Part shown: positions 1 to 64,000 of the stretch, in pieces
How the letters are laid out: every line of letters starts with the position of its first letter
Numbering within the stretch: the stretch's first letter is position 1
NCBI GenBank assembly: GCA_018673485.1
Contig: JABHCP010000001.1
Location: forward strand, 3,512 to 67,511
Reading direction: 5' to 3'
Length of the DNA stretch: 64,000 nucleotides
Origin: Candidatus Uhrbacteria bacterium
GTDB taxonomy: Bacteria; Patescibacteriota; Patescibacteriia; UBA9934
The notes under the pieces: model-generated
Told to the model about the DNA's origin: nothing
Database searches by the model: none
Seen by the model: only the letters and a program-made list of their open reading frames with translations
Program-made: the position numbers and the translations under genes

Positions 1-31
1 CTTCGCTCCTAGCATGTTATAATTTTTACAT

Positions 32-355
32 ATGCCACCAAAGCCAAAACAAGATCAACAACTTACAGAACTAAAAAAACTTCGCGAGATGGTTGAGGAA
101 ATAAAAACTGACATCGATGAGGAGACCAATAAACCATTTTGGAAGAAAATGCTCGCAGCGTTTGCAGTCGGCGTTATGCGTGGACTGGGAATCGTAATTG
201 GTACAACTGTGGTAGTAGGAATACTGGTTTATCTCATGCAGGTGTTCATAGACTGGACAGACATTCAAATAGGACTCACCTCTTGGCTATCAGACATATT
301 AGACCAAGGCATAGCTGAGGCAATACCCGCAGGAATATCATCATTAATAAAATAA
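32..355 (+). CDS. hypothetical small membrane protein
   Basis: 107 aa ORF with a charged N-terminus followed by hydrophobic helices (AAFAVGVMRGLGIVIGTTVVVGILVYLM); no recognisable family. Confidence 0.4.
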   Translation: MPPKPKQDQQLTELKKLREMVEEIKTDIDEETNKPFWKKMLAAFAVGVMRGLGIVIGTTVVVGILVYLMQVFIDWTDIQIGLTSWLSDILDQGIAEAIPAGISSLIK

Positions 356-476
356 AAAACACCCCGGAGAAATCTGGGGGATTTTTTTGTTTAAAGTGTT
401 TTCCGTCTGTCATCCTGAGACTCCACGAAGGATCTATTTGAAAGTATCTATTATCAAAGTTCTAATCAAACCTAAC

Positions 477-566
477 GGCAACCCCCTCCAGCTCCCCCTT
501 GCCCATTCGACAAGCTCAGGGCACCCTGAGTTATATCGAAGGGTGGGAAGTGGGAGAGTCGAACTT
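477..566. repeat. composite palindromic intergenic repeat (CCCCCT/AGGGGG hairpin family plus a TTCGACAAGCTCAGGGC unit)
   Basis: Shares aaccccct...ccccctt motifs with copies at 39475, 43480, 50501 and 55361. The TTCGACAAGCTCAGGGC unit is the reverse complement of GCCCTGAGCCTGTCGAA, found at 52286 and 56328. The track ORFs 387..677 and 499..696 are translations of this repeat. Confidence 0.6.
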
Positions 567-1968
567 AGCGCACTATCAATTGAACTTCGCCGGATGCCAC
601 TGCGGTCACGTATGCGACGTGGCTCTTTTTTGTTGCGATTTTATTACGCCTCAAATATCTTTCCATTCGAAGCATGAACGTACCAGCTTCATCTGACAAC
701 ACCACTGGATGAACACCGGCACGCAAAACCATCTGCCGTGCAATCTGCCTATTCGGACAACCCATAATAATTGGCACGTTTGGACGGAATATATTTATTG
801 TAGCCGAAACCGATTTAAACGAAGATGACGTTGCGATAAAATCAATCTGTTTATTATCTGCCATCATGTGAACTGACTGCGCGATCGATTTTGGCAGCTT
901 TCCTAAATCGTGAATCTGATAAAAAGATATGTCATCGAATCTGGACTTTTCTGCCTCATCGATTATAGCTGCCATTGTCTTGACTACTGTGTAAGGATAT
1001 TCACCAGTAGCGGTCTCACCGGACAACATAACAGCATCAGTGTGGTCTATGATTGCATTAGCTACATCTGACGTCTCCGCACGCGTTGCCCTTGGATTAC
1101 TGATCATTGATTCCATCATGTGAGTTGCAACGATAACTGGCTTACCAACTTCTCGACACTGTTCGATCATCTCCTTTTGCACAATCGGAACCTGCTCAGG
1201 CTTAATCTCTACTCCCAAGTCACCACGAGCAATCATAGCTCCATCGATAACTTCTAGAATTTCAGCAAAATCCTCTACAGCCTCTGGACGTTCAATCTTG
1301 GCAATTATTTTTGGACTAATGCATCCTAATGCTCTGCACTTTGCATCAACTATCCTTCTAAGCGCTTTGATATCTTGTGCGCTTGTCACAAAAGACAAGG
1401 CGACAAAATCAACACCTTGCTCTAAACCAAACATCAAGTCCTCATGATCCTTTTGCGTCATTGCAGGCGCTGACACAACTGAGTCTGGGAGGTTGATCCC
1501 CTTATTTGAAATTACCGGGCCACCATTTACAACCTTAACCTTTACAACTTTTCCGCGCACCGACTCGACTACAGTCTCAATAAATCCATCGTTGATAAAT
1601 AACCTGTGTCCCTTTTTGACATCCTTGTGAAGATTCTTGTAAGTCACCGGTATTGGGCCATCAGGCTCATAAGAATCAACCGCAGTACTTAAATGAACCT
1701 CCTGCCCTTTGTGCAACTCTATCCCCTTCTTTGGCAAAGTACCAATACGAATCTTTGGTCCTTGCAAGTCCTGCAATACAGCCACAATCCTACCCGTCTT
1801 ATTTGCTGCTGAGCGGATGTGCTTTACCAATGCTTTATGGTCTGCATAAGAACCATGAGAAAAGTTTAAACGCGCAACATCCATTCCTGCGCGTATCATA
1901 CGAACGAGCGTGGTCACAGATGATGACGCTGGCCCGATCGTTGCTACAATTTTTGTTCGTCGCTTCAT
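565..1968 (-). CDS. pyk: pyruvate kinase
   Basis: N-terminus MKRRTKIVATIGPASSS and the full-length PK barrel; 467 aa. Confidence 0.9.
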   Translation of the reverse strand: MKRRTKIVATIGPASSSVTTLVRMIRAGMDVARLNFSHGSYADHKALVKHIRSAANKTGRIVAVLQDLQGPKIRIGTLPKKGIELHKGQEVHLSTAVDSYEPDGPIPVTYKNLHKDVKKGHRLFINDGFIETVVESVRGKVVKVKVVNGGPVISNKGINLPDSVVSAPAMTQKDHEDLMFGLEQGVDFVALSFVTSAQDIKALRRIVDAKCRALGCISPKIIAKIERPEAVEDFAEILEVIDGAMIARGDLGVEIKPEQVPIVQKEMIEQCREVGKPVIVATHMMESMISNPRATRAETSDVANAIIDHTDAVMLSGETATGEYPYTVVKTMAAIIDEAEKSRFDDISFYQIHDLGKLPKSIAQSVHMMADNKQIDFIATSSSFKSVSATINIFRPNVPIIMGCPNRQIARQMVLRAGVHPVVLSDEAGTFMLRMERYLRRNKIATKKSHVAYVTAVASGEVQLIVR

Positions 1969-1992
1969 AAGTAACGAAATTATACCATGAAA

Positions 1993-2466
1993 CTAAACTC
2001 TCTTTCGACGCTTGCGTACAAGTTTTTGCAATTCCTCCTCGAATTTTTTTAAATCTTCAAATGAATGATAGACCGACGCGAAACGGATGTACGCAACCTT
2101 ATCAAACGATCGTAAATGTTTCATGACAATGTCACCGAGCTTCAAACTAGTGATCTCACCGGTCCTCTCCTTTTGAATATCGCGCTCAATCTTTTGCACC
2201 AACGCGTGGAACTGCGCATCTGTAAACGGACGCTTCTCTAAAGCCTTGTTAAGTCCATCAACCATCTTAGAACGCAAATAAGGCTCACGCTTTGCGTCAC
2301 GCTTCACAACAGTCACGTTAACAAGGTCAACCTCTTCAACAGTAGAAAACCGATAACCACATACCGCCTTCTCACACTCACGACGACGCCGAACACCAGC
2401 TCCATCTCCCGCGAGACGTGAGTCAACAACTCTTGTAGATTTAAACCGACAAACTGGACAATGCAT
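1993..2466 (-). CDS. nrdR: transcriptional repressor NrdR
   Basis: MHCPVCRFKSTRVVDSR zinc ribbon plus ATP-cone; 157 aa. Confidence 0.9.
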   Translation of the reverse strand: MHCPVCRFKSTRVVDSRLAGDGAGVRRRRECEKAVCGYRFSTVEEVDLVNVTVVKRDAKREPYLRSKMVDGLNKALEKRPFTDAQFHALVQKIERDIQKERTGEITSLKLGDIVMKHLRSFDKVAYIRFASVYHSFEDLKKFEEELQKLVRKRRKRV

Positions 2467-2490
2467 AATATGGAAATTTAAAGTTGAAAG

Positions 2491-2997
2491 CTAAAAGTTT
2501 AAAGCTTTTTTAATAATCGCTGGACTATCGACTGAGTTTATAAACTTTAGCGAATCGATTTCAGTAAGATCGATCCATTCTGCCAGGTCGGCATATTCTT
2601 TCTCCTCTTCATCAAAATTCTCTTTTGATAACTCGCCCCCGATGCGCCTGACGATAAAGTACAGAAGTGGGCAGTTCCAAAACTCGTCTTTGTGCTTTTT
2701 TGAATGTGCGGGGTGGAAAAATGAAGACTCGCAATGAATCGGCTCACCAACTTCAACCTCAAATCCAGTCTCTTCAAAAAATTCACGAATAAGCGCTTCT
2801 TGCATAGTCTCGCCCAACTCTACTCCGCCACCCGCAAAATCATACCCATCATACTGCTTTGATAGCAAAAGCTTCCCCTCTTCGATAAGCAACCCATAAA
2901 CCGACGGTCGAAACTGTAGCTTATCGGGCTCAATATCTCGAGTATTGCCGTAAATATCATGACACGTGATTTTATTCATACGTATCAATTTTATCAC
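2491..2997 (-). CDS. NUDIX hydrolase
   Basis: Nudix box GGGVELGETMQEALIREFFEETGFEV. Confidence 0.8.
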   Translation of the reverse strand: MIKLIRMNKITCHDIYGNTRDIEPDKLQFRPSVYGLLIEEGKLLLSKQYDGYDFAGGGVELGETMQEALIREFFEETGFEVEVGEPIHCESSFFHPAHSKKHKDEFWNCPLLYFIVRRIGGELSKENFDEEEKEYADLAEWIDLTEIDSLKFINSVDSPAIIKKALNF

Positions 2998-3169
2998 AAT
3001 TTTTCATTAAGGTGCCGATCGCGACCTTAATGAAAAATTTATATGCTTTGAGACAATCGAATTAAATAGATATGAAATTCTGAGAACTTCGATCTTTCCT
3101 CGTTCTAGGATAAAACACCAATAAAACTATCAAAACGCTACAATCAACGACCTGACCCCAATATTACTT

Positions 3170-3193
3170 CAAAAGCGCCCTTGCGAGCGCTTT
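3170..3193 (-). terminator. rho-independent terminator downstream of ftsZ
   Basis: AAAAGCGCCCTTGCGAGCGCTTTT hairpin with a U-tract on the minus-strand transcript. Confidence 0.5.
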
Positions 3194-3272
3194 TGCTTTA
3201 TATTCAATATTATCAAGCTTATGATGAACCCTCCTTCGCCAAGGCTTCGGCGGGTGATTCGACGGAGTCGAA

Positions 3273-4511
3273 TCACATCATCTTCCTGCGGATAAATGCT
3301 GGAATACCGAGGTCTTCATCGTCTTGGGCTTGATCTGGTTTTGACTGCGTTCCACCAGATGTTGGCTGTGGACTAATTTTTTGTTCAAAGTTGTTCACGG
3401 GCTTTGACTGCATCGGAGTGCTTGAGACCCTATTTTGTTCAAACGGAGAATCCTTTTTTATATTCACTGCCGGTCGCTCATCGCGCTCTGGAGCCTTCCA
3501 ACTTCCTTGTGGCGCAACGTCAGTGTCTCCGGCCAAGCTTGGTGTGCTGCGTGGTTTTCTATTATCAAATCCAGTTGCTACAACCGTAATCTTAACTTCG
3601 TCTTCAAGTGTATCATCGATATTCGCACCAAAAATAACTCGCGCATCATCATCCGCTGACCCCGTGATAACCTTAGCAGCTTCAGCAACTTCGTACATTG
3701 AAAGGTCCGGGCTACCAGTAACAGTGAAGAGGATTCCCTTAGCTCCATCAATCGAAAGTTCTAGCAGTGGACTAGCGATTGCCATCTTTGCAGCTTCGAC
3801 TGCACGATTTTCTCCTGACGCTGATCCAATTCCCATCAATGCTGATCCAGCATTTTGCATAATCGCTTTAACATCGGCAAAGTCAACGTTAATGAGTCCA
3901 GGTAAAGTAATGATCTCGGAGATCCCTTGAACACCCTGTCGCAGTACATCATCGATTATCGCGAATGACTCTAAAAGTGAAGTCTTTTTGTCGATAATCT
4001 GCAAAATTCGATCATTGGGAATTGTAATGACTGTATCAACTTGTTCTACTAAATCATTATATGCGTCATCTGCAATTCGCTTTCGCTGTGCACCTTCAAA
4101 TGTGAAAGGCTTTGTAACTACAGCAACAGTCAGTGCGCCTGCCTCACGCGCAATCTTTGCTACCTCGGGCACCGCGCCACTTCCGGTTCCACCACCGAGC
4201 CCTGCGGTTAGAAAAACCATATCAGTTCCGGCGACCATATTGCGAATATCGTTTGCTCCTTCTTCTGCTGCCCGGCGACCGACCTCTGGATTCATTCCAG
4301 CTCCAAGACCACGAGTGACAGTTTTTCCAATCGCAACTTTTTCTTGAGCGGGGTTCTGATGAAGAGCTTGTACGTCGGTATTTACCGCAACAAAGCCGAC
4401 ACCTTTAATTTTCTCTTCGATCATTCGTTTTAGTGCAGCGCCTCCGCCGCCGCCAATTCCAAAAACTTTGATCTTCGCGAAAGTTTCTACTTCTGGTTTT
4501 ACTTGAACCAT
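3273..4511 (-). CDS. ftsZ: cell division protein FtsZ
   Basis: Tubulin signature GGGTGSGAAP, long C-terminal linker, C-terminal GIPAFIRRK peptide. Confidence 0.95.
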   Translation of the reverse strand: MVQVKPEVETFAKIKVFGIGGGGGAALKRMIEEKIKGVGFVAVNTDVQALHQNPAQEKVAIGKTVTRGLGAGMNPEVGRRAAEEGANDIRNMVAGTDMVFLTAGLGGGTGSGAVPEVAKIAREAGALTVAVVTKPFTFEGAQRKRIADDAYNDLVEQVDTVITIPNDRILQIIDKKTSLLESFAIIDDVLRQGVQGISEIITLPGLINVDFADVKAIMQNAGSALMGIGSASGENRAVEAAKMAIASPLLELSIDGAKGILFTVTGSPDLSMYEVAEAAKVITGSADDDARVIFGANIDDTLEDEVKITVVATGFDNRKPRSTPSLAGDTDVAPQGSWKAPERDERPAVNIKKDSPFEQNRVSSTPMQSKPVNNFEQKISPQPTSGGTQSKPDQAQDDEDLGIPAFIRRKMM

Positions 4512-4749
4512 AGCTGAACAATTATTGTGTTATATCTACCTCCTCCATGAACACTTATTGTATTCAATTAAGCTAACATTAAATACTTTTTGTATTCATA
4601 AATTACCACACCAAGTGATGTGCATAAAGCGGTGGGTGTGGATAAGACGGGGGGGAAATAGACCATACGTAATTCCAGTGGAGGGCAAGCTGAAGACTTT
4701 ACCTTGCATTATGGCCTTTGTGGATTCTGAACTACCGTTGCTGTTCTCG

Positions 4750-5030
4750 GTCTGGGGGCACTTCGTCCCCCAAACCCCCAAGACTTACTTTCTTTGTTCG
4801 CCTCAAAGAAAGTAAGCAAAGAAAGAGCGGTCGCGGGTCCCACGCCCTATATCCATTTCAATATTGGAAACCTGATTAATTTAAATAGGTATAGGGCTGC
4901 AGTCAATGTTTTTGGGTGACTATGAATGAACTGATTGCCAGCTCGGTCGGCAGGCTCCCTCTCAGACGTGGTTGTCTGACAATGAGTGAACGGAGAGCTA
5001 ACTACTGTAACATTGCCGGGGGACTTAGGT
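4750..5030. repeat. structured ~280 nt repeat element, copy 1 (candidate ncRNA or MITE)
   Basis: About 140 nt of near-identity plus conserved hairpins match the reverse complement of 57061..57340. It sits in a 710 bp spacer separating ftsA from ftsZ. Confidence 0.6.
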
Positions 5031-5222
5031 TAAAGCACATAAACCGCCTTTCGGCGGTTCATTAAACTGTTTTCTGCCTACCGCACTACTACTTATTCTG
5101 TCGTTCCTCCACAGGAATTGCGCATGATCCAAGTGCGCAGTGCTCAGGAGACAAAAAAGCCGAGCATAGACTCGACTCCCAACTGCGCACAGCGTACTGA
5201 GCACCGTGAACTAGCCCTCCAA

Positions 5223-6473
5223 TCACGGAATCAATGACTTCATCCACTTTCGTAACTGATCCGCGACCTGATTAACACCCTTGATATTTAATAAATTGAA
5301 CTTTCCACCATGAGCGCCACGTATAGCAAATCCCCAAAGTGTAAGACCGACAGCCGTCGCATAGGCACTATCTTGCACCTCATCGATAACGCTAGTAACT
5401 CCAATTGGTTTACCGATAGTTGATGGCAATCTCAGCACTCGCTTTGAAACATCAGCCACGCCCGGTAGATGCATTGTCGCACCCGTTAAAACAACCCCAA
5501 CTGGCAGCATTCCAGACCGATCAACCTTACGAAGTTCGTCATCAATATTCTCAAATAACTCCTCAATTCGAGCTTCAATAATTTCTGATACAAATCTAAC
5601 CTTTATCATCTCATCTTCAGTTGATCCAAAGTCAGCTAGTGAGAACTGAGCCTTTCTATCTACATCGTCTGGAACTGCATTACCAAACTCTCTCTTTACC
5701 TTCTCAGCGACTTCCAGTGATGTTCTAAGCCCGATAGCAATGTCATTGGTCAAATGATCCCCTCCAACAGGTAAAACCGCTGTATGGAGGATGTCACCTT
5801 CTTCAAAGACAACCATACTCGTTGAAGATGCACCGATGTCAATCACACATACTCCAAGCTCTTTTTGTCTTTGTGTGAGCACAGCCTCCGCAGTTGCTAG
5901 TGGAGTAAACACAAGATCGTCAATATCCAATCCGGTTCTATAAATTGTCTTGGTAAGATTCTTGATTTGAGATGAAAGTGTTTGAATAATCACCGCATCA
6001 ACCTCTAGTCTTATTCCACTCATGCCAACCGGGTCCTTGATTCCGTGCTGCCCGTCCACTGTGAAACTCTTTGGAATCACATGCAAAATCTCAAAATTCG
6101 ATGGTGTAGCCACGGTTCTAGCGGCCTCAATAACTCGCTCTACATCTTCTTCACGAATATCCGTATCTGCTCTGGCAATTCCAACCACTCCATGGCTCTC
6201 TTGCACAAATATATTATGCCCGGCAATTGAGACCCACGCACCATTTACTGCAACTCCTGTCATGCGCTCGGCGCGCTCTAATGCCTTTGAAACAGAAGAT
6301 ACCGCATCTTCCATAGAAGACACAGTTCCTTTATGTACGCCCTCTGATGGAACAGAAACGGCTCCGGTGATGTGTAATTGTGGTTTTCCGGTTTCATCAG
6401 GTACAACCTGACCTACAACCACACGTATTGTGGATGACCCAATATCTAACCCTGTGATGATCTCCTCTGCCAT
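5223..6473 (-). CDS. ftsA: cell division protein FtsA
   Basis: MAEEIITGLDIGSSTIRVVVGQ actin-like ATPase; 416 aa. Confidence 0.9.
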   Translation of the reverse strand: MAEEIITGLDIGSSTIRVVVGQVVPDETGKPQLHITGAVSVPSEGVHKGTVSSMEDAVSSVSKALERAERMTGVAVNGAWVSIAGHNIFVQESHGVVGIARADTDIREEDVERVIEAARTVATPSNFEILHVIPKSFTVDGQHGIKDPVGMSGIRLEVDAVIIQTLSSQIKNLTKTIYRTGLDIDDLVFTPLATAEAVLTQRQKELGVCVIDIGASSTSMVVFEEGDILHTAVLPVGGDHLTNDIAIGLRTSLEVAEKVKREFGNAVPDDVDRKAQFSLADFGSTEDEMIKVRFVSEIIEARIEELFENIDDELRKVDRSGMLPVGVVLTGATMHLPGVADVSKRVLRLPSTIGKPIGVTSVIDEVQDSAYATAVGLTLWGFAIRGAHGGKFNLLNIKGVNQVADQLRKWMKSLIP

Positions 6474-6500
6474 AGTAAAGCTATTATATCTCAGTTATGC

Positions 6501-6887
6501 TTATCCGAAAAGCTTGCCAAGCTGCGCAATGTCTTGCAGATATGGCCATAGGATCATCGCTGCAATAAGCGCTGCAGTGCAAGACGTAATAAGTACGGCA
6601 CCTGCCATCATGTCTTTTACATCCTTAACCATATCACTGAGCCTTGGCTTGAGCCCGTCTGAGAGTCTTTCAAAAATGCTATTTATTACTTCGAGTACCA
6701 ATACCGCAGCGACGAGCAACAAAAGTACAACCTGCTCCCACACATCCAGCGGTAAAAGAAAAATAACGACCAAAACAACAAGTGCGGCAACAAGCTGAAC
6801 ACGGAAGCTATGCTCCTGCTTCATCACCTGCTTAATGCCTCGCAAAGCGTACTTTAGACTTTTGAAAAACTTTCTAAGTGAGATCAT
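6501..6887 (-). CDS. dgkA: diacylglycerol/undecaprenol kinase
   Basis: 128 aa, three transmembrane helices; DgkA-like; follows ybeY with a 4 bp overlap, as in the conserved ybeY-dgkA operon. Confidence 0.75.
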   Translation of the reverse strand: MISLRKFFKSLKYALRGIKQVMKQEHSFRVQLVAALVVLVVIFLLPLDVWEQVVLLLLVAAVLVLEVINSIFERLSDGLKPRLSDMVKDVKDMMAGAVLITSCTAALIAAMILWPYLQDIAQLGKLFG

Positions 6888-7294
6888 ATTATATGTTCAA
6901 CTATTTTATCTTGTAATGAAAACATTTCCTTATCCTCCCCTGGTTTTTCATGGTCATACCCTAGCACATGCAATATACCGTGAACAACTAAGTCGACCAC
7001 CTCATGCTCGACCGATCCGCTGGCCTGGCGCACGGCCTCATCATATGAAATGGCGATGTCGCCAATATTTTCTTTATTGTCCGGATAACCAAATGACAAT
7101 ACATCGGTAACCTCATCTTTTTTGCGGTACATTCTGTTTAATCGCCTAATTTCACTGTCAGTGACAAATCTGATACTAATGTCACCGTCTGCTGATAAAT
7201 CAGAATTTACCGCTAACTCAATACGCCTGAGCAAATCATCTGACAAGCGCTGTTCTGTTTCTATAACGGATTGTTCAAAATTAAGCCCTATCAT
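6884..7294 (-). CDS. ybeY: rRNA maturation endoribonuclease YbeY
   Basis: HGILHVLGYDH metal-binding motif. Confidence 0.9.
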   Translation of the reverse strand: MIGLNFEQSVIETEQRLSDDLLRRIELAVNSDLSADGDISIRFVTDSEIRRLNRMYRKKDEVTDVLSFGYPDNKENIGDIAISYDEAVRQASGSVEHEVVDLVVHGILHVLGYDHEKPGEDKEMFSLQDKIVEHII

Positions 7295-8256
7295 TTTGCC
7301 ACAAAGCTATTGATCATCATCTGGAATGTTTGCAAATATACAATCTCCAACTCATCGGCAAGGTCGTATTCAAACACAAACACCATATCACCTGCTTCAA
7401 TGTAGGCCAGCAGCCCATCTGAACCGATATAAGCCATGTAACCTTCTTTCGTGAGGGTTACATCCAATTCACTGAAATCCTCACTTGTACGGGCACTGTC
7501 GCTATACCAATCACTAAAATCACCCTCAGCTGACTTAAAGCCAGCCAGACGTATAGTTGCAGTTGAATTTGTTCTAAATATAACATCTTGAGTTTCCTCA
7601 AACTCAGAGTCTACCTCAGTAGCCACACTCCATTGCGCCGGATAAGTCAGTGTCATCACCTCATCTTCACTCCGATATTCATCAACCGCACCGGTATCGA
7701 GCAATGTTTGTGGAGCCTCGCCCAAAGGACTGTAACGATGGAACACCTCATTACCATCGAGGAATGTGTCTCCATCGGTATCTGGATCTCTAACGTCGGT
7801 TCCATACAAAAGCTCTTCGATGTCTGAAAGCCCATCACTGTCCAAATCTGAACCCGACCTTATCTCGATTACCACATCTGGCACTATAACCTCGTCCACA
7901 GTTGTATCCGTAGGAATATCCTGCTCCACAGGCTCCACACTCTGTATTGCAAACCAACCCAAAATCGAAAGTGTGATTACTAATATTAAACCTGCCAAAC
8001 CAAGAATAAGTGGTAAGCGGGATTTTTTCTTCTTGACTGGAGTCTTTTTCGCAACTGGTTTCACCACTGGCTTGACGACTGGCTTTACAATAGGTTTTGC
8101 AACCGGCTTTGGAGCCGGCTTCTTATCTTCCTTAACAACAGTCTTTTTTTGTTTGAAAGCCTCTGGCATTACATTAATCACAAAATCACTCAGCTCATCT
8201 GATTGTTTGTTCTTTTGAGCTCCTGCTCTAGGCTTGTCTTGCGTTTTATCAAACAT
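7291..8256 (-). CDS. single-pass membrane protein with proline/lysine repeats and a thrombospondin-type-3-like calcium-binding repeat
   Basis: KPVVKPVVKPVAK repeats in a Lys-rich cytoplasmic N-terminus, transmembrane helix LPLILGLAGLILVITLSILGW, extracellular DPDTDGDTFLDGNEVFHRYSPLG. Confidence 0.6.
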   Translation of the reverse strand: MFDKTQDKPRAGAQKNKQSDELSDFVINVMPEAFKQKKTVVKEDKKPAPKPVAKPIVKPVVKPVVKPVAKKTPVKKKKSRLPLILGLAGLILVITLSILGWFAIQSVEPVEQDIPTDTTVDEVIVPDVVIEIRSGSDLDSDGLSDIEELLYGTDVRDPDTDGDTFLDGNEVFHRYSPLGEAPQTLLDTGAVDEYRSEDEVMTLTYPAQWSVATEVDSEFEETQDVIFRTNSTATIRLAGFKSAEGDFSDWYSDSARTSEDFSELDVTLTKEGYMAYIGSDGLLAYIEAGDMVFVFEYDLADELEIVYLQTFQMMINSFVAK

Positions 8257-8270
8257 AACACCACTACCTG

Positions 8271-8984
8271 CTATTTAGGTAAATCAAACAACTTCCCTTC
8301 TCCATTTGGATTGTATCCTGAGGCAACCTCTTGTCCGTCCAAATAACTATCATCATCTGTATCGGCATCAAATGGATCTGTACCATAAACCTTAACTTCC
8401 TCACGATCACCTAGCCCATCTTTATCGGTATCGACATCTAATGGATCTGTTCCTTCTGCAATCTCCTCAGCGTCGGTTAAACCATCACCGTCTGTGTCCT
8501 GCTCCTCCAATTCTTCGTCTGTAGGCTCTGTGTCATCAATAATCTCATCATCCGAAATCACATTATCAACCTCATCGGCGACATCCTCCACTGTATCGTC
8601 TTCTACTACTTCATCAATGGCGACATCCTGAGTCATTAATCTATATGCCAAATATCCCGCTGCCGCGATTATCCCGATGGCAACTATAACGATTAATATT
8701 ACTTTAAAAACATTGGAAATGTCAGACTTTGGAGGTGATGGTGGCACTGTCCCTCCTGCAGGTGCTGGTTGCTTAGTTGGTGCTTTTGGAGTTGGAGATG
8801 CAGCTGGCGCGGGTGCTTCAGGCTTTGATTCCGCTGGGGCTGGCTTTTGCTCAGGTGCTGCAACAGCACTTTCCACAGCGGCAGGGGCTACTGGTAGATT
8901 TGTAGGAACACCAGGAGCGTCAGCACTCGCAAACATATCCTCAACCTCAGGAGCATCATCTTTCTTTACTTGATCGTCAAACAT
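8271..8984 (-). CDS. single-pass membrane protein with a C-terminal TSP3-like calcium-binding repeat module
   Basis: Transmembrane helix VFKVILIVIVAIGIIAAAGY; DTDGDGLTDAEEIAEGTDPLDVDTDKDGLGDREEVKVYGTDPFDADTDDDSYLDGQEVASGYNPNG. Confidence 0.6.
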   Translation of the reverse strand: MFDDQVKKDDAPEVEDMFASADAPGVPTNLPVAPAAVESAVAAPEQKPAPAESKPEAPAPAASPTPKAPTKQPAPAGGTVPPSPPKSDISNVFKVILIVIVAIGIIAAAGYLAYRLMTQDVAIDEVVEDDTVEDVADEVDNVISDDEIIDDTEPTDEELEEQDTDGDGLTDAEEIAEGTDPLDVDTDKDGLGDREEVKVYGTDPFDADTDDDSYLDGQEVASGYNPNGEGKLFDLPK

Positions 8985-9011
8985 AAATTATTTATTTAGT
9001 ATTTGTATATT

Positions 9012-9920
9012 CTATCCTAATGGGTCGTATCCTCCAATGACCTCTGTGCCGTCATCATAACCATCGCCGTCTGAATCTGGATTTGTTGGGTCTGTTCCGT
9101 GCAAGCGAACTTCTTCATAATCTGACAAACCGTCATCATCTGAATCTGAATCTTCATCACTTGTTCCCTGATATCTTTCTTCGTCAGCGTCCAATCCATC
9201 AAAATCTTTATCACCTGGCCCCACCATTTCAAGACAGGTATATTTATATTCTCGGATCCCAACTAAATAACATTTAGTTGGGTCTTGAGCTTCAATTGCC
9301 TCAGCCATAATTGCACCATATTTACATTGCGCGTCAGATATAATCTCATTATCGCAATTGCCGTTAATGCTTGCGTTTTGAGCCCACAATGCATGACAAT
9401 TATCAACTTTTTCTGAACTAGAATACTCCTCGCAATCACTGTAGGTATAATCATCACTCATTGTTTGAGTCACTATGGCATCACCACAACTATCCCTTGT
9501 TTCTTGATCTTCAATTTTTTTACAATCATCGGCATCTAAGGATGTCAAAGCGGATAATGCTGCGCACGAATCATAATCATCACCTTCAAGCTCATCACAA
9601 TAAGCGGTGTCACCAGTTTGTTGAGCCAACCGTGGAGCAGCACTTGCAATACATTTCTCTACGTCATCAGCACTCTGACATGACTCAATATAAAGCCTTG
9701 TACTTTGCTCAATATCGTTGCTACTACTGAAAAATGAACTAATCACAAACATTAACAACCAAACAACAAGGCCGATGACAATAATCGCACCAATGACTCT
9801 CCTAATAAGCACTCGATGCATTAACAGCCTATCTCTAAGACTGATAGTCTTCTCACCTTCTTGATCAATCTCATACCAATCAACCTGCTTTTCATCAAAT
9901 TGTTTTTGTTCGTTTTTCAT
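9012..9920 (-). CDS. single-pass membrane protein, Cys-rich ectodomain plus C-terminal TSP3-like repeat module
   Basis: Transmembrane helix VIGAIIVIGLVVWLLMFVISSFF, many Cys, DSDSDDDGLSDYEEVRLHGTDPTNPDSDGDGYDDGTEVIGGYDPLG. Confidence 0.6.
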   Translation of the reverse strand: MKNEQKQFDEKQVDWYEIDQEGEKTISLRDRLLMHRVLIRRVIGAIIVIGLVVWLLMFVISSFFSSSNDIEQSTRLYIESCQSADDVEKCIASAAPRLAQQTGDTAYCDELEGDDYDSCAALSALTSLDADDCKKIEDQETRDSCGDAIVTQTMSDDYTYSDCEEYSSSEKVDNCHALWAQNASINGNCDNEIISDAQCKYGAIMAEAIEAQDPTKCYLVGIREYKYTCLEMVGPGDKDFDGLDADEERYQGTSDEDSDSDDDGLSDYEEVRLHGTDPTNPDSDGDGYDDGTEVIGGYDPLG

Positions 9921-9932
9921 ATGATTGAAAGA

Positions 9933-12900
9933 TTAATCAGTACACATATTAAGATACATATCGGACAATTCAACCGTTCCCTCTCCATTTAAAGACACTC
10001 TCAGTGTCACTGTTTGTTCACTGGACTCATCACATGCGAATGTACTTGGAAGATTGATCGACCTGCTTGATCCAGCTCCAACAGTGGAAGCCTCAGTCTC
10101 ACCATCAAATGTCAACGAAATCGTTACATTAAGAATAGCGTCAACAATTGCTTCATACATATCAGCCAATTCATTCGCTGTTGTTGCGCTGTAAGCATAC
10201 GTTGTTCCATTGTCCGGCACTACACAGTCATGATTACCTTCTGTGGTCATAACTCCACATGAACCACCACCGTCTGTATCACTAATATCTGTGCATTCCA
10301 TGCTAGACCATCGTTGCATCTGAGCGATTTGACAGTCGTTACTGCTTAATACTGCCGAGAATACCTCAACACCAGCGTCCTTGATGTCATCAAGGAGATT
10401 GCTTACTCCTCGCATATATTCATCCGTATCCATAACATCATCACCGTCTGTATCTTCTGTGTCGATATGATCAAAGTACAAACTTTCGTAATCAGTATTG
10501 TAAATGTTTCCATCAGTGAAAATAATCATATACTCATTGTCAGCATACCCAGAGAATCCCAGCGCAGCGTCCTCAATAGATTCATAAATAGGTGTTCCAG
10601 TTACACCGTCAACAACTAGGCCATCGGATATGCTCAATTGAGTATCTGACTCTGTTGTATACACGCCTGCCGAACTTGCAGCCTCCAACATCAAGAACTT
10701 ACCTTCTCCAGACGACGCATAGCTCGCCCAAGCAATTAATGGCTTAAATGAACTCATGGCTTGATCCCACAGTGACATAGATGCTAACTTTGTACCCTTT
10801 AAGCCTGGGGTGAAAACAGTTGCATCATCTGCCTCTCCAACACCATCTGTGCCAGATGTACCACTGTCACCCAATCCATCATCGGTGCTACTATCATCAT
10901 CCTCACAAAGAGCCTCACAGTCAGCCACATCTACAGCCATTTCCCCACAATCACACACAACTGGGTCTGGCTCGACCTCTTCACACTCATCACCTATTCC
11001 ATCACCATCTGTATCTGTTTGCGAAGAATTGGAATCATCTGGACAGTTATCATCTTCATCTACTATTCCATCACCATCTGTATCTACAGGAGCCGTATAA
11101 GTTTGATGTGTCCCTCCAATATACGCCCATCCGATCCCCATATTTGCTGAGGTTCCATCATACGCTTCATGTAGAGACGTAATTGCATCACTAACAGCTG
11201 ATTCCAGAACCTCGATCCTGGTACTATCCCCCAGCTCTGAACTCATTGATCCTGAAAGGTCAATAACGAACATAATTTCTACATCCGGATACTCTCTGTC
11301 ACTCTGATCAATTGAAATACTAATCCCATCAGAAACGGTACATGCTGGAATATACAATGTAACTGTGTCACCACTGACTACACTAGTTGCAGTAGCGTCA
11401 TATGGCGCCAGATCTACGGTGTAGCTTCTGCTTGCCCCAATCTGATTCGTCTGCATTGAAATGCTTTGCGCAGTGTATGTAAACGGACAAGTTGACTCGC
11501 ATGACGCGTCACAACTTGGAGCAACACATGTGCTAATGCCGTCCATGCAAAGTTCGGAAGTCGGAGAACAGTAACTACCATCACTCCAGGCAGCACCCCC
11601 TGCATCTCCACCTTCGCAAACACCAGTCGGCACACATGAACGTCCCTCATCGTCCACCAATCCATAATCGCTTGCAAGGCATGTTTCTCCAATTCCTAGG
11701 CCTGCACGCTGATATAGAGTCTCACTGTAATAATTATATAAAACATCAGTTCCATCACAAGTCTCGCTTCCGTTAATAACTCCGTCACCGCAGAAACTTC
11801 CAGATGTTGTGACATTCACACAGCTCTCATTACAATACGCACAAGTTGATCCGTATGTAGCCGAGCATATTTGACCGTTGTCGATACCCTCATCGCAATT
11901 CTCCATGCCAGCGTAAACATATCCGTCACCACAAACGTTGCTGGTGCACTCTATTGTGCAGTCGTCTGTTGAGTCGTCATTTCCATCATCACACTCTTCG
12001 CCGTCGTCAACCACTCCGTCTCCACAAGACCCTGGTGCAATACAATCTATGTCTGCCCAATCCTCTCCCCACTCGCAAACAGAGTCATCACAACTTCGTG
12101 TGCGGATTGTTTGATATTCAAATGTTGAGCAAATTCCATCCCCTCCTACGCTACTATCACAATAACTATTAACTCCACACGGCTCACCGGTCTTGCTAGC
12201 GTCTCCATCGATACACACGGTGGTATAAGGGCACTCATTGGCCGTATCTTTGGAAATATCATCAGGATCAGAGTCTCCACAGACCGCAGTGCCCGCCTCA
12301 ATCTCAGCCTCAATATCGATATCGTCGCCGTCACTTAGCCCAAAAGTACCCGATGCACAATCGCTATCTTGTTCGCATTCACCATCATTGTCCGACATTC
12401 CTGATGAACAAATCTTTCCGGAATAAGTTTCTGTGTTTCCATCGCACTCTTCTGAATCATCTGCTGTGCTATCTCCACAATATGGCGCTGGACCGGAACA
12501 ATCCCAAGCACAAGTGTCAGACGCGCTTGCACTATAAACTCCGTTCAGATATGTACACGCCCCTGCTCCATAGGCAGCTCCAGACGCTGGTGCCACAGAT
12601 CCACAGTCGCACAGCTCACCACCAGCAAGCTCTCCATCTCCGCAGTAGGTACGTGCTGAGTTAGTACAATCTGCACCACAGAATCCATAACTACCATTTA
12701 AAGATCCATCATCGCATTCCTCACCAGCTTCTAAAACTCCGTTTCCACAACTCAAAACTTCACACTCTAATGTTGCGTCATAACCTGAACACTCTGAGTT
12801 ACAATTGTTTAATATATATCCATCATTAACTCCATCTTCATCTGAATCACACGCCGCGCCTGAAGTGGTATCCCCTATTTCACAGGTCTCAGCACTTCCT

Positions 12901-15900
12901 ACTATTCCATCTCCACAAATGTCAGATGAACCCCAAACTGTTGATCCGTCACAAAAGGCTGCTCCATTTTGGAATCCGTCACCAGTACCACTGCCTCCAA
13001 TTAAAATCTGATAATCATCATAAATATTATTATCAATATCTGGCACCCAACTTCCCTGTTCAAACTCAAGCTCAGCGCCTATCACATATCCAGCATCTCC
13101 ATAAGTTCGATAGTGATATGTTCTTGAGTCAACCGGACAAAGGTACTGACCGGTGATTTCGTTTACACAAGTTTCAGAATCATAATCGCTATAACGACCG
13201 GTTCCGCAAAGTATGTATTGATTCAACGGGTCAGCTGCAACGCTTACTCCCAACTCATCTGCCAAAACATCATTCCATGAAGTCCAAACGCTTGATGTCA
13301 ATGAACGCACGAAACTTCCTGACTCAATTTGTGGAATCGTGCCACCCATGTAGCTCGCAATATCAGTAACGTCCCCCAAGCGATCCATGTCACGCATTAG
13401 CTTTGATTTTTCATCAGCGCACTCATAACCTACCGTGGTGCAATCTAAATCCGAAGTACAGCTATCGCCATAGTCCCCGTCTGTGCTGCGGTAACACATC
13501 GCTGTGTCATCAATATTATTTACCAATGACATATTCTCTATAAACATGTCGTAAATCTCTACCGCAGTGCTGCTTGCACCATAGTTGTACGAGACAATTA
13601 CAATATTTGGATACAACGAACCAGATACATAATTAGGCACGGCGACATAAATTGAACGTCCATCCACTACAGCTTGGAACCCATCGATAGTTGTTTCGGT
13701 TGGACTACCTGAGAACCCGTTCGCGTAATACCACGCAAGCGGACTTAGGTACGCCTCGTTCATAATAATCCTCATTCCAATGGCGTCGCCTGTTGGAATG
13801 TTGTCGTCATAAACATTAAAGAAATATTCCTTCAGAACATCATCAGTACCATGCTCTTGAGCCATCACTACTCGCAACTCAGGATAATCATCTGAAATTA
13901 GATCATCATCACCGTCGTCGCGACAATAATATGTTGAGAAGTTCATCCACGCTCGACCATGACGAGCCGATGTTGCAACACCTGCATGGTACCCATCGGC
14001 ACTGTCGCTAAATGGGAAATACTCCAGAGCTGGCCATAAGTTTTCACAAACCACTACTGACACGTCAGCAGTACCAGAGACAGTTGTCGCCTCACAAGTT
14101 CCAGAATCGCCACAGGCGTCCCCGGGTGTACACCCGGTAATGCTCGCGTCACTACTGCAATAGAACGACTCACCCGAGTCATCAACGGTCACAATGGCTG
14201 AGGTTGCGATGTTGGCCTGTCCTGTTATACCTGCCGCTGAATACGACCCTAAAGCAGGGCTTGCTAGATCAACAGTTTCGTCATCCAAAATCATTATTAT
14301 ATCTTCACCATTTGGCGCGCCATAGACATCAACACCGTCAGCGTCAGAACTCCAACTAACCCATCCCCATGCATAACTTGAAATTGGCTCAATTGATTGG
14401 GCTGCGCCTGTGTCATATGAATACGCTGTTGCTGAGAATTCATGAGACTCTCCGGACTCAGTAAACACATTTGGACTATCCGTTTCTCCATCGACAATAT
14501 CAACCTCGTCGAGCCCACAAATACTTTGATATGTTTCAAATATTTGTGAATGATCTCCATCCATTGCTACACCGTACCTTGTTAGCAATCCCTCGCGCGC
14601 TGTGTCGTCGAGCTCATCACCATAAACATAAATTGAATACTGAGCGTCGGGTGCCAGCGCTTCGTCGTAATGGAATACTACCTTGTAAACCTCATCCGCA
14701 CCCTCGCCTACGGTGCTCTGCGCAAAGCCAGTCATTGGCATAACACAGTCTCCACCATTTTGAGCTTGGACAATTGGAGCCAACATTCTACTAATCAAAC
14801 TAAAGGCTCGGCTCCACCAACCCTTTTGAATTTCATTCATTGCTATTGTTGAATGCGTACTTGGGCACAGTCCATCATCCGTCGTTGACACATCAAGGAT
14901 CAAAAATGCATTGTCATCAAATGATGATACGTCCATCTGCATATCAAACAATCCGTAAATCTCGGCATTTAAACATGCGCTTGAACCATTCGGGAAAAGA
15001 TCTGGATCAGGGCGTGCCATGCAACAACCAGTTGTAGCTGGGCCATAGCCCTCGTCACAGTCATCATCGTTTTCAGCTACACACGACAAGTAAAGCGAAG
15101 TGTAAGCTGAAAGTCCGTCATATGAAACCTCGATTGTTGACGTTGCAATATTTGTATCCATATCAACCTGCTCAGCTGCATCATCGATGATTTGAGCAAG
15201 CTGTACTGGGTCTGGATAACCATCAGGTCCAGCGCCATACGAGCTTTCCTCGCACACTGCCAACTCACCACTTCCTACAACTCCGTCTCCACAAACTGAA
15301 GGGTCGACGTAATAAATTGAAGAACCTGAGAGCAAGCAATCACTAGAGCACCACTCTTCCCCATCGCAATCCTCACCAGCGCCAGTGGAGCTGTCTTGAT
15401 CGAGCGACTCATCACCACAAGTTCCATAGCTTCCAGCTGAACCTTCACGCAAACAACTTGAAGAACACCCATCACCATCGATGGTGTTACCGTCGTCGCA
15501 TGTTTCATAAGGAGCATCTATATCCCAATCTCCGTCTCCACACTCAGCTGCAACTTGAGTAATAGGTGTTGTTCCTTCGTTTAAACATACTGAGGAACAT
15601 CCGTCACCTGAGGATGCATTTCCGTCGTCGCACTCTTCTCCACCTTGATCGTCCTCATGTGCCTCATCAAGATTTCCACAAGTTGCTCCGACTGACTGCG
15701 AGCCCTCGTTCAAACACGAACTTGAGCATCCGTCACCATTTCTCGAATTACTATCATCGCACTCCTCACCAGCATCCAAGTCTCCGTCTCCACAACATGA
15801 CGCGTCGTCTTGACCACAAGTTGAACTAGAATAAACACACTCTTCGTCAGACCCGCAAACTGTGCCAGAGATTGAGCAAGTGCCCTCCAGTGTTTCAGTG

Positions 15901-18900
15901 TCGCTGATCTCACAAACATCCTGACACTCCACGTCTGTACTACACGAGTCTCCAGTACTAGAGCATGAATACGTACAGGCGCTGGAACCAACATTTTGAC
16001 ATGTACTTGAACACGTAACATCGTCGGTGTCATCGCAGTCCTCACCAATCTCTACTATACCGTTACCACAAATTCCATAATATATTTCAGATCCTGTAGC
16101 AACGCACTCGGAAGTGCATCCAGACGGAATATTAGTTTGTCCGACATCAAATAGATCGCTTGAAATAGTCACCCACTGCGCGACATCCTCATCATCCACT
16201 ATTGGATCGGTCCACACCCACTCATATTCATAGCCATTCAATTCTTGTCCGGCAACTGAACAACTATCCGGATCTCCATAGGCAGTTACTTCGTAATACT
16301 GTGTGTCGCCAATGCTATCAAGTGTAATATTTTCTGGCTCCAAGCCTATGCGACCGACCAAACAAAGTGCATCGTCGTCCTTAGTCCCAAAAGTCCAAGA
16401 AAAATCATCGCCATAGTTTGTTCGTGACAGTGGAACTCCGCTTGTCGAGATAGCTGACCCCGAAACTATAACTCTATAATATTCTGCTTCTTTCAGCTCT
16501 GTGCCATATGTAGTGTCAGAAATTACCAGAGCAACCTCTGAACATCCAACAGATTCGATATCAGTTGAATCTCCAATAGAATCTGTATCGCTACAGCTTG
16601 CCACAGTTGTAATTTCTGAAAGAGTTGCGCAAAGCTCGTTCGCGCATGAATACAACGCTATATCACCAAGAACTGAATCATCCATTAGTGTATTGAAAGT
16701 TACGCTGATCGCACCGTTAATGCATGCGGTATCACAGTCTGGCAAGTAATCACTTACATAAGGATCCGCAAAGTTCACTATCACCTCGGCGTCTCCCTCT
16801 GTACCACTAGCCTGCTCTTCTGCAGTTAGCACCGTCGTACCCTCCGCTACCGCCACTGCTGACTGACAATACTCGTCGCTTATAGTCGCACAACTCGTCA
16901 GCCCAACATATGAACCAGTATCCAAATCCCAATCCCATGAGTAATCAACTGGATTTAGCACCTGGCACTCTTGAAGTGGAAGTGCATTAAACTCTGATTC
17001 ATCTCCCTGCTCGTCGATTGTCGCTGATATCGGACTAACCAAAACCTCGGATACATCACAATCCTCCTCACTTGCACCAGTTGTGAAAGTCCATGAATAT
17101 TCCTGGCTTAAGTTCTGTCCATCTTGGGACATTATTTGATCACTAACTTCTACTAAATACGAAGTGCTTGTCTTAAATTTTCCGCCATTATATGTTGAGT
17201 GTGCTGTCCATATAAACGATGTCTGAGTGGCGCTCGCGCTATCTTGCACTGAATCTGCCAAAACCTCTGCCGCGTCCTTATCGTCACCGCTTAGATCGCA
17301 ATCACTGTCCTCGCACTCATAAACTTTGATGTAGTCGCTCGTGATAGTGCTTGTATCCATTAATGTGCTGAAAGTTCCACGCACAACCGCATTAGTGCAC
17401 GCCTCTCGCGTGAAGCGATAGTTAGGCACGGCACTCACCAAAGTATCCGAACATTCAACTAAAAGTTCAGGCACTACCGGTATGGGTCCAGTTGAGAAAA
17501 ACCAGCTATACCCACCCAGCGACAATGTGGTGTCACTCGACTCTTCTGCTCCTATTTCAAAATTAAGCGTGTTACTTTCTTCTCCTCCGGCTGAAGTAAC
17601 ACTCAACGCTCCAGTCTGCGCTCCAGACGGAACATTTACAGTAATATCACTATCGCTCCAGTCACCAGAGACGACTGTAGCGCTCACACCGCTGAAAAAC
17701 TCAACTGAACCAATGTCAGAGCCAAGGTTCTCTCCATAAATAACCACGGTATCATCCACTTCGCCCATATCCGGATCAATTGCGCAAATTCCCGGCGTTG
17801 GGTCATCATTTGTTACTTCAAAATCCATAGCCTCGGAGTCAATATCGGCCTGGCTTGTTATATAAATATCATAGTCCCCTACCGTAAGACTGTCTCCGCC
17901 TGTAAATTCGTCAGGCACTATTACAGTTATTTCGGTGGTATCCCAAATTTGTCCCTCACACTCATCTGGAAACTCAATACTTCCTTGCGCTGTGTATCCG
18001 CTGGTCTGATCCTCAAACCAAACGGTGCCCAAAGAAGATCCAAAGCTTGTTCCGGAGATCGTTACATATTGACCGATCCCTCCACTATCAGGCTCAACTG
18101 AATAAATAGTTGGTACAATGTCATCTCCATAATCAACACCAAAGCTGATCTCGTTTGAAGTCACTCCATCAACTGTCACAGAAAGATCAACGTACTCACC
18201 GGCAGTGAGTGACGGAACAGTAATTGTGAGTGACGAATCTGACCACCTAGAGTAACTGCTCGTCGTGGTTGTATTAAAACTTACAAATGAATCATCTCGA
18301 CTGTCTCCAAAGCCTAGCCCAGAAAGTGACACTCCGTCTCCGACTTCAGCAGTATCAGGACTAACGTTACAAAGACTTGGTCGCTGCGTATCATTAACAT
18401 CAAAATCATCAATTAATGCACCCGAATCATCGTCGGTTGCGTCTGAATACCCTCGAGGTATCTCGATTGTAATTGGACCATCAGCTGCTCCGTCTGGTAC
18501 TTCAGCAATGATCTCCTCAGAGTTCCAACCGTCACCACATGATGGAATATCGGCCTCAACTGTGCCACCCGCACCATCTGCGAAGTAAACGGAACCAGTT
18601 GACCCAAAACCGGATCCAGAAATAGTTACATAAGTTCCAACCGCACCGTTTGAAGGTGAGACGCTACTTATTTCAGGATATGTTACACATGCCCCATCTT
18701 CACAGTCTCCACCCGAACAATCACTATCTTCAGAGCATGATTCACCATCGCAACTACCACAACTTCCACCGCAATCAACCCCCTCTTCGTCACCATCCAA
18801 TACTCTACTAAAACAATGAGCTGGCAGAATCCTAATTCGAACAGAATCAGAATCTTCATTTCCAGCAATATCGGTCACTGTAACTTCGAGCGTGTAACGT

Positions 18901-19928
18901 GCATCTTCCTCGGCGTCATCTGTGTACCAAGTGCTCTCGATTGTCACGTCAGACAAGTCTGCACCACTGGCTGCAACACTATCGAACCAATCGTCACCGG
19001 CATAAAAATCAGCAACTGATATTTCACTATCATCTGTTGCAGATATTTGAACAAGCGTTGAACTATCCGCTGGAATCATCTCACCACTATCTGGATATGT
19101 GACGCTTACATTGGGGTCCTCTGTATCAACTATGTCCCCTGTTGTGAAAGTCGATGTACAACTTACAGCCGAACAATCTAGAGAGGTTCCTGATGTGCTA
19201 TCAATATCGCTATCAACTACAACTGTGTATTGTGTATTTTCACCAAAACAGAATCGATCTTCATTAGGTTCCGGGCAAGGCTCCGATGGTGTAAACGTAA
19301 CTTTATTTCCAGAAATCTCTAATGTGCCATCAACCTCATCGCCAGTTTCTGTATTAGAAATAGTAAGATTGCCCTCAACGGTATCCTCTTGAACTCGCCG
19401 GCTAAAAGTAACATTCAAAACCACGTTTCGAATTGAAACCTCACCTTCTGGTGAATAACTGGCAACTGCAAAGCTCGAAGCCGATCCACCACCCATACCA
19501 CTGGACGCCCCTGAAGAACTTGAGCTTGAACTCGATCCTGAGCCACCCGAGCCGTCTGTTAAGGCCCCTAACACAAATGTGGTGATTGACCAGGACAAAA
19601 GTATTATTCCCAGGCCAATAAAGCCATTTAATAAAATCTTTTTCGCTTTATCCACTTTGTCAGGGTCGCCTTGGGCTGTCATCCAGACAAATCCTCCGTA
19701 CAGCACGATGACCACTGCAATAACGCCCAGCACCGTCAGAAAGGTTCTGATCAGCCTGGCGACTATGATTTGCAGACTCTCATCTTGCAAACCGCTAGTC
19801 TCACCTACAGTTTCAAGTTCATCAACTTGAGCGTACGCTGTGTGGATTGGTGCTAAAACACCTCCCGACACAGTAAATACGACTGCGAGTGCGCTTAATA
19901 GTAAAGTGAAACGTTTGAGTAATGACAT
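9933..19928 (-). CDS. giant (3331 aa) membrane-anchored surface protein with IPT/TIG repeats, Myxococcus-type cysteine-rich repeats, a vWA domain and TSP3 repeats
   Basis: N-terminal signal peptide plus a two-helix module (LGVIAVVIVLYGGFVWMTAQGDPDKVDKAKKILLNGFIGLGIILL). Repeated SPxxGxxGxYVTISGxxFG IPT-like units. At least 8 CGDGxxxxGEECDDGNxxxGDGCSxxC units. MIDAS motif DVEIMFVIDLSGSMS. DTDGDGIVDEDDNCPDDSNSSQTDTDGDGIGDEC. Confidence 0.85.
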   Translation of the reverse strand: MSLLKRFTLLLSALAVVFTVSGGVLAPIHTAYAQVDELETVGETSGLQDESLQIIVARLIRTFLTVLGVIAVVIVLYGGFVWMTAQGDPDKVDKAKKILLNGFIGLGIILLSWSITTFVLGALTDGSGGSGSSSSSSSSGASSGMGGGSASSFAVASYSPEGEVSIRNVVLNVTFSRRVQEDTVEGNLTISNTETGDEVDGTLEISGNKVTFTPSEPCPEPNEDRFCFGENTQYTVVVDSDIDSTSGTSLDCSAVSCTSTFTTGDIVDTEDPNVSVTYPDSGEMIPADSSTLVQISATDDSEISVADFYAGDDWFDSVAASGADLSDVTIESTWYTDDAEEDARYTLEVTVTDIAGNEDSDSVRIRILPAHCFSRVLDGDEEGVDCGGSCGSCDGESCSEDSDCSGGDCEDGACVTYPEISSVSPSNGAVGTYVTISGSGFGSTGSVYFADGAGGTVEADIPSCGDGWNSEEIIAEVPDGAADGPITIEIPRGYSDATDDDSGALIDDFDVNDTQRPSLCNVSPDTAEVGDGVSLSGLGFGDSRDDSFVSFNTTTTSSYSRWSDSSLTITVPSLTAGEYVDLSVTVDGVTSNEISFGVDYGDDIVPTIYSVEPDSGGIGQYVTISGTSFGSSLGTVWFEDQTSGYTAQGSIEFPDECEGQIWDTTEITVIVPDEFTGGDSLTVGDYDIYITSQADIDSEAMDFEVTNDDPTPGICAIDPDMGEVDDTVVIYGENLGSDIGSVEFFSGVSATVVSGDWSDSDITVNVPSGAQTGALSVTSAGGEESNTLNFEIGAEESSDTTLSLGGYSWFFSTGPIPVVPELLVECSDTLVSAVPNYRFTREACTNAVVRGTFSTLMDTSTITSDYIKVYECEDSDCDLSGDDKDAAEVLADSVQDSASATQTSFIWTAHSTYNGGKFKTSTSYLVEVSDQIMSQDGQNLSQEYSWTFTTGASEEDCDVSEVLVSPISATIDEQGDESEFNALPLQECQVLNPVDYSWDWDLDTGSYVGLTSCATISDEYCQSAVAVAEGTTVLTAEEQASGTEGDAEVIVNFADPYVSDYLPDCDTACINGAISVTFNTLMDDSVLGDIALYSCANELCATLSEITTVASCSDTDSIGDSTDIESVGCSEVALVISDTTYGTELKEAEYYRVIVSGSAISTSGVPLSRTNYGDDFSWTFGTKDDDALCLVGRIGLEPENITLDSIGDTQYYEVTAYGDPDSCSVAGQELNGYEYEWVWTDPIVDDEDVAQWVTISSDLFDVGQTNIPSGCTSECVATGSEIYYGICGNGIVEIGEDCDDTDDVTCSSTCQNVGSSACTYSCSSTGDSCSTDVECQDVCEISDTETLEGTCSISGTVCGSDEECVYSSSTCGQDDASCCGDGDLDAGEECDDSNSRNGDGCSSSCLNEGSQSVGATCGNLDEAHEDDQGGEECDDGNASSGDGCSSVCLNEGTTPITQVAAECGDGDWDIDAPYETCDDGNTIDGDGCSSSCLREGSAGSYGTCGDESLDQDSSTGAGEDCDGEEWCSSDCLLSGSSIYYVDPSVCGDGVVGSGELAVCEESSYGAGPDGYPDPVQLAQIIDDAAEQVDMDTNIATSTIEVSYDGLSAYTSLYLSCVAENDDDCDEGYGPATTGCCMARPDPDLFPNGSSACLNAEIYGLFDMQMDVSSFDDNAFLILDVSTTDDGLCPSTHSTIAMNEIQKGWWSRAFSLISRMLAPIVQAQNGGDCVMPMTGFAQSTVGEGADEVYKVVFHYDEALAPDAQYSIYVYGDELDDTAREGLLTRYGVAMDGDHSQIFETYQSICGLDEVDIVDGETDSPNVFTESGESHEFSATAYSYDTGAAQSIEPISSYAWGWVSWSSDADGVDVYGAPNGEDIIMILDDETVDLASPALGSYSAAGITGQANIATSAIVTVDDSGESFYCSSDASITGCTPGDACGDSGTCEATTVSGTADVSVVVCENLWPALEYFPFSDSADGYHAGVATSARHGRAWMNFSTYYCRDDGDDDLISDDYPELRVVMAQEHGTDDVLKEYFFNVYDDNIPTGDAIGMRIIMNEAYLSPLAWYYANGFSGSPTETTIDGFQAVVDGRSIYVAVPNYVSGSLYPNIVIVSYNYGASSTAVEIYDMFIENMSLVNNIDDTAMCYRSTDGDYGDSCTSDLDCTTVGYECADEKSKLMRDMDRLGDVTDIASYMGGTIPQIESGSFVRSLTSSVWTSWNDVLADELGVSVAADPLNQYILCGTGRYSDYDSETCVNEITGQYLCPVDSRTYHYRTYGDAGYVIGAELEFEQGSWVPDIDNNIYDDYQILIGGSGTGDGFQNGAAFCDGSTVWGSSDICGDGIVGSAETCEIGDTTSGAACDSDEDGVNDGYILNNCNSECSGYDATLECEVLSCGNGVLEAGEECDDGSLNGSYGFCGADCTNSARTYCGDGELAGGELCDCGSVAPASGAAYGAGACTYLNGVYSASASDTCAWDCSGPAPYCGDSTADDSEECDGNTETYSGKICSSGMSDNDGECEQDSDCASGTFGLSDGDDIDIEAEIEAGTAVCGDSDPDDISKDTANECPYTTVCIDGDASKTGEPCGVNSYCDSSVGGDGICSTFEYQTIRTRSCDDSVCEWGEDWADIDCIAPGSCGDGVVDDGEECDDGNDDSTDDCTIECTSNVCGDGYVYAGMENCDEGIDNGQICSATYGSTCAYCNESCVNVTTSGSFCGDGVINGSETCDGTDVLYNYYSETLYQRAGLGIGETCLASDYGLVDDEGRSCVPTGVCEGGDAGGAAWSDGSYCSPTSELCMDGISTCVAPSCDASCESTCPFTYTAQSISMQTNQIGASRSYTVDLAPYDATATSVVSGDTVTLYIPACTVSDGISISIDQSDREYPDVEIMFVIDLSGSMSSELGDSTRIEVLESAVSDAITSLHEAYDGTSANMGIGWAYIGGTHQTYTAPVDTDGDGIVDEDDNCPDDSNSSQTDTDGDGIGDECEEVEPDPVVCDCGEMAVDVADCEALCEDDDSSTDDGLGDSGTSGTDGVGEADDATVFTPGLKGTKLASMSLWDQAMSSFKPLIAWASYASSGEGKFLMLEAASSAGVYTTESDTQLSISDGLVVDGVTGTPIYESIEDAALGFSGYADNEYMIIFTDGNIYNTDYESLYFDHIDTEDTDGDDVMDTDEYMRGVSNLLDDIKDAGVEVFSAVLSSNDCQIAQMQRWSSMECTDISDTDGGGSCGVMTTEGNHDCVVPDNGTTYAYSATTANELADMYEAIVDAILNVTISLTFDGETEASTVGAGSSRSINLPSTFACDESSEQTVTLRVSLNGEGTVELSDMYLNMCTD

Positions 19929-19937
19929 GTAACAAGA

Positions 19938-21749
19938 TTATGAACTAAAGAAGGAACACGCGTTGTCCGATGGCGCTCCATTGCAACAATAAGGGTAATC
20001 ACTATCTGTACCACAGCTTCCTCCAGAAGTATCTGGCCCTTCTCCTGGTGCAAAACAATTTTGATACTGGTTCTTTACCCCATCCCCAACATCTGTTGTG
20101 TAATAATATGTAGCTGTATCAACACTTTCAAAAAATACTCCATGATAGATCTCTGCCTGAGTTACAACTGGGCTTAAACCAGTTTCTGACGTGTCACCAC
20201 CAAATATATCTAACGAATTTGACCAAACCGTATACCACATCTCATGCAACGGGCTTGAAGTAAGGTCGATGAAATTTTCTGTGTCGGTTGAGCTTGTAAG
20301 CGTTGACGTCATCATTATTGAATCAAAGGTAACTAGAACTGTTTGATCCAAAGCCACATCTTCTTCCAAAATATTTGGAGAAATATCGACTATCACAGGT
20401 GCGTCCAAGCTGATATCACCCGTTGTTGTAAAACTCCACACATAATCGTCACCAGCTGTACCATCGCCGTCACCATCGAGCCCGTTACCGGACGTATCAG
20501 CTATTCCGTCATAAGGAGAAATATCAACCTGCGGTGGCTCGGCCCCTATTGTCGGTGCACCAACAGTTACAGTAATTGGCTGACTGCCGGGTAAACAATA
20601 AATTGTTTGTCCGCAAGAGTTTGTGCCACAAGGGTCGTCTGACGTAAACGTGACTGTTCTATAACCATTACTAATTACATATTCACCGGCAGTTGGTGTT
20701 CCGCTATCACCCGTAACTTGGATGTTGTCAAAACCTGAATCGGTACCGCGTATACCTGTGGCACTAGTTAAGTCCACCGCTTCGCTGAAGGTTATCTCGA
20801 CCGTAATGTTTCTATCATAACTTCCAGACGCTACTGGAGTGACAGTTCTAACGCTTGGTGGAGTAAGATCAATTTCAGTTCCAACTTCAAATGACCACTC
20901 GTACCCTCCGCCATTTAATACTGTAGATCCTTCGGCGGTTTTTATACTGTCGTCGAGGAACACAGTGTATGAGGTGTCGTCAGTTGGAGAACCCAAAAGC
21001 GGCGTGTCGAATACAAATGTTTTTAAATCATCAGTGAAAGTAACACTTACCTCCGTTGATGCAAACACTGTACCGTCCTCATCTGCTGATTGATAAATGA
21101 TTATATTATCTGCGTTTAGCGCGGTGTCAACCGTGTCATCTGAAAGGTCTTCTGGAGTTCCGTTCACATCGTACCCCTCAATAAATGACTCAATGTCCAT
21201 CGCTTCTTTAAAGGTAACGAAAATTCGCGTGTTGCGAGCAACCTCGGTTGCGTTACGTGCTGGGTAATGATCGCTAAGTCCGCCCGACCCTAATGAGCCT
21301 GACAATCGCTCAGCAGATATTGTAGTCGAAGAAGACGTTGACGATGTGCCGGTGCTTGAAATTGCTCCAGTCAACGCACTAATGATAAATGCAGTAATCG
21401 CATATGCCCCCAATGTGATAATCAAACCAATGGTTGCGTTGATAAGTATTGTCTTTGCCTTGTCGACCTTGTCGCCCTCGCCACCGGCTGTCATCCAAAG
21501 GAATCCAGCATACAGAACGAGAAGTAAGAAGATGACTCCTAATGTACTTAGGAATACTTTTATAATTGTCCCGATGAGTTCTGCTAAGTCTGTATCTTGA
21601 AGTCCTGATGCATCTCCGGTAGCTTCCAGTCCTTCAGCGACTTGCGCGAATGCAGGTACTGCACTAAAAACAAAAAGCATCAGTACAAAAAAACTGACAC
21701 CTACCATCAACATACTCGCTTTGGGTAGAAGCGCTCTAAATATATTCAT
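19938..21749 (-). CDS. 603 aa surface protein sharing the N-terminal two-helix module with the giant protein; Ig-like domains
   Basis: N-terminus LGVIFLLLVLYAGFLWMTAGGEGDKVDKAKTILINATIGLIITL is paralogous to that of the 9933..19928 protein; S/T linker; Big-like domains (VTFKEAMD, ITFSEAVD). Confidence 0.8.
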   Translation of the reverse strand: MNIFRALLPKASMLMVGVSFFVLMLFVFSAVPAFAQVAEGLEATGDASGLQDTDLAELIGTIIKVFLSTLGVIFLLLVLYAGFLWMTAGGEGDKVDKAKTILINATIGLIITLGAYAITAFIISALTGAISSTGTSSTSSSTTISAERLSGSLGSGGLSDHYPARNATEVARNTRIFVTFKEAMDIESFIEGYDVNGTPEDLSDDTVDTALNADNIIIYQSADEDGTVFASTEVSVTFTDDLKTFVFDTPLLGSPTDDTSYTVFLDDSIKTAEGSTVLNGGGYEWSFEVGTEIDLTPPSVRTVTPVASGSYDRNITVEITFSEAVDLTSATGIRGTDSGFDNIQVTGDSGTPTAGEYVISNGYRTVTFTSDDPCGTNSCGQTIYCLPGSQPITVTVGAPTIGAEPPQVDISPYDGIADTSGNGLDGDGDGTAGDDYVWSFTTTGDISLDAPVIVDISPNILEEDVALDQTVLVTFDSIMMTSTLTSSTDTENFIDLTSSPLHEMWYTVWSNSLDIFGGDTSETGLSPVVTQAEIYHGVFFESVDTATYYYTTDVGDGVKNQYQNCFAPGEGPDTSGGSCGTDSDYPYCCNGAPSDNACSFFSS

Positions 21750-21841
21750 AAATATTTCTATTGTAAGTCATTACGACTAACAACATTATACCGCAAATGC
21801 ATGATATCTTCGCGATGAAATGTGGACAAAGAACAAACCAA

Positions 21842-21870
21842 AACACCACTCGATATTTTCGAGTGGTGTT
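21842..21870 (-). terminator. rho-independent terminator after the Gly-rich giant gene
   Basis: ACACCACTCGA-tatttt-TCGAGTGGTGT, an 11 bp perfect stem followed by a T-run on the minus transcript. Confidence 0.6.
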
Positions 21871-21892
21871 TATCATTTCATCTTTCAATTTT

Positions 21893-24800
21893 CTATTGAG
21901 ATAACTCTGTGCGCTTCTTCATTACCTTACCTTCAAGATCAAGATCATCGGCCTCGTCAACATCATCTCCTTGCGTAAACCTCGGAAAAAACGTTGCCTC
22001 GACATCTATGATGTATTGGTTCCAATTGTCGCCATATAGTGTGTTTGCAACCTCTTCTGAGGCTATCCAGCGGATAGTGATTCCATCTGAATCTATTGCA
22101 TAGACCTTAGGGTCAGACTGGATCTTGATGAGTACGACACCTGGATTAGGAAGCATCGGATGTCCTAAAGTTATTGTTGTCAACGTTGCGTCCGTTACTG
22201 TCTTCACGTTATCGAAGTTATCTTGGTAGGTAAAGAATGTCTGTGCATCCATGAAAGGACGTCGGACCATATCACCTGTTGAGCTATCGGTGTCGAGGTA
22301 ATAAACAGTTGAGAAGTATGAACTTCGGATGTAATCCCCTATCTCAGTTACAGATATGTCCTCAACTTCTCCTGTCACTGGTGAGTAGCCTTGTTCTCCC
22401 GTGGTTGGTTCTGTGACCTCGGAAGTTGGATCTTCGTCGATCGTATTATCGGTTGAGTCTTCTGTGCCGTCATCCGCACCGTTGAGCGCACAACTCTCGG
22501 TCTCGAAGGTGGCTGTGATCTCTGCGAGGTCTGTTCCTTCGATCTTAAACTGTAGTGTAGATCCTGCAATGTCCGCTGGTATTGTCCAAGTGTAGTTCTC
22601 TGTGTTAGTTATTGGGCCTTCAATGAGAGTATATGTTATTCCTGCGTCTGTTGAGTAATATAGATTGACGAGGTTCACAGAAGAGTTTGAAGCCCATGCA
22701 AGGGCGATGTTCTCTCCAGGGTTGAAACCTTCTTCGCATGTTCCAGATGCACTTGAGGACTCTGAGATTGAATCTACTGGATTGTCGTCTGTTCCAGAGC
22801 CAATGGATGGGTCTGGAGCGGACGATGAGACTGAGACGCCTCCAGAGGATGCTGTTGTGAATGTGGCAGGGTGGGTAACGCCAGCAATAGCACCACCGAA
22901 TGCTGTGGCGGCGGCGTCTGCCGCTACTGTCATTGTGAATGTGTAATCTGTTGAACTTTCGAATTGGTCATGTGTGACAGTTAAAACGGTATTACCTACT
23001 GTCCATGCATCTACCTTACCTCCAGGATCTGCTGATAGCGTATATGCTGCAGTGCCTGTGTTAATAGCCTCCGAGAAAGTAACTACAATATCTTCTGAGG
23101 TTGAAACGTTTGTTTCAGCGTCAGCTGGAGAAAGGACTGTAATAACAGGACCGGTTCTGTCTCCATACACAACATTTGCGAAAGCTCCGATGTCAGTGTT
23201 TGTGTTTGTTCCATCTGTTATTGAAAAGTTTACCTGTGAAAGAACAGATAGAGTACCTGAACCTTCGTTGGTATCTACTACTGTTGCCGGAGTTGCAAGC
23301 GTAATCTCAAGACTGCCGACTGTTCCCTGAACAAGATCTGTTGTGGAACCTCCAAAGGCTAGGTTGTCGAAATCTCCGTCAACGTCCACGCTCAAGTCTG
23401 CGTAACGGATGACCGAGGCGGCTGTAATGTTTTCTGAAAATCTTAGATCAAGAGTATCTACTTTACCGTCCGCATCTTGGTCGGAATAGTTTATATCTGT
23501 AATACGAGGTTTCGCGCCGTCCGTTGCTGCTTTAGAACCTGAGGTTGTTGAGTTTGCTGAGGTATCATCGATCGATCCAGCGATTGTAATAGTGGGGGTA
23601 ACAGAAGTATCTCCAATACTCTTTTCTGTAAGAACTACTGTAATTTGTGAATCAGCAGTACGTGAGGCTGACGCTACGGTGTAGCTGTCAGAGGACGTGA
23701 AGTCAGCTCCGGCGATCGTTCCAGTTTCAACGTCTTCAGTCATTGTTAAAATAACGGCGTCGATGTAACCATCTGAATCTGTGTCATCTGTGGCCGCTGA
23801 TGAGATTGATGGGCCGTAGAGGTCAACAGCAGACAACGAACCGTCTCCACCGTTAGTAGCTGCGTCTGGTCCAGTTCCTCCAGCAGAAACAGTTGAAGCG
23901 ACAAGACTGGAAAGATAATTAGACGAATCCGCACCATAGGCAACGCGAATACGCCCTCCTCCACCTCCACCACCGTTTGTGGTTGTTCCAGAAGAATCAT
24001 GTCCGTCACCTCCAATGGCTGTAATGGCTCCACTCGTACCAGAAAAAGCACCAGCTGTTACGATTTTAATGGACCCTCCAGAACCACCACCAGTTGACTC
24101 AGTCGAATCTCCATTACCAGCAGATCCATTAGCCGTTAAAGAACCACTTACAACTATGTCACCAACTGAATCAAGAATAATTAACCCACCACCACTAGCT
24201 CCAGCTTTATTAGCTGTTCCACCAGATGAAGAACCAAAAAGTATAGGATCTGTAGAAGAACCATAACTAGCTCCGTAATCGTTTGCTAAGTTTCCTCCTG
24301 CTCCATCTCCACCTGTGCCACCGTGTCCGGCACCCTGAGTGGAAAGAATTGAGTTTGCATAACCATGACCATAACCAGATCCAACCTGACTTTGACTACA
24401 GACGTTTGATCCGCTTGGTCCAAAACCATTTCCGTTACCAACCCCTGTACATCCTTTTCCATTTGCATTGATAGCCGATGTACCATCGATTGATAACGAA
24501 GCCAAGTTTTGCCAATCAACACTTCCATTGATCGTTGAGCCTGTCATGGTAACAGCGGCAGCCTCATTCAAAGTCATCGTGATTGCGGCAGGCAAGCTAA
24601 TCGTAGCCGAGCTAAACCCAACTGTTCCAGTTGATGAAAGATCGAAGTTTGTTATCGCTTCCGTGGAGCAGTCCAATACATTTATGAATGTAATATTGGT
24701 TGCAGTAAGCGATGGCGTTGCATCTATTGATGCATCACAATACATAGACACTACAGATGAATCTGTCGTCCATGTTGTTGCAGAATAATCTCCAGTAAAG

Positions 24801-25924
24801 CTGAATCCATGATACGTAGTTACCGCATTCGTTCCTGTATTTTTTGTGTAGACCGTACCGGTACCTCCCTCATCTGCATCGTCAGGTCCAGCACCTCCCG
24901 CTACAGCAAAAACACCTGATCCATAACTTGTAAAACTGTTTACACCATAGGTTAATGCAATACGTCCCCCACCACCTCCTCCACCGTCATATCCAGCACC
25001 ATCATACCCATCACCACCATCTGCAGATAATGCTCCTGTGCTTCCGGAAAGCGCTCCTGTTACAGCGATATCAACCGATCCACCGCCACCTCCTCCAACA
25101 CCTTGATTGCTGGCTCCAGGCCCATTAGCTCCATTCGCAGAGACTGAGCCATTAAAGGTAAAACCTCCGCCTATTACTAATTTAACTAAACCGCCTCCAT
25201 CACCTCCTGTGGTACTTGTGAAACCTCCAGAAGAAGAACCAAACAAAACAGGTACTGTAGAACTACCATAAGTAGATCCATTAGCATTTAGTTCATATGA
25301 TGGCCCCAGCGCAGCATCTCCATCCCCACCAGCACCTCCGTGACCAGCACCACTACCTGAACGTAGGCTAACTCCAGCCGCACCTCCACCATACCCTGCG
25401 GTATCAACTGTGCAGACATTAAATTCATTTGGCCCAAATCCATTACTACCTGAAGCTCCCTGACACCCCTTCTCATCCACATTAATCCCATTTCCTGCGT
25501 AAATTGTAAAATTACCAGATGTAGATATTAGCACTCCCTGCATATCAAACCCTGCGGTTGGATCGTTATCCCAACCCGCTCCAGCGTGAGTTAGGAATGC
25601 ATAGTCTGATCCATCTGCCAGACCATTACCAATCGTTACAGATGCTACATTTATTTCTTTATCTAAAAGACAATATCCGTCATTATTTCCATTCAAGAAA
25701 GTGACATCATCTGACGTTGTCCATGAACCCTCATCGAGCTCGGAACCACCTGGGGCGTCTGTTGGCACAACCGGAGAAGCTGCCGTACCATCACAGTATG
25801 CAGTTATGGTTGCGGCTTGTGCCTCCGGAACATTCACCATAAAGGTGAATGGAACTAAAACCATTGCAATGATGGAAGTATTGCAAATTAATAAGGCAAG
25901 TGATCTTGTCTTCATATTTTTCAT
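21893..25924 (-). CDS. large (~1343 aa) secreted glycine-rich repeat protein
   Basis: Signal peptide MKNMKTRSLALLICNTSIIAMVLVPFTFMVNVPEAQA. Two tandem ~200 aa Gly-rich repeats (GAGHGGxGGDG...GGGGGGGRIxxxYG). S/T-rich region. Big-like domain VTFSEAINTG. An upstream in-frame ATG at 25978 is also possible. Confidence 0.8.
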   Translation of the reverse strand: MKNMKTRSLALLICNTSIIAMVLVPFTFMVNVPEAQAATITAYCDGTAASPVVPTDAPGGSELDEGSWTTSDDVTFLNGNNDGYCLLDKEINVASVTIGNGLADGSDYAFLTHAGAGWDNDPTAGFDMQGVLISTSGNFTIYAGNGINVDEKGCQGASGSNGFGPNEFNVCTVDTAGYGGGAAGVSLRSGSGAGHGGAGGDGDAALGPSYELNANGSTYGSSTVPVLFGSSSGGFTSTTGGDGGGLVKLVIGGGFTFNGSVSANGANGPGASNQGVGGGGGGSVDIAVTGALSGSTGALSADGGDGYDGAGYDGGGGGGGRIALTYGVNSFTSYGSGVFAVAGGAGPDDADEGGTGTVYTKNTGTNAVTTYHGFSFTGDYSATTWTTDSSVVSMYCDASIDATPSLTATNITFINVLDCSTEAITNFDLSSTGTVGFSSATISLPAAITMTLNEAAAVTMTGSTINGSVDWQNLASLSIDGTSAINANGKGCTGVGNGNGFGPSGSNVCSQSQVGSGYGHGYANSILSTQGAGHGGTGGDGAGGNLANDYGASYGSSTDPILFGSSSGGTANKAGASGGGLIILDSVGDIVVSGSLTANGSAGNGDSTESTGGGSGGSIKIVTAGAFSGTSGAITAIGGDGHDSSGTTTNGGGGGGGRIRVAYGADSSNYLSSLVASTVSAGGTGPDAATNGGDGSLSAVDLYGPSISSAATDDTDSDGYIDAVILTMTEDVETGTIAGADFTSSDSYTVASASRTADSQITVVLTEKSIGDTSVTPTITIAGSIDDTSANSTTSGSKAATDGAKPRITDINYSDQDADGKVDTLDLRFSENITAASVIRYADLSVDVDGDFDNLAFGGSTTDLVQGTVGSLEITLATPATVVDTNEGSGTLSVLSQVNFSITDGTNTNTDIGAFANVVYGDRTGPVITVLSPADAETNVSTSEDIVVTFSEAINTGTAAYTLSADPGGKVDAWTVGNTVLTVTHDQFESSTDYTFTMTVAADAAATAFGGAIAGVTHPATFTTASSGGVSVSSSAPDPSIGSGTDDNPVDSISESSSASGTCEEGFNPGENIALAWASNSSVNLVNLYYSTDAGITYTLIEGPITNTENYTWTIPADIAGSTLQFKIEGTDLAEITATFETESCALNGADDGTEDSTDNTIDEDPTSEVTEPTTGEQGYSPVTGEVEDISVTEIGDYIRSSYFSTVYYLDTDSSTGDMVRRPFMDAQTFFTYQDNFDNVKTVTDATLTTITLGHPMLPNPGVVLIKIQSDPKVYAIDSDGITIRWIASEEVANTLYGDNWNQYIIDVEATFFPRFTQGDDVDEADDLDLEGKVMKKRTELSQ

Positions 25925-26007
25925 GTTTAAATTGTTGGCTATATTATAGCACCGCGGAGTGCTAAAAAAAACAAACATGGGGATAGAAAAAACCCCGCAT
26001 CACACCA

Positions 26008-26075
26008 CCATCCCGAGCACAGCAAGGGATCTTCTAATTAAGAAGATTTCTCCCCCGTCAGACGGGGTTCGAAAT
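26008..26075. repeat. degenerate copy of the aaRS 3'UTR-type hairpin repeat
   Basis: Shares the ATCCCGAGC, GGGATCT and CCCCGTCAGACGGGG hairpin motifs with 29190..29296 and 51745..51852. Confidence 0.4.
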
Positions 26076-26113
26076 GGGAATATGTTACGGAGATTCTAAA
26101 ATGATTCAATTGA

Positions 26114-26560
26114 TTACTCACTTAACAATCTTGCCAACATCGCTTTCACGCGTTTGCCGTCGACCTGACCCTTGAGTTCTTCCATAACTTTACCCATCGC
26201 CTTGCCCATGCCCGACATGTCACCGACTTCAAGTTCGTCAATCACTTTCTTTACCGCCTTTTCTAAATCTTCCTCTGACATCTCAGGTGGTAAATACTTT
26301 TTTAAAACCTTCATTTCAGATCGTGCCTTGTCAGCCAAGTCCTCACGCTCCCCTTTTACAAAACTCTCAAGTGAGTCTTCGATCTTTTTCACGTCAGACT
26401 TAATCACTGCAACAACGTCAGCGTCCTCAAGCTCTTCCTTTAAATCAATTACTTTATTCTTAAGTGAGGCCATGAGCATTCGCAAAACACTAAGCGTCTC
26501 GGCATCCCTTCCCTTCATCGCTACCTTGATGTCATCAGATATTTTTTCGTACAAATTCAT
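26114..26560 (-). CDS. GatB/YqeY domain protein
   Basis: 148 aa; MNLYEKISDDIKVAMKGRDAETLSVLRMLMASLKN is typical of YqeY. Confidence 0.8.
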   Translation of the reverse strand: MNLYEKISDDIKVAMKGRDAETLSVLRMLMASLKNKVIDLKEELEDADVVAVIKSDVKKIEDSLESFVKGEREDLADKARSEMKVLKKYLPPEMSEEDLEKAVKKVIDELEVGDMSGMGKAMGKVMEELKGQVDGKRVKAMLARLLSE

Positions 26561-26574
26561 ATTTTGAATATAAA

Positions 26575-26625
26575 GTTAAAAGTTGAAAGTTGAAAGTCTA
26601 AAGCTTTAAACTTTGGACTTTAGGC
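26575..26625. repeat. tandem heptamer repeats (GTTGAAA-like)
   Basis: gttaaaagttgaaagttgaaagtctaaagctttaaactttgga; a similar array lies at 2466..2500. Confidence 0.5.
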
Positions 26626-26764
26626 TTAGTTAGAAGTATACAGTAGGCGGTTATCAGTGGCTAGGCAGTGCGGGTTTAAATTGTTTAATCGCTCGGCTCC
26701 GCCATCACTTGTTTAAAATGTTTATTTCGAAGTAAACACTTTAAACAATTTAAACATCTTAAAC

Positions 26765-26793
26765 AAAAATTAGGGCGCTAGGCCCTAATTTTT
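26765..26793 (-). terminator. rpsU terminator
   Basis: TTAGGGCgctaGCCCTAA hairpin flanked by A/T runs, immediately 3' of rpsU. Confidence 0.6.
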
Positions 26794-26795
26794 AA

Positions 26796-27053
26796 TTATC
26801 GTTTTCGGTATCCACCGCGTTTGCGGTCGTCTTCATTGATCTGACCAGTTTTGATCATCCAAGCTCGCTTATCTCCGATCTTCATACCGCGCAATGCGCT
26901 GTCCTTTCGCTTGTTTTTTGTCTTATCTTTCGCGTGATATCTCTTTCCTGCAACTGTTAACTTTTTACCAGATTGCATAAATCGACGTGAAAATCGACGA
27001 TACATCGCCTCAAAACTTTCTCCTTTTTTTCGTTTGATAAATATATCTGACAT
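26796..27053 (-). CDS. rpsU: 30S ribosomal protein S21
   Basis: 85 aa, highly basic, with the S21-like RRFxRxxxxSG and KRKxK pattern. Confidence 0.65.
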   Translation of the reverse strand: MSDIFIKRKKGESFEAMYRRFSRRFMQSGKKLTVAGKRYHAKDKTKNKRKDSALRGMKIGDKRAWMIKTGQINEDDRKRGGYRKR

Positions 27054-27214
27054 GTGCTTTCACCTTCCTTTCTCTGTTTGATAAGAATTACGCACGAATA
27101 GTAGCTTATTGATGCATAAATGTCAACAGTAAGGGTTTGAGTTGTTGAAGGTGTTTAAGGTGTTTATTTTGAAGTAAACATTTTAAACATTTAAACACTT
27201 TAAACCTTCCCCAT

Positions 27215-27252
27215 AAAAGCAAAAGTCCCACCCGAGGATCGCCAAGGGTGAG
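27215..27252 (-). terminator. terminator of GC-island gene A
   Basis: CACCCttggcgatcctcGGGTG stem followed by GACTTTTGCTTTT on the minus transcript; paralogous to the hairpin at 28093. Confidence 0.5.
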
Positions 27253-27274
27253 AATCGAATTGTCTACGTTGGAC

Positions 27275-28003
27275 CTAACTGCCCCAAATCGCCCTGCGCA
27301 CAGCTTCTTGCAAGGTCTTACCCTCACCATCATGTTGCCTAGACACAAGAGCTGTATCACCACCACCGTCGAGCTTCATCATGAAGGAAAACGAGTAGGT
27401 CCCATCGTCCAAGCACGACGCGATAGCGGTACGCTCAGCGAACTGCCTCCACAGGTTGGAGGGGAGCGCGCCGAGCAAACGCTGATCCTTCAAGATCGGG
27501 AAAAACCAATCCCCCATTTGGATATGCGTTGCACACAGTGGCCCAGCGGGAACGCCAGCGGTCTTGAGCTTGAATTGACAACCAGGCTGCAAGAACTCTC
27601 CCAGAGAAACGGGCTGAGCCAGCGGCACACGCACCCACGCCCGACTGGTATTGGGAACAAAGATGGCCAGGAATTTCTCAGGACCCGGGAAGGTGTTTGG
27701 CCAGATCATTGCCTGGACTACACCGTCAGGACACTGCTCGATGATCTCGATCGCATCGATGACAATTTCGTAGGACTCAAACTTGATCCAGGAGCCACCA
27801 GCGCCCAAGCCGACCATACACGTGACCGTAATGGAGACCTGAGAGCCATCAATGGACACGAGCTCTATCTCATAGATCTTGTTGCGATCCATACGAGCGT
27901 GCCCCTCATCGTCCACATCGCAGACCTGGACCTGATACACGACCTTGCGCTGAAACTGTGAAAGGAAACTGAACATCGTACAGGCTGATTCGATCTTAGT
28001 CAT
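27275..28003 (-). CDS. hypothetical protein, GC-rich islet paralogue A
   Basis: GC above 60% in a ~40% GC genome. RBS GGAGGTG lies 6 nt upstream of the ATG at 28003. Weak similarity to the adjacent gene (KIYEIELVSIDG versus TIYRRVDLVDLGG). The track ORF extends to 28063. Confidence 0.55.
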   Translation of the reverse strand: MTKIESACTMFSFLSQFQRKVVYQVQVCDVDDEGHARMDRNKIYEIELVSIDGSQVSITVTCMVGLGAGGSWIKFESYEIVIDAIEIIEQCPDGVVQAMIWPNTFPGPEKFLAIFVPNTSRAWVRVPLAQPVSLGEFLQPGCQFKLKTAGVPAGPLCATHIQMGDWFFPILKDQRLLGALPSNLWRQFAERTAIASCLDDGTYSFSFMMKLDGGGDTALVSRQHDGEGKTLQEAVRRAIWGS

Positions 28004-28092
28004 TAGCACCTCCAGGCAACTTGACCAGATGAGTTCTCCTAAACGGAGAAAGCACCTTAACAAACAATCGACTTTGCGTCAATCTTAGCCCT

Positions 28093-28129
28093 AAAAGCAA
28101 AAGTCCCCACCCGGCGATCCCGGGTGGAG
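28093..28129 (-). terminator. terminator of GC-island gene B
   Basis: CACCCGGcgatcCCGGGTG stem followed by GGACTTTTGCTTTT. Confidence 0.6.
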
Positions 28130-28167
28130 TTAGACGCTGACCTTGCGGTCTAGATTGTGAGCTCGAG

Positions 28168-29022
28168 CTACTCGTCGGCCTGCTCGAAGAGATGTCGGTA
28201 CTGCTCGACCCGAAAGAGGATGTCGGGAACGGTCAGATGAGCCCGGAGACGCTGCATGATAGTGACAGCCATGGGATCTCCACAGAGATACCCAGCGACA
28301 TCGATAGGTATGAAAATGATGTCTCGTGCGCCCTGAACGCCAGGAAGTCCCTCCTCGACATCGAACGAAAGCCGGAACTTGAAGCCACCTTCGCCAGTGC
28401 CGTCGAGGTGGTCCCAGTCCACGTTCGCGACCAAGGAGCCAACTCCCTCGCCGATACGAACGTTCGCAGCTACGAAACCACGGTTCATGCACATGCCAGT
28501 GGTGCCGGGAAGCTCGAAGATCACAGGAATCGGACAATTGTCTTCACCGCCGCCAGCGCACTGGGCCAACTCGGCCTGAGCTGCCGTCACGGCGCTATCT
28601 TCCCGACTCATCTCCGGACGCCAGTACGTACCACCGGCGACCAGCTCCATATATCCACCCATGGCAACCTGACGACGCCTCAGCAAGCCCACGTAGATCT
28701 CGCCGCTCGGGGACTTGGTGTAGAGAAGTAGCGCTGGGCCACCACCACCGGGCTCCCGATAAAGGATACCTGCGTAGCCACCCAGATCGACCAGGTCGAC
28801 GCGTCGGTAGATCGTCTTCTCAGGACTGACGAGCACGAAGCAGGCACGCCCCACGCTCCCATCCGGGTAACGCTTGACGTGAACCTCCCAGTCGCACATC
28901 CCCGACGGGATGTCAGCCATCAGATCGAGCTGCCAGGCGGGAAGCCCTGCCACGAACGGATCAGGGTGCTGCCAAAGCTCCAACTCGCTCACACCATCAG
29001 TCTGCGTAGTGTCATTGCACAT
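28168..29022 (-). CDS. hypothetical protein, GC-rich islet paralogue B
   Basis: 284 aa, about 65% GC, RBS GGAGAAAGG; unknown family. Confidence 0.55.
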   Translation of the reverse strand: MCNDTTQTDGVSELELWQHPDPFVAGLPAWQLDLMADIPSGMCDWEVHVKRYPDGSVGRACFVLVSPEKTIYRRVDLVDLGGYAGILYREPGGGGPALLLYTKSPSGEIYVGLLRRRQVAMGGYMELVAGGTYWRPEMSREDSAVTAAQAELAQCAGGGEDNCPIPVIFELPGTTGMCMNRGFVAANVRIGEGVGSLVANVDWDHLDGTGEGGFKFRLSFDVEEGLPGVQGARDIIFIPIDVAGYLCGDPMAVTIMQRLRAHLTVPDILFRVEQYRHLFEQADE

Positions 29023-29034
29023 ACCTTTCTCCGA

Positions 29035-29063
29035 TGTTCACTACGGTGAACACAGTGCTGTTC
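29035..29063. promoter_or_regulatory. operator-like overlapping palindromes upstream of GC-islet gene B
   Basis: TGTTCACtacgGTGAACAcagtgcTGTTCA: three alternating TGTTCA/TGAACA half-sites between the putative promoter and the RBS. Confidence 0.4.
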
Positions 29064-29189
29064 ATTTGATAGACCATGCTCCCTTATGGAAGTACCAGCT
29101 TTCTACCAAATATTAGCCACTTTGTCAACCCAAAAACCCGCCGTTTCCGACGGGTTTTTAAATTATTGTACTTCTATCCCCTCTTCGAC

Positions 29190-29296
29190 CGACATCTGGG
29201 TTCTGAATTATTGAGATCCCTCGGCTTCGACCCGTCTGACGGGTCTTCGCTCGGGATGACGGCTTCTGGAGTGCTGTTATCCGCTGCCGTCACTTA
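29190..29296 (-). repeat. conserved structured 3'UTR element abutting the hisS stop codon
   Basis: On the RNA sense strand it begins at the UGA stop: UGACGGCAGCG..GCCGUCAUCCCGAGCGAAGACCCGUCAGACGGGUCGAAG..GAGGGAUCU. It is homologous to the element after aspS. Confidence 0.6.
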
Positions 29297-30612
29297 CCTC
29301 CCAATTGCTTCTGAACAAGATCAACGACTTTGTCCATGTTCACAATCTCTTGTCCGCCGGATTCCATATCGCGAATGATAATTGTGCCGTCGAGAACTTC
29401 TTTTTGTCCAAGAATGAGTGCTATCTTTGATTTTCGTTTATCTGCCATCTCGAGCTGAGTTTTCAGTGAGCCCTTTCCAAAAGCCTCGGCGATCTTTACG
29501 CCTGCTGTACGGAACTCCTCAAACACTACCAACCCTTTACGCCGAGCAGCGTCGCCCAACTGACAGAAGAACACATCAATCTCTCGATCCTTTGGCAAGA
29601 CAACACCCTGGTTTTTCATTGCTCGGATAATTCGCTCAACGCCCATGGCAAGCCCTATCGCGTGAGTATCCTCACGTCCACCAAGCTGTTCAATCAATGT
29701 GTCATATCGTCCACCGCCACCTAGAGCGTTCTGAGACTTCACGCCTTCATCGTCAACCTGCACGATCTCAAATACTGTGCGTGTGTAGTAGTCCAAACCT
29801 CGTACCAAAAACGGATCAAGTTCATATGGCACTTCAGCTTCGTCAAGATATTCAATCACTGTCATGAAGTGCTGCTTTGAGTCTTCATCAAGCCAGTCTA
29901 AAATCTGTGGAGCGTCAGCTTTAAGCTCGGCCATTCCCTCTTCTTTTGAATCAAGTAAACGCAATGGATTTTTTGTAAGACGTTTCTTATCAACGTCAGA
30001 CAACTTTTTGCGAAACTGCTTAAAGTAACTTACCAACTCCATAATATACTCACGACGAGAATCCTCTGTTCCGATTGAGTTGATTAGGAACTTTGACTTC
30101 ACTCCCAAGCCTTGCAACATGCGGTGCGCCATAATAATCATCTGCGCGTCCAAGATAGGGTCAGCTGACCCAATTGCCTCCAATCCAAATTGATGAAATT
30201 GACGATATCGACCAGCCTGCGGTCGGTCGTGTCTAAACATCTGACCAAAGTACCACATCTTTACTGGCTGTGGCTTATTAAGCATTCCGTGCTCAATATA
30301 CGCACGCGCAACTGAAGCTGTAGCCTCAGGTCGCATTGTAACTCTAGCCTCACTCGGATCCTTGAACGTATACATTTCTTTTTCAACAATGTCTGTCGCT
30401 TTTCCAACCGATCGTTCAAACAAAGTTGTTGGCTCCAAAATCGGCAAACGAATTCTGCCAAAACTATAATCAGTCGCAACATTGCGCGCTGCGTCCTCAA
30501 CAGCGTTCCAATACGCCTCGTGCTCAGGTACAACATCCTTAAACCCACGCAAACTTTGTGGAGTCTTAATCTTTTTCTTTACCACCTCCTCTTTATCGCT
30601 CTGTGCATTCAT
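29290..30612 (-). CDS. hisS: histidine--tRNA ligase
   Basis: Class II motifs, GGGGRYDTLIEQLGG, 440 aa. Confidence 0.95.
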   Translation of the reverse strand: MNAQSDKEEVVKKKIKTPQSLRGFKDVVPEHEAYWNAVEDAARNVATDYSFGRIRLPILEPTTLFERSVGKATDIVEKEMYTFKDPSEARVTMRPEATASVARAYIEHGMLNKPQPVKMWYFGQMFRHDRPQAGRYRQFHQFGLEAIGSADPILDAQMIIMAHRMLQGLGVKSKFLINSIGTEDSRREYIMELVSYFKQFRKKLSDVDKKRLTKNPLRLLDSKEEGMAELKADAPQILDWLDEDSKQHFMTVIEYLDEAEVPYELDPFLVRGLDYYTRTVFEIVQVDDEGVKSQNALGGGGRYDTLIEQLGGREDTHAIGLAMGVERIIRAMKNQGVVLPKDREIDVFFCQLGDAARRKGLVVFEEFRTAGVKIAEAFGKGSLKTQLEMADKRKSKIALILGQKEVLDGTIIIRDMESGGQEIVNMDKVVDLVQKQLGGK

Positions 30613-30613
30613 A

Positions 30614-31222
30614 CTAATAGGTTAAATCATAATCAGGTGCAGAAATAACACCCGCTTTACTAAATGGTAATCCACGAACCCAGACTCGTCCCACAATATT
30701 ATCCTGTGGAATTGGTCCGATCGCCCTTGAGTCTAAACTCATATCGCGATTGTCTCCCATAACAAAGTACTCACTATCACTTAAAACAACATATTCCTCT
30801 CCGTGTGTAAACTCATCTATATACTCTTCATCAATTGCAACTCCATTTGGAAACTCACTATTGTAAACACTGATTGTTCCATCCTTAATCTCCACAGTCT
30901 CGCCCGGTAAACCAATTACGCGCTTGATGTAATACTGATCAACTCCCGTTGGTGGCTCAAATACAATGATCTCTCCTCTACTGATATCACGGAATCGATA
31001 AGAAAGCTCATCAATGATCAGGTATTCATTCTCCTGAAAATTCGGCTCCATTGAAGCACCCTTCACTATGAAAGGCTGAATCAAAAAGTAACGAATCGGA
31101 ATAATAATTGCCGCAGCGATTATTACGACTTGCAAAACCTCCAGAACAAATACTACAACGCCGCCAAGCGTTGCACCAAAGACCTGAAAGATAGCTGAGT
31201 CTTTTTTCTCCTTAAAAGACAT
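30614..31222 (-). CDS. lepB: signal peptidase I
   Basis: N-terminal transmembrane helix; KGASMEP Ser box; GDNRDMSLDSR box E. Confidence 0.9.
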   Translation of the reverse strand: MSFKEKKDSAIFQVFGATLGGVVVFVLEVLQVVIIAAAIIIPIRYFLIQPFIVKGASMEPNFQENEYLIIDELSYRFRDISRGEIIVFEPPTGVDQYYIKRVIGLPGETVEIKDGTISVYNSEFPNGVAIDEEYIDEFTHGEEYVVLSDSEYFVMGDNRDMSLDSRAIGPIPQDNIVGRVWVRGLPFSKAGVISAPDYDLTY

Positions 31223-31371
31223 GTAAATCGTTTAAAATTGGCTTAAATCCTGCTTAGGATAGCACGTTTTTTAAGTGTACGCAAGAATCATTATAACAGC
31301 TTTTGACTAAAGTTGGATCTCTAAACTTGCCAATTCCCAATTCCCCCACAATCTGCTAGAATGACATCGCT

Positions 31372-32853
31372 ATGAGCGACGAGCACAGTGTTGATTTTCT
31401 GAAAAAGAAGTACCAGATGGTGCCTACTCAAAAGAGCACCAAGCGTAAACGTAAGGCCCTCAAAATATTTGGGGCACTTTTTGTTGCAGTTGCAATCTGT
31501 GGTGTGTTGTTTTCATACAATCTATCTAAAGAATATAGCGATGACGTTGTTGAGTACGAAAGTTTTTCATTATTTTCATCCCTACGCAATTTGGTCGGCG
31601 CTGGTGAAAAAGAATTAACTGGCGAGGATGATGATCGTATTAACTTCCTTTTGCTGGGAGTTGGTGGGACTGGTCATGATGGCCCAGAGCTTTCCGACAC
31701 AATAATGTTTGCCAGCTACAAGCCGTCAACCGGCGACATTGGAATGCTCTCAATTCCTCGCGATCTTGCTGTTCCGATTCCAGGATATGGATATCAAAAA
31801 ATAAATAGTATAAATGCATACGCTGAAATGGATGACGCAGGATCAGGGCCCGCTTGGACATCCGAAGTTGTAGGCGATCTTCTCGATCAAGAAATTCATT
31901 ATTACGTAAAAGTGGACTTTAATGGCTTTGTTGATTTAATCGATGCCATCGGTGGAATTGATGTATACGTTGATCAATCCTTCACTGACTACACCTACCC
32001 TACTGAAGATGACTTGGTGCAAACCGTTGCCTTTGAATCTGGGTGGACCTACATGGACGGAGAAACTGCTCTGCAGTTTGCGCGATCACGACACGGTGAC
32101 AATGGTGAGGGCTCTGACTTTGCACGTGCTGAGCGTCAGCAAAAAATATTACTTGCCGTGAAAGACGACTTGCTCTCAGCGTCAACATTTTTGAACCCTT
32201 CAAAACTTAATAATCTAGTAGAAACTTTTCAAGACAATGTAGAAACAAACATGTCATTTTGGGAACTAATGAAAATGATCCGCTATGTTCCTGAAATTGA
32301 CACAGAGAATATTCACACAACCGTCCTTGATACTGGCTACGATAGCCACCTGTACTCAACCATGATCAACGGCGCCTACGTACTTCTGCCAAAGAAAGAT
32401 GACTGGACACCAATTCAGGAGATGGCGCAAAACATCTTCGAGCAAGACTCTAGTGCGAATTATGCCGCACAAAGCACTGATGACGAGAGTGACGTGCAGA
32501 TGGACCAAACAATAGTCGAGATTCAAAATGGGACGAGTGCTGTAGGGCTAGCTTTCCAAACTTCACAAATGCTTGCAGGAACCAACTTCTCTGTAGCAGA
32601 AATCAGTAATGCTGACTCACAAGATTACGAAACAACAATTATTTACGATCTCTCAGGTGGCGAAAAACCTGATGAGCTTGAAACCTTACAAAACTTCTTC
32701 GAAGCAGAGGTCGCCATGACCACATCTGGCTGGATTTTTTCAGAAACTGTTATTCCTCGTGAGCTAACCATCGACACCCCTGAGGAAACAGACGAAAGCA
32801 TTGACTTTTTAATCATTTTGGGGCAAAATGCCACGAATCTTGTCTTGCAATAA
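31372..32853 (+). CDS. LytR-CpsA-Psr (LCP) family cell-envelope phosphotransferase
   Basis: Transmembrane anchor; LLLGVGGTGHDGPELSDTIMFASYKPSTGDIGMLSIPRDL LCP core; C-terminal LytR_C-like domain. Confidence 0.85.
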   Translation: MSDEHSVDFLKKKYQMVPTQKSTKRKRKALKIFGALFVAVAICGVLFSYNLSKEYSDDVVEYESFSLFSSLRNLVGAGEKELTGEDDDRINFLLLGVGGTGHDGPELSDTIMFASYKPSTGDIGMLSIPRDLAVPIPGYGYQKINSINAYAEMDDAGSGPAWTSEVVGDLLDQEIHYYVKVDFNGFVDLIDAIGGIDVYVDQSFTDYTYPTEDDLVQTVAFESGWTYMDGETALQFARSRHGDNGEGSDFARAERQQKILLAVKDDLLSASTFLNPSKLNNLVETFQDNVETNMSFWELMKMIRYVPEIDTENIHTTVLDTGYDSHLYSTMINGAYVLLPKKDDWTPIQEMAQNIFEQDSSANYAAQSTDDESDVQMDQTIVEIQNGTSAVGLAFQTSQMLAGTNFSVAEISNADSQDYETTIIYDLSGGEKPDELETLQNFFEAEVAMTTSGWIFSETVIPRELTIDTPEETDESIDFLIILGQNATNLVLQ

Positions 32854-32877
32854 CAGACCCCAACCCCTAAGCATTTT

Positions 32878-34248
32878 ATGACCGCTATCGCCCCAAAAGT
32901 CGCCATTGTTGGCCGCTCTAACGTTGGAAAATCAACACTATTTAATAAACTCATTGAAGAGCAGAAGTCTTTAGTTTCAGCAATTCCAGGAACGACTCGT
33001 GATAGATATGAAGGTGACTGTATTTGGCGAGCAAAGATCGTACGTCTAATAGATACTGGGGGGCTCGATAGAAACCAAACAGATGAAATAGATGTAGAAA
33101 TCGGCAAACAGGCGCGCGCCGCCATCAAAGAAGCTGACCTTGTTATTTTTATGGTCGACTTACAAGTCGGACTCCAAGATGAAGACCGACTTTTAGAGCG
33201 CGAGCTGCAAAAACTAAAAAAGCCAATATTGCTCATTGGAAACAAAGCCGACAACACAAAACTTGTTCAATCAGTGAACGATGAATGCTGGCACAAATGG
33301 AGCTCTGGTACACCGATGGCGGTAAGTGCCAAGCGTGGAACAGGAACAGGTGACTTGCTTGACATCATATTTGAAGAACTAGCCAAGATCGGTAAAGATC
33401 CAATCTCTGTCTCTGACGCAACAGCAATGCGAGTTTCTGTGATTGGAAGACCAAACGTTGGTAAATCATCACTTCTTAACGCAGCGCTTGGACAGAATAG
33501 ATTTATCGCCTCATCTCGTGAACATACAACGCGAGAACCAAACGACACTCCGGTAACAATCGATGGTCGCGACTACATATTGGTCGACACAGCCGGTATT
33601 AGAAAAATGGCACGCGTACACAAAGGAAAATCAAAACTAGAAAAAGAAGGCGTGGAGCGCACAATTTGCGCCATGAAAACATCAGATGTCTGTTTGCTAG
33701 TAATTGATATTTCAAGAAACATTCAAGCCCAAGATAAACATCTTGCTGGTGAGCTTCAAAAATCAGGAGCAAGTGTAATTATCATTGCCAACAAATGGGA
33801 CCTTATTCCAGACAAAGACGCGGTAACTATTGATAAGTACGAACACTATATTCGCGCCAACCTTCCATCACTGGATTGGGCACCAATTTTGTTCACATCA
33901 GCGCAAACTGGAAAACGAGTACAAAACCTATTCGAATTAGTGGATAAAGTTTTCGAACATCGATTCACGCAACTCAGTGACTCCCAAACAAACGATTTCA
34001 TTAGTCGTGCGATTGTAAAACACAAGCCAAGTCGTGGAAAAGGAATCTCTCATCCTAAAATCTTTAAATTCCGACAATCTGGAACAAATCCTCCAGAGTT
34101 CCTGTTGTTCATCAAACAAAGTCGAACAGACTCGCTAAACGTTTCTTACGTGCGATTCTTGGAGAACCTGCTGCGCAAGTACCACTCATTTGAGGGAACT
34201 CCAATAACTATTAAAGTGAAGTGCCGTAAAAAGTCACATACAACGTAG
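32878..34248 (+). CDS. der: ribosome-associated GTPase Der (EngA)
   Basis: Two tandem GTPase domains (GRSNVGKST, GRPNVGKSS) plus a KH-like C-terminus. Confidence 0.95.
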   Translation: MTAIAPKVAIVGRSNVGKSTLFNKLIEEQKSLVSAIPGTTRDRYEGDCIWRAKIVRLIDTGGLDRNQTDEIDVEIGKQARAAIKEADLVIFMVDLQVGLQDEDRLLERELQKLKKPILLIGNKADNTKLVQSVNDECWHKWSSGTPMAVSAKRGTGTGDLLDIIFEELAKIGKDPISVSDATAMRVSVIGRPNVGKSSLLNAALGQNRFIASSREHTTREPNDTPVTIDGRDYILVDTAGIRKMARVHKGKSKLEKEGVERTICAMKTSDVCLLVIDISRNIQAQDKHLAGELQKSGASVIIIANKWDLIPDKDAVTIDKYEHYIRANLPSLDWAPILFTSAQTGKRVQNLFELVDKVFEHRFTQLSDSQTNDFISRAIVKHKPSRGKGISHPKIFKFRQSGTNPPEFLLFIKQSRTDSLNVSYVRFLENLLRKYHSFEGTPITIKVKCRKKSHTT

Positions 34249-34351
34249 CAGACTTCAGAACCCAGGCGTCAGACTACAGTCGAAGAAAAAGTGGTTTACC
34301 CAGCCTACTTCCTACTAGCTACTATCTACTTTCTGCAATATAATCAAAACT

Positions 34352-34912
34352 ATGAAACTCATCATTGGTCTTGGAAATCCAGGTAAAAAATACGAGCAAA
34401 CCCGACACAATGTCGGTTTTATGGTTCTTAACGCAATTGCAAACGAACTGAAAGCTTCGTTTTCAGAAAAGTCCGACCTTCACAGTGAGGTGGCAGAATT
34501 AAATCTTGAAGGAGATAAACTGATTCTTGCAAAGCCAACAACATTCATGAACAAGTCAGGTGACGCATTGCAAGCCATAGTGAAAAAATATAAAGTAAAC
34601 GTCGATGATGTTTGGGTTGTTTACGATGACGCATCACTGGACCTTGGAACTATCAGAATTCGACAAGAAGGATCAGCTGGTGGTCACAACGGAGTAAAAT
34701 CGATAATTGACACCATTGATTCACAAACATTCTGGAGATTCAAAGTCGGTGTCGGTTCCCCACCAGAGAACTTTCCGCTTGAGGACTGGGTACTATCAAA
34801 GTTCGCGGAAGATCAGATTGAAATGCAAAATAAAATAATTGAACTTACTAAAGAGTCGATTCTCAACGCTCTGCAAACCGAGCCGACGGATGAAAGCTTG
34901 TCACTCAACTAA
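34352..34912 (+). CDS. pth: peptidyl-tRNA hydrolase
   Basis: MKLIIGLGNPGKKYEQTRHNVGF. Confidence 0.95.
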   Translation: MKLIIGLGNPGKKYEQTRHNVGFMVLNAIANELKASFSEKSDLHSEVAELNLEGDKLILAKPTTFMNKSGDALQAIVKKYKVNVDDVWVVYDDASLDLGTIRIRQEGSAGGHNGVKSIIDTIDSQTFWRFKVGVGSPPENFPLEDWVLSKFAEDQIEMQNKIIELTKESILNALQTEPTDESLSLN

Positions 34913-34917
34913 AAAAT

Positions 34918-34958
34918 GTGTCACCCCTGGCTACGACCAGGGTCCCATCAACTATCGA
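34918..34958. repeat. TGTCACCCCTGGCTACGACCAGGG hairpin repeat unit
   Basis: Same unit as at 48856 and 53365; translates as VTPGYDQGPI in track ORFs. Confidence 0.6.
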
Positions 34959-34965
34959 TCTTATC

Positions 34966-35660
34966 ATATGAAAAAACTCGCACTGCTCACACTCGCCTCT
35001 TTACTCCTTGTTGGATTTGGTTGCACGACCGATATGTCAGTCACGGAGCAAACCGATACATCAGATGAACAACTAGAAGATATAATCGATACAACTCCAG
35101 AGGTTTCAACGATCGACTCAGACAGTGACGGAATCACAGACTACGATGAGATTGAAATGTACCAGACAGACCCTAACGATACCGACAGTGATGATGACGG
35201 ATACTCAGACGGTGAAGAGGTCTCCGCTGGCTACGATCCAAACGAACCGGCAATTACAACAATTGTTGAAGAACGTGCCAACTACCAGGATACTCAAACA
35301 CAAGACGGTATGACACTAAATACAGATATAACAGTCGACCTTACAACAACAATTGACTGTGGAGCTGAAGCATCATGTTTTGATGAAAAATTTGCATTAT
35401 GTGAACCCTCAACAATGACAAGCGATGCAAGTGGATGGGTTGCCGTTAGTTATGAAATTACTGGCCCTGCAGATGAGGGCTGCGCGGTTACAATGATCTA
35501 CACAACAAATCCAAACCCTGTATGGCAAGACAAGCCACTTCACTGTGTTTATGACAATACTAAAGACTTTGAAGTAGCGATGATGGAAGCATTCGAATCT
35601 GCAATGGAAATAGATGGATACTGTTCTGGACCACTCAACGACGTATTCCACGCTGAATAA
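34966..35660 (+). CDS. lipoprotein with a TSP3-like calcium-binding repeat module
   Basis: MKKLALLTLASLLLVGFGC lipobox; DSDSDGITDYDEIEMYQTDPNDTDSDDDGYSDGEEVSAGYDPNEP. The track ORF begins at 34839 inside pth. Confidence 0.65.
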
Positions 35661-35767
35661 TTTATTCAATAATGTTTCACTAAAGGGCCGATCGGCACCT
35701 TAATGAAACATTCTGCAAAAAAGGGCCTAAATTGGCTCTTTTTTGGTTAAAATTAGCTAAATATAGG

Positions 35768-35796
35768 TTGACAAAACCCTTTTTTTATGCTATATT
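35768..35796 (+). promoter_or_regulatory. consensus sigma70-type promoter of the GC-rich cassette
   Basis: TTGACA, 17 nt spacer, TATATT; followed by a ~180 nt GC-rich structured leader (gtctcaccacccaaggaatgaccatgagac, ctaggggctcgccccctag). Confidence 0.6.
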
Positions 35797-35987
35797 TCAA
35801 TGTCTCACCACCCAAGGAATGACCATGAGACTTCCCCGCGACGGACTCCTAGGCTAGGGGCTCGCCCCCTAGTACCACATCGATGAGATCTTCTTCCTCG
35901 ACGGCTACTCGGAGATGAAGGGGCGAGCCCGCAACGGCACGCCGTCGCTTTACCGCAACTTCACCTTCACACTCTCAGGAGACCGTC

Positions 35988-36446
35988 ATGTCCTTCAACA
36001 ACCCATACGACCACAGCAGCTACTCTCGTCGCCCAAACCAGACCACCCTCTTCTTCGAGGGAGCCCTCAACCCGAGCGACGACATGCTCGAGGCCCTCGA
36101 GCGCAATGGGATCAAAGTGACGCGCTTCTTCCGGCCAGCCATCCGGCACAACCGGATCCGGTACCACAACATCGAGATCATCGCGCATCACTGGCTCTAC
36201 GGCGATGACGTGAGGCATGAGCTCGGATTCCCGTGCATACCCATGGTCCAGCTACGAGATGGCACCTGGCTCAAGCTCAACATCTACAGCGGCGCCGCCT
36301 GCGTGTGCGACCCAAATGAAGAGCTGCGAGCGTGGTACATGCGCCGCCGTGCCCTGTGCAAGGCTGGTGGCCAAATCAAGCTACCAGACTACCACGAGCC
36401 CCCACCACTGGTGCGCGAACAGCAGAGCGTAGTGTGCACCCCCTGA
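35988..36446 (+). CDS. hypothetical protein encoded by a GC-rich (~62%) horizontally acquired cassette
   Basis: 152 aa, no recognisable family; GC-rich region 35800..36510 in a ~40% GC context. Confidence 0.55.
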   Translation: MSFNNPYDHSSYSRRPNQTTLFFEGALNPSDDMLEALERNGIKVTRFFRPAIRHNRIRYHNIEIIAHHWLYGDDVRHELGFPCIPMVQLRDGTWLKLNIYSGAACVCDPNEELRAWYMRRRALCKAGGQIKLPDYHEPPPLVREQQSVVCTP

Positions 36447-36472
36447 CCCCTCCCTCACCCTCACCCCAAGGA

Positions 36473-36507
36473 CCCCCAACTTGTGGCGTGGGGGTTCTTC
36501 TTTTTTA
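36473..36507 (+). terminator. rho-independent terminator of the GC-rich cassette
   Basis: ACCCCCAacttgtggcgTGGGGGT followed by TCTTCTTTTTT. Confidence 0.65.
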
Positions 36508-36567
36508 CACAACACCCCTTGACATGCTCTCAAAAATCCAAATTTTCGTGCGTGATAAAATATATGT

Positions 36568-37665
36568 ATGATCGGAGAAGAGAATTTAGCGTGCTTAATT
36601 GCCCTTAATGAATTTCCTAAATTTGGTCCGCGCAGAATGCAGCGGTTGTTTAAGGTATTTGATACATCTCGATCGATCTTTGAATCAAACGCGACAGAAC
36701 TTCGAAATGCCGGCATTCCAGAAACTGTCGCTAAAGAGTTTATCGAATTTCGAAAGACAATTAATCTCGTCGAACTTCTTGAGCTTGTCCAAACAAATGA
36801 CATGACAGTTATTTCAATCTTCGATGAGAACTTCCCTACCCTGCTCAAAGAAATATATGACCCACCGACGTTGCTATATATAAAAGGTGAACTTCCCGAT
36901 CTATCTAATCGAAAACTGCTTGGAATCGTTGGCTCGCGTAAAGCCAGTCCGTATGGCGCGCAGGTCGCTAAAGATCTAACACAGGATATTGCCCGCGCTG
37001 GAATCATAACAGTCAGCGGGCTTGCCTATGGAATCGATGGCATCGCACACAAAGCCACAATTGATGCGAAAGGACAAACCATCGCCGTCTTAGGCTTTGG
37101 AATTCTACACGAACCAAGCTCACGAGAACAAGTAATCCAGAATCATATAATTGAAAATGGCGGGTGCATCATCAGTGAGTTCCCTCTCATGATGCACGGA
37201 GCTAAACAAAACTTCCCAATTCGAAATAGAATTATCTCAGGGATTAGTCACGGAACACTTGTAGTCGAGGCAGCAATAAAATCTGGATCGCTAATCACAG
37301 CTCGCTCTGCAATGGAACAAAACCGCGAAGTCTTTGCAGTACCCGGTCCAATAAACTCACAAACATCAGAAGGAACTAATCAGCTCATCAAAGACGGTGC
37401 ACACATGGTGACCAAGATTGAAGATATTCTCGGGCCACTCGAAATCGATCGGATAGTTGCAAGAGCCAAAACAAAAACCACCCCCCAGGGTGACACTCCA
37501 CAAGAAGATCAAATTCTCTCAATACTATCAAAACAACCAACCCACATCGACGACATCACCCGCACCACAAACCTCCCCGCCCCAACAGTCGCCAGCACAA
37601 TCTCCATCCTAGAATTAAAAAGCCTGGTACAAAATGTCGGAGGTGAGAGGTATTATTTGAATTAA
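36568..37665 (+). CDS. dprA: DNA processing protein DprA (Smf)
   Basis: LLGIVGSRKASPYGAQVAKDL Rossmann-like core and C-terminal wHTH; 365 aa. Confidence 0.9.
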   Translation: MIGEENLACLIALNEFPKFGPRRMQRLFKVFDTSRSIFESNATELRNAGIPETVAKEFIEFRKTINLVELLELVQTNDMTVISIFDENFPTLLKEIYDPPTLLYIKGELPDLSNRKLLGIVGSRKASPYGAQVAKDLTQDIARAGIITVSGLAYGIDGIAHKATIDAKGQTIAVLGFGILHEPSSREQVIQNHIIENGGCIISEFPLMMHGAKQNFPIRNRIISGISHGTLVVEAAIKSGSLITARSAMEQNREVFAVPGPINSQTSEGTNQLIKDGAHMVTKIEDILGPLEIDRIVARAKTKTTPQGDTPQEDQILSILSKQPTHIDDITRTTNLPAPTVASTISILELKSLVQNVGGERYYLN

Positions 37666-37687
37666 TAATTTAAACTTCATCCCCGTC

Positions 37688-37756
37688 TCATCATCCCCAC
37701 CTCGACGTCCCATCCCCCACTCGACGTCTCATCCCCACCCCGACGTAAGGAGGGGC
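37688..37756. repeat. three tandem ~18 bp direct repeats ending in an inverted-repeat arm upstream of the GIY-YIG gene
   Basis: tcatccccacctcgacgtc / catcccccactcgacgtc / catccccaccccgacgtaaggaggggcc. The arm CCCGACGTAAGGAGGG reappears inverted at 38094..38112. Confidence 0.6.
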
Positions 37757-37768
37757 CTCGGCTGTCTC

Positions 37769-38086
37769 ATGAAACTATCGGTCAGCCGTGAAACTCAAAC
37801 TATGCACTTCATCTATATAACAACAAACAAAAACAATTCCGTAATATACACTGGCACCACCAGTGAATTGAAACAAAGAATATATCAACATAAAGAAAAA
37901 ATGGTGGATGGATTTACGAAAAAATACAATGTCGATAAGCTAGTATACTATGAAGCAATTGAAGATCGGAATTCAGCGCTAGCTCGAGAAAAACAAATCA
38001 AAGGCTGGCGGCGAGAGAAAAAAATGCACATAGTTCTATCAATGAACCCAAATTTATTTGATTTGTACGAAACTTTAGATCAATAA
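37769..38086 (+). CDS. GIY-YIG nuclease superfamily protein (small stand-alone)
   Basis: FIYITTNKNNSVIYTGTTSELKQRIYQH GIY-YIG motif. The start could instead be the ATG at 37802 (MHFIYI). Confidence 0.8.
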   Translation: MKLSVSRETQTMHFIYITTNKNNSVIYTGTTSELKQRIYQHKEKMVDGFTKKYNVDKLVYYEAIEDRNSALAREKQIKGWRREKKMHIVLSMNPNLFDLYETLDQ

Positions 38087-38189
38087 GTTTTTAGGTCCCT
38101 CCTTACGTCGGGATGGGTAACTGCTAATACCACTAAGCATTGTGAACTACCTACTGCATTCCTTCACAATATGATACATTGTAAATCCT

Positions 38190-39476
38190 ATGATCCCACA
38201 GTATAACGAAACCTACGAAAAGTTTTTATCGCTTACGAATCTTTGCGAAAAGGTATTTTCGGATTCGACGGCAGAGCTTAAGAAGTCTATGAAGCGCACT
38301 GAGCAATTTATGGAAGCTCTTGGTAGTCCGCACAAAAAGCTCAAGATTATTCACATTGCCGGCACCAGTGGTAAAGGATCAACCGCGTACATGGTTCATC
38401 AAATGCTTACAGCTGATAAGCAAAATGTTGGAACGTATCTATCTCCTCACACAACAACCTTTCTGGAACGCTTTCAATATAACGACAAGCTTTTGAGCGC
38501 TGACGATCTTGTGAGTTCGATGAATGAGCTCATGGATACTTATCAAAAACATCTGGCAAAAACTAATACTCCACTTTCATTTTTTGAGCTATCGACTTGC
38601 CTTTCACTTTTTGCTTTTCAAAAAGCTGGTGCAAGGTGGTGCGTACTTGAGACAGGATGCGGAGGTCGATGGGATGCTACAAATGTAATTCCGACTCCGG
38701 AGGTTGCGATTATCACAAATATCGATAAGGACCATACAGAACTTCTAGGTAACTCACTTGCACAAATCGCATTTGAAAAAGCAGGAATTATTAAAAAGAA
38801 TGGAACAATATTCTGTGGTGAAGTCAGACCAAATATAAAAAAGGTGTTCATGAAGGAAGCGATAAAAAATAATGCAGCGCTTTTCTTTATTCACCCACCA
38901 TTTGAAAACATCATTAACGCTGAGCATGGAGAGCATCAACAACACAATGCGTCACTTGCGATTGCTGCAGCGAAGGAGATAAACATCAAAGATAATGCGA
39001 TCGAGCAAACGCTTGATAATCTTAAGCGACTTCCCTGCCGATTTGAGACAATGCAACAGTCACCACAGATAATTCTCGATGGCGCCCACTCCCCTGCAAA
39101 GATCGCGGCCACTGTTAAAAAAATCAAAGAACTCAAAAAACCAATTCATCTAATCTTTGGATGTGCGGCAAATAAGGATGCACCGCAAATGCTCAAGCAA
39201 CTCATCCCTCACGTTGATAAAGTAACTACAACACGGTTCCAAATGGGCATGCGTAAGGCTGCGGTTCCATCTGAACTCCTGAAGGTTGCACCAAAAGCAA
39301 AGCGCGCAGGTTCATTCTTGGACCACAGTGAAGCGCTTGATCACGCAAAAAAACAAAGTAAGAATGACGAGGTAATAATCGCCACCGGCTCTCTCTTCTT
39401 AACCGGCGAGTTGAGAGCTAATTGGATAAGTGAGGATCAAATCGTTAAAAGCTCGAATTCATTCTCACACATATAA
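38190..39476 (+). CDS. folC: folylpolyglutamate synthase / Mur ligase family
   Basis: IHIAGTSGKGST P-loop, Mur ligase middle and C-terminal domains. Confidence 0.8.
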   Translation: MIPQYNETYEKFLSLTNLCEKVFSDSTAELKKSMKRTEQFMEALGSPHKKLKIIHIAGTSGKGSTAYMVHQMLTADKQNVGTYLSPHTTTFLERFQYNDKLLSADDLVSSMNELMDTYQKHLAKTNTPLSFFELSTCLSLFAFQKAGARWCVLETGCGGRWDATNVIPTPEVAIITNIDKDHTELLGNSLAQIAFEKAGIIKKNGTIFCGEVRPNIKKVFMKEAIKNNAALFFIHPPFENIINAEHGEHQQHNASLAIAAAKEINIKDNAIEQTLDNLKRLPCRFETMQQSPQIILDGAHSPAKIAATVKKIKELKKPIHLIFGCAANKDAPQMLKQLIPHVDKVTTTRFQMGMRKAAVPSELLKVAPKAKRAGSFLDHSEALDHAKKQSKNDEVIIATGSLFLTGELRANWISEDQIVKSSNSFSHI

Positions 39477-39556
39477 CCACCCCTATCCCCTCCTTAAAAA
39501 GTAGGGGGACCAAGATCTCGACCCTCCCCCTTTTTAAGGGGGAGCTGGAGGGGGTT
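39475..39556. repeat. palindromic MITE-like repeat (CCCCCT/AGGGGG family)
   Basis: aaccacccctatcccctccttaaaaagtagggggaccaagatctcgaccctccccctttttaagggggagctggagggggtt. Confidence 0.7.
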
Positions 39557-39629
39557 AAATCTTACGTCATTTGACATACTCCCTTATTTACTGCATTATT
39601 GCTACGTAAATACTACATTTTAGCCAACT

Positions 39630-41933
39630 ATGGGTACAAAATTATTGATCGTTGAGTCGCCAACCAAGGCTCGAACAATTACAAAATTCTTAGGCGCACC
39701 TTATGAGGTGCTTTCTTCATATGGCCACATTCGTGATCTTCCAAGAAAGGAAATGGGAGTTGATACTGAGAAAAACTTCACACCTAAATATGTTGTACCG
39801 ACTGACAAAAAGAAACGAGTCAGCGAACTAAAGGCAGCAGCAAAGAAAGCAGATGAAATTTACCTGGCGTCTGATGAAGACCGAGAAGGAGAAGCGATTG
39901 CCTGGCACATTGCTGAAATTTTAGGACTTAAAGAAAATGAAATAAAACGAATTGCATTTCACGAAATTACAAAGCACGCAATTGAAGAGGCTCTAAAGGA
40001 ACCAAGAAAATTATCAATGGACTTGGTCGATGCTCAACAAACCCGCAGAATCCTGGACCGCCTTGTAGGTTACGAACTCTCTCCGTTCCTGTGGAAAAAA
40101 GTCCAACGTGGGCTTTCAGCTGGACGAGTACAGTCTGTTGCACTGCGTCTAATTGTTGAACGCGAGCGCGAACGTAATGCATTTAATACAGATGAATACT
40201 GGACGATTGAAGGACTATTTGAAAAAGACGCAACTGAGTTTGAGGGCAAGCTATCAAAGATCGATGGTAAGACTGTAAAAAAGTTACAAATTCAAACTGA
40301 GGCTGACGCACAAAAAATCAAAGACGATGTAGCTGGAGTTGAGTTTACAGTTTCTTCAATGGAGAAAAAGCACGCAACACGTAAACCGCCAGTGCCACTA
40401 ACAACGTCATCATTGCAACAAGAAGCTAACAGCAAACTGGGGTTCGGAGCAAAGCAAACCATGACAATTGCGCAAAAGTTATACGAGACAGGTATGATCA
40501 CGTACATGCGTACTGACTCTCTCAACCTAGCTGACAAGTTTTTGGGTGAAGCGCAGGCATACATTCAAAGCAGTCTTGGAAGCGATTACGCAACAGGACA
40601 ACAGGTTTACAAAACAAAAAAGAAAGGGGCACAAGAAGCCCACGAAGCCATTCGTCCAACAGATGTCACAGCAAGCCCAGAGGACCTACGACAGAAACTC
40701 AGCGATGAAGGTCAATGGAAATTATACGACCTAATCTGGCGTCGAACACTAGCAACCCAACTTCCACCAGCAAAGCTCGAGCAAACCGGAATCAACTTGG
40801 AGGCAAAAAACTACACGTTCCGAGCTAGTGGAAGCATCATAGTATTTGATGGCTTCATGAAAGTTTACCGCGCAGCTAAGCAGACCATTCTTCCAGAGGT
40901 AAAAGAGGGTGATAAAGTGCTCGACAAGGGAGTGGATGCTAAACAACACTTTACAGAGCCACCAGCACGATTCTCTGATGCAACTTTGGTTAAAGTGATG
41001 GAAGAGCATGGAATTGGACGACCATCCACCTATGCCCCAACAATCGGAACAATAATCGACCGTGGATATGTTGAGCGCGATGAACGAAAGAAGCTCGCTC
41101 CAACAAATACAGCCTTGATTGTAACTGATCTATTAGTGGAGCACTTCCCAGACATTGTTGATTATGAGTTCACTGCGACGATGGAGAAAACGCTCGATGA
41201 AATTGCCGAAGGAAAAATCGAATGGGAACCAATGCTTGAAGCTTTTTACAGACCATTTCATAAGAACTTAGAAGAAAAAGCCGACGCACTCACAAGAGCA
41301 GACGTGATGCATGAGCGTGAGCTAGGAGTTGATAAGAAATCTGGAAAGATGGTATATCTAAAAACCGGACGATTCGGACCTTTCGTACAGCTTGGTGAGT
41401 ATCACAAAGAAGACAAAGAGGCACCGAAGCCAAAAAGTTCGTCACTACTCAAAGGCATGAACATGGACACTGTAAAGCTTGAGGAGGTTATGCCACTGTT
41501 CGATCTTCCCCGCACTGTTGGAGAAACTGAGGGTGGAGAAAAAATCACATCTCAACTTGGACCTTATGGACCATATCTAAAAGCTGGAAAACTCAATGCT
41601 TCCCTGCCAGAAGACATCAGCGTATTGGAAGTCGATGAGGCTACAGCGCGCGTAATCATCGAGACAACACGTGCTGAGAAGAAAGCTATGGCCGAGCCAC
41701 TTGCCAAGCTCGGCGAGGATCCAGAAAGCAAAGGTGAGATTCTTGTAAAGGTTGGGCGCTTTGGACCATACATATCAGACGGTACAACAAACGTATCAAT
41801 CCCGAAAAAGTTTGAGCCAACAGAAGTTAGCAGAGAACAAGCGATCGAGATGCTAATAAAGAAACGTGCCAAGAAAGGATATAAAAAAACACCAGCCAAG
41901 AAAAAACCTGCAAAGAAAACAAAAAAGAAATAG
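39630..41933 (+). CDS. topA: DNA topoisomerase I
   Basis: Toprim N-terminus MGTKLLIVESPTKARTI, GRFGPF/GRFGPY C-terminal repeats, Lys-rich tail. Confidence 0.95.
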   Translation: MGTKLLIVESPTKARTITKFLGAPYEVLSSYGHIRDLPRKEMGVDTEKNFTPKYVVPTDKKKRVSELKAAAKKADEIYLASDEDREGEAIAWHIAEILGLKENEIKRIAFHEITKHAIEEALKEPRKLSMDLVDAQQTRRILDRLVGYELSPFLWKKVQRGLSAGRVQSVALRLIVERERERNAFNTDEYWTIEGLFEKDATEFEGKLSKIDGKTVKKLQIQTEADAQKIKDDVAGVEFTVSSMEKKHATRKPPVPLTTSSLQQEANSKLGFGAKQTMTIAQKLYETGMITYMRTDSLNLADKFLGEAQAYIQSSLGSDYATGQQVYKTKKKGAQEAHEAIRPTDVTASPEDLRQKLSDEGQWKLYDLIWRRTLATQLPPAKLEQTGINLEAKNYTFRASGSIIVFDGFMKVYRAAKQTILPEVKEGDKVLDKGVDAKQHFTEPPARFSDATLVKVMEEHGIGRPSTYAPTIGTIIDRGYVERDERKKLAPTNTALIVTDLLVEHFPDIVDYEFTATMEKTLDEIAEGKIEWEPMLEAFYRPFHKNLEEKADALTRADVMHERELGVDKKSGKMVYLKTGRFGPFVQLGEYHKEDKEAPKPKSSSLLKGMNMDTVKLEEVMPLFDLPRTVGETEGGEKITSQLGPYGPYLKAGKLNASLPEDISVLEVDEATARVIIETTRAEKKAMAEPLAKLGEDPESKGEILVKVGRFGPYISDGTTNVSIPKKFEPTEVSREQAIEMLIKKRAKKGYKKTPAKKKPAKKTKKK

Positions 41934-41963
41934 GCTCCCAAGCCTATTTCTTTTTTTAACTAC

Positions 41964-43370
41964 TTACTCAGCTTCTGCCTGCGCTTTCTCTGCAGCGGCT
42001 AAGTCTTTCTCAAGCTTCTCTTTTCGTTTTTTCAACTCCTCGATCTTTTTCTCTACCTTTTCTAGTTTTTTCTGAAGTGCCTCTTTGTCCACATCAGACA
42101 AACCTTCAGCATCAAGTTGAGTTTCTAGATCTTTTCTTTGATCTACGAATGAGCCTTCATCTACATAGATCTGCTCAGCCGTATCACTGAGCTCTTTTTG
42201 CTTATCCGCGTCTTTGATACCTTCAATCCTTTTATCAAACTTTTCCTGCTCTGACGCACTTTCTTTGGCCTTTTCTTTATCTCTTTTATTCCGACCAATT
42301 TTTTTAACAACTTCAGATTTCTTTTTATCACGCTCGTCCAACCACTTATCCAAATTTTTGGTTGACTCACTTGCCTCACCAAACTTTAGGTCCTCTTGAC
42401 CGATCATCTGCTTGGCAAATCCCCAAGCCCCAACCGCCATTCTTGGCAATGTTGGCAATGATCCTTGAATTGGCTTAAGACCGAACGCAAACTTACCAGC
42501 AAGCCCCACCGGACCAATAGCCGCAGCTGCCGCAGTCCACTTCACTTTATCCACCTTATTTTTGTGCGCCTTTTCTTGATCTGCTTTGGCCTTCGCTGCA
42601 TCAAACTCAGCCTGTTCCTCTTCTTGCCTAGCCTGTTCTGCCAACTGATCTGCAGTCTGTTGCTCTTGTTTCTCGGTCTCAACTCTAGCTTCGCGTTGCT
42701 CTCTCTTAGTCTCATCTCTACCAAAACCTAATTCACTTGCCGCTACTACCCCAGCTACTAATCCTAGCTCGGCCATAGCTTTTTGCGTATCTTGGACTTG
42801 TTGACCTATCCTCACCTTCTCATCTTCATCAGTGGCATTAGCCATTTGCTCACCAAGGCGTTGAAATTCAGCATTAAACCAATCCCTGTCCCATTTTTCC
42901 TTATCCCATTTTTCTTTGCCTGCCTCAATTTGTTCTTGCGACTGAACCTTTTTCTCCTCCAGTTCTTTTAGTTCATTATTAATAGCAATCTCATGTTTAC
43001 CAGGGCGAGCAAGTTCACTATTTAATTCTTCACTTCGTTCTTTTAAAGTCTTCAATTCAGCACTTTCCGACCGGTCTTCGGCCTCAGCTCGTTCTTGTCT
43101 TGAATCAAACTCAACATATATATCTTCAAAATCCTGACCATCTTCAAGATCGCGAATGATACTCATCCAGATCTCTGCATCCTCAAGTTCATCTGCATGC
43201 CTTGCCTCCTCTTCTGCATGCCTAGCCTCTTCTGCTTGTTCTAAGGCTTTCTCCTGCTTCTCTCTTTCTGCTTGTTGCTCAGGAGACTCTACGCCCTTTT
43301 CTTTTCCACCTTCAACCGCTGCCCCCTCCGCAGCCTTACTTTTATCTAATTCTTTGTCTGCTTTTGTCAT
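41964..43370 (-). CDS. highly charged coiled-coil protein
   Basis: E/K/Q-rich heptad-like sequence of about 469 aa, with a hydrophobic segment AAAIGPVGLAGKFAFGL. Confidence 0.5.
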   Translation of the reverse strand: MTKADKELDKSKAAEGAAVEGGKEKGVESPEQQAEREKQEKALEQAEEARHAEEEARHADELEDAEIWMSIIRDLEDGQDFEDIYVEFDSRQERAEAEDRSESAELKTLKERSEELNSELARPGKHEIAINNELKELEEKKVQSQEQIEAGKEKWDKEKWDRDWFNAEFQRLGEQMANATDEDEKVRIGQQVQDTQKAMAELGLVAGVVAASELGFGRDETKREQREARVETEKQEQQTADQLAEQARQEEEQAEFDAAKAKADQEKAHKNKVDKVKWTAAAAAIGPVGLAGKFAFGLKPIQGSLPTLPRMAVGAWGFAKQMIGQEDLKFGEASESTKNLDKWLDERDKKKSEVVKKIGRNKRDKEKAKESASEQEKFDKRIEGIKDADKQKELSDTAEQIYVDEGSFVDQRKDLETQLDAEGLSDVDKEALQKKLEKVEKKIEELKKRKEKLEKDLAAAEKAQAEAE

Positions 43371-43479
43371 ATGTCTATATGATATCAAAATCTTGCTTTT
43401 CGTGGTATTGCACGCTAGTGTATACTGTAGGGTAGAAGATAGTCGACAGCACAAAGCCTAAAGCTTAAAGTAGAATTAC

Positions 43480-43530
43480 GGCAACCCCCTGTCGTCCCCC
43501 TTGGGAAGGGGGGACACGAGAGTCTCGACT
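43480..43530. repeat. truncated copy of the CCCCCT/AGGGGG palindromic repeat
   Basis: ggcaaccccctgtcgtcccccttgggaaggggggacacgagagtctcgac. Confidence 0.6.
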
Positions 43531-43564
43531 GGGTTCTGGCATCTGTAGTCTGTATTCTGAACAT

Positions 43565-45034
43565 ATGAAAATAGCTTTTGAAACAATTAAAGAAGTTCTC
43601 ACACCTGATCGGTATACGTCCGATGATATTGAGATTGCCAAAAAAGCATTCAACATGGCTAATCAGGCGCATGAGGGTCAGGTTCGTAAAACTGGAGAGC
43701 CGTACTTTATTCATCCGATGATTACCTGCATGAAGCTTGCGGAGATGAAGCTTCCTATTGAAGTTGTCATTGCTGGGCTATTGCATGACGTGCCGGAAGA
43801 TACAGAGGTGGAGCTTGATGAGATTCGCAATGCTTTTGGTGATGACGTTGCCAACATGGTTAATGGAGTTACAAAACTTGGACACGTTCAGTACCGTGGT
43901 ATTGATCGCTACGTAGAGAATCTGCGCAAGATGTTTTTGGCGATGGCCCAAGACGTTCGCGTGGTATTCATTAAATTCGCCGACAGAATGCACAACATGG
44001 AAACGCTCTATGTTATTCCAGAACACAAGCGCCGGCGCATTGCAAAAGAAGTAATGGAAATCTACGCCCCTATTGCCAACCGACTTGGAATGGGAGAATA
44101 TCGTGGGCTTTTTGAAGACTACGCATTTAGGTACCTTGAACCAAAAGAATACAACTGGACAAAACATTTGCTAGAGCAACGCGTAAAAAAAGCAGGGCCC
44201 GCGATGGAACGCGCTATGAAAAATGTAGAGTCAGATTTGCAAAAGCACAACATTCAAATATTAAACGTCCATGGAAGAATTAAGTACTGTCATTCGCTTT
44301 ACAAGAAACTTAGGCGTTACAATGACGATATTTCCAAAGTGTATGACATCATGGCACTGCGCATTCTTGTAAACGACGTGAGTGAATGCTATGCAGCGCT
44401 CGGAATTTTGCATGGTCTTTACACACCACTCTCTGGACGGATTAAAGACTACATCTCGCAACCTAAACCAAACGGATATCAATCACTGCATACAACCGTT
44501 TTTGATGACCAAGGGCATATTCTTGAATTCCAAATCCGAACCACAGAAATGCATGAAGAAGCTGAATACGGTATTGCGGCACACTGGAGGTATAAAGAAA
44601 ATCCTAATCAAAAAGACCGTGAAGTATCCTGGATGAATGAGTTGGTGAAAATTCAAAAAGAGCTCGACGAAGAAGATTTCATGGATCGCCTTGATGAGCT
44701 AAAGCTCGACATGTTCCAAGATAGAATCTTTGTGTTCTCACCAAACGGAGATGTTTTTGACCTCCCTTCTGGTTCAACACCAATTGATTTTGCATACAAT
44801 GTTCATACTGACATCGGGAACAAAGCAAGTGGCGCCAAGATAAATCATCAAATGGCGAACTTAAATACTCCACTTCGCTCAGGGGATATGTGCGAAATTC
44901 TTGTTGATAAAAATAGACAAAGTCCGAATGCTGATTGGCTCAAGTTTGTAAAAACACATCATGCGCGAACCAAGATTCGTGACGCACTAAAGAAATCAAA
45001 AAAGTCATTCTTCCAAGGTTTTATAAATAGGTAG
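43565..45034 (+). CDS. RelA/SpoT-family (p)ppGpp synthetase/hydrolase (short form)
   Basis: HD domain (HDVPEDT), synthetase domain, TGS domain (IFVFSPNGDVFDLPSGSTPIDFAY); 489 aa, no ACT domain. Confidence 0.9.
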   Translation: MKIAFETIKEVLTPDRYTSDDIEIAKKAFNMANQAHEGQVRKTGEPYFIHPMITCMKLAEMKLPIEVVIAGLLHDVPEDTEVELDEIRNAFGDDVANMVNGVTKLGHVQYRGIDRYVENLRKMFLAMAQDVRVVFIKFADRMHNMETLYVIPEHKRRRIAKEVMEIYAPIANRLGMGEYRGLFEDYAFRYLEPKEYNWTKHLLEQRVKKAGPAMERAMKNVESDLQKHNIQILNVHGRIKYCHSLYKKLRRYNDDISKVYDIMALRILVNDVSECYAALGILHGLYTPLSGRIKDYISQPKPNGYQSLHTTVFDDQGHILEFQIRTTEMHEEAEYGIAAHWRYKENPNQKDREVSWMNELVKIQKELDEEDFMDRLDELKLDMFQDRIFVFSPNGDVFDLPSGSTPIDFAYNVHTDIGNKASGAKINHQMANLNTPLRSGDMCEILVDKNRQSPNADWLKFVKTHHARTKIRDALKKSKKSFFQGFINR

Positions 45035-45035
45035 T

Positions 45036-45431
45036 ATGGAAAATATTGCAATTGGAATTGTTCGAAACAGGCAAGGGCAAGTGCTTATTATACGAAGAAA
45101 AAATCCAGAAGAAAGTCCACACCTCACAAAATTATTCTGGGCATTTCCAGGAGGCAGGCCAGAACAAGGTGAGTCGCTTGAAGAAACTGTAATTCGTGAA
45201 ATAAAAGAAGAAACAGACATTGATGTTAAAATCAATCACCTACTTTCTACGCGCCTGCATCCCGAGTTCCCAGTTCACGCAACTTATTTTGCTTGCCACC
45301 CTATCAATCAAGCTCAGAAACCAGTGCCAGATAATAAAGAAACGATCGATGCGAGATGGGTGATTCCAGATCAATTAGAAAAATACTTTACAACAAATCT
45401 CAGTCCTGACGTCATCGCATATCTGCGATAG
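45036..45431 (+). CDS. NUDIX hydrolase
   Basis: GGRPEQGESLEETVIREIKEETDIDV Nudix box; its start is 2 bp after the rel stop. Confidence 0.8.
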   Translation: MENIAIGIVRNRQGQVLIIRRKNPEESPHLTKLFWAFPGGRPEQGESLEETVIREIKEETDIDVKINHLLSTRLHPEFPVHATYFACHPINQAQKPVPDNKETIDARWVIPDQLEKYFTTNLSPDVIAYLR

Positions 45432-45433
45432 TA

Positions 45434-45458
45434 AAAAGACCGGCTTAGCCGGTCTTTT
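45434..45458. terminator. bidirectional terminator between the Nudix gene and parB
   Basis: AAAAGACCGGCttaGCCGGTCTTTT. Confidence 0.7.
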
Positions 45459-45466
45459 GAATATTC

Positions 45467-46354
45467 CTATTCTACAATCTTTTTTATAAAATCTTTCAGC
45501 TCCTCGCGCGAGAAAAAACTAATTGTGACTTTGCTCGACGCTCCCTTCACATTAAGTGCTACCTTGGTTCCCAGCGCCTCTCTGAGCTCTGCCTCGATGG
45601 CAGCGATGTTTGGATCTTTTTCAGATGTCTTTCGCGGCGTTGTAGCACGAGCCTCTGCCTCACGCACGCTCATTCCGCCTCCAAGCATTTGCTTGAACAA
45701 TTCGTTTCGACGAATAGGATCCGATTCTGACAATAATGTTCGAGCGTGTGAGCGAGTAATCTTTTTCTCCATCAAAGCCTGTTGAACCTCATCGTCCAAA
45801 TCCATCAGACGCATTGTGTTGGCAACATAGCTCCGGCTCTTCCCTACTCTCTTTCCGATCTCATCTTGTTTTAAATTAAACAGCTCAACAAAAGAATTAA
45901 ATGCTCTGGCCTCTTCAATAGCATTCAAGTTTGATCGCTGAATATTCTCGATAAGTGCTAGCTCAAGTTTTTGCTGATCGGTCGCAGTTCTGACAACTGC
46001 CGGTACTGACTTCATTCCTAGCATCTTTGCACATCGAAATCGACGCTCACCAGCAATAAGCTCATATCTGCCATCATCAGTTCTAGTAACCAATAAGGGC
46101 TGCAAAATTCCATGCTCCTTAATTGATTGCAAAAGATCCTCCAAATCTGATGGAGAAAAATGCACTCGCGGCTGATGTGGATTCTCGACAATACTTTCCA
46201 CTGGAATCTCTGACTCAACAGTATGTTTTATCACATCTGCTGCCTCGGTGCCGGGCTGTGGTGCTATTTTTGGTGGAATCAATGAACTAAGTCCACGACC
46301 TAATCCTCCCTTAGGTGTTACCATATAAAACTTCTTTGGTTGCGTTATCTTCAC
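45467..46354 (-). CDS. parB: chromosome partitioning protein ParB
   Basis: GERRFRCAKMLGMKSVPAVV ParB box; HTH. Confidence 0.9.
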   Translation of the reverse strand: MKITQPKKFYMVTPKGGLGRGLSSLIPPKIAPQPGTEAADVIKHTVESEIPVESIVENPHQPRVHFSPSDLEDLLQSIKEHGILQPLLVTRTDDGRYELIAGERRFRCAKMLGMKSVPAVVRTATDQQKLELALIENIQRSNLNAIEEARAFNSFVELFNLKQDEIGKRVGKSRSYVANTMRLMDLDDEVQQALMEKKITRSHARTLLSESDPIRRNELFKQMLGGGMSVREAEARATTPRKTSEKDPNIAAIEAELREALGTKVALNVKGASSKVTISFFSREELKDFIKKIVE

Positions 46355-47105
46355 GCGTTAAAAATTCTTTTGCTAATCGCTCGTACGAACGTGCTGCCTT
46401 TGACTTTGGATCATAATGCGCAATTGATTGACCAAAACTTGGTGCCTCTGCCAGTCGTACACTGCGCGGAATTACTGACCGGAAAATCTTTTCTGGGAAA
46501 TGCTTGTACAGCTCTTCTAAAACTTGATTTGATAATTTTGTTCGAGAATCAAACATTGTGATAACCGCCCCCATAACTTGCAACTCCGGCTTAAGTGATT
46601 GCTTGACCATGTTGATGGTTTGCATGAGCTGACCCAATCCTTCAAGAGCGTAGTACTCGGCTTGCACTGGAATCAATACACTGTCCGCTGCAACAAGTCC
46701 GTTGATAGTTAGCAATCCAAGTGTTGGTGGATTATCGATGAGAACATAATCATAGTCATTGCGAACTTCCAAAAGTGCCTGATGCAACTTACGCTCACGA
46801 CCAAATTCATTTACTAGCTCAACTGACGCCGCTGCCAAATTAGCATGCCCTGGCAATATGTGAAGACCTTCGTGCGCAGTCTTTACTAAAAGTTCACGCG
46901 CTGGGTGAAGCCCTGCGAGCGCCTCATAAGTTCCTTTGGTGTCAGAGATGTCATGCCCCAATCCACTCGATGCGTTTGCCTGTGGGTCCAAATCTACCAA
47001 CAAAACATACTTTCCCATGTCCGCCAAATACGCAGCCAGATTCACTGCTGTTGTGGATTTACCAACTCCTCCCTTTTGATTTACAACTGAAACAATATGC
47101 GCCAT
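46311..47105 (-). CDS. parA: chromosome partitioning ATPase ParA/Soj
   Basis: NQKGGVGKSTTAVNLAAYLA deviant Walker A. Confidence 0.9.
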   Translation of the reverse strand: MAHIVSVVNQKGGVGKSTTAVNLAAYLADMGKYVLLVDLDPQANASSGLGHDISDTKGTYEALAGLHPARELLVKTAHEGLHILPGHANLAAASVELVNEFGRERKLHQALLEVRNDYDYVLIDNPPTLGLLTINGLVAADSVLIPVQAEYYALEGLGQLMQTINMVKQSLKPELQVMGAVITMFDSRTKLSNQVLEELYKHFPEKIFRSVIPRSVRLAEAPSFGQSIAHYDPKSKAARSYERLAKEFLTREDNATKEVLYGNT

Positions 47106-47176
47106 AACGCAATTATTATATCAGTTAAGTAAGTGTTGAGCAAAACAAAAAGACCCGTCCTGAGGACCGGTATTCT

Positions 47177-47253
<77 letters not shown>

Positions 47254-47332
47254 CGAAGATACTACAAGTTTTAGCTCATTTTGTCAAACATAAGGGATAC
47301 AAAAAAATCTCTACATTTCTGTAAAGACTTTT

Positions 47333-47419
47333 TGGTGGGCAAGGCGGGGATCGAACCCGCACGGTATTGCTACCACGGGATTTTGAGTCCCGCGCGTCTA
47401 CCAGTTCCGCCACTCGCCC
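47333..47419 (-). tRNA. tRNA-Leu (CAA)
   Basis: 87 nt with a long variable arm, anticodon loop CUCAAAA, acceptor GGGCGAG/CTTGCCC, encoded CCA. Confidence 0.85.
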
Positions 47420-47661
47420 GTAGTGGTTTTAACGGGGAAATAGTATCAAAAATGGTTAAAATAGTCAATCCAAGGCCTTGCAAAAATACGATTATTTTGA
47501 TATAGTCTTGGCGCAGAACAAGACATCTGTACTAAGTAAACGAAGAAATTTCAGTGTAATATCAGTGCACATCGAGCATACAGAAAGACGTATAGATAAT
47601 ACGTCGTTGAGGAGCGGAGGTGTAAGCTGATAGTGCGCAAAATTTCAAAGTGAACAAATAA

Positions 47662-47738
47662 GGCTGGGTAGCTCAATTGGTTAGAGCGCAGGACTCATAA
47701 GCCTGAGGTTGTGGGTTCAATTCCCACCCCAGCTACCA
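47662..47738 (+). tRNA. tRNA-Met or tRNA-Ile2 (CAT)
   Basis: GGCTGGGTAGCTCAATTGGTTAGAGCGCAGGACTCATAAGCCTG...CCCAGCTACCA; anticodon CAT; lysidine-Ile cannot be excluded. Confidence 0.8.
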
Positions 47739-47768
47739 AAAAAGTTTGAGCTAGTCTCGAACTTTTTT
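47739..47768 (+). terminator. terminator after the tRNA
   Basis: GTTTGAGctagtCTCGAAC hairpin followed by TTTTTT. Confidence 0.6.
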
Positions 47769-48258
47769 GATACATCGTGATATAATGATTCTCGTTATGA
47801 CAATTAGTACACATACAGCGATAGGTGCCGCAATTGGATTTGCGGTTGGAAATCCCATTCTGGGTTTTATAATTGGATTCACCTCTCACTTTATCTTGGA
47901 TACGATTCCGCATGGCGACAGCAAGATCAGTGATAATCTACGAGTACACAAAAAGAAAAAAGGTGCGTTCACTTATGGAACAATAGATGGCGTTGTAGCG
48001 ATCTACATAATCCTGCTCTTAACTCCAATTTCAAAAGAAACATCAGAGCTCGCCTTCAGCGCCGCAATCGCTGGAAGCATATTGCCGGATCTGCTCGTAG
48101 GACTTCACGACCTCACAAAGTCCAAATTTCTTAAACCAATCAACGACCTACACTTTTTCTTCCACGACTTTTTTGTAAAAAAACATGGAGATATAAAACT
48201 CCCCACCGCTCTCCTGGGCCAAGTAGTGCTCATCGCTATCATCATGACCCAAATTTAA
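47767..48258 (+). CDS. hypothetical polytopic membrane protein (possibly YdjM/DUF457-like metal hydrolase)
   Basis: His-rich transmembrane segments (FTSHFILDTIPHGD); an extended -10 TGATATAAT lies at ~47778, so the true start is probably an internal Met. Confidence 0.45.
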   Translation: MIHRDIMILVMTISTHTAIGAAIGFAVGNPILGFIIGFTSHFILDTIPHGDSKISDNLRVHKKKKGAFTYGTIDGVVAIYIILLLTPISKETSELAFSAAIAGSILPDLLVGLHDLTKSKFLKPINDLHFFFHDFFVKKHGDIKLPTALLGQVVLIAIIMTQI

Positions 48259-48272
48259 AACGACGCTCTACA

Positions 48273-48333
48273 TTGTCATCCCGAGCATAGTCGAGGGATC
48301 TCTCGACTCACTCCGTTCGCTCGAGATGACGAT
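48273..48333. repeat. palindromic repeat (GTCATCCCGAGC...GCTCGAGATGAC)
   Basis: Inverted arms flanking a GTCGAGggatctCTCGAC hairpin. Confidence 0.6.
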
Positions 48334-48353
48334 AATTGTGGCGATTTTTTTAT

Positions 48354-48845
48354 TTAAAACAACACATCCGCGCTCACGCTTAAGATTGTCACAATGATTC
48401 CTGCGGTTAGTATTCCTGGGATAATTCCCATGATTGCGTACTTGAATGGTATCTTGAGTGCTACCGCTGCAAGCGTTGCAGTCCAAAGACCAGTAAGTGG
48501 CAGAGGTAAGGCTGTGAACAAAAACAAAGCCAAGGCCCCGTACTTTGCGTACTTATCGCGCACTCTACGTTCAGCTCGGTCAACCGATTTATCTATCACT
48601 TTCGTCATCCATGGAGCGATCTTTTCTGTAATCGATCGAAGCCAATTAAGGCCAAAGTATAGCGGAATGAGCGGAATCAAGTTCCCCACTATTGCATATC
48701 CCAGTGCATCAAGGGGTGAGAGAAGCCATGTATGCATTGCAATCGGAACAGCCAAGCGAAGCTCGGTGATTGGCAGGGTCGCCAAAATAACAGTCGCAAG
48801 CTCGCGTGGAAACGAATCAAGAAATTGTACAATTGTGTCGATCAT
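48354..48845 (-). CDS. hypothetical membrane protein (COG2426 small-export-protein-like)
   Basis: 163 aa, four transmembrane helices, ITELRLAVPIA motif. Confidence 0.45.
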   Translation of the reverse strand: MIDTIVQFLDSFPRELATVILATLPITELRLAVPIAMHTWLLSPLDALGYAIVGNLIPLIPLYFGLNWLRSITEKIAPWMTKVIDKSVDRAERRVRDKYAKYGALALFLFTALPLPLTGLWTATLAAVALKIPFKYAIMGIIPGILTAGIIVTILSVSADVLF

Positions 48846-48855
48846 AATTTTTTAT

Positions 48856-48941
48856 GTGTCACCCCTGGCCACGACCAGGGGTCTATCACTCTTGCGAATT
48901 CGATAGTCGATGGATCCCGGCTCTACGGCCGGGATGACAGA
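48856..48941. repeat. composite hairpin repeat (TGTCACCCCTGGCCACGACCAGGGG + TCGATGGATCCCGGCTCnnnGGCCGGGATGACA)
   Basis: The same two units recur at 53360..53440 and 53500..53555. Confidence 0.7.
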
Positions 48942-48948
48942 ATGGGAA

Positions 48949-49917
48949 CTACTCAGGCCACTGGTAAGTTTTGAATGCCCAGTACGCTAGACCTTTTGCC
49001 TCACTGACTCGTGCGTCTTTGGACTCAGCGCCCATCACAATCACATGTACCTTATCACCTTCATACTCAACGGTTGTTGCTAGCACATATCCGGCCTGTG
49101 GTAGGTATCCCGTTTTACCGCCTGAGATTGAATAAGGGTACTCGTTCATGAAAGTAGTTAAAAGTGTGTTTGTGTTTTCTACTGTCACGCTTCGACCCGA
49201 TGCCTGCGTAATCGTTATGAATGGTTGGGTTGTGTAATATGCGATGATCTCGTTTTGCTCGGCCGTCTGCAGTAGTATTACAAGCTCACGAGCAGTCGAC
49301 ATATTTCGCGCATCGAGCCCTGTCGCGTCATAAAACTCGGTCTGGTCCATTCCAAGCTCATCAGCCTTAGTATTCATACGCGCCATGAAGTCCGCTGATG
49401 ACAATCCGGAGAATCTAATTAAAGATTGCGTAGCAGTATTGTCCGACCCCACTAAACTCGCGGCTAAAACATCGCTTAACAATAAACCATTGAAGTAGCC
49501 AAGATATAATCGTCCGCCGCCAACATAGTCAAGATCTGGATCAAGAGTGACAGTCTGGCTTAAGTCTGGATTTTGTTCCAAAAATACTAAAGCAGCCATT
49601 AACTTTGTCACGCTTCCGATTGATCGCAATGCATCTGGATGTTTTTGAAAAAGCACAGCGCCACTACTGTCGTCAATCACCACAGCGCTCCACGCGGTCG
49701 TCACAATTCCATATGAGTCCAGATCAACCTTTACTGGATAATCCCGACTATCTGCCTCAGGCAGCACTGAATAAGCAACCTCGAGCTCTGCAGCGCTCAT
49801 AATGGTCTGCTCAAAGTCCCCTTCCCCAACTTGATATTCAAAAACAGAGGCATCGGTTGGGAAAACCTGCACCAGAGATGCGGCAACTAAGATTTGTCCA
49901 ATAACTTTCAAAATCAT
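48949..49917 (-). CDS. D-alanyl-D-alanine carboxypeptidase (serine-type)
   Basis: SVTKLM (SxxK), GSDNTA (SxN), GKTGY (KTG), N-terminal signal peptide. The track ORF extends to 50097 and overlaps scpB. Confidence 0.85.
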   Translation of the reverse strand: MILKVIGQILVAASLVQVFPTDASVFEYQVGEGDFEQTIMSAAELEVAYSVLPEADSRDYPVKVDLDSYGIVTTAWSAVVIDDSSGAVLFQKHPDALRSIGSVTKLMAALVFLEQNPDLSQTVTLDPDLDYVGGGRLYLGYFNGLLLSDVLAASLVGSDNTATQSLIRFSGLSSADFMARMNTKADELGMDQTEFYDATGLDARNMSTARELVILLQTAEQNEIIAYYTTQPFITITQASGRSVTVENTNTLLTTFMNEYPYSISGGKTGYLPQAGYVLATTVEYEGDKVHVIVMGAESKDARVSEAKGLAYWAFKTYQWPE

Positions 49918-49924
49918 ATATCTC

Positions 49925-50479
49925 CTACTCTTCGATCGAACTAAGTGATTCAAGCAACTGATCGATCTTTGCATTTTCGTGCAGTTCATTAAAGTCCGGA
50001 AGCTCCTCCACGCCGTGGATGCCCAAATGTCGCAGCATCTTTGATGACAAAGTATACACAGGCTGAAGCTTGACCTTATCTTCACGCTCTTCCACAAGTC
50101 CTCGCATTAAAAGATTACGCAAAATAATACTACAATTAACTCCGCGAATATGCTCAATCTCTGCCTTTGTAATCGGAGCACGGTACGCGATAATGGTGAG
50201 CGCCTCAAGCTGCGGTCGAGTGAGCTCAGACTGCATATCATCCTTAGTGAGATCTGATAGTTCCTGGGCTAAATCTGGATTGGTTGCAAGTGTGGCTGCG
50301 TCTTGTGAAATCACCAAATGCATACCCCTCTCATCAAGATTCATCTGGGTAGCTATCTCTTTTAACGCTGATTCGATATCAGACACTTTTACCTTAAGCA
50401 TTTTCGCCAGACGTTTAAACGTCATCGGCTTTGTGCTTAGAAATAGTAGTGCTTCAATTTTTGGTTTGATGGAATTCAT
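49925..50479 (-). CDS. scpB: segregation and condensation protein B
   Basis: Tandem winged-helix; IEALLFLSTKPMTFKRLAKML. Confidence 0.9.
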   Translation of the reverse strand: MNSIKPKIEALLFLSTKPMTFKRLAKMLKVKVSDIESALKEIATQMNLDERGMHLVISQDAATLATNPDLAQELSDLTKDDMQSELTRPQLEALTIIAYRAPITKAEIEHIRGVNCSIILRNLLMRGLVEEREDKVKLQPVYTLSSKMLRHLGIHGVEELPDFNELHENAKIDQLLESLSSIEE

Positions 50480-50500
50480 ATCTATAGTTTATTGAGAACC

Positions 50501-50593
50501 GCCGGCAACCCCCTCTATCTCCCCCTTGGGAAGGGGGAGGATCTTAGTCTCGACCCCCCCCTCCTTCCCAAGGAGGGGCTGGGGGTGGTTGCC
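50501..50593. repeat. palindromic MITE-like repeat (CCCCCT/AGGGGG family), full copy
   Basis: gccggcaaccccctctatctcccccttgggaagggggagg...ccctccttcccaaggaggggctgggggtggttgccg: an outer inverted repeat enclosing two internal hairpins. Confidence 0.75.
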
Positions 50594-50594
50594 G

Positions 50595-51302
50595 TTATAT
50601 CCGCTCAATTATAATCTCGCTATCTTTTTGTTTAACTTTTACAATTTGCCTTCGCATCATCTCAAGGAGTGCTAGAAAACTTACCACGACTTCCACTTTG
50701 CTTTTTGCACCCGCAACCACATCTTTAAAACTCATCTTTGCGCGAGTACTTATCGCCCCCTTGAGCTCATCGAGTCGTTCCTCAACTGACTTCACTCTTT
50801 CCATTGATATTTCTCGTAGAGCAAAGAACGGTTCCATTCGTTTTAGCAGTGATCGAAAAGCTTGGTGCAAATTTATAAGTGTGATGTTATCTGCCGGATA
50901 AAAAGCATCTTCTGTTTCGATAATCTTCCTCGTGTAAGGTCTTAGATGAGACTTTTTTGGACTTGTAAATTGCTCCTCCAATCGATCGGCTGCTTCTTTA
51001 AACAATCGATACAAACGCAACTGATCTTCCAAGTCCTCGATTTTATCCTCCTCATCATCAATGCGTAAATATGGCAAAAGCTCGCGACTTTTTATATATA
51101 TCAAACGCGATGCAATAACCAAAAAATCAGCCATTTCCTCAGGCAACACCTGCTCACTATCAAGCCGTTGCAGATACTCGTCAGCAACTTCGGCAAGGTT
51201 CACATCCTTAATTTCCAACTCACGCTTATCGAGCAATTCCAAAAGAAGCCCCAAGGGACCAGCAAACGCCTCCTGCTTGATTTCGAACTGCATCATACTC
51301 AC
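50595..51302 (-). CDS. scpA: segregation and condensation protein A
   Basis: 235 aa, kleisin ScpA family N-terminus. Confidence 0.9.
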   Translation of the reverse strand: MSMMQFEIKQEAFAGPLGLLLELLDKRELEIKDVNLAEVADEYLQRLDSEQVLPEEMADFLVIASRLIYIKSRELLPYLRIDDEEDKIEDLEDQLRLYRLFKEAADRLEEQFTSPKKSHLRPYTRKIIETEDAFYPADNITLINLHQAFRSLLKRMEPFFALREISMERVKSVEERLDELKGAISTRAKMSFKDVVAGAKSKVEVVVSFLALLEMMRRQIVKVKQKDSEIIIERI

Positions 51303-51744
51303 ATTATAGCAAAGGGATTGAGGGTATTAAAGGGATTGAGGGGACTATTTGCACAAAGACTGCGAACATGATGAAATAGACTCGCTTGCCCCTTTTTCTC
51401 TGCACACGGAGTTCAGCATGATCATGCACCAAAAAACGATCGTTGAGATCGCAGCTACGGTTGCCGTATGGCTCGGTGCACTAGCAGCTGCACCCACTTG
51501 CATCGCATGCGAAATCTCTGGATACGCCGCGCCAATCTTGGAACTGCTCATACTAGCGATTATTTCGTTTTTGATCGCTGTGCGCATCTGTACGTTCAAG
51601 ATCGAAATCTACCTCGAAGCCGTCAATCTCGAAACGCGCTACTTGTTCGACCTCGCGCGAAGCGGCGCACCCCTACCCCAGGATTCAGTCCTGGGGTGAT
51701 TTGCATCTAAAACAAAAGAACCGATCGTGTGACCGGCTCTTTCC

Positions 51745-51852
51745 TGAACTCTGTAATCAGTAGATCCTTCGACTCCCTTCGACCCGTAAGACGGGTCTTC
51801 GGTCACTCAGGATGACGGTTTCTGGAATGCAACTATTCGCTACCGTCACTTT
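51745..51852 (-). repeat. conserved structured 3'UTR element abutting the aspS stop codon
   Basis: On the RNA sense strand: UGACGGUAGCG..ACCGUCAUCCUGAGUGACCGAAGACCCGUCUUACGGGUCGAAG..GAAGGAUCU. Homologous to the element after hisS, with compensatory base changes. Confidence 0.6.
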
Positions 51853-53267
51853 TTAATCTCAATATTCGCCTCGCTCAGTGCTTTCTCGGAAAGTGCGGAT
51901 GGGGCGTCCATCATGAGGTCTCGGGCGCTTCCGTCTTTTGGAAATGCTATAACTTCTCGGATGTTTGGCTCGTTTTGCAAAATCGCCATGATCCTATCCA
52001 TTCCAAGTGCTAATCCACCATGCGGTGGTGCTCCGTATTCAAATGCTTGCAGCATGGTGCCAAATTGAGCTTCGATCTGCTCCCCCTCAAATCCCATAAT
52101 CTCCAGCGCCGCTTTCAATAACTCCGGCTTGTGATTACGGATACTCCCTCCACCGACTTCAAATCCATTCAATATAATATCGAACTGAGGAGCGATGATA
52201 TTCTCGACGTTCTTCTTTTCAAGTAAATCACTTTCAAACTCTGGCTTTGCCGCAGAGAATGGATTGTGAGTAAATGTCCAACTCTGCCCTGAGCCTGTCG
52301 AAGGGCCGCCATTATCGTCTTTTTCAAAGAATGGGAAATCGACCACCCAACAAAACGCGAGCAAATTCGGATCATCTTTATCCTCACGAAGATCGGGCCT
52401 ATCATTGCCATACTTCTCCATAGCTTCTGCATAACTCATTCGCGGAAATGGCTTTTGCTGAATTTTCTTTTCAGGATAATTATTCTCAACTACCTTTATC
52501 ATCATCTCCTCGATCAATCCTATTACATCCTCCTCTTGCACAAAGCTCATCTCAAGATCCATCTGTGTAAATTCTGGCTGTCTGTCACCACGTTGATCTT
52601 CATCACGGAAACACTTTGCCATCTGGAAATACCGCTCAACACCAGACGTCATCAAAAGCTGCTTAAACTGCTGCGGCGCCTGTGGTAACACATAAAAATT
52701 CTCAGGATGAAGACGTGACGGAACAATGAATTCTCTTGAACCCTCTGGAGTTCCCTTTGTAAGCTGTGGCGTTTCAATTTCGATAAAATCTTTATCACTC
52801 AAAAATTGTCGCATTGCCTGAAATACTTTGTTTCGATTTCGAATGTTTGTAGCCATTCGTTCAGATCGCAAATCAAGGTATCGATATTTAAGTCGAACGT
52901 CCTCACCTACTGCCGATGTGTCTTTATCTAATTCAAACGGTGGAGTCTTTGCTTCGTTTAGAACTGTAATCTTTTTTGCCAAAAGCTCAACTGTTCCGGT
53001 TGGGATCTTGTTGTTAATCTGACGTTCACCTCGCTTTTGAACTACGCCTTCAATCTCTACAACCCACTCAGGTCGAAGAGTCTCGGCAATCTTTGTTCCT
53101 TCTTCTCCCAAATCAGCTGGAACTCCCACAATTTGCAAAAGACCGTCCTTATCACGAAGATCAAAAAACATGATCTTACCCATGTCGCGTCGCGCATGAA
53201 TCCATCCGGCTACTTTTACAGTCTCCTCTGCCTTGCCGACAGTTTCTGAAGTAAATATTCGTTTCAT
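51846..53267 (-). CDS. aspS: aspartate--tRNA ligase (compact, lacks the GAD insertion)
   Basis: OB-fold N-terminus, motif 2 CFRDEDQRGDRQPEFTQMDLEMSF, motif 3 GGLALGMDRIMAIL; 473 aa. Carries a repeat-derived in-frame insertion GGPSTGSGQSW. Confidence 0.9.
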   Translation of the reverse strand: MKRIFTSETVGKAEETVKVAGWIHARRDMGKIMFFDLRDKDGLLQIVGVPADLGEEGTKIAETLRPEWVVEIEGVVQKRGERQINNKIPTGTVELLAKKITVLNEAKTPPFELDKDTSAVGEDVRLKYRYLDLRSERMATNIRNRNKVFQAMRQFLSDKDFIEIETPQLTKGTPEGSREFIVPSRLHPENFYVLPQAPQQFKQLLMTSGVERYFQMAKCFRDEDQRGDRQPEFTQMDLEMSFVQEEDVIGLIEEMMIKVVENNYPEKKIQQKPFPRMSYAEAMEKYGNDRPDLREDKDDPNLLAFCWVVDFPFFEKDDNGGPSTGSGQSWTFTHNPFSAAKPEFESDLLEKKNVENIIAPQFDIILNGFEVGGGSIRNHKPELLKAALEIMGFEGEQIEAQFGTMLQAFEYGAPPHGGLALGMDRIMAILQNEPNIREVIAFPKDGSARDLMMDAPSALSEKALSEANIEIKK

Positions 53268-53269
53268 AT

Positions 53270-53560
53270 GAATGTTTAAAGTGTTTAAGTGTCTAAAATG
53301 TTTAAATGTTTATGGGGTTTAGTTTACCTGTTTGCAGTAATTTGCTCAAGATCGTCACCATTTGTCACCCCTGGCTACGACCAGGGGCCCATCAATAAAT
53401 CGAACTCGATAATCGATGGATCCCGGCTCGAAGGCCGGGATGACACAGGCACAATTTATGTGTCATTCCTGCGAAAGCAGGAACCCATCATTACCGTGAG
53501 CTCGATCGAATTTCGATAATCGATGGATCCCGGCTCGGGGGCCGGGATGACAGATTATAC
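53270..53560. repeat. repeat-dense intergenic block (GTTTAAA repeats, TGTCACCCCTGG hairpin unit, two GGATCCCGGCTC..GGCCGGGATGACA units, one GTCATTCCTGCGAAAGCAGGAAC unit)
   Basis: Units match 48856..48941 and 34918..34958. Track ORF 53289..53519 is a repeat translation containing the SFLRKQEP motif. Confidence 0.7.
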
Positions 53561-54331
53561 AGCTAGCCCTCGCCAGAAAGGTGTGGAAGTATCCATTGGT
53601 AAATGGTATTGCATCAGATCATGGACGATGCGTGAGAAATCTTCCACATGAGCGCGCTCGAAGTTTGTGCTCACGATGTCTTCATAGGCTGCCTCGCGTG
53701 CAAAGCGCAGAACCTTCACTGCTTCTTCCTCAATTGTGCGCGCGGCAAACCACTCTTGCCCGTCCTTATGAACGCAGTCACTACACACAAGCCCTCCCTT
53801 GCCACCATGCCACCTAAAAGCAAGCGGCATAATCCTTTCCTTGCAAGCAATACAATCGGCAAGTGCCACCTCGTACCCTAGCTGCTGCATGAGTCGCAAC
53901 ATGAATGATCCGAGTAATAAAACCTGCTGTTTCTTTTCAATGCTCTCCTGATTGTCTACAAAGTTCATCCAATCAAGTACAAGATGATAAAGAATCTCAT
54001 CGTGATCGTATTCTTTTAGATGTTTATCAATGAGTGACAATGATGCCTGAGTGAGAATGCGACGATCAAGGTCCTGCATTAAAGATCTAAACGCATGCTG
54101 ACGCTCGACTGAAATTACAGTCACCGATCTTCTACCGCGAATGATCTCTAAGTCGACAATTGCATAAGGCTCAAGGTGTGCAGCTAATTTTGCCTTACCC
54201 TTACGCGCTCCGCGACCCGTAAACACGACCTTGCCAAAATCACGAGTTAGCGCAGAATAACGACGATCCGCTTCCCTAAACGGAGCGGATGTCATTATTA
54301 TTGCCTCAGTTTTTATAGCAGACCATGCCAT
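53555..54331 (-). CDS. recO: DNA repair protein RecO
   Basis: OB-fold N-terminus plus a CxxC...CxxC zinc finger (CIACKE...CSDC); start taken at MAWSAIK. Confidence 0.85.
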   Translation of the reverse strand: MAWSAIKTEAIIMTSAPFREADRRYSALTRDFGKVVFTGRGARKGKAKLAAHLEPYAIVDLEIIRGRRSVTVISVERQHAFRSLMQDLDRRILTQASLSLIDKHLKEYDHDEILYHLVLDWMNFVDNQESIEKKQQVLLLGSFMLRLMQQLGYEVALADCIACKERIMPLAFRWHGGKGGLVCSDCVHKDGQEWFAARTIEEEAVKVLRFAREAAYEDIVSTNFERAHVEDFSRIVHDLMQYHLPMDTSTPFWRGLAV

Positions 54332-54350
54332 ACTTATTTTCCACTTCGAC

Positions 54351-54495
54351 GTACCGTCGTGAGACCCCGAGCACATCGAGGGGGAGAAGTCTTCTTGAGA
54401 CTAGATGGAACTTAGAAGATCTCTCCCGTTGGTCGAGATGGGGACTAAATACTCACCACTTCGACACATCGGAGAAGTCTTCTCGAGATGGTACG
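54351..54495. repeat. ~145 bp inverted-repeat element with internal duplication
   Basis: CGTACCGTCGTGAGA...TCTCGAGATGGTACG termini; internal duplicated GAGAAGTCTTCTYGAGA units. Confidence 0.55.
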
Positions 54496-54500
54496 ATTAG

Positions 54501-54890
54501 TTACATTAAATCCAAAAATGATTGCAAGATTAACATTGCGGCCAAAGAGTCCTCCGGGGCCCTAGACCCTTCTTCTTTTTGCAATCTCTTACTTTCAGCT
54601 GTAGTAAAACTCTCATCGACCTCGTGAACCTCGATGCCGAGCTTTGATCGCAGCTCTGCTGAAAACTCCTGCGTAATCCTTAACTGTTCACCGTCGTGGA
54701 ACTTCCCCACCTCAAGTGGAGCCCCAATCACGATCTGATCAACCCCCTCTTTCTTTACAAGCTCAGCCAACTCGTCAAAAATCATTTCCGTATTCACGAC
54801 TGTTTCAATCGGGCTTGAGATTTTTGTTTCCGAATCACCAAGCGCTAATCCTATCTTCTTAAGTCCAAAATCAATTCCTAAATATCGCAT
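54501..54890 (-). CDS. ruvX: Holliday junction resolvase-like RuvX/YqgF
   Basis: MRYLGIDFGLKKIGLALGD RNase H-like fold. Confidence 0.85.
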   Translation of the reverse strand: MRYLGIDFGLKKIGLALGDSETKISSPIETVVNTEMIFDELAELVKKEGVDQIVIGAPLEVGKFHDGEQLRITQEFSAELRSKLGIEVHEVDESFTTAESKRLQKEEGSRAPEDSLAAMLILQSFLDLM

Positions 54891-54891
54891 A

Positions 54892-55338
54892 CTACTGGTT
54901 ATCATTTTCAATCGAACGCGCGTCGAAACTTGGTCGCACTACCTCACCCTCAACCATTGCCGCATGATCATCGCGAAGACTGAACCGATCATCACCATCG
55001 TCAACGTGCAAAATTGTAATATACGTTAAACCTGGAATCATAATTTTATCAAGTGCAATTGTTATTTGATGCTCCCCTTCAATAAAATAATCAGATACTC
55101 CAATAGTCTCGCCTGGTGCCTCACCCATGGACCCATAGATCGCAACAAACCCCGGTTCTGAACTTTCAACCTCAAGATACACTTGATCCAATTCATATTG
55201 ATCATCGACCGTGATCGACCCACTCTCGATCTCCACTGGGCCAAAATTTGGAACATATTCTTCAGAAGTAATAAAATATGTGCCAATGATAGCCAAAATA
55301 ATTATAATCAAAATTAAACTCCAATATTCTTTTTTCAT
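54892..55338 (-). CDS. hypothetical secreted/membrane-anchored protein
   Basis: N-terminal transmembrane helix MKKEYWSLILIIIILAIIGTYFI and an acidic ectodomain. Confidence 0.5.
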   Translation of the reverse strand: MKKEYWSLILIIIILAIIGTYFITSEEYVPNFGPVEIESGSITVDDQYELDQVYLEVESSEPGFVAIYGSMGEAPGETIGVSDYFIEGEHQITIALDKIMIPGLTYITILHVDDGDDRFSLRDDHAAMVEGEVVRPSFDARSIENDNQ

Positions 55339-55360
55339 ATAAATAACTTTATCATCTCAT

Positions 55361-55494
55361 AACCCCCTCCAGCCGTCGCTCTTTCAGAGCTATGGCCGGC
55401 ACAGCCATCTCCCCCTTAAAAATGGGGAGGGTCCAAGTCTAGACCTCGACTCCCCTCCTTTTTAAGGAGGGGCTAGGGGTGGTTATGTGAAAGA
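55361..55494. repeat. palindromic MITE-like repeat (CCCCCT/AGGGGG family), longest copy
   Basis: aaccccctccagcc...tcccccttaaaaatggggagg...ccctcctttttaaggaggggctaggggtggtt. Confidence 0.75.
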
Positions 55495-55505
55495 AATTAA
55501 CTTCC

Positions 55506-56282
55506 TTAAATATTAATCTTAGGCTGAGGAGTGATAATCTCCGGACCATCCTCGGTTACCACTACTGTAACCTCAAAATGCGCCGCATCAGACTCGTCCT
55601 GCGTACGGATTGACCAACCGTCGTCATCTGTTTTAATTTTATAATCACCAGCAGTTAGCATCGGCTCAAGCGCCAAACACATTCCCTGCTTAATTTTTAC
55701 AATGGGAAAATCACCACTGGTAAAATTTGGAATAGACGGCTTCTCATGCACCGCGTGTCCAACACCATGCCCGGTCAATGATTGTACGATACCGTAGTCT
55801 GTCCCCTCTACAACCTCCTCAACTGCCTTAGCGATATCTTGAATGACATCACCTTCTTTGCAAGCCTCCACTGCACGCTCAAGCGCAAGTCGAGTTGTTC
55901 GAAGTAAAGCTTTACGCTCATCGCTAATTGATCCCACCGGAACAGTCACCGCCATGTCAGTACAAAGTCCTTTGTACCAACAACCGATATCGAGCCCAAC
56001 AATGTCCCCTTCTTTAAGTTCAATGTCACGATCTCCGCAACCATGCACGATCTCATCGTTTGCAGAAATACACAGCGTAGACGGAAATGGAATATCGTCA
56101 CCATAACCTTTAAACGACGGCTTTGCACCCTCATCAAGCAACGCCTGCTCTGCAATTTGATCGATCTCTGACATCAAAACACCAGGCTTGATTGCATCAA
56201 CCGCCTTTTGCAATGCGCTTGCTAGAATCTTCCCACCCTCGCGCATGATCTGAATTTCTTCTTGTGTTTTTATGAGTGACAT
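55506..56282 (-). CDS. map: methionine aminopeptidase type I
   Basis: 258 aa pita-bread fold with metal ligands (D, D, H, E, E). Confidence 0.9.
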   Translation of the reverse strand: MSLIKTQEEIQIMREGGKILASALQKAVDAIKPGVLMSEIDQIAEQALLDEGAKPSFKGYGDDIPFPSTLCISANDEIVHGCGDRDIELKEGDIVGLDIGCWYKGLCTDMAVTVPVGSISDERKALLRTTRLALERAVEACKEGDVIQDIAKAVEEVVEGTDYGIVQSLTGHGVGHAVHEKPSIPNFTSGDFPIVKIKQGMCLALEPMLTAGDYKIKTDDDGWSIRTQDESDAAHFEVTVVVTEDGPEIITPQPKINI

Positions 56283-56327
56283 ATCTTTATTAATATCTTA
56301 AACCACTATACAACTACCCACTCAGAG

Positions 56328-56348
56328 CCCTGAGCCTGTCGAAGGGCG
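56328..56348. repeat. GCCCTGAGCCTGTCGAAGGGC repeat unit
   Basis: 21 nt identical to 52286..52306 inside aspS, and reverse-complement related to 506..522. Confidence 0.7.
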
Positions 56349-56432
56349 AAGAGTCCCGTTGTTTACGTCTACGTTCGATCGTTGACGCACGGGATCCTTC
56401 GTCGCCTTTAGGCTCCTCTGGATGGGGGTAGA

Positions 56433-56987
56433 CTACAAACTAAGTGCTTGAACAATCCGCTGTGTTACTTCCTCGATACTTCCAACTCCATCAACCTCAA
56501 GCGCAATTCCAAGAGCTTTATACTTCTCGATAATCGGCTCTGTGTCATTATGGTAAATATCCAAACGCTTCATAATGGTCTCCTTGTTGTCGTCCATTCT
56601 GCACTCAATCTCCGCACGCTTTAGTAAACGACCCAAAGTCTCTTCTTTTGGAATAGTAACCACAACTACCTTAGTTGGAACATCAAAGTTTCTAAACGTA
56701 TTGTACTGCGCAATATTGCGCGGATATCCATCCAAAATATATCCATTCTCCGCATCCTCTTTCTGCAATCGCAATTTTAAAACATCGAGCGCCGTGTCGT
56801 CCGAAACCAACTCACCAAGATTAATAATGTCATCAATCTTATTTCCCAAAATACTCCCCGACTTAACCTCATCTCGAAGCAACTCACCCATCGACAAAGC
56901 CGGAATACCAAGCCTCTCCGACAAAATCTTCGCCTGAGTTCCCTTCCCACTCCCCTGCGGACCCAACACCAATATTTTATGTTTCAT
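56433..56987 (-). CDS. adk: adenylate kinase
   Basis: ILVLGPQGSGKGTQAK P-loop, short-lid form, 184 aa. Confidence 0.95.
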   Translation of the reverse strand: MKHKILVLGPQGSGKGTQAKILSERLGIPALSMGELLRDEVKSGSILGNKIDDIINLGELVSDDTALDVLKLRLQKEDAENGYILDGYPRNIAQYNTFRNFDVPTKVVVVTIPKEETLGRLLKRAEIECRMDDNKETIMKRLDIYHNDTEPIIEKYKALGIALEVDGVGSIEEVTQRIVQALSL

Positions 56988-57060
56988 AGTAATCGTTGAA
57001 ATTGTTTAATCGCTCGGCTTCACCTCGCTTGTCTAAAATGTTTATTATTATCTTCACTCA

Positions 57061-57340
57061 CCTGAGTCCCCCGGCAATGTTTAAGTAGTTACCCCCCGTC
57101 CATTCATTGTCAGACAACCCCGTCTGAGAGGGAGCCTGCCGACCGAACTGGCAATCAGTCCATTCATAGTTACCCAAAAACATTGACTGCAGGCCGAGGC
57201 ATTCTTTGCGGCCGTGGGACTACTCTGAAAAGGCTTTTTTCCGGCGGAGCCGGACCTGGCTCCGCCATGGCTTTGCATACTTTCTTTGAGCCAACAAAGA
57301 AAGTATGTCTGGGGGTTACAGGGGGATGAAATACCCCCTG
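57061..57340. repeat. structured ~280 nt repeat element, copy 2
   Basis: Reverse complement of 4750..5030. Conserved core of ~140 nt, conserved hairpin TACTTTCTTTG..CAAAGAAAGTA, compensatory stem CAGGGGG/CCCCCTG versus GGGGG/CCCCC. Confidence 0.6.
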
Positions 57341-57345
57341 CTTAG

Positions 57346-57573
57346 CTAAACCTCAAATGTCTTCTTCAAAGCCCTCTCGTTATCATTGCTAGAGATCAAA
57401 TGCGCCCTCTCAAGGTGCTTAAACAGCTCCCTAACGCGCTCTTCGTCCAAAGACCCATATTTCCTCATATAGATCTGCAAAGCCACCTCCACAAGGCTCC
57501 TTTCCCTAGAATCCAACCCCATACTACGAGAAAGCTTATGGATCCCATCATCGCTCAATTTAACTTCAGTCAT
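57346..57573 (-). CDS. hypothetical small helical protein
   Basis: 75 aa with no family match; occupies the position where infA would normally sit but is not IF-1. Confidence 0.35.
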   Translation of the reverse strand: MTEVKLSDDGIHKLSRSMGLDSRERSLVEVALQIYMRKYGSLDEERVRELFKHLERAHLISSNDNERALKKTFEV

Positions 57574-57667
57574 ATATTTATTATTGATCTTACCACCCCA
57601 TTTTAGCGTGTTTGGAGGGTGAGTTCAACCATATCTAACTATTCTATAAAGAAAGAAGTAATTTTAG

Positions 57668-58276
57668 TTGTATCATTATTATTTAAATGCTATTTTTAGA
57701 TATATGCATATTAAAACACACAAAGTAGAAGTATTTAGCGAACCATGTTCTTTAGAATTAATGCACTTCGATGATACTGATCGAGTTAAATGGAAACAAT
57801 TATTTGATCAATGGAAATCTTTAAAAATGGGAATGAGAGAATACAAATCCAGAGAACCAAATTTTCCAGAGGGCTTATCAGAAGTAGCCTTTTGTCTTCA
57901 CTCAGGTTCTGGTAGATTCATTAAACTTAAGGGAAATAGCAAAGCATCGTTCGATACCTTCGACCTACAAGACAATCGATCAGAACAAATAAAGGCCTGT
58001 AGCGTAGAGTACGATCTCACATCCTTCGGTCCGAAATCCGTTTGGGACGACATCTATTTTCTGGACTTTTTCAATGAAGGTTTGCTGGATGGTAGATTTG
58101 ATATTTATCAGATACCAACAGATCTGATCTTGAATATGAAAGTAAATAAAGATCAAACTGTAGCTGATCAGCAAAATCAAGGTAGGAGACCAAGATTTAG
58201 TATCAAAAGGAAAATTATAAAAGAATTAAACATCAAACCCATCGCTACAAAAGTGACGGTTTGGAAGAAAGACTAG
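57668..58276 (+). CDS. hypothetical protein, candidate restriction endonuclease partner of the adjacent methyltransferase
   Basis: 202 aa, AT-rich; convergent and overlapping by 4 bp with the 3' end of the C5-MTase gene; the start may be the ATG at 57706. Confidence 0.4.
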   Translation: MYHYYLNAIFRYMHIKTHKVEVFSEPCSLELMHFDDTDRVKWKQLFDQWKSLKMGMREYKSREPNFPEGLSEVAFCLHSGSGRFIKLKGNSKASFDTFDLQDNRSEQIKACSVEYDLTSFGPKSVWDDIYFLDFFNEGLLDGRFDIYQIPTDLILNMKVNKDQTVADQQNQGRRPRFSIKRKIIKELNIKPIATKVTVWKKD

Positions 58277-59868
58277 GAATTCAAAGCAAACTTCATTTTC
58301 TTCGCGATCGCTCTTAGAACTGGAACTGAAACTGAATTTCCAAATTGTTTATATAAAGCAGAGTCAGCCAAATGCTCAGGAATAATATACGAATCAGGAA
58401 AACCCTGAATTCTTGCACATTCACGAGGCGTCAACTTTCTAATACCATTCTCATCTTTTATTATAGGAACATTGTGTCCGCCTGTACCCATATTGGCAGT
58501 TAAAGTTGGGCAGACGCCTTTTTTATTTTCCCTTACATATTTTCGCCTCCACTGATACACTTTCCCGAATTCCTTTACGTCATCTTTAATTTTCTCATAA
58601 AGTGGCTTACCGTTATAATAATACTTATCGTCTACCTTGGATTCCAAAATGTCTGTTATTTTTACTTTCAACTCTACAGGATCTGGAAAGCTGAAATTAT
58701 TCAAATGATCAGCATTCAAAAAACCTACAATATAAATTCTCTCACGATTTTGCGGGACATTGCCATAATCCATGGTGTTTAAAACCTTGGAGGAGACGGA
58801 GTACCCCAGACTCTGCAATGTCTCTTTGATGATTTTGAATGTTTTTCCTTGATCATGTCCTTGAAGATTTTTAACATTCTCTAGTAGAAAGGCCTTTGGC
58901 TTTCGAGTTTCTAATATTCTCGCTACATCAAAAAATAAGTTCCCTCTTTCTTTCTTGTCATCAAATCCCTGCCTATATCCAGCGATAGAAAATGCCTGAC
59001 ATGGAAAACCACCCAATAATATATCAAAGTCCGGCAAATCATTTTCATGGATATTTCGAATATCCTCAACAACTAATTTTGAAGTTCTAAAATTTAAATC
59101 ATAAGTATCTTTACACTTTGGCTCATAGTCGTTTGCAAAGACTGTCTCAAAACCTTCCGCCTCGAATCCCAATCTAACACCACCCACACCAGCGAATAAA
59201 TCTACTGTCTTAAATGAATTGGTCACCTCCATACTATCTTTATTATTTTTATCTTTTGAAAAATTTCTTATAACTCTAATTACAACGCCTCTAACCTCCA
59301 GTTCCTTTACGAAAATAGGTAAAATATTCTGATTAGCTGGTTGCAATCTATAACCATCTTTTAACCTATATATTTTCTTTAATGTACAAGTGTCATCTTC
59401 TAGAATAGCTACCACTGTTTGTCCATTCTCAGGAGATATTTGTGGTTTTATGATAACGATATCGCCATCAAAAATTCCATCGTCTATCATGCTGTCCCCC
59501 TTCACCCTCAAGGCATAACAATCTTCACGCCCCGACAATAGACTACTAGGAACCTCTATCAAATCGGTTTCATCTTCCAAGACTTCAATGGGCTTCCCGG
59601 CAGCTATACTACCTTTAACTGGAATTAATATTGTATTTGTATCTACCTTCAACGATATTGATCTTGGTATATGGTTGGATCCTTCAATATAACCCTTCTT
59701 CACTAAAGCCTGTACATGCTGATGTATCGTGGAATTCGATTTTAATCCTACCAGCCCCCTAAGCTGATTTATTGTTGGAGGAATGCCGTCCTCTTCAATA
59801 CCACTTTTGATAAATTCTAGGATTTCGCTTTGCCTATTTGTTAAACGTTCATTCACCATATAAAGCAA
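58273..59868 (-). CDS. LexA (HTH + S24 autopeptidase) fused to DNA cytosine-5 methyltransferase
   Basis: N-terminus with LexA wHTH (INQLRGLVGLKSNSTIHQHVQALVKKGYI), AAG cleavage site, GDSM Ser and TLKK Lys of the S24 dyad. C-terminus with C5-MTase motifs I DLFAGVGGVRLGF, IV GGFPCQAFSIAG, ENV, QNRERIYIVG and GNSV. Confidence 0.85.
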   Translation of the reverse strand: MLYMVNERLTNRQSEILEFIKSGIEEDGIPPTINQLRGLVGLKSNSTIHQHVQALVKKGYIEGSNHIPRSISLKVDTNTILIPVKGSIAAGKPIEVLEDETDLIEVPSSLLSGREDCYALRVKGDSMIDDGIFDGDIVIIKPQISPENGQTVVAILEDDTCTLKKIYRLKDGYRLQPANQNILPIFVKELEVRGVVIRVIRNFSKDKNNKDSMEVTNSFKTVDLFAGVGGVRLGFEAEGFETVFANDYEPKCKDTYDLNFRTSKLVVEDIRNIHENDLPDFDILLGGFPCQAFSIAGYRQGFDDKKERGNLFFDVARILETRKPKAFLLENVKNLQGHDQGKTFKIIKETLQSLGYSVSSKVLNTMDYGNVPQNRERIYIVGFLNADHLNNFSFPDPVELKVKITDILESKVDDKYYYNGKPLYEKIKDDVKEFGKVYQWRRKYVRENKKGVCPTLTANMGTGGHNVPIIKDENGIRKLTPRECARIQGFPDSYIIPEHLADSALYKQFGNSVSVPVLRAIAKKMKFALNS

Positions 59869-59917
59869 TTATATCACGAAAAGATACCGAACATGTCAGC
59901 AATAATGTGCATAACTT

Positions 59918-59948
59918 AAAACGAGGCCATCCAAAGCCTCGTCTTTTT
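59918..59948. terminator. bidirectional terminator between the protease and the LexA-MTase gene
   Basis: AAAACGAGGCcatccaaaGCCTCGTCTTTTT. Confidence 0.65.
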
Positions 59949-59997
59949 AGCTGACTACCCTATTTTATCTATTTAGTGAATTACTGTAATTTTACTC

Positions 59998-60828
59998 TCA
60001 TGAACCATTTTCAATAACACGCCTTTCAGATTCTTGGATTGCCTCATCAATCGCGTCAACTGTTACTATCTTAGAAAGACCTAAATGACCTTCCAATATT
60101 TGCACCTGTTTATTGGTTAGCGCATCACGCTCCTCACCCATTGATAAAAAACTAATAACAATGCCTAATAAATATGCTTTCTTTACCGGCACAGTTCCTT
60201 CAATAGCCACAAACTGTGGCTTTATAAAAACTGGACCACCACTATTACCAGGAAATACGGGCGCATCTAAATATATCAGATTGTTACTAAGAGTTTCGTC
60301 ATCTACTCTAGCGATAGAACCGCTACGACACATAGCATAATTTTTTTCAGCTCCTTTTAAACCAAGCGGAAAGCCTAAGTAAAAAACTCCATCACCATTT
60401 GATACCCCCGCCTCTTCATATTTGTTTGAATGAAGCGCAGTATCTGTATCAATAATTTGAACATAGTCAATTCCAGCTTCTTTGAGAATATTGCCATTAA
60501 TTGGTATCACAGCCACATCGCACTCCCCTAAAGTTGAGCTAAATACAGCCAAACCATCAACATATAACGATAATTCAAATACTTGAACATTTTCCCCTAA
60601 AGAATCGAACCGAAGAAATACTTTTTGCCTCTGTTTGCCTCTACTCAAACCAGCTTTATATAAAACATGCTTAGCTGTCACTAAATAATTCATTGCTCGG
60701 AACTGATCACCCTTCTTTTCTAGTACTTTTGCATATATAAAACCTGTACCTATAGTTTTAAGGTTTCCATCTTCATAATCCTCGATGGATACAACTGATT
60801 TTAAATATCCTGGTGGTAATAGTGCCAT
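59998..60828 (-). CDS. cytoplasmic trypsin-like (chymotrypsin-fold) serine protease
   Basis: His in VTAKHVL, Asp in ECDVAVI, Ser in PGNSGGPVF; no signal peptide or PDZ domain. Confidence 0.7.
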   Translation of the reverse strand: MALLPPGYLKSVVSIEDYEDGNLKTIGTGFIYAKVLEKKGDQFRAMNYLVTAKHVLYKAGLSRGKQRQKVFLRFDSLGENVQVFELSLYVDGLAVFSSTLGECDVAVIPINGNILKEAGIDYVQIIDTDTALHSNKYEEAGVSNGDGVFYLGFPLGLKGAEKNYAMCRSGSIARVDDETLSNNLIYLDAPVFPGNSGGPVFIKPQFVAIEGTVPVKKAYLLGIVISFLSMGEERDALTNKQVQILEGHLGLSKIVTVDAIDEAIQESERRVIENGS

Positions 60829-60874
60829 AATTTTTTATCAAAAACAGAGCCTTGCGGCCCCGTTTTTTAAATAT

Positions 60875-62149
60875 CTATTTAACGTCGTAGTTTCTCATCT
60901 GGATCTGGGATTCGACTTGTTTTACCATGTCGATTACTACCGAGACTACGATTAGGATTGATGCACCACCTACTACTAAGTTCGGGCTGCCGGTGATTCC
61001 TTGGACTATAACTGGCAAGAGCGCGATTATTGCTAGGAAGCTGGCACCACCGAATAGGATTCTGTTTCGTACCCACCCTAGATAATTCTCCGTTGGCATT
61101 CCTGGACGTACTCCTGGAATAAATCCACCTTGCTTTTGCAAGTTCTCCGCTACTTGATCTGGTCGGAAAACAACTGTTGCGTAGAAGAAGGTGAATCCAA
61201 ATACTAGTGTGAAGTAGATGATTCCGTAGAACCAGTTATTGGCAAAGGCTTCGATTACGAATGTTGCCAAGTCTCTAATCACCTGCGTTTTTGCTTCTAC
61301 AAAGAACTGAGCAATGAGCGGTGGGAATACGATTATTGATATTGCGAAAATGATCGGGATCATTCCTCCCAAGTTAACACGCATTGGCAGGTGTGACTGC
61401 ACCTTTCGTGATGCTCCTCCACGTACCCCTCGGGCGTATTGAACTGGAATATTTCGCTGTCCCTCGTTGACGACTACTACTGCTAGAATAGTTACTACAG
61501 TAAGCACCAGGAATAGTATTAAGTTAAACAAATCAGCCTGTGTGTATGTTGCTGCAACTTGCTGCAAGAATCCAGGGAATCCAGCTACAATACCGGCTAA
61601 GATTAGGATTGAAATTCCGTTACCAACATTCTTTTCAGTCATTAGCTCACCCAGCCACATAAGGAATATTGTTCCGGCTGACATGGTGATTAGGGCTGCA
61701 ATTAGTGCAAATCCTTCAATGGCGAATCCACTTCCCAACTGTCCACCCTGCTGTCCGATTAGAGACACTAGAGCAAAACTTTGAACTAGTGCAAGTGGGG
61801 CTGTTGCCCAACGAGTCCACCTGTTAATCTTTTCACGTCCTGTCGCTTCCTTTTGCATGTCTTCCATTTGCGGGAAGATCATTCCCAAAAGCTGGAAGAT
61901 AATTGATGAGGTAATGTATGGAGAGATTCCAAGGGCAACGATTGAGAAATTCTCAAGCGTTCCACCAGAGAACATGTTCAGTAGTCCTAGGAATTGGTTT
62001 GAGTTTAGAAAAGTATCTAATCCTGCTGCATCAATCCCTGGAACAGTAATATGTGCAGCAACTCGGAAGATGCTGATACATAGAACCAAAAACAGCAGGC
62101 TGTTACGCAGCTGTTTTATTTTCCAAATTCTTCGTACTGTCTCCCACAT
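60875..62149 (-). CDS. secY: preprotein translocase subunit SecY
   Basis: 424 aa, 10 transmembrane helices, conserved plug/TM2 region. Confidence 0.95.
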   Translation of the reverse strand: MWETVRRIWKIKQLRNSLLFLVLCISIFRVAAHITVPGIDAAGLDTFLNSNQFLGLLNMFSGGTLENFSIVALGISPYITSSIIFQLLGMIFPQMEDMQKEATGREKINRWTRWATAPLALVQSFALVSLIGQQGGQLGSGFAIEGFALIAALITMSAGTIFLMWLGELMTEKNVGNGISILILAGIVAGFPGFLQQVAATYTQADLFNLILFLVLTVVTILAVVVVNEGQRNIPVQYARGVRGGASRKVQSHLPMRVNLGGMIPIIFAISIIVFPPLIAQFFVEAKTQVIRDLATFVIEAFANNWFYGIIYFTLVFGFTFFYATVVFRPDQVAENLQKQGGFIPGVRPGMPTENYLGWVRNRILFGGASFLAIIALLPVIVQGITGSPNLVVGGASILIVVSVVIDMVKQVESQIQMRNYDVK

Positions 62150-62164
62150 AAAATATTGTTATGC

Positions 62165-62602
62165 TTATATCTTACCACCTGCTGCAATAATTTTCTCTGC
62201 CGCTGTCTTTGATACTGAACAACTCTTTACAGTTACTGCCTTTGCAATTTCACCGTTTGCAAGAATCTTTACCGGCTTATTCGGATATCGCACCAAACCT
62301 TTGCTTGCCAAAGTTTTTGGAGTAACAACCTCTTTTGCGATATAGCTTGCATCAATTTGTGAAACATTTACAGTTTGCGGCTTCTCGTTTGGTGAATTAA
62401 AACCACGCAACTTTGGAGTAGAAAGCATAAGACGTCGCATTCCGCGTCTTTTATGTCCTGAGCTACCTGCTCTGGATTTCTGTCCCTTCATTCCACGTCC
62501 TACAGTGTGTCCACCTTTTCCTGATCCGTATCCACGACCAAGACGCTTCTTTGTTTTCTTTGTTCCCTTTGATTTCTCAAGGGTGTGCAGTGAAAGTGTC
62601 AT
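62165..62602 (-). CDS. rplO: 50S ribosomal protein L15
   Basis: GRGYGSGKGGHTVGRGMKGQKSRAG. Confidence 0.9.
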   Translation of the reverse strand: MTLSLHTLEKSKGTKKTKKRLGRGYGSGKGGHTVGRGMKGQKSRAGSSGHKRRGMRRLMLSTPKLRGFNSPNEKPQTVNVSQIDASYIAKEVVTPKTLASKGLVRYPNKPVKILANGEIAKAVTVKSCSVSKTAAEKIIAAGGKI

Positions 62603-62615
62603 ACAAAATTATTTA

Positions 62616-63239
62616 TCAGCCTTTTTTTTCAGCTGGCTTTGCTTTTGGAGCGCTCTTATCTGCGTCGGTCGCTTCTTCTGCCTTTACAACCTTTTTGACC
62701 TTTTTCGCAGGCTTCTTTTCCGCTACCTCTTTTAGCTGGCTAAGGGCTTTAAAAGCTGCTTTTGCATTATTGATTTTATTGTTTGTTCCTAGAATCTTTG
62801 AAACTGCGTTTGGAACTCCGGCAAGTGTTAGTACCATTCGAACAGCACCACCTGACTTAAGTCCAGTTCCCTTTGGAGCAGGCTTAATGATAACCTTGGC
62901 TGCACCAAACTTGGCAGAAACGTCATATGGAATTGACTCCTTTGCCATTGGAACAGTGATTACATTCTTTTTTGCCTGTCGGTAAGCCTTTTCAATTGAG
63001 ATCTGAACATCAGCTCCTTTGGCAACTCCCACACCAACTCTTCCCTTTCGATCTCCAATAAGCAAACATGTACGGAAACGCATTCGTTTTCCACCTTTAG
63101 TAACACGAGTTACGCGTGTAAGCTCAAGAATCTTCTGCTCGAATTCACGTTGTTCGCGCTGCTGTGGACGACGTCGTCGTCGTGGCTTGCGAGCATCTCG
63201 CTGTCCGCCTGGCTTATTTGTTTTTTGATTTTCAGTCAT
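62616..63239 (-). CDS. rpsE: 30S ribosomal protein S5 with a Lys/Ala-rich C-terminal extension
   Basis: dsRBD plus S5 C-terminal domain (RVTKGGKRMRFRTCLLIGDRKGRVGVG), then a ~60 aa KA-rich tail. There is no rpmD (L30) gene between S5 and L15. Confidence 0.9.
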   Translation of the reverse strand: MTENQKTNKPGGQRDARKPRRRRRPQQREQREFEQKILELTRVTRVTKGGKRMRFRTCLLIGDRKGRVGVGVAKGADVQISIEKAYRQAKKNVITVPMAKESIPYDVSAKFGAAKVIIKPAPKGTGLKSGGAVRMVLTLAGVPNAVSKILGTNNKINNAKAAFKALSQLKEVAEKKPAKKVKKVVKAEEATDADKSAPKAKPAEKKG

Positions 63240-63243
63240 ACAA

Positions 63244-63603
63244 TTAAAATTCAAGTCCGTTCTCGCGAGCAGCATCTGCTAACGCTTTTACGCGACCGTG
63301 ATACAAGTAAGGTCCGCGATCAAATACAACCTTTGTTATTCCTGCGTCCTTTGCTCGCTTTGCAACCTCAGCTCCAACAAGTGCTGCGATCTCAACTTTT
63401 TTCTTATCTTTTGAATCAACATGAGCGTCAGCTGTAAAAGCAAGTACCTTACCAGTTTCATCATTGATAACCTGGGCAGACATATGCTTTGATGACCTAA
63501 ATACGCTCAAACGTGGTCGATCTTGAGTTCCGCGAATACGGCTGCGAGTTCTGTGTGCTCGTCGCAACTTTTGTAATTGCTTTTTCTTTATTAAGTCCTT
63601 CAT
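63244..63603 (-). CDS. rplR: 50S ribosomal protein L18
   Basis: RPRLSVFRSSKHMSAQVIND... Confidence 0.9.
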   Translation of the reverse strand: MKDLIKKKQLQKLRRAHRTRSRIRGTQDRPRLSVFRSSKHMSAQVINDETGKVLAFTADAHVDSKDKKKVEIAALVGAEVAKRAKDAGITKVVFDRGPYLYHGRVKALADAARENGLEF

Positions 63604-63606
63604 ATG

Positions 63607-64000
63607 CTATTCGGTCTTAGCTGCCTTACCAGCTTTACGTCTAACAATCTCATCAGTGTATCTAAATCCTTTACCTTTATACGGTTCAGGCTTTTTAAAT
63701 GCACGAATCTCAGCTGTAACCTGTCCTACAAGTTGCTTGCTGATTCCTGAAATTGTCAAAACATTATTCTCAATAGTGGCCTCGATTCCTTCGGGTAGAT
63801 CGTATTCAATTAAGTGAGAAAAACCAAGTCTCATCTCAACTTTTCGCCCCTTAACCTCCATCTTGAAACCAACACCATGCAATTCCAGAGCTCGGGTCCA
63901 ACCCTCTGACACTCCCTTAACTACGTTTGCAACGTTTGCTCGTGTTGTTCCCCAAATGGCACTGTCAAGTGCTTTATCTACTGGTGTGATAGCTATTGTC
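63607..64000 (-). CDS. rplF: 50S ribosomal protein L6 (5' end beyond the window edge)
   Basis: C-terminal L6 domain; the reading frame stays open to position 64000. Confidence 0.85.
   Translation of the reverse strand, partial: TIAITPVDKALDSAIWGTTRANVANVVKGVSEGWTRALELHGVGFKMEVKGRKVEMRLGFSHLIEYDLPEGIEATIENNVLTISGISKQLVGQVTAEIRAFKKPEPYKGKGFRYTDEIVRRKAGKAAKTE

Follow-up and report, generated by a model that had tools for sequence, protein, structure and literature searches.

The window analysed here, a 64-kb stretch of DNA from a Candidatus Uhrbacteria MAG, carries a compact unit at 35768–36506 that runs from a putative promoter through one ORF of 152 amino acids (ORF152, NCBI HN358_05010) to a predicted terminator. 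The gene context around this cassette is der, pth, surface protein, dprA, folC and topA. The left neighbour encodes a TSP3-repeat protein (Pfam match) with a lipoprotein-type signal at its start, as judged by eye, and the right neighbour encodes DprA (Pfam match). The GC content of the insert was found to be 0.60–0.61 across 35850–36450 as compared with about 0.43 in the flanks, in a genome of 44% GC, and the rise in GC is bounded by ~35800 and ~36500. A preliminary description of this DNA had proposed an autonomous unit of foreign composition with its own promoter, a GC-rich coding region and a terminator inserted between a lipoprotein gene and dprA, and this outline agrees with the anatomy and the GC values (0.60 vs 0.43) obtained here. 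Contigs from at least 10 independent ENA/JGI assemblies agreed at 100% identity over the region 35600–36700, or over the part of it that each contig covers, and therefore the cassette is neither an artefact nor a chimera. The coordinates of the individual features are collected in Table 1.

Table 1. Features of the cassette and of its borders, with positions counted from the first nucleotide of the window.
Feature	Position	Strand	Basis
Terminator hairpin of the upstream surface-protein gene, CAAAAAAGGGCC..GGCTCTTTTTTG	35716..35745	+	Inverted repeat
Putative promoter module: TTGACA -35, 17-nt AT-rich spacer, TG-extended -10 TATATT, then TTGTC/TGTCT	35768..35805	+	Consensus
AAGGA Shine-Dalgarno and uORF MTMRLPRDGLLG, ATG 35819 or 35825, stop TAG 35855	35814..35857	+	Sequence read
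Putative decayed coding fragment "frame A", codon starts at position mod 3 = 2	35825..35987	+	Codon-position GC
Stable GC hairpin, 8 bp, 5-nt loop, both TAG codons inside, no U tract	35853..35873	+	Fold
AGGAGA Shine-Dalgarno (35977–35982) and ORF152 (35988–36446, stop TGA), 152 aa	35977..36446	+	ORF call, homologues
Predicted terminator: C-rich tract CTCACCCTCACCCC, hairpin GGACCCCCA..TGGGGGTTC (alternative pairing 36457–36495), U-rich tail	36447..36506	+	Fold
Host backbone resumes, dprA upstream region	36503..36567	+	Collinear BLAST match to L004 (closest relative) 5927–7069 from 36503

The terminator hairpin of the surface-protein gene forms the left border of the variable site, and folding of 35660–35750, which includes this hairpin, gave z = -6.4. 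On the right side, the region upstream of dprA contains a solitary TTGACA at 36520–36525 and a TG-extended -10 element, TGATAAAAT, at 36553–36561. Thus, dprA would have its own putative extended -10 promoter, which is positioned for a leaderless mRNA.

The putative cassette promoter, TTGACA-17-TATATT at 35768–35796, matches the sigma-70 consensus at 11 of 12 positions and contains the extended -10 TG. When both strands of the 64-kb window were scanned, it was the sole match at 11/12 or better, which bears out the earlier view of a textbook sigma-70 promoter that is rare in this DNA. The initial transcribed motif TTGTC/TGTCT that follows directly after the -10 in the promoter module is conserved, and the transcription start is predicted at about 35800–35804. 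The same promoter architecture was found before GC-rich cargo in the related genomes L004 (two copies), L006 (two copies), and L085, which are described below. The host tRNA-Met and rpsU in the window have promoters of this style as well, so the cassette promoter may be native instead of belonging to a mobile module. A weak, AT-rich inverted repeat extends across both the -35 and the -10 element of the cassette promoter. Judged from its match to the consensus, the module probably functions as a promoter.

ORF152 is preceded by AGGAGA at a distance of 5 nt, and its GC content at the first, second and third codon positions was 0.60/0.42/0.80, with 54% C at the third positions. The alternative frames and the minus-strand ORF do not have this codon-position pattern, and an 83-aa ORF on the minus strand that is chosen by some gene callers was ruled out on codon-position GC. 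The word-indexed protein search with ORF152 returned the self-match only, whereas exhaustive HMMER over 1.84 billion representatives recovered one true homologue, P0002, with 49% identity over 85 residues. A third family member was found in L006, and the profile of three then added P0008 and P0009. The family therefore comprises P0001, P0002, P0007, P0008, and P0009, and all four homologues of ORF152 are on related small-genome contigs. Three members of the family occur in one source metagenome, JGI 3300072015. The pairwise matches of ORF152 within the family had E-values of 3e-23 and 9e-08, and an HMM built from the four other members, with ORF152 left out, matched ORF152 at E = 7e-26. The dN/dS between the genes of P0008 and P0009 was 0.09, which together with the homologues indicates that the family protein is under purifying selection. 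Family members are 148–166 aa long and ORF152 aligns from residue 2, which argues that ATG 35988 is the true start. The preliminary description had left room for poor coding potential of this ORF; it was found to code well, as seen from its GC3 of 0.80, its homologues and the purifying selection in its family. By these sequence criteria, ORF152 is a true gene, and the small protein family around it is new and subject to purifying selection.

The conserved part of the family is a C-terminal domain of ~85 aa (residues 59–143) with the pattern YH..WL.G.D..LG..P..QL.DG.W....CD..E..W..RR..L..AG. Searches of Pfam, PHROGs, PADLOC, NCBIfam and PDB sequences gave no match to ORF152, in line with the earlier statement that the protein has no recognisable motifs. 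AF2 with five sequences modelled the C-terminal domain as four strands and a long helix with moderate confidence (pLDDT 75–87), and with low confidence in the N-terminal half; with two sequences the model was uninformative (pLDDT 42). Foldseek of the AF2 C-terminal domain against PDB and BFVD returned nothing at E < 0.07. Giant cadherin-repeat proteins (P0003–P0006) that matched residues 18–60 were set aside as repeat-summed artefacts, as Cadherin_3 was negative and the region is unconserved in the family. Designed ankyrin proteins were matched weakly by the family profile (best E = 0.0013) and were likewise rejected, being without AF2 support in an N-terminal half of low confidence. The models suggest that the protein is small and soluble and combines a beta-rich conserved domain with a helix. 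Its role could be a conflict or niche-specific accessory function, which we offer as a guess of low confidence.

Downstream of ORF152, the hairpin in the alternative pairing at 36457–36495 has a free energy of -20.3 kcal/mol and is followed by TTCTTCTTTTTT. This hairpin with its U-rich tail corresponds to the strong terminator that had been described, and the segment probably acts as such. It was missed by a simple terminator scan because of the loop and mismatch rules of that scan. The core pattern of the terminator is unique in the window, with a chance expectation of 0. Furthermore, the terminator module of ORF152 is 81–82% identical to the sequences that follow both of the unrelated cargo ORFs in L004, slightly above the backbone identity to this genome (71–78%).

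The leader of 185 nt between the promoter and ORF152 had been put forward as a possible riboswitch, thermometer or attenuator with at least two stable hairpins and short upstream ORFs. An upstream ORF is present as claimed (MTMRLPRDGLLG* at 35819–35857). One of the hairpins, CTAGGGG-CTCGC-CCCCTAG (35853–35873), is stable with -13.5 kcal/mol and z = -1.9, but the other, gtctca..tgagac, was found to be negligible (-3.2 kcal/mol, z = 0.05). The core of the stable hairpin (35858–35868) is perfectly complementary to 35920–35930, forming an 11-nt inverted repeat at 100% complementarity. Lacking a U tract, this hairpin does not qualify as an intrinsic attenuator. The fold of the whole leader gave z = -1.89, and 7 of 200 shuffled sequences folded equally well. 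The Shine-Dalgarno of ORF152 is predicted to pair with 35846–35850 at an ensemble probability of ~0.99 and the helix is kept in the centroid structure, but 13% of the dinucleotide-shuffled leaders equalled or exceeded this occlusion. Rfam at permissive thresholds, a scan that had been suggested along with the riboswitch idea, returned only noise for the leader (E > 1). The leader has no counterpart in the homologous cassettes of L006 and L085, whose 5' UTRs are short and unrelated, and every copy of the leader is identical so that there was no covariation to score. The whole cassette was also considered as a structured ncRNA and this was rejected, as z was -1.84 and the sequence is protein-coding.

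The leader was found to carry the signature of coding DNA. In sliding windows, the third-position GC was 0.83–0.90 across 35820–35984 in a frame other than that of ORF152, and the periodicity passes to the ORF152 frame at ~35970–35990. This frame A has GC1/2/3 of 0.57/0.44/0.80, and its third-base composition (frame A/ORF152: C.56/.54, G.24/.26, A.13/.13, T.07/.07) matches that of ORF152, which indicates that the leader is coding-derived DNA. Frame A begins at ATG 35819/35825 with the AAGGA Shine-Dalgarno upstream, is broken by in-frame TAG codons at 35855 and 35870, and is otherwise open up to ORF152. TAG is the commonest stop of the long ORFs in the window (14/33), so the two TAG codons are taken as genuine stops. 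Frame A showed no detectable homology either to ORF152 and its family or to the small ORFs upstream of P0008/P0009 in L085/L090, ranking among shuffled controls in both comparisons; hence, a DNA repeat at 35872/36161 (77%) was treated as chance. The simplest reading is that another GC-rich cargo gene of the same compositional pool has decayed here and that the leader is its 5' remnant, not a riboswitch.

The site was then compared with that in relatives, which were found by a DprA search with one genome taken per species. The closest relative, L004, has a DprA of 76% identity and a collinear backbone of 71–78% nucleotide identity, with the order der-pth-surface protein-[X]-dprA-folC as in the window. 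In L004, X consists of two GC-rich ORFans of 173 and 322 aa that have no similarity to ORF152. These form tandem units, in which each ORF is preceded by a 23-nt repeat (96% identical) and then by a 37-nt promoter repeat (78%), and followed by a terminator module with 22 nt at 100% and 22 nt at 82%. The 23-nt repeat is a copy of the terminator of the upstream gene and flanks cassette 1 on both sides. Promoter P1 of L004, TTGACAATGCAGTTTTTTTATGCTAAATT, clearly corresponds to the cassette promoter TTGACAAAACCCTTTTTTTATGCTATATT. L006 is more distant (DprA 50% identical), and its pth-dprA interval also contains GC-rich DNA, namely, a distant ORF152 homologue (GC3 0.69) and a convergent GC-rich ORF of 96 aa, both behind near-identical promoters TTGACAAAAGTGGTTATTT[A/G]TGATATATT. 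In L085/L090, the ORF152 family occurs at a different locus, where a terminator lies between the family gene and one or two small GC-rich paralogous ORFs and these small ORFs follow a TTGACA-17-TATTAT promoter. The preliminary description had considered that the same cassette, at normal GC, might be present in all relatives; those recovered hold different GC-rich cargo upstream of dprA. An empty site, with the surface-protein gene directly next to dprA, was not found among the relatives recovered, the L004 and L006 sites being occupied by other GC-rich cargo. Similarly, no presence/absence polymorphism was seen among the strain-level contigs with exact DprA and Pth proteins, all of which are 100% identical. 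Mobility is therefore read solely from the differences between species.

The cargo at these sites shares a peculiar composition. The GC3 of cargo ORFs was 0.57–0.80 as against 0.30–0.51 for the host in four lineages, the exception being a host T2SS ATPase gene with 0.56. ORF152, frame A and cargo 2 of L004 have a common third-base composition (C.51–.56, G.24–.26, A.13–.15, T.07–.08). With a single exception, the promoter matches of at least 11/12 at the loci studied precede DNA of 0.54–0.60 GC. In addition, the window contains a second island on the minus strand (27209–29126) with two promoter-ORFan-terminator units that have their own shared terminator, GGGTGGGACTTTTGCTTTT. The surroundings of the ORF152 cassette contain no gene for a recombinase, a phage protein or any other mobility function; there were no phage genes within 10 kb on either side, where the neighbours are all housekeeping genes. 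The viral collections IMG/VR, INPHARED and PHROGs gave no match to cargo proteins, and protein and pattern scans of IMG/VR, blastn against INPHARED and tblastn against PLSDB yielded either nothing or generic terminators from unrelated contigs. A similar hairpin was seen in one IMG/VR contig.

Phage morons are reportedly autonomous promoter-gene-terminator units that lie between conserved phage genes. The cassette resembles them in having its own predicted sigma-70 promoter, a factor-independent terminator and a single accessory ORF, in its deviant composition (GC 0.60 vs 0.43, GC3 0.80 vs 0.36–0.40), and in its location between two conserved genes, where related genomes differ in what they carry. 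Unlike morons, it is found in a bacterial chromosome among housekeeping genes, with PHROGs and viral searches negative; its promoter and terminator are conserved modules common to unrelated cargo, and none of the relatives recovered had the site empty. A further likeness is to the PeSL cassettes of T4-type phages, in which conserved strong sigma-70 promoters and stem-loop terminators flank ORFans in hyperplastic regions (Arbiol et al, 2010; PMC2839356), and where recombination between promoter/stem-loop repeats drives modular shuffling and yields mini-circles (PMC2839356). As in PeSL, repeated sigma-70 promoter modules (37 nt at 78% in L004, a near-identical pair in L006) precede ORFans and are shared across species, GC stem-loop terminators flank the ORFans in a hypervariable region, and the tandem units have common regulatory repeats. 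The insertion or replacement of cargo between close relatives likewise fits recombination between regulatory repeats. The PeSL stem-loop, however, overlaps or abuts the promoter in one motif, whereas here the two are separate modules 20–70 nt apart, the conserved G/C-tract stem-loops being located at the 3' end of the preceding unit, 20–70 nt before the next promoter. The setting differs too, a candidate-phyla bacterial chromosome here and a T4-type phage genome there, and the cargo here is compositionally foreign (GC3 0.6–0.8 vs 0.35–0.4). Integron gene cassettes are also small single-ORF units, mostly uncharacterised in function, in tandem at one site with hairpin-forming 3' ends, but the present units each have their own promoter and are at scattered intergenic sites, the attC cores RYYYAAC/GTTRRRY are absent from the 3' hairpins on inspection, and there is no integrase or attI nearby.

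Taken together, we consider it probable that the unit is a modular accessory-gene expression cassette of moron type, or PeSL-like, which holds cargo from a GC-rich pool at a chromosomal hotspot of Candidatus Uhrbacteria. The strong host-type sigma-70 promoter (TTGACA-17-TGnTATATT) would drive constitutive transcription of the GC-rich insert, ORF152 would be translated from its own AGGAGA Shine-Dalgarno, and the strong C-rich intrinsic terminator would insulate dprA, which would keep its own extended -10 promoter. The leader would be the 5' remnant of a dead cargo gene, killed by the two TAG stops and the loss of its 3' end, and probably left behind when the cargo was replaced or fused at the site. 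The cargo would be swapped between genomes, likely by recombination via the promoter and terminator modules that the units have in common, in the way suggested for PeSL cassettes of T4-type phages, and its source would be a GC3-rich pool with C-ending codons unlike those of the host chromosome. What the analysis shows directly is the anatomy, composition, coding status and homologues of the cassette and the variability of the site with its shared modules, while we infer the activity of promoter and terminator, the recombination, the origin in a pool and the function of the protein. As the best reading, the modular and variable GC-rich cassettes across Uhrbacteria species would represent an architecture of moron/PeSL type in an unexpected host.

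Other explanations were weighed against this modular cassette. The gene may be native and vertically inherited, with its high GC3 kept locally through GC-biased gene conversion at a recombination hotspot or through selection. Its host-type promoter, the occurrence of all homologues on similar small-genome contigs, and the L006 member at the same pth-dprA locus, with GC3 0.69 despite a DprA of only 50% identity, fit this idea. The L006 homologue is still GC-rich, and a single ancient transfer should have ameliorated by now. We regard native inheritance as unlikely nevertheless, because the closer L004 has no family member at the site and carries unrelated cargo instead, the L085/L090 family is at an entirely different locus, the dead frame A points to cargo turnover, and several unrelated ORFans have the same unusual codon bias. 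The cassette could alternatively be what remains of a candidate-phyla prophage or plasmid, that is, a classical phage moron after excision or decay. Such an origin would account for the promoter-gene-terminator layout and deviant composition, which fit the description of morons, and for the ORFan cargo and GC-rich terminators like those of high-GC phages, one IMG/VR contig having a similar hairpin. It is improbable in view of the absence of phage genes within 10 kb on each side, the negative searches of PHROGs, IMG/VR and INPHARED, for which ORF152, the DNA and the proteins of the second island served as queries, and the nature of the few viral pattern matches, which are generic terminators in unrelated contigs.

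Two further explanations concern the leader. It might be a functional cis-regulatory RNA (riboswitch, thermometer or a translational switch coupled to the uORF) that controls ORF152; in the last version, translation of the uORF would melt an anti-SD:SD helix formed by 35840–35850 with 35977–35987. The uORF with a good Shine-Dalgarno, the stable hairpin, the 11-nt perfect inverted repeat and the ORF152 Shine-Dalgarno that is predicted to be paired at ~0.99 in a helix present in the centroid are all reminiscent of leader-peptide attenuators and riboregulators that sequester the Shine-Dalgarno through a long-range helix. In contrast to these, the leader has no terminator/antiterminator pair, no conservation and no excess of structure (fold z -1.9, Rfam negative), its hairpin is without a U tract, and 13% of shuffles occlude the Shine-Dalgarno equally. 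Furthermore, the 5' UTRs of homologous cassettes are short and unrelated, the identical copies leave no covariation, and the codon periodicity shows DNA that evolved as protein-coding and has since decayed. There is thus little chance that the leader is a regulatory RNA. Least probable by far is that frame A and ORF152 form one longer gene, joined by TAG read-through and a programmed +1 frameshift near 35985 or split by sequencing errors, as the codon bias common to both segments and the lack of a stop in frame A between the TAG codons and ORF152 might suggest. Against this, TAG is the commonest stop in the window, at least 10 assemblies have the identical sequence, ORF152 aligns from residue 2 in a family of 148–166 aa and is complete at its N-terminus, it has its own well-spaced Shine-Dalgarno, and frame A is unlike the family.

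If the modular cassette is the right reading, it has some bearing on how these bacteria acquire genes. Candidate phyla have tiny streamlined genomes in which gene acquisition and expression are poorly understood, and the cassettes point to a cheap and modular turnover of accessory genes. Such turnover has so far been described mainly for phage genomes, whereas here it concerns different species at one chromosomal site. For genome scans, the case is a caution that what looks like a GC-rich "structured leader" can prove to be a dead gene and not a riboswitch. More tentatively, and with more doubt than confidence on our part, PeSL-like chromosomal shuffling may operate in Uhrbacteria and perhaps in other candidate phyla, with the modules serving as recombination handles that load, stack and swap orphan genes at fixed hotspots, and with a carrier of the GC3-rich pool (phage, plasmid or mini-circle) that is unseen so far. 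If so, the high GC3 that the cargo has kept without amelioration in lineages of deep divergence would be a signature of the pool or of the recombination process. The hotspots proposed for such a system are the one upstream of dprA and another between hisS and rpsU. The larger ORF of the second island in the window was found to be an orphan too.

The gene on the left of the cassette, which codes for a TSP3-repeat surface protein with a lipoprotein-type signal, is also variable in the population, as judged from some strain-level contigs (L001 1-33; L103 and L105, downstream of pth), where a different upstream gene replaces it beside a cassette or a pth gene identical to that of the window. The surface-protein gene shares its initial 36 nt or so, which code for the signal-peptide region (34916-34951), with two other sites in the window (48854-48888 and 53360-53395), which show 89-94% identity to the gene start. 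The fold of window 35660-35750, spanning the AT-rich hairpin that follows this gene, gave z = -6.4. Because a second copy of the hairpin with about 80% similarity lies near 2989-3039, both copies together suggest a small repeated palindromic element.

On the dprA side, the comparison was made with the closer relative L004 (CAYVLY010000001.1). Its record title is "uncultured Gammaproteobacteria bacterium" and it is collinear with the Uhrbacteria window over more than 10 kb with 71-80% nucleotide identity; the gammaproteobacterial label is probably wrong. The dprA upstream region (window 36520-36570) is conserved between the two and contains a solitary TTGACA, with a TG-extended -10 (TGATAAAAT) located 31 nt away. 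This -10 ends 6 nt ahead of the dprA ATG, so that the dprA mRNA may be leaderless. The stand-alone GIY-YIG gene downstream of dprA has a GC content of only 34% and is absent from L004, where dprA and folC overlap. From this comparison, its presence in the window and absence in L004 is another indel directly adjoining the cassette hotspot.

Features around the cassette, at the second GC-rich island and in the L085/L090 lineage (window coordinates unless a contig is named)
Feature	Size	Position	Strand	Context
AT-rich repeat, two copies	about 50 nt	26710-26770 and 27150-27210		either side of rpsU (S21)
Second GC-rich island (0.54-0.62 GC)		27209-29126	minus	between hisS and rpsU
Island ORF	about 242 aa	27275-28003	minus	
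Island ORF	284 aa	28168-29022	minus	
Long AT-rich hairpin		arms 35661-35691 and 35692-35722		directly 3' of surface-protein gene
GIY-YIG nuclease-domain gene, stand-alone	105 aa	37769-38086 (interval 37643-38188)		between dprA and folC
Second small dark-matter family	105-119 aa	L085 5137-5887; L089; L090 5458-5775		

The ORF152 homologues P0008 and P0009 are directly preceded by one or two copies of a second small family, which carries the motif G(Y/M)(I/M/F).F(V/M/L)D....K(V/L)Y at the C-terminal end, and the number of copies differs among strains.

The second GC-rich island consists of two promoter-ORFan-terminator units in tandem, and the terminators of both units contain GGGTGGGACTTTTGCTTTT and are related to each other. 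No homologue of the 284-aa protein was found among 5.8 billion proteins. The repeats flanking rpsU are composed of GTTTAAA/GTTTAAAC-like units and contain an internal hairpin (GTTTACTTC.AAATAAAC); an extra fragment of this repeat was noticed near window 26670-26690.

Follow-up and report, generated by a model that had tools for sequence, protein, structure and literature searches.

The window analysed here, a stretch of DNA of 64,000 nt, contains an aspS gene with a 24-nt in-frame insertion that consists largely of a small dispersed repeat unit. The unit is also found twice in intergenic DNA of the window, once exactly and once as a variant. The features are the following:

51846..53267, minus strand: aspS, bacterial-type aspartyl-tRNA synthetase (AspRS) of 473 aa without the GAD insertion domain (ORF, Pfam, NCBIfam, PDB alignment)
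52281..52304, minus strand: inserted DNA of 24 nt, in gene sense CCTTCGACAGGCTCAGGGCAGAGT, encoding PSTGSGQS (residues 322-329; codon alignment)
52286..52306, no strand assigned: 21-nt unit in aspS, GCCCTGAGCCTGTCGAAGGGC on the plus strand (window search, codon alignment)
56327..56347, plus strand: exact intergenic copy of the 21-nt unit (window search)
56314..56431, plus strand: imperfect intergenic hairpin of approximately 118 nt containing the exact copy, between the ORFs 55506..56282 and 56433..56987
496..547, plus strand: intergenic hairpin made up of the variant unit 502-522 CCCATTCGACAAGCTCAGGGC and the partner arm 523-545 ACCCTGAGTTATATCGAAGGGTG

The aspS gene and its product

The product of aspS is a class IIb AspRS that combines the catalytic core (Pfam PF00152, tRNA-synt_2, 2e-110) with an N-terminal OB domain (PF01336, 9e-17). 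It scores above both aspS equivalog cut-offs, with 626 bits for NCBIfam NF001750 (cut-off 443) and 560 for TIGR00459 (cut-off 374). The affinity is bacterial rather than archaeal (626 vs 257 bits), and P0001, which is named ‘aspartate--tRNA ligase [Candidatus Uhrbacteria bacterium]’, has the same sequence (100% identity). The GAD domain of approximately 120-130 aa is missing: the PDB alignment with 4rmf skips the chain from residue 286 to residue 405, at which query residue 294 continues, and the NCBIfam match is also split in two. More than 200 AspRS homologues from the Candidate Phyla Radiation (CPR) are all approximately 465 aa long and all lack this domain. A search of the accessible literature for work on AspRS in the CPR, or on the absence of GAD from it, yielded no paper.

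Purifying selection on the gene is strong. We calculated a dN/dS of approximately 0.05 against the loci L001 and L004, with dS saturated, and the protein deviates at just two of the columns that are at least 97% conserved (Y362F, H404T). Judging from this ratio and from the conserved core residues that are kept, the enzyme with the insertion would stay functional.

Size, boundaries and position of the insertion

Around the insertion the gene is translated as FEKDDNGGPSTGSGQSWTFTHNPF. The nearest orthologues, P0003 and P0004, are 85-86% identical and read KDDNGG|W without the insertion; in the codon alignment L001 reads GGA GGC|TGG and L004 reads GGA GGA|TTC, again without it. Because the nearest orthologues read GGN GGN|TGG, the window carries a clean insertion of 24 nt and eight residues. 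The Trp codon of WTFTHNPF follows directly on its 3' side. Its junctions are GGC|CCTTCG...CAGAGT|TGG compared to the empty site GGC|TGG in L001, and no target-site duplication is visible in this comparison. The 21-nt unit extends slightly beyond the inserted DNA: its last 2 nt on the plus strand, which come first in gene sense, coincide with bases of the GGC codon that was already there.

The initial annotation had regarded the extra residues as an in-frame insertion just before an HHPFT-like segment. This agrees with the orthologue alignment, in which the insertion is lineage-specific and lies five residues upstream of the conserved His of HHPF/HNPF. The size given there, 21 nt and seven residues, is to be corrected to 24 nt and eight residues (PSTGSGQS). 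The E. coli AspRS string that was quoted for comparison matches residues 425-456 of PDB 1c0a.

In an AlphaFold2 model residues 322-329 are predicted as coil between the strands 314-316 and 330-332, with a pLDDT of 59 for the block, which places the insertion in a loop. This AspRS loop near the active site is flexible and variable in length, and the longer version of M. smegmatis AspRS can fold back over the aspartyl-adenylate site (PMC4237437). The loop has 6 aa in 105 of the 120 close homologues and 5 aa in seven more; by a wider measure it has 7-9 residues in 85 out of 91 diverse representatives. Internal insertions are rare in 209 CPR AspRS, and 20 out of 23 fall in this active-site-adjacent loop.

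Mycobacterial AspRS (PDB 4rmf, 4o2d) are extended in the same loop, between FE and W/L-T-x-x-H-H/N-P/A-F. Their loop is 11 residues longer than that of E. coli, flexible, and occurs in two conformations near the adenylate site (PMC4237437). The mycobacterial extension is a fixed feature of its clade with no sign of a repeat origin, whereas the extension in the window is recent, repeat-derived and located on a tip lineage.

The repeat unit within and beyond the window

Searching the 64 kb of the window for the 21-nt unit GCCCTGAGCCTGTCGAAGGGC yielded two exact copies and one variant only. The exact copies are both on the plus strand, one inside aspS at 52286-52306 and the other, identical at 21/21 positions, approximately 4 kb away in intergenic DNA. 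The variant at 502-522 on the minus strand has three mismatches, while its 17-nt core at 506-522 has one. In 100 shuffled windows with preserved dinucleotide composition 0 matches were obtained, so that none is expected by chance. The exact match to the intergenic copy establishes that the inserted DNA is a dispersed repeat unit, as the initial annotation had claimed. A related copy had been listed at 506..522, where we find it as well; the identical intergenic copy was correctly recognized, but its coordinates (56328..56348) were off by one.

The copy at 56327..56347 lies within the 5' arm of a long hairpin with imperfect pairing, and the region 56283-56435 folds with -55.7 kcal/mol (z = -4.2). 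The hairpin at 496-547 folds with -27.3 kcal/mol (z = -4.4), and its variant unit is identical to the aspS insertion of the metagenome locus L132. The 21-mer alone has just a 5-bp terminal stem (-6.1 kcal/mol, z = -0.8). A role of the insertion in mRNA structure was considered and rejected, as z-values of 0.0 in the window and +1.1 in L003 indicate no significant added structure. We also considered the copy at 56327 as the direct donor. This is unsupported: the 3' flanks are just loosely alike (TCTGAGTGGG vs AGAGTTGG), and direct donation would yield 25 nt compared to the 24 nt present.

The unit is not peculiar to one genome. The exact 21-mer occurs in over 120 stretches from a wide range of phyla; it is common to Sphingomonadales, Burkholderiales, Chloroflexota, Actinomycetota, Cyanobacteria, Acidobacteriota and CPR. 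Its canonical form outside CPR is an inverted pair, with a partner arm for 69 out of 127 copies and a median loop of 30 nt. With the canonical hairpin as query, BLAST against plasmids returned copies in replicons of Sphingobium, Sphingomonas and Comamonas, all of them in intergenic DNA without annotation. The CPR DNA examined (approximately 216 kb) contains approximately five intergenic copies, and intergenic copies have no common flank that resembles the aspS site. With Rfam, nothing except three tRNAs was reported for the whole window at the gathering level, and the intergenic copy had no match at E <= 1. A known RNA family was likewise rejected for the canonical Sphingomonas hairpin, which gave just generic hairpin matches far below the Rfam threshold. 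In the searchable literature we found no description of the DNA unit, its extended forms or its translated peptides.

Recurrence in AspRS of the Candidate Phyla Radiation

Loop insertions are present in 18 of 204 CPR AspRS sequences, and in every case the nearest relative has none. Ten bearers agree in the unit, its orientation and its frame (ST[GS]SG). For these ten, Fitch parsimony on the tree requires at least eight changes, and thus at least eight independent gains have occurred. P0300, for example, is 90% identical to its nearest relative P0316, which reads KTEDGG without the insertion, and P0286 is 91% identical to P0284, which lacks it as well. Overall, presence and absence vary between orthologues that are up to 85-93% identical in protein. 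The proteins P0094 and P0300 are only 70% identical, yet their 24-nt insertions are identical. Between bearer lineages, codons for the same amino acid are identical at 29-44% of the sites outside the unit compared to six to seven out of seven inside. The inserted DNA measures 18-30 nt (6-10 aa), the junctions differ by 0-3 codons, and in the sampled tree the insertions are found almost only on tips. Orthologues that share the insertion but lack the repeat family had been named in the initial annotation as a sign of ancestry; other orthologues do carry the insertion, but tree and DNA demonstrate independent gains. What is new is this recurrent parallel insertion into one AspRS loop.

For five of the ten ST[GS]SG bearers, detection relied on a DNA pattern with a set orientation and an exact 15-mer core, the frame being left free (gap 1-16); in these five, orientation and core identity are thus in part a product of the search. 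The protein-based sample of approximately 199 sequences contains five ST[GS]SG bearers and one with the opposite orientation. The latter, P0298 (HPELAEG), is the sole case of its kind, and its origin from the unit was judged from the peptide alone. Five of the six reading frames of the unit are open; PSTGSG occurs in ten bearers, PELAEG in one, and the other three frames in none. A profile of 63-aa loop fragments, searched against a set of 5.8 billion proteins, yielded 13 short fragments and no new full-length bearers.

Other GC-rich palindromic units have landed in proteins too. The loop insertion of P0015 is a CCCCTCC...GGAGGGG hairpin unit. A unit GGCGGATCCGCCTC[CT]GGCG lies in-frame in the same AspRS loop of P0079, in a second AspRS loop (P0286, P0287) and, again in-frame, in ribosomal protein L18 of L139.

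Origin and persistence of the insertion

The insertions are probably explained by small repeat units that are copied in sporadically and are then filtered, both by a permissive loop and by a reading frame rich in Gly and Ser. A 24-nt copy of the small GC-rich unit, which in intergenic DNA forms one arm of a hairpin, would have entered aspS of this Uhrbacteria lineage after the split from the nearest sampled relatives and landed immediately before the Trp codon of WTFTHNPF. Two properties may have allowed it to persist. The predicted site is the tip of a β-hairpin loop next to the active site, a loop that is flexible by nature and of varying length, and the unit is read in the one frame that gives the Pro/Ser/Thr/Gly-rich, linker-like PSTGSGQ. 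Template switching or microhomology-mediated repair are candidates for the copying mechanism, a further one being an enzyme that acts on hairpin repeats. Filtering at the protein level, rather than targeting, could then account for the recurrence. As the same unit in at least eight CPR lineages and other palindromic units have entered, the loop behaves like a trap for them. For the insertion itself, an adaptive role is less probable than a neutral or slightly deleterious effect, where neutrality is our assumption.

Two observations may point beyond pure filtering. The junction immediately before TGG is identical in three lineages (the window, P0300 and P0094), two of which share GGC GGC upstream, and this hints at some target preference. 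The many landings in one loop of 18 nt may also exceed what random insertion and filtering produce, given the sparse copies in the CPR DNA examined. A targeted, homing-like insertion, in which the unit or its machinery prefers GGN GGN^TGG ACN TTY beside the very conserved motif, would account for the junction GGC GGC|unit|TGG common to the window and P0300 and for the same 3' junction in P0094. It would also fit the 24-nt identity of the inserts in P0094 and P0300, the rarity of the unit elsewhere in the CPR DNA examined, and the orientation common to all clear cases but one. Targeting is nevertheless unlikely, as other bearers carry the unit two to three codons further upstream (KTD|PST..., KVN|PST...) with 18-30 nt inserted, unrelated units land in the same loop, intergenic copies are without a common flank like the aspS site, and a target-site duplication is lacking.

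A reading of the 21-27-nt unit (core TTCGACARGCTCAGG) as an active micro-mobile element that crosses phyla and has a target preference or a selected benefit in the active-site loop of the GAD-less CPR AspRS appears improbable to us. If this were true, the repeated captures would be more than accidents that the protein tolerates, and small repeats would in this way recurrently reshape the catalytic environment of essential translation enzymes. The second unit behaves likewise in AspRS and in ribosomal protein L18.

The term “domesticated” had been used for the repeat in the initial annotation. An adaptive loop extension in this sense would mean that the residues improve or regulate the GAD-less CPR AspRS, for instance through a cap over the adenylate site or through contacts with the acceptor end of the tRNA. 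Arguments for it are the position of the loop beside the active site together with the ability of the longer M. smegmatis loop to fold over the aspartyl-adenylate site (PMC4237437), the absence from all CPR homologues of the GAD domain, which normally helps to position the tRNA, and a strong frame bias. We consider such an adaptation quite improbable, and there is no indication of a gained function. The tolerance of Gly/Ser-rich linkers explains the frame bias equally well, approximately 91% of CPR AspRS keep the short loop, the inserted peptides vary in length and sequence, and no deep clade has kept an insertion, since the nearest sampled relative of every bearer is without one.

A single old insertion that was lost often, or a short patch recombined between aspS genes, is disfavoured and very improbable. 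P0094 and P0286, which are 86% identical and both contain PSTGSGQ, could share a single event. For the bearers as a whole, more than 180 of the 204 sequences lack an insertion, the closest relatives of every bearer among them; the unit is conserved between flanks whose synonymous sites are scrambled, junctions vary between bearers, and lineages that are only 55-70% identical would be too far apart for homologous exchange.

Repeats can misjoin short-read assemblies, but a chimeric join at the repeat, as an artefact of assembly or sequencing, is for practical purposes refuted, because four further contigs from other samples and assemblers contain aspS with 0 differences, insertion included (five independent assemblies in total), the insert is in-frame with aspS perfectly colinear on both sides, and the same phenomenon occurs in approximately 17 other lineages.

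Comparison with known repeat systems

In-frame palindromic repeats in essential genes are a textbook oddity known mainly from Rickettsia. The Rickettsia palindromic elements (RPEs) are dispersed palindromes that occur in-frame in unrelated and often essential genes, with a peptide compatible with the protein fold (PMC10969869). The aspS unit resembles them as a dispersed palindromic repeat inserted in-frame, with a peptide compatible with the host fold: an exact copy and a variant are found elsewhere within the 64 kb examined, and the insertion lies in-frame in an ORF, at a surface or loop position, and is absent from orthologues. RPEs differ in that they measure approximately 100-150 bp, are confined to Rickettsia and encode a conserved peptide of approximately 30-50 aa, all compared by description; the 24-nt insert has neither this length nor the self-folding of an RPE. 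The aspS unit, unlike RPEs, contributes 18-30 nt (6-10 aa), occurs across phyla and was inserted in parallel at one orthologous loop.

The small dispersed repeats (SDRs) of cyanobacteria, a subject of Elhai et al. in 2008, are reportedly approximately 21-27 nt long, imperfectly palindromic and dispersed. Their mobility is said to have been inferred there from presence and absence at orthologous sites, and they may reportedly sit inside genes or other elements. With the aspS unit, whose inserts measure 18-30 nt, they have in common the very small size, the dispersal and the presence or absence at orthologous sites; the host phylum is a different one, and the likeness is one of description, not of sequence. 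To our knowledge, recurrent capture of SDRs by a single protein loop has not been described.

REP/BIME and REPIN elements, which are mobilized by RAYT transposases, are GC-rich imperfect palindromes of 20-40 nt, often in inverted pairs that form hairpins and mostly extragenic, and the unit may resemble them in this. Inverted pairs are present at 496-547 in the window and for the 69 of 127 copies in other phyla, while the copy in aspS is a single arm. REPs are specific for a species or genus and essentially extragenic, whereas the 21-mer is exact across phyla and its single arm lies inside a gene. The aspS insert also differs from a MITE, which combines terminal inverted repeats with a target-site duplication, in that no target bases are duplicated at its junctions.

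Our observations extend in-frame colonization by repeats to the CPR and to far smaller units (18-30 nt), with at least eight independent entries into the same loop and frame. The parallel gains represent a natural replicated experiment on which loop and frame an essential aminoacyl-tRNA synthetase tolerates, and provide a handle on random versus target-preferring insertion. Peptides such as PSTGSGQ or GGSASG in conserved proteins of metagenome-assembled genomes should be read as repeat-derived insertions, neither assembly errors nor lineage-defining motifs.

For the insertions in P0046 (AAGSGQ) and P0103 (AAPGGGQ), a second copy of the inserted unit was not found in the respective loci, and we left the two unclassified. 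Both might be degraded copies, with 12 out of 15 nt being similar in P0046.

A repeat-derived insertion in aspS

The aspS gene of the window carries a recent, repeat-derived in-frame insertion of 24 nt. It extends a flexible loop close to the active site of the encoded enzyme, which is essential and functional. The 21-nt unit GCCCTGAGCCTGTCGAAGGGC occurs exactly at 52286-52306 and 56327-56347; the initial annotation had placed the first copy correctly and the second one nucleotide off.

Location of the insertion in the window
51846..53267, minus strand: aspS, bacterial-type aspartyl-tRNA synthetase (AspRS), 473 aa; contains the first unit copy
52281-52304, minus strand: inserted DNA, 24 nt / 8 codons, PSTGSGQS, residues 322-329, by codon comparison with L001 and L004

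The encoded protein is identical to the database protein “aspartate--tRNA ligase” of Candidatus Uhrbacteria bacterium, possesses the tRNA-synt_2 and OB anticodon-binding domains according to Pfam, and scores 626 bits against the NCBIfam aspS equivalog (cut-off 443). The match to the Uhrbacteria protein assigns the organism to the Candidate Phyla Radiation (CPR; Patescibacteria). Comparison with L001 and L004, the loci of the nearest orthologues, gives a dN of ~0.095, a dS of 1.8-2.0 and a dN/dS of ~0.05. Among 119 CPR AspRS, columns conserved to at least 97% deviate in the window enzyme only by Y362F and H404T. The latter turns FGHML into FGTML, and His 404 is retained in the two nearest relatives.

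Both nearest orthologues (P0003 and P0004; 465 aa each, 85-86% identical) possess the loop FEKDDNGG-[W/F]TFTHNPF. At the insertion the window DNA reads AAT GGC GGC / CCT TCG ACA GGC TCA GGG CAG AGT / TGG, and the empty sites read AAC GGA GGC / TGG in L001 and AAC GGA GGA / TTC in L004. The insertion point lies directly 5' of the Trp codon, the 21-mer overlaps the pre-existing GGC codon by its first two bases, and no target-site duplication was found at the aspS junctions. Against L001 and L004 the insertion is in-frame as initially annotated, with a size of 24 nt and 8 codons in place of the proposed 21 nt and seven residues. The site is not an assembly chimera: four more contigs (three assemblies from ENA and one from JGI, produced with different assemblers) contain aspS including the insertion with 0 nucleotide differences.

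In an AlphaFold2 model built from the AspRS protein alignment (mean pLDDT 75.9) residues 317-329 form a coil between the strands 314-316 and 330-332, the loop block having a pLDDT of 59 and the flanking blocks 79 and 78. The E. coli AspRS string used for comparison in the initial annotation is correct (residues 436-452 of PDB 1c0a). In E. coli numbering the insertion site separates G443 from L444 and precedes His448 by five residues; His448 contacts the aspartate substrate according to the 1C0A literature. Mycobacterial AspRS (4rmf, 4o2d) naturally carries a long loop at the same site; it exceeds that of E. coli by 11 residues and in 4O2D is folded back onto the aspartyl-adenylate site (PMC4237437). 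No significant mRNA structure is added by the insertion (z = 0.0).

The unit inside and outside the window

A third copy, with three mismatches, is located on the opposite strand at 502-522. The 21-mer was not matched in 100 dinucleotide-preserving shuffles of the window, and the looser motif CYTGAG-N-CGAAGG matched only the unit sites in 64 kb, where 0.02 are expected. As this looser scan adds no further sites, the unit family is real but sparse in the window. Its intergenic copies there are hairpin arms (fold z = -4.2 and -4.4), and the window copies lack a CCGTTC flank.

Species-representative genomes from at least eight phyla contain the exact 21-mer in over 120 stretches, as a lower bound (L010-L129). 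Hosts among the matches listed are Sphingomonadales, Burkholderiales, Dehalococcoidia, Anaerolineales, Actinomycetota, Cyanobacteria, Acidobacteriota, Anaeromyxobacter, Flavobacteriales, Fibrobacteres and Peribacteria. Outside CPR the usual form is an intergenic hairpin, CCGTTC-unit-(loop, median 30 nt)-inverted arm-GAACGG, for which L024:2779-2866 is a canonical example; the CCGTTC flank accompanies 73 and the partner arm 69 of the 127 copies among the matches listed. Intergenic CPR copies (TTCGACARGCTCAGGAC) at L001:19118-19175 and L139:16520-16580 (the P0300 genome) are each followed immediately by a terminator-like hairpin flanked by runs of A and T (aaaaagaaccgacacatgtcggttcttttt, aaaaaatcctctccgaagagaggatttttt), which suggests that the unit tends to occupy gene ends. 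Plasmid copies are unannotated, no Rfam family was matched by the unit, and neither its sequence nor its translated peptides occur in the literature searched.

Recurrence in AspRS

The same kind of insertion arose independently many times. Ten bearers encode ST[GS]SG in the active-site loop, with at least eight gains of this type by parsimony.

AspRS loops with the unit (slashes delimit the insertion)
Window: KDDNGG/PSTGSGQS/W
P0300: KTEDGG/PSTGSGQG/W
P0094: KVEGA/PSTGSGQG/W
P0286: KTD/PSTGSGQ/ESGW
P0354: KTED/SSTGSG/W
L130: KIEDGS/PSTGSGSSN/W
L131: KVN/PSTSSGPSG/W
L132: RTDT/HSTSSGQAGG/W
L133: KTD/PSTSSG/GGW
L134: KTD/PSTGSGQG/W

The core TTCGACA[A/G]GCTCAGG is present in the DNA of 9/9 bearers checked (all ten but P0354); L130-L134 stem from a DNA-pattern scan of metagenomes with fixed orientation and exact core, so that these provide free observations only on frame (gap of 1-16 allowed) and lineage. 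The L132 insertion holds CCCATTCGACAAGCTCAGGGC, the exact variant found intergenically at 502-522 in the window. For the four bearers found through protein similarity alone, codons for the same amino acid are identical in 29-44% of cases outside the unit vs 6-7/7 inside PSTGSGQ. P0094 and P0300, whose proteins are 70% identical, have identical 24-nt inserts, and their 7/7 identical codons correspond to ~2e-4 given a background of 0.29. The nearest relative of P0300 (P0316, 90% identity) is without insertion.

Five of the six frames of the unit are open. The PSTGSG frame is used by ten bearers, an opposite-orientation frame by one (P0298, peptide HPELAEG), and the other three open frames by none. 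A further AspRS, P0336, begins with MPELVEGLRYF; its called N-terminus therefore traverses a unit copy in the PELVEG frame. Probably the start call reaches too far upstream, or a unit immediately precedes the gene.

The loop as an insertion hot spot

Of the 120 closest homologues, 105 have a 6-aa loop between FPFFE and WTFTHNPF, and 7 have one of 5 aa. By a wider measure the loop has 7-9 residues in 85 of the 91 sequences parsed from 150 diverse, mostly GAD-containing (“bacterial insertion” domain) representatives. Another protein search, with P0094 at its centre, brought 86 sequences to the combined CPR set, in which loop insertions of at least 3 residues occur in 18 of 204 parsed AspRS. For all 18 carriers the nearest relative is short-looped (identity 62-93%), and Fitch parsimony on an NJ tree requires at least 15 changes. 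Rare internal insertions anywhere in 209 aligned proteins fall into this loop in 20 of 23 cases.

We propose that units are copied into new sites; template switching and microhomology-mediated repair are candidate routes, as is an enzyme that works on the hairpin repeats. Selection would then purge all insertions except those in the permissive loop, and the surviving frame would be the one read as a Pro/Ser/Thr/Gly-rich linker. Such pure filtering is supported by the scattered junction positions, by the diversity of the inserted units and by the nearest sampled relative of each bearer, which is without insertion in the loop. The junction GGC GGC/.../TGG common to separate lineages (P0300 shares it with the window) and the rarity of the unit in other CPR DNA would be compatible with a target preference of the unit for the aspS loop site, which we consider unlikely. 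An adaptive role of the insertion is more doubtful still, and the initially suggested “domestication”, if taken as a gained function, is supported by no measurement.

Other small units in translation genes

The loop insertion of P0015 (GGACCCCTCCATTCGCGAAGGGAGGGG; L008:1098-1124, aspS) is a near-perfect hairpin, CCCCTCC-N10-GGGAGGGG, and shares its stem class with the intergenic CCCCTCC...GGAGGGG units at 50558-50578 and 55452-55472 of the window. In-frame insertions at three places derive from another small palindromic unit, GGCGGATCCGCCTC[CT]GGCG, which encodes the peptide GGSASG.

Places of GGCGGATCCGCCTC[CT]GGCG
P0079: AspRS active-site loop insertion
P0286 and P0287: second AspRS insertion, after residue 352
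P0300 genome, L139:1964-1982: ribosomal protein L18 gene (1769-2155)
Further coordinates: L140:1922-1940; L009:3159-3177

The L18 of the P0300 genome contains a 9-aa in-frame insertion relative to L001 and L006. The P0015 hairpin and the GGSASG cases therefore indicate that these genomes generally have translation genes colonised in-frame by very small, GC-rich palindromic units.

In size and presence/absence behaviour the 21-nt unit is like the cyanobacterial small dispersed repeats, and its intergenic hairpin form is like REP/REPIN elements. The absence of a target-site duplication sets the insertion apart from MITEs. Rickettsia palindromic elements behave alike, inserting in-frame into unrelated genes (PMC10969869), but here the unit is shorter by a factor of 5-6, forms no stable palindrome by itself, and is part of a sequence that occurs across bacterial phyla. 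What is new is how small the unit is, its CPR host, its occurrence across phyla and the parallel capture, at least eightfold, by one AspRS loop.

Further observations

The window AspRS lacks the whole GAD domain (~120 aa), as do more than 200 homologues from CPR (P0003-P0120, P0284-P0369); in the PDB alignment the window enzyme skips from chain residue 286 to 405. These enzymes are bacterial-type by sequence with ~465 aa vs ~590 for typical bacterial ones, and no report of CPR AspRS without GAD was found in the literature searched. Directly upstream of aspS the P0300 genome contains a second class II D/K/N-type synthetase gene (L139:8704-9999; 431 aa, PF01336 and PF00152), with AsnRS, LysRS or archaeal-type AspRS as candidates; in L140 a tRNA-synt_2 fragment is likewise upstream of aspS.

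The window, from a genome of 44% GC, contains several further families of short GC-rich palindromic intergenic repeats, e.g. ATGTGTCACCCCTGGCNACGACCAGGGG, GGATCCCGGCTC-N-GGCCGGGATGACA and CCCCCTTGGGAAGGGGGA; the copies spot-checked are intergenic.

Other palindromic repeats of the window
34916-34951, 48854-48941, 53360-53447, 53512-53554
39485-39560, 43479-43530, 50503-50597, 55405-55504, 473-501

A non-coding element of ~300 nt occurs twice, inverted, at 4740-5045 (+) and 57045-57350 (-), and has neither a long ORF nor an Rfam match. The copies are 84% identical overall and more than 90% in a ~140-nt core; RNAalifold gives a multi-stem fold, with no covariation from the two copies. It could be a structured RNA not described before, or the end of a mobile element.

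Follow-up and report, generated by a model that had tools for sequence, protein, structure and literature searches.

Autoregulation is built into some methylases of restriction-modification (R-M) systems. In M.SsoII/M.Ecl18kI, M.EcoRII, and M.MspI, a helix-turn-helix (HTH) at the N terminus of the C5 methyltransferase represses methylase synthesis at the system promoter. In Type I restriction alleviation, ClpXP degrades HsdR of EcoKI after DNA damage. In the CapH/CapP pair of CBASS, damage leads to proteolysis of a repressor and induction of an immune operon. The regulation of Type II R-M systems has been reviewed, and it is established that their unbalanced activity induces the SOS response (PMC3874152).

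Here, we analyze a locus in a 64-kb stretch of DNA (the window) from a CPR bacterium, in which a complete LexA is fused to a C5 methyltransferase (Table 1). We found no description of this fusion design in the literature searched (Sanchez-Osuna et al. 2017 being outside its scope), and none of SOS-coupled methylase de-repression for Type II systems. The sequence-only reading of this DNA had likewise not recognized a full autopeptidase between a DNA-binding domain and a methyltransferase as previously described.

Table 1. Features of the locus, in window coordinates.
Feature	Position	Strand	Evidence or remark
adk	56433..56987	-	Pfam ADK, E 3.9e-38; downstream host gene
Copy of ~280-nt repeated element	57060..57345	+	Between 75-aa ORF and adk; outside the R-M system
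75-aa ORF	57346..57573	-	Conserved host gene; downstream edge of insertion slot
Bsp6I-family Type II restriction endonuclease	57704..58276	+	190 aa (probable start); Pfam RE_Bsp6I, E 3.9e-13; PADLOC REase_II, E 3.5e-28
LexA-C5 methyltransferase fusion gene	58273..59859	-	528 aa from ATG 59859 (likely start)
C5 cytosine DNA methyltransferase domain, M.HhaI-like	58291..59214	-	Pfam DNA_methylase, E 1.4e-97; TIGR00675, 343 bits
Linker, S24 to methyltransferase	59215..59277	-	Low complexity, variable; pLDDT ~32, residues 200-213
S24 autopeptidase and dimerization domain	59278..59619	-	Pfam Peptidase_S24, E 8.5e-27
Ala87-Gly88 self-cleavage site	59596..59601	-	SIAA/GKP; aligns with E. coli Ala84-Gly85
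LexA winged-helix DNA-binding domain	59662..59850	-	Pfam LexA_DNA_bind, E 1.8e-19; recognition helix STIHQH
Extended -10 element	59868..59876	-	TGaTATAAT; read from sequence
Putative LexA-module operator	59875..59892	-	Direct half-sites GTTCGGT (59892-59886) and TTTCGTG (59881-59875), 11 bp apart
DnaA-box-like 9-mer	59906..59914	-	TTATGCACA, fits TTATNCACA; just 5' of operator
G+C-rich hairpin with flanking T/A runs	59921..59942		Terminator-like; between protease gene and methylase promoter
Trypsin-like serine protease	59998..60828	-	276 aa; Pfam Trypsin_2; PADLOC candidate PDC-S45, E 1.9e-17
secY	60875..62149	-	Pfam SecY, E 1.5e-96; upstream host flank of insertion slot

The insertion slot between secY and adk

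The secY-adk slot is a variable hotspot, and the insert it holds is foreign DNA. This insert (57574-60874) is AT-rich, with a GC content of 0.359, in contrast to the host DNA around it (secY, 0.444; 75-aa ORF, 0.452; adk and map, 0.454). The AT-rich island reported earlier is therefore real, although it measures 3.3 kb rather than 3.5 kb, since 57346-57573 belongs to the host. The 75-aa ORF and the DNA at 57000-57345 show host-like GC and lie outside the insert. Homologs of this ORF (66-99% identity) are found in close relatives only, always directly 5' of adk and with any cargo. Of the flanking ORFs, it alone is a conserved host gene in relatives. SecY is 90% identical to that of a relative whose downstream cargo differs, and in one close relative the same slot holds Drt2. 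The repeated element beside adk is 76.6% identical across 286 nt to an inverted copy in the ftsA-ftsZ spacer (4754-5030). It also has a partial copy at 26674-26726 and no match in Rfam.

The fusion protein, its nuclease partner, and their relatives

The longest fusion ORF (58273-59868, minus strand) begins at TTG 59868, but the start is likely ATG 59859, as called in four assemblies. The ORFs lie where they were first placed, although the fusion described as 531 aa is probably 528 aa long. The long ORF matches the Pfam families LexA_DNA_bind, Peptidase_S24, and DNA_methylase, the last over profile positions 1-323 of 324. It scores 172 bits against the NCBIfam lexA equivalog (cut-off 110.95) and passes the dcm cut-off too. 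The winged-helix domain aligns to the LexA structures 3k2z and 1jhh, and its recognition helix falls in the TTCGG class. Catalytic Ser123 (GDSM; codon 59491-59493) and Lys161 (TLKK; codon 59377-59379) align to Ser119 and Lys156 of LexA. The methyltransferase domain has the motifs FxGxGG, PCQ, ENV, and QNRER and matches M.HhaI both in sequence (E 2.7e-68) and in fold (E 1e-26). Foldseek with the predicted model of the fusion retrieves both M.HhaI and full-length LexA. In alignment A1, the target-recognition region is nearly invariant among the family, while the interdomain linker, which has low pLDDT in the model, is the least conserved part.

These results bear out the sequence-only reading on the complete N-terminal LexA, on the Ala-Gly site (AAGKP) with its Ser/Lys dyad, and on the Dcm-type methyltransferase at the C terminus. 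The catalytic residues are not missing from a proper alignment. Nor is the fusion a frameshift artifact: an identical 528-aa ORF is found in four independent assemblies, and the three domains occur together in every one of more than 120 protein clusters (62-68% identity) from across the CPR lineages.

The fusion is a member of a very large family, and restriction systems of this design number in the hundreds among CPR bacteria. Related LexA modules combine S24 with a DNA methyltransferase in all 89 cases checked (47/47 and 42/42), and the methyltransferases joined to them belong to the N6_N4, D12 (Dam-type), Eco57I/N6/MmeI, and C5 classes. These modules have diverged to ~40% identity and are shuffled among unrelated methylases. 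The Ala-Gly, Ser, and Lys residues are invariant in alignments A1, A2, A3, and A4 (30, 47, 20, and 42 sequences, respectively). In three loci (L112, L161, and L165), the two parts are unfused, with the LexA gene just upstream of the methylase gene, and a two-methylase Alw26I-type system (L087) has the same operator. The association of LexA module and operator with at least four methyltransferase classes, and with LexA as a separate gene, points to a portable controller. Methyltransferase-only relatives without LexA also exist (62-67% identity), which suggests that the LexA half is an addition and not the ancestral state of the methyltransferase family. The cassette sits at a different site in every genome examined.

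The partner ORF, transcribed toward the fusion gene, had been suspected of encoding a Type II endonuclease. Profile searches with RE_Bsp6I and REase_II identify it as such and place it in a recognizable family, where it had been thought to have no recognizable motif. Its start is probably ATG 57704, as called in four assemblies, and the tail-to-tail overlap of the two genes by 4 bp is confirmed. When the endonuclease is compared with the convergent partners of related fusions, identity ranges from 38 to 69%. Of 43 metagenomic fusions, 35 have such a tail-to-tail partner, and many of these partners match PADLOC REase_II models. Nucleases elsewhere in the family are of the Bsp6I, PDDEXK_5, and NgoFVII types; NgoFVII is a GCSGC enzyme. 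Several relatives have a separate HTH_3 C-protein upstream of the nuclease, and the cassette of the window has no C gene. The insert carries a Type II R-M system whose specificity is probably of the GCNGC type. GCNGC is not depleted in host DNA (178 observed versus 175.7 expected), so site counts do not independently point to long-term restriction pressure.

The methylase promoter and its putative operator

In methylase promoters of the family, the space separating the -35 box from the -10 box holds a direct repeat with an 11-bp period, in most cases TTCGG-N6-TTCGG. In the window, the second half-site is degenerate and the half-sites extend into the -10 box; the TATAAT box adjoins the operator in relatives as well. 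The putative operator is the only match to TTCGG-N6-TTCG within the 64 kb. It occurs once per locus, upstream of the fusion, in 10/10 close fusion loci and in 0/76 other loci. Among metagenomic fusions, 29 of 51 carry it under the strict pattern, the remainder having variant repeats. The half-site sequence and the LexA recognition helix co-vary. In raw counts that ignore kinship, ST[VI]H[EQ]H helices are paired with TTCGG repeats (45:0) and STAH[YF][YH] helices with TTCTA or TCGAAA (0:23). TTCGG repeats are also present at the promoters of 8 of 21 stand-alone LexAs from the same clade. The same geometry is documented for the direct-repeat LexA boxes of Alphaproteobacteria, GTTC-N7-GTTC (PMC8565304).

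The fusion start lies 8 nt 3' of the -10 box, so that its mRNA is probably leaderless, compared with leaders of ~40 nt in relatives. The DnaA-box-like element is found in relatives too: 42 of 79 loci have a perfect TTATCCACA box in the 150 nt upstream, at a density of 3.83 per kb there versus 0.029 per kb elsewhere. In a scan of 56900-61000, the hairpin upstream of the methylase promoter was the only terminator-like site, and none was found between the overlapping methylase and endonuclease genes.

Proposed SOS-coupled control, its alternatives, and known systems

We lean, if only slightly, toward a reading of these sequences in which the promoter of the fusion gene is repressed by the fusion itself until DNA damage brings about RecA-stimulated self-cleavage. 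The fusion would dimerize through its S24 domain, bind the repeat in its promoter, and hold methylase synthesis low. DNA damage, which includes cuts by the system's own nuclease at sites that repair or replication has left without methylation, would give rise to a RecA-ssDNA filament that stimulates self-cleavage at Ala87-Gly88. Cleavage would part the DNA-binding domain from the S24-methylase portion, de-repress the promoter, and cause more methylase to be made. Stronger methylase transcription would probably also hamper nuclease expression, because the genes overlap tail to tail without a terminator between them. The net outcome would be SOS-triggered restriction alleviation of a Type II system, whereby DNA damage raises self-protection. 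If the S24-methylase fragment were degraded after cleavage, the outcome would reverse. No recA gene is found in the 64-kb window or the flanks searched; the host presumably has one, as CPR genomes generally do. Of the earlier proposal that the S24 domain couples the system to SOS, the modification side fits the operator at the methylase promoter and the cleavage and catalytic residues, which are invariant across about 120 diverse sequences. The endonuclease side, in which LexA cleavage de-represses the nuclease, finds no support: each locus has a single operator, which lies at the methylase promoter, and in several relatives the separate HTH_3 C-protein controls the nuclease.

Self-cleavage might instead inactivate or destabilize the methyltransferase, for instance through exposed degradation signals like those of E. 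coli LexA fragments. DNA damage or phage infection would then reduce methylation while the stable nuclease remains, killing the cell in the manner of an abortive-infection device. Cleavage would leave an IAA C terminus resembling the VAA terminus by which ClpX recognizes a fragment of cleaved E. coli LexA. The system also lies in a defense hotspot beside other defense-type genes, and Type II R-M systems are known to cause post-segregational killing (PMC3874152). We nevertheless consider SOS-triggered suicide unlikely. An operator in the methylase promoter means that cleavage should raise new methylase synthesis, the methyltransferase domain stays complete on the larger cleavage fragment, and host death at each DNA-damage event would be costly where repair capacity is minimal. 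It is similarly improbable that the LexA module is simply a dimeric DNA-binding domain that times establishment, comparable to the N-terminal HTH of M.SsoII, M.EcoRII, or M.MspI or to C-proteins. On entry into a new host, methylase would be produced ahead of the nuclease and later shut down, with RecA-dependent cleavage having no physiological role. This reading has precedent in the autoregulating HTH-methylase fusions, and it agrees with the position of the operator in the promoter of the fusion itself and with the classical C-protein that some relatives retain for the nuclease. However, the invariance of Ala-Gly, Ser, and Lys despite ~40% identity and methylase shuffling is hard to explain if cleavage is unused.

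A passenger methyltransferase on the host's only LexA, the master regulator of its SOS response, seems quite unlikely. Such proteins are named "transcriptional repressor LexA" by NCBI, the fusion passes the lexA equivalog cut-off, and there is no second lexA in the 64-kb window, the only part of the genome searched. Furthermore, stand-alone LexAs of the clade have the TTCGG repeat in the promoters of their own genes, so that host SOS boxes could be bound by the fusion. On the other side, the cassette lies in an AT-rich insert within a variable slot, occupies different sites in different genomes, and always travels with a nuclease, and the operator pattern is confined to the fusion promoter, in the window as well as in the DNA flanking related loci. 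We regard as highly improbable a three-gene defense module in which the protease acts with the LexA-methylase and the nuclease, as the sequence-only reading had entertained. The protease gene adjoins the methylase gene on the same strand and in the same AT-rich tract, but a terminator-like hairpin separates the two. A tblastn search of ~170 loci with LexA modules or methylases found no homolog of the protease. The homologs that do exist lie in unrelated defense-island contexts, near a KAP NTPase with a recombinase, an OLD-TOPRIM ATPase, or Abi_C, and the protease matches a single-gene PADLOC candidate. It is independent defense-type cargo of the same insert, outside the R-M system.

The fusion shares with canonical LexA (E. 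coli, B. subtilis; TIGR00498) its winged helix, Ala-Gly site, Ser/Lys S24 dyad, and own-promoter operator. Unlike canonical LexA, it is joined to a 310-aa DNA methyltransferase on a mobile R-M cassette, and its operator is a direct repeat and not palindromic, the only one found being at its own promoter. The alphaproteobacterial LexA box, GTTC-N7-GTTC, is the same kind of direct repeat with an 11-bp period (PMC8565304). In contrast to that box and to the Patescibacteria SOS network, the box described here would control R-M methylase genes.

Among R-M systems, the M.SsoII, M.EcoRII, and M.MspI type has a short HTH and no protease, whereas here the DNA-binding domain and the methylase flank a complete autopeptidase of the RecA-responsive type. 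In addition, the two genes converge instead of diverging as in M.SsoII-type systems, so that the nuclease promoter would not be directly touched. C-proteins (C.PvuII, C.AhdI, and C.Esp1396I) are likewise small dimeric repressors or activators that time R-M expression; they differ in their Xre-type HTH and in having no DNA-damage sensing. As in the Bsp6I system (GCNGC), an RE_Bsp6I nuclease is paired with an M.HhaI-like C5 methylase, the specificity in the window being a predicted one. Our proposal resembles EcoKI alleviation in that restriction would be tempered when damage or repair creates unmodified self sites. EcoKI alleviation proceeds by proteolysis of the restriction subunit, whereas here it would proceed by methylase de-repression via LexA self-cleavage. 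Finally, CapP of CBASS is a separate metallopeptidase and a whole effector operon is induced, whereas here LexA itself is the sensor and is joined to the component that protects, not to the toxic one.

The slot after secY and its cargo

The gene positions and the break in composition described in the sequence-only reading are borne out, with a GC content of 0.359 for the AT-rich segment compared with 0.444 for secY, 0.452 for the 75 aa ORF, and 0.454 for adk and map (see table). Four independent assemblies share the gene order of the window, and the likely starts of the fusion of LexA to a C5 methyltransferase and of its convergent nuclease partner are those called in these assemblies.

Coordinates of features in the window and in related loci
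Feature	Position	Strand	Details
AT-rich segment	57574-60874		
LexA-methyltransferase fusion	58273..59859	-	528 aa; likely start ATG 59859
N-terminal winged helix of fusion		-	LexA_DNA_bind (PF01726), Pfam E 1.8e-19
Peptidase domain of fusion		-	Peptidase_S24 (PF00717), Pfam E 8.5e-27
C-terminal half of fusion		-	DNA_methylase (PF00145), E 1.4e-97, profile positions 1-323 of 324
Partner nuclease	57704..58276	+	190 aa; likely start ATG 57704
Protease	59998..60828	-	Trypsin_2
75 aa ORF	57346..57573	-	upstream of adk
Predicted operator	59892-59875		GTTCGGT-N4-TTTCGTG, running into TGaTATAAT
DnaA-box variant	59906-59914		
Perfect DnaA box and a TTATGCACA	4619-4645		ftsA-ftsZ spacer
Repeated element, about 280 nt	57060-57345	+	between 75 aa ORF and adk
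Repeated element, second copy	4754-5030	-	inverted, between ftsA and ftsZ
Repeated element, further match	26674-26726		
Very large ORF	9933-19928	-	3331 aa
Very large ORF	21893-25978	-	1361 aa
Cargo gene of relative L229	L229:5144-5905		unknown gene, 253 aa
Cargo gene of relative L231	L231:734-2119		Drt2 defence reverse transcriptase, PADLOC E 1.7e-86
Vsr gene in fusion locus L001	L001:5503-5946		divergent from fusion

Relatives keep the order secY, a variable gene, the 75 aa ORF, adk, map, DUF7282, and ruvX. The variable position is held in L229 (SecY 90% identical to that of the window) by a gene whose protein has no match in Pfam or PADLOC, and in L231 (Adk 92% identical) by a defence reverse transcriptase. 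Because the cargo differs among such close relatives, the slot after secY is a small defence hotspot inside the ribosomal-protein/secY/adk cluster. No strain with an identical SecY and without the island was found, and relatives with alternative cargo were compared instead. The 75 aa ORF is a host gene specific to the lineage, kept beside adk in relatives with other cargo. As a candidate controller of the restriction-modification (R-M) genes it was rejected: it matches no helix-turn-helix (HTH) family, is encoded on the opposite strand, and stays at adk whatever the cargo.

The slot of the window contains two independent items, a protease and an R-M cassette. The protease, which matches the single-gene PADLOC candidate PDC-S45 (E 1.9e-17, residues 9-233), had been suggested to be a third component of the system. 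This does not hold: among about 170 loci, it was never found beside a LexA-methylase gene. A hairpin stands between the protease gene and the methylase promoter, and the widespread homologs of the protease adjoin a KAP NTPase with a recombinase, an OLD-type TOPRIM ATPase, or Abi_C, sequence contexts that look like defence islands.

Other features of the window were recorded alongside. A repeated element of about 280 nt carries G+C-rich hairpins, with 76.6% identity over 286 nt; Rfam has no match to it and relatives L229-L232 lack it; a miniature mobile element and a structured RNA are both candidates. An Rfam search of 50-64 kb returned only chance-level microRNA matches. Two very large ORFs lie on the minus strand.

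A LexA-methylase fusion and its restriction partner

The fusion contains a complete LexA followed by a complete C5 methyltransferase, as the sequence-only reading had proposed. It scores 172.1 bits against the lexA equivalog model TIGR00498 (cut-off 110.95) and 343 bits against the dcm model TIGR00675 (cut-off 100.65). The LexA half aligns over its full length to structures 3k2z and 1jhh, and in alignment to crystallised LexA, SIAA/GKP coincides with E. coli Ala84-Gly85, GDSM with Ser119, and TLKK with Lys156. The C-terminal half, closest to M.HhaI (E 2.7e-68), has the complete set of conserved Dcm-type motifs, with the catalytic PCQ cysteine and ENV among them. The structure prediction proposed as a check on the two folds and their linker agrees: Foldseek on the AlphaFold model (mean pLDDT 73.5) retrieves M.HhaI and full-length LexA, the fold matches of the LexA part being 3k2z and 3jso, and residues 200-213 form a disordered linker. 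Canonical LexA, in contrast, is a stand-alone protein of about 200 aa. A frameshift or assembly artefact is excluded, because the four independent assemblies call an identical ORF in a shared gene order; homologs, moreover, fall into more than 120 clusters.

The convergent ORF had been thought to lack any recognisable motif while fitting the layout of a Type II endonuclease. The layout stands and the lack of a motif does not, as the protein matches Pfam RE_Bsp6I (E 3.9e-13) and the PADLOC Type II REase model REase_II (E 3.5e-28), and its gene overlaps the methylase gene tail-to-tail by 4 bp. A PD-(D/E)XK fold is expected for Bsp6I. D84, Q95, and K97 are invariant across 10 partner nucleases; a profile search of the PDB gave no match for the nuclease fold, and a single-sequence structure model reached a pLDDT of 35. 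The Bsp6I-family and NgoFVII-type partners point to a GCNGC-type target. Host DNA is not depleted in GCNGC, with 178 sites in the whole window versus 175.7 expected. With a site roughly every 360 bp, many breaks would follow from any lapse in methylation.

Distribution of the LexA module and its predicted operator

A search of 5.8 billion proteins for relatives of the fusion returned at least 120 clusters at 62 to 68% identity, all of about 525 aa and all with the same three domains. Named organisms always belong to the candidate phyla radiation (CPR, Patescibacteria): Uhr-, Moran-, Kaiser-, Taylor-, Harrison-, or Paceibacteria. The window itself derives from a Candidatus Uhrbacteria genome. 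In an alignment of 30 close fusions, the Ala-Gly site, the Ser, the Lys, and all methylase motifs are invariant, and the target-recognition region almost so. Related loci occupy different chromosomal sites, and every one has a tail-to-tail gene, encoding a Bsp6I-like, PD-(D/E)XK_5, or NgoFVII-type protein or another of 176 to 380 aa without a family match. The LexA half looks to have been added to a methylase family, because methylases without LexA exist at 62 to 67% identity in Saccharibacteria and DPANN archaea. In one fusion locus (L001), the adjoining gene encodes a Vsr (very-short-patch repair) endonuclease, which fits the mutagenic cost of 5-methylcytosine.

The LexA half is itself portable. 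Searched alone against one representative per 50% cluster of 15 billion proteins, it found its best matches (42 to 53% identity) in the N-terminal LexA modules of proteins of 278 to 890 aa. All 47 representatives carry both S24 and the LexA DNA-binding domain, joined to methyltransferases of the N6_N4 (26), D12/Dam (7), Eco57I/N6_Mtase/MmeI/TaqI (about 7), and C5 (3) classes. Among 42 metagenomic fusions, S24 is present in 42 and the DNA-binding domain in 41, with N6_N4 (23), D12 (10), C5 (7), and Eco57I/N6/MmeI-type (about 6) methyltransferases. CPR is once more the source of the named records (Nealsonbacteria, “Patescibacteria group”, and ACD bins), and the cleavage site and catalytic dyad are invariant in all of these wider alignments. 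Where metagenomic fusions had enough downstream DNA, the partner was tail-to-tail in 35 of 43 cases and co-directional in 6; these partners match many different PADLOC REase_II models or are second methylases. Locus L087, for example, is an Alw26I-type two-methylase system with the LexA module on the first methylase. An unfused form also occurs, in which a “stand-alone” LexA gene is followed by a separate methylase gene, overlapping or a few bases away (L112, L161, and L165), or by a DpnI-family methyl-dependent nuclease (L162). Together with L156, these loci place LexA genes of the clade directly upstream of a separate methylase, a DpnI-family nuclease, or a Holliday-junction-resolvase-like nuclease, and are unfused counterparts of the fusion.

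A phage origin was rejected, as IMG/VR matches are mostly stand-alone LexAs and only two are fusions. In seven “viral” contigs of 6 to 9 kb (L176-L183, IMG/VR), the contig end lies exactly 9 nt upstream of the LexA match; metagenome assemblies may break at this point because promoter and LexA-module sequences are repeated.

Upstream of the fusion genes we find a conserved element, TTCGG(T/C)-N4-(G/A)TTCGGT, which occupies the spacer from a −35-like hexamer to the TATAAT box. The strict pattern occurs exactly once per locus, at a constant position, in 10 of 10 close loci and in none of 76 other loci. The window version is the sole TTCGG-N6-TTCG match in 64 kb, and no copy was found near the nuclease gene. 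The same element precedes the Eco57I-type fusion of L087, as well as 29 of 51 fusions and 8 of 21 stand-alone LexAs in metagenomic loci; most remaining loci keep the 11 bp period with half-sites TTCTA, ATCGGG, or TCGAAA. This geometry equals that of the Alphaproteobacteria LexA box, a direct repeat GTTC-N7-GTTC (PMC8565304). A palindromic Gram-positive-type box (GAAC-N4-GTTC) was rejected: it was found in 0 of 51 fusions and only at the more distant stand-alone LexA L088, as the classical CGAAC-N4-GTTCG. Recognition helices of the form ST[VI]H[EQ]H accompany TTCGG repeats in 45 cases and TTCTA or TCGAAA repeats in none, while STAH[YF][YH] helices accompany them in 0 and 23 cases, respectively (Fisher’s exact p about 1e-18, with shared ancestry ignored). 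This co-variation, the strongest line of evidence, provides good sequence-level support for the view that the LexA module reads the repeats and would thereby repress its own (methylase) promoter. The predicted operator at that promoter is thus supported by position, recurrence, and helix co-variation.

The non-TTCGG direct repeats with an 11 bp period (L091, L092, L095, L104, L107, L112, L114, L124, L125, L132-L134, L140, L142, and L161-L165) form further specificity classes that track recognition-helix changes, the TCGAAA class lying downstream of the −10 box in opposite orientation. Such classes may be “immunity groups” that keep R-M systems from cross-talk.

Two further motifs were seen at the 79 LexA-module genes of L089-L168, fused and stand-alone. 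Of these genes, 42 have the DnaA-box consensus TTATCCACA/TGTGGATAA in the 150 nt upstream, usually just upstream of the −35 box and in either orientation, at 3.83 per kb versus 0.029 per kb elsewhere in the same loci. The window has a variant at the fusion promoter and its only perfect box between ftsA and ftsZ; DnaA may co-regulate lexA-type promoters, methylases, and ftsZ in CPR bacteria. Just 5′ of the start codon (30 nt searched), GTCAA(T) occurs in 30 of the 79 genes (12.7 per kb versus 0.99 per kb elsewhere) and a Shine-Dalgarno-like GGAG in only 10. GTCAA(T) is TTGAC when read on the opposite strand; it might be a translation signal or, in antisense, a −35 box. A generic scan for sigma-70 promoters and terminators gave 12 sites versus 11.7 expected.

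A proposed damage-responsive circuit and its known relatives

Restriction systems poison their own host whenever methylation lags replication or repair, and how Type II systems escape such autoimmunity once DNA has been damaged is, to our knowledge, little understood. CPR bacteria are a huge, little-studied branch of life, and as far as we know they largely lack CRISPR and rely on restriction systems.

Sequence comparison establishes an apparently autoregulatory layout, preserved self-cleavage machinery, and a restriction partner. In the circuit that we propose, DNA damage would activate RecA and the fusion would cleave itself at Ala87-Gly88, parting the DNA-binding domain from a dimeric S24-methylase portion. 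The promoter would then open and methylase output rise. Since the genes share 4 bp and no terminator-like site was found between them, stronger methylase transcription should also interfere with nuclease expression, by collision or as antisense. Unbalanced Type II R-M activity induces SOS (PMC3874152), so the circuit would close a feedback loop against self-restriction. Cleavage might instead destabilise the methylase and so be suicidal, which we regard as unlikely. A plain timing repressor whose cleavage goes unused seems no likelier, and the invariance of the catalytic residues argues against it. That the fusion is the only LexA of its host is more improbable still. Neither a second lexA nor a recA was found in the 64 kb searched, a stretch too short for this to be informative.

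A bolder reading, held tentatively and with rather less than even confidence, is that LexA-methyltransferase fusions and unfused LexA-plus-methylase operons are a CPR-wide portable controller tying Type II R-M systems of many enzyme classes to RecA and SOS. Self-inflicted or external damage would cleave the repressor, boost methylation, and damp the convergent nuclease; at least two or three operator/helix specificity groups would avoid cross-talk between co-resident systems, and a DnaA box at the promoter may add replication coupling. If this is true, a RecA-responsive LexA methylase would provide CPR bacteria with a direct feedback loop in which breaks induce SOS and SOS brings more protection. 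The family is large, modular, and sequence-defined, which opens the hypothesis to simple biochemistry and reporter assays, and it represents a natural set of orthogonal repressor/operator pairs. Hundreds of database records name these proteins simply “transcriptional repressor LexA” or “DNA methylase” and need correction.

Full-text literature searches found no description of LexA-methyltransferase fusions, although an earlier mention in a Patescibacteria SOS-network study is possible. With SsoII-type methyltransferases, the R and M genes are divergent and a short HTH at the N-terminus of the methyltransferase binds the region between them. The system of the window has a full LexA with S24 peptidase and convergent genes; it would work alike without being a member. 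C-protein-controlled R-M systems place an Xre/HTH_3 gene upstream of the nuclease. No such gene was found in the window, whereas a small HTH_3 C-protein holds this position in four related loci (L004, L005, L008, and L011). None of the known relatives, namely SsoII-type HTH-methylase autoregulators, C-proteins, Type I restriction alleviation, and damage-responsive CBASS regulators, is known to use LexA itself fused to the methylase. In function, the proposed circuit would resemble the alleviation of restriction that DNA damage induces in Type I systems and, if real, would be the first case of a transcriptional “restriction alleviation” circuit in a Type II system.
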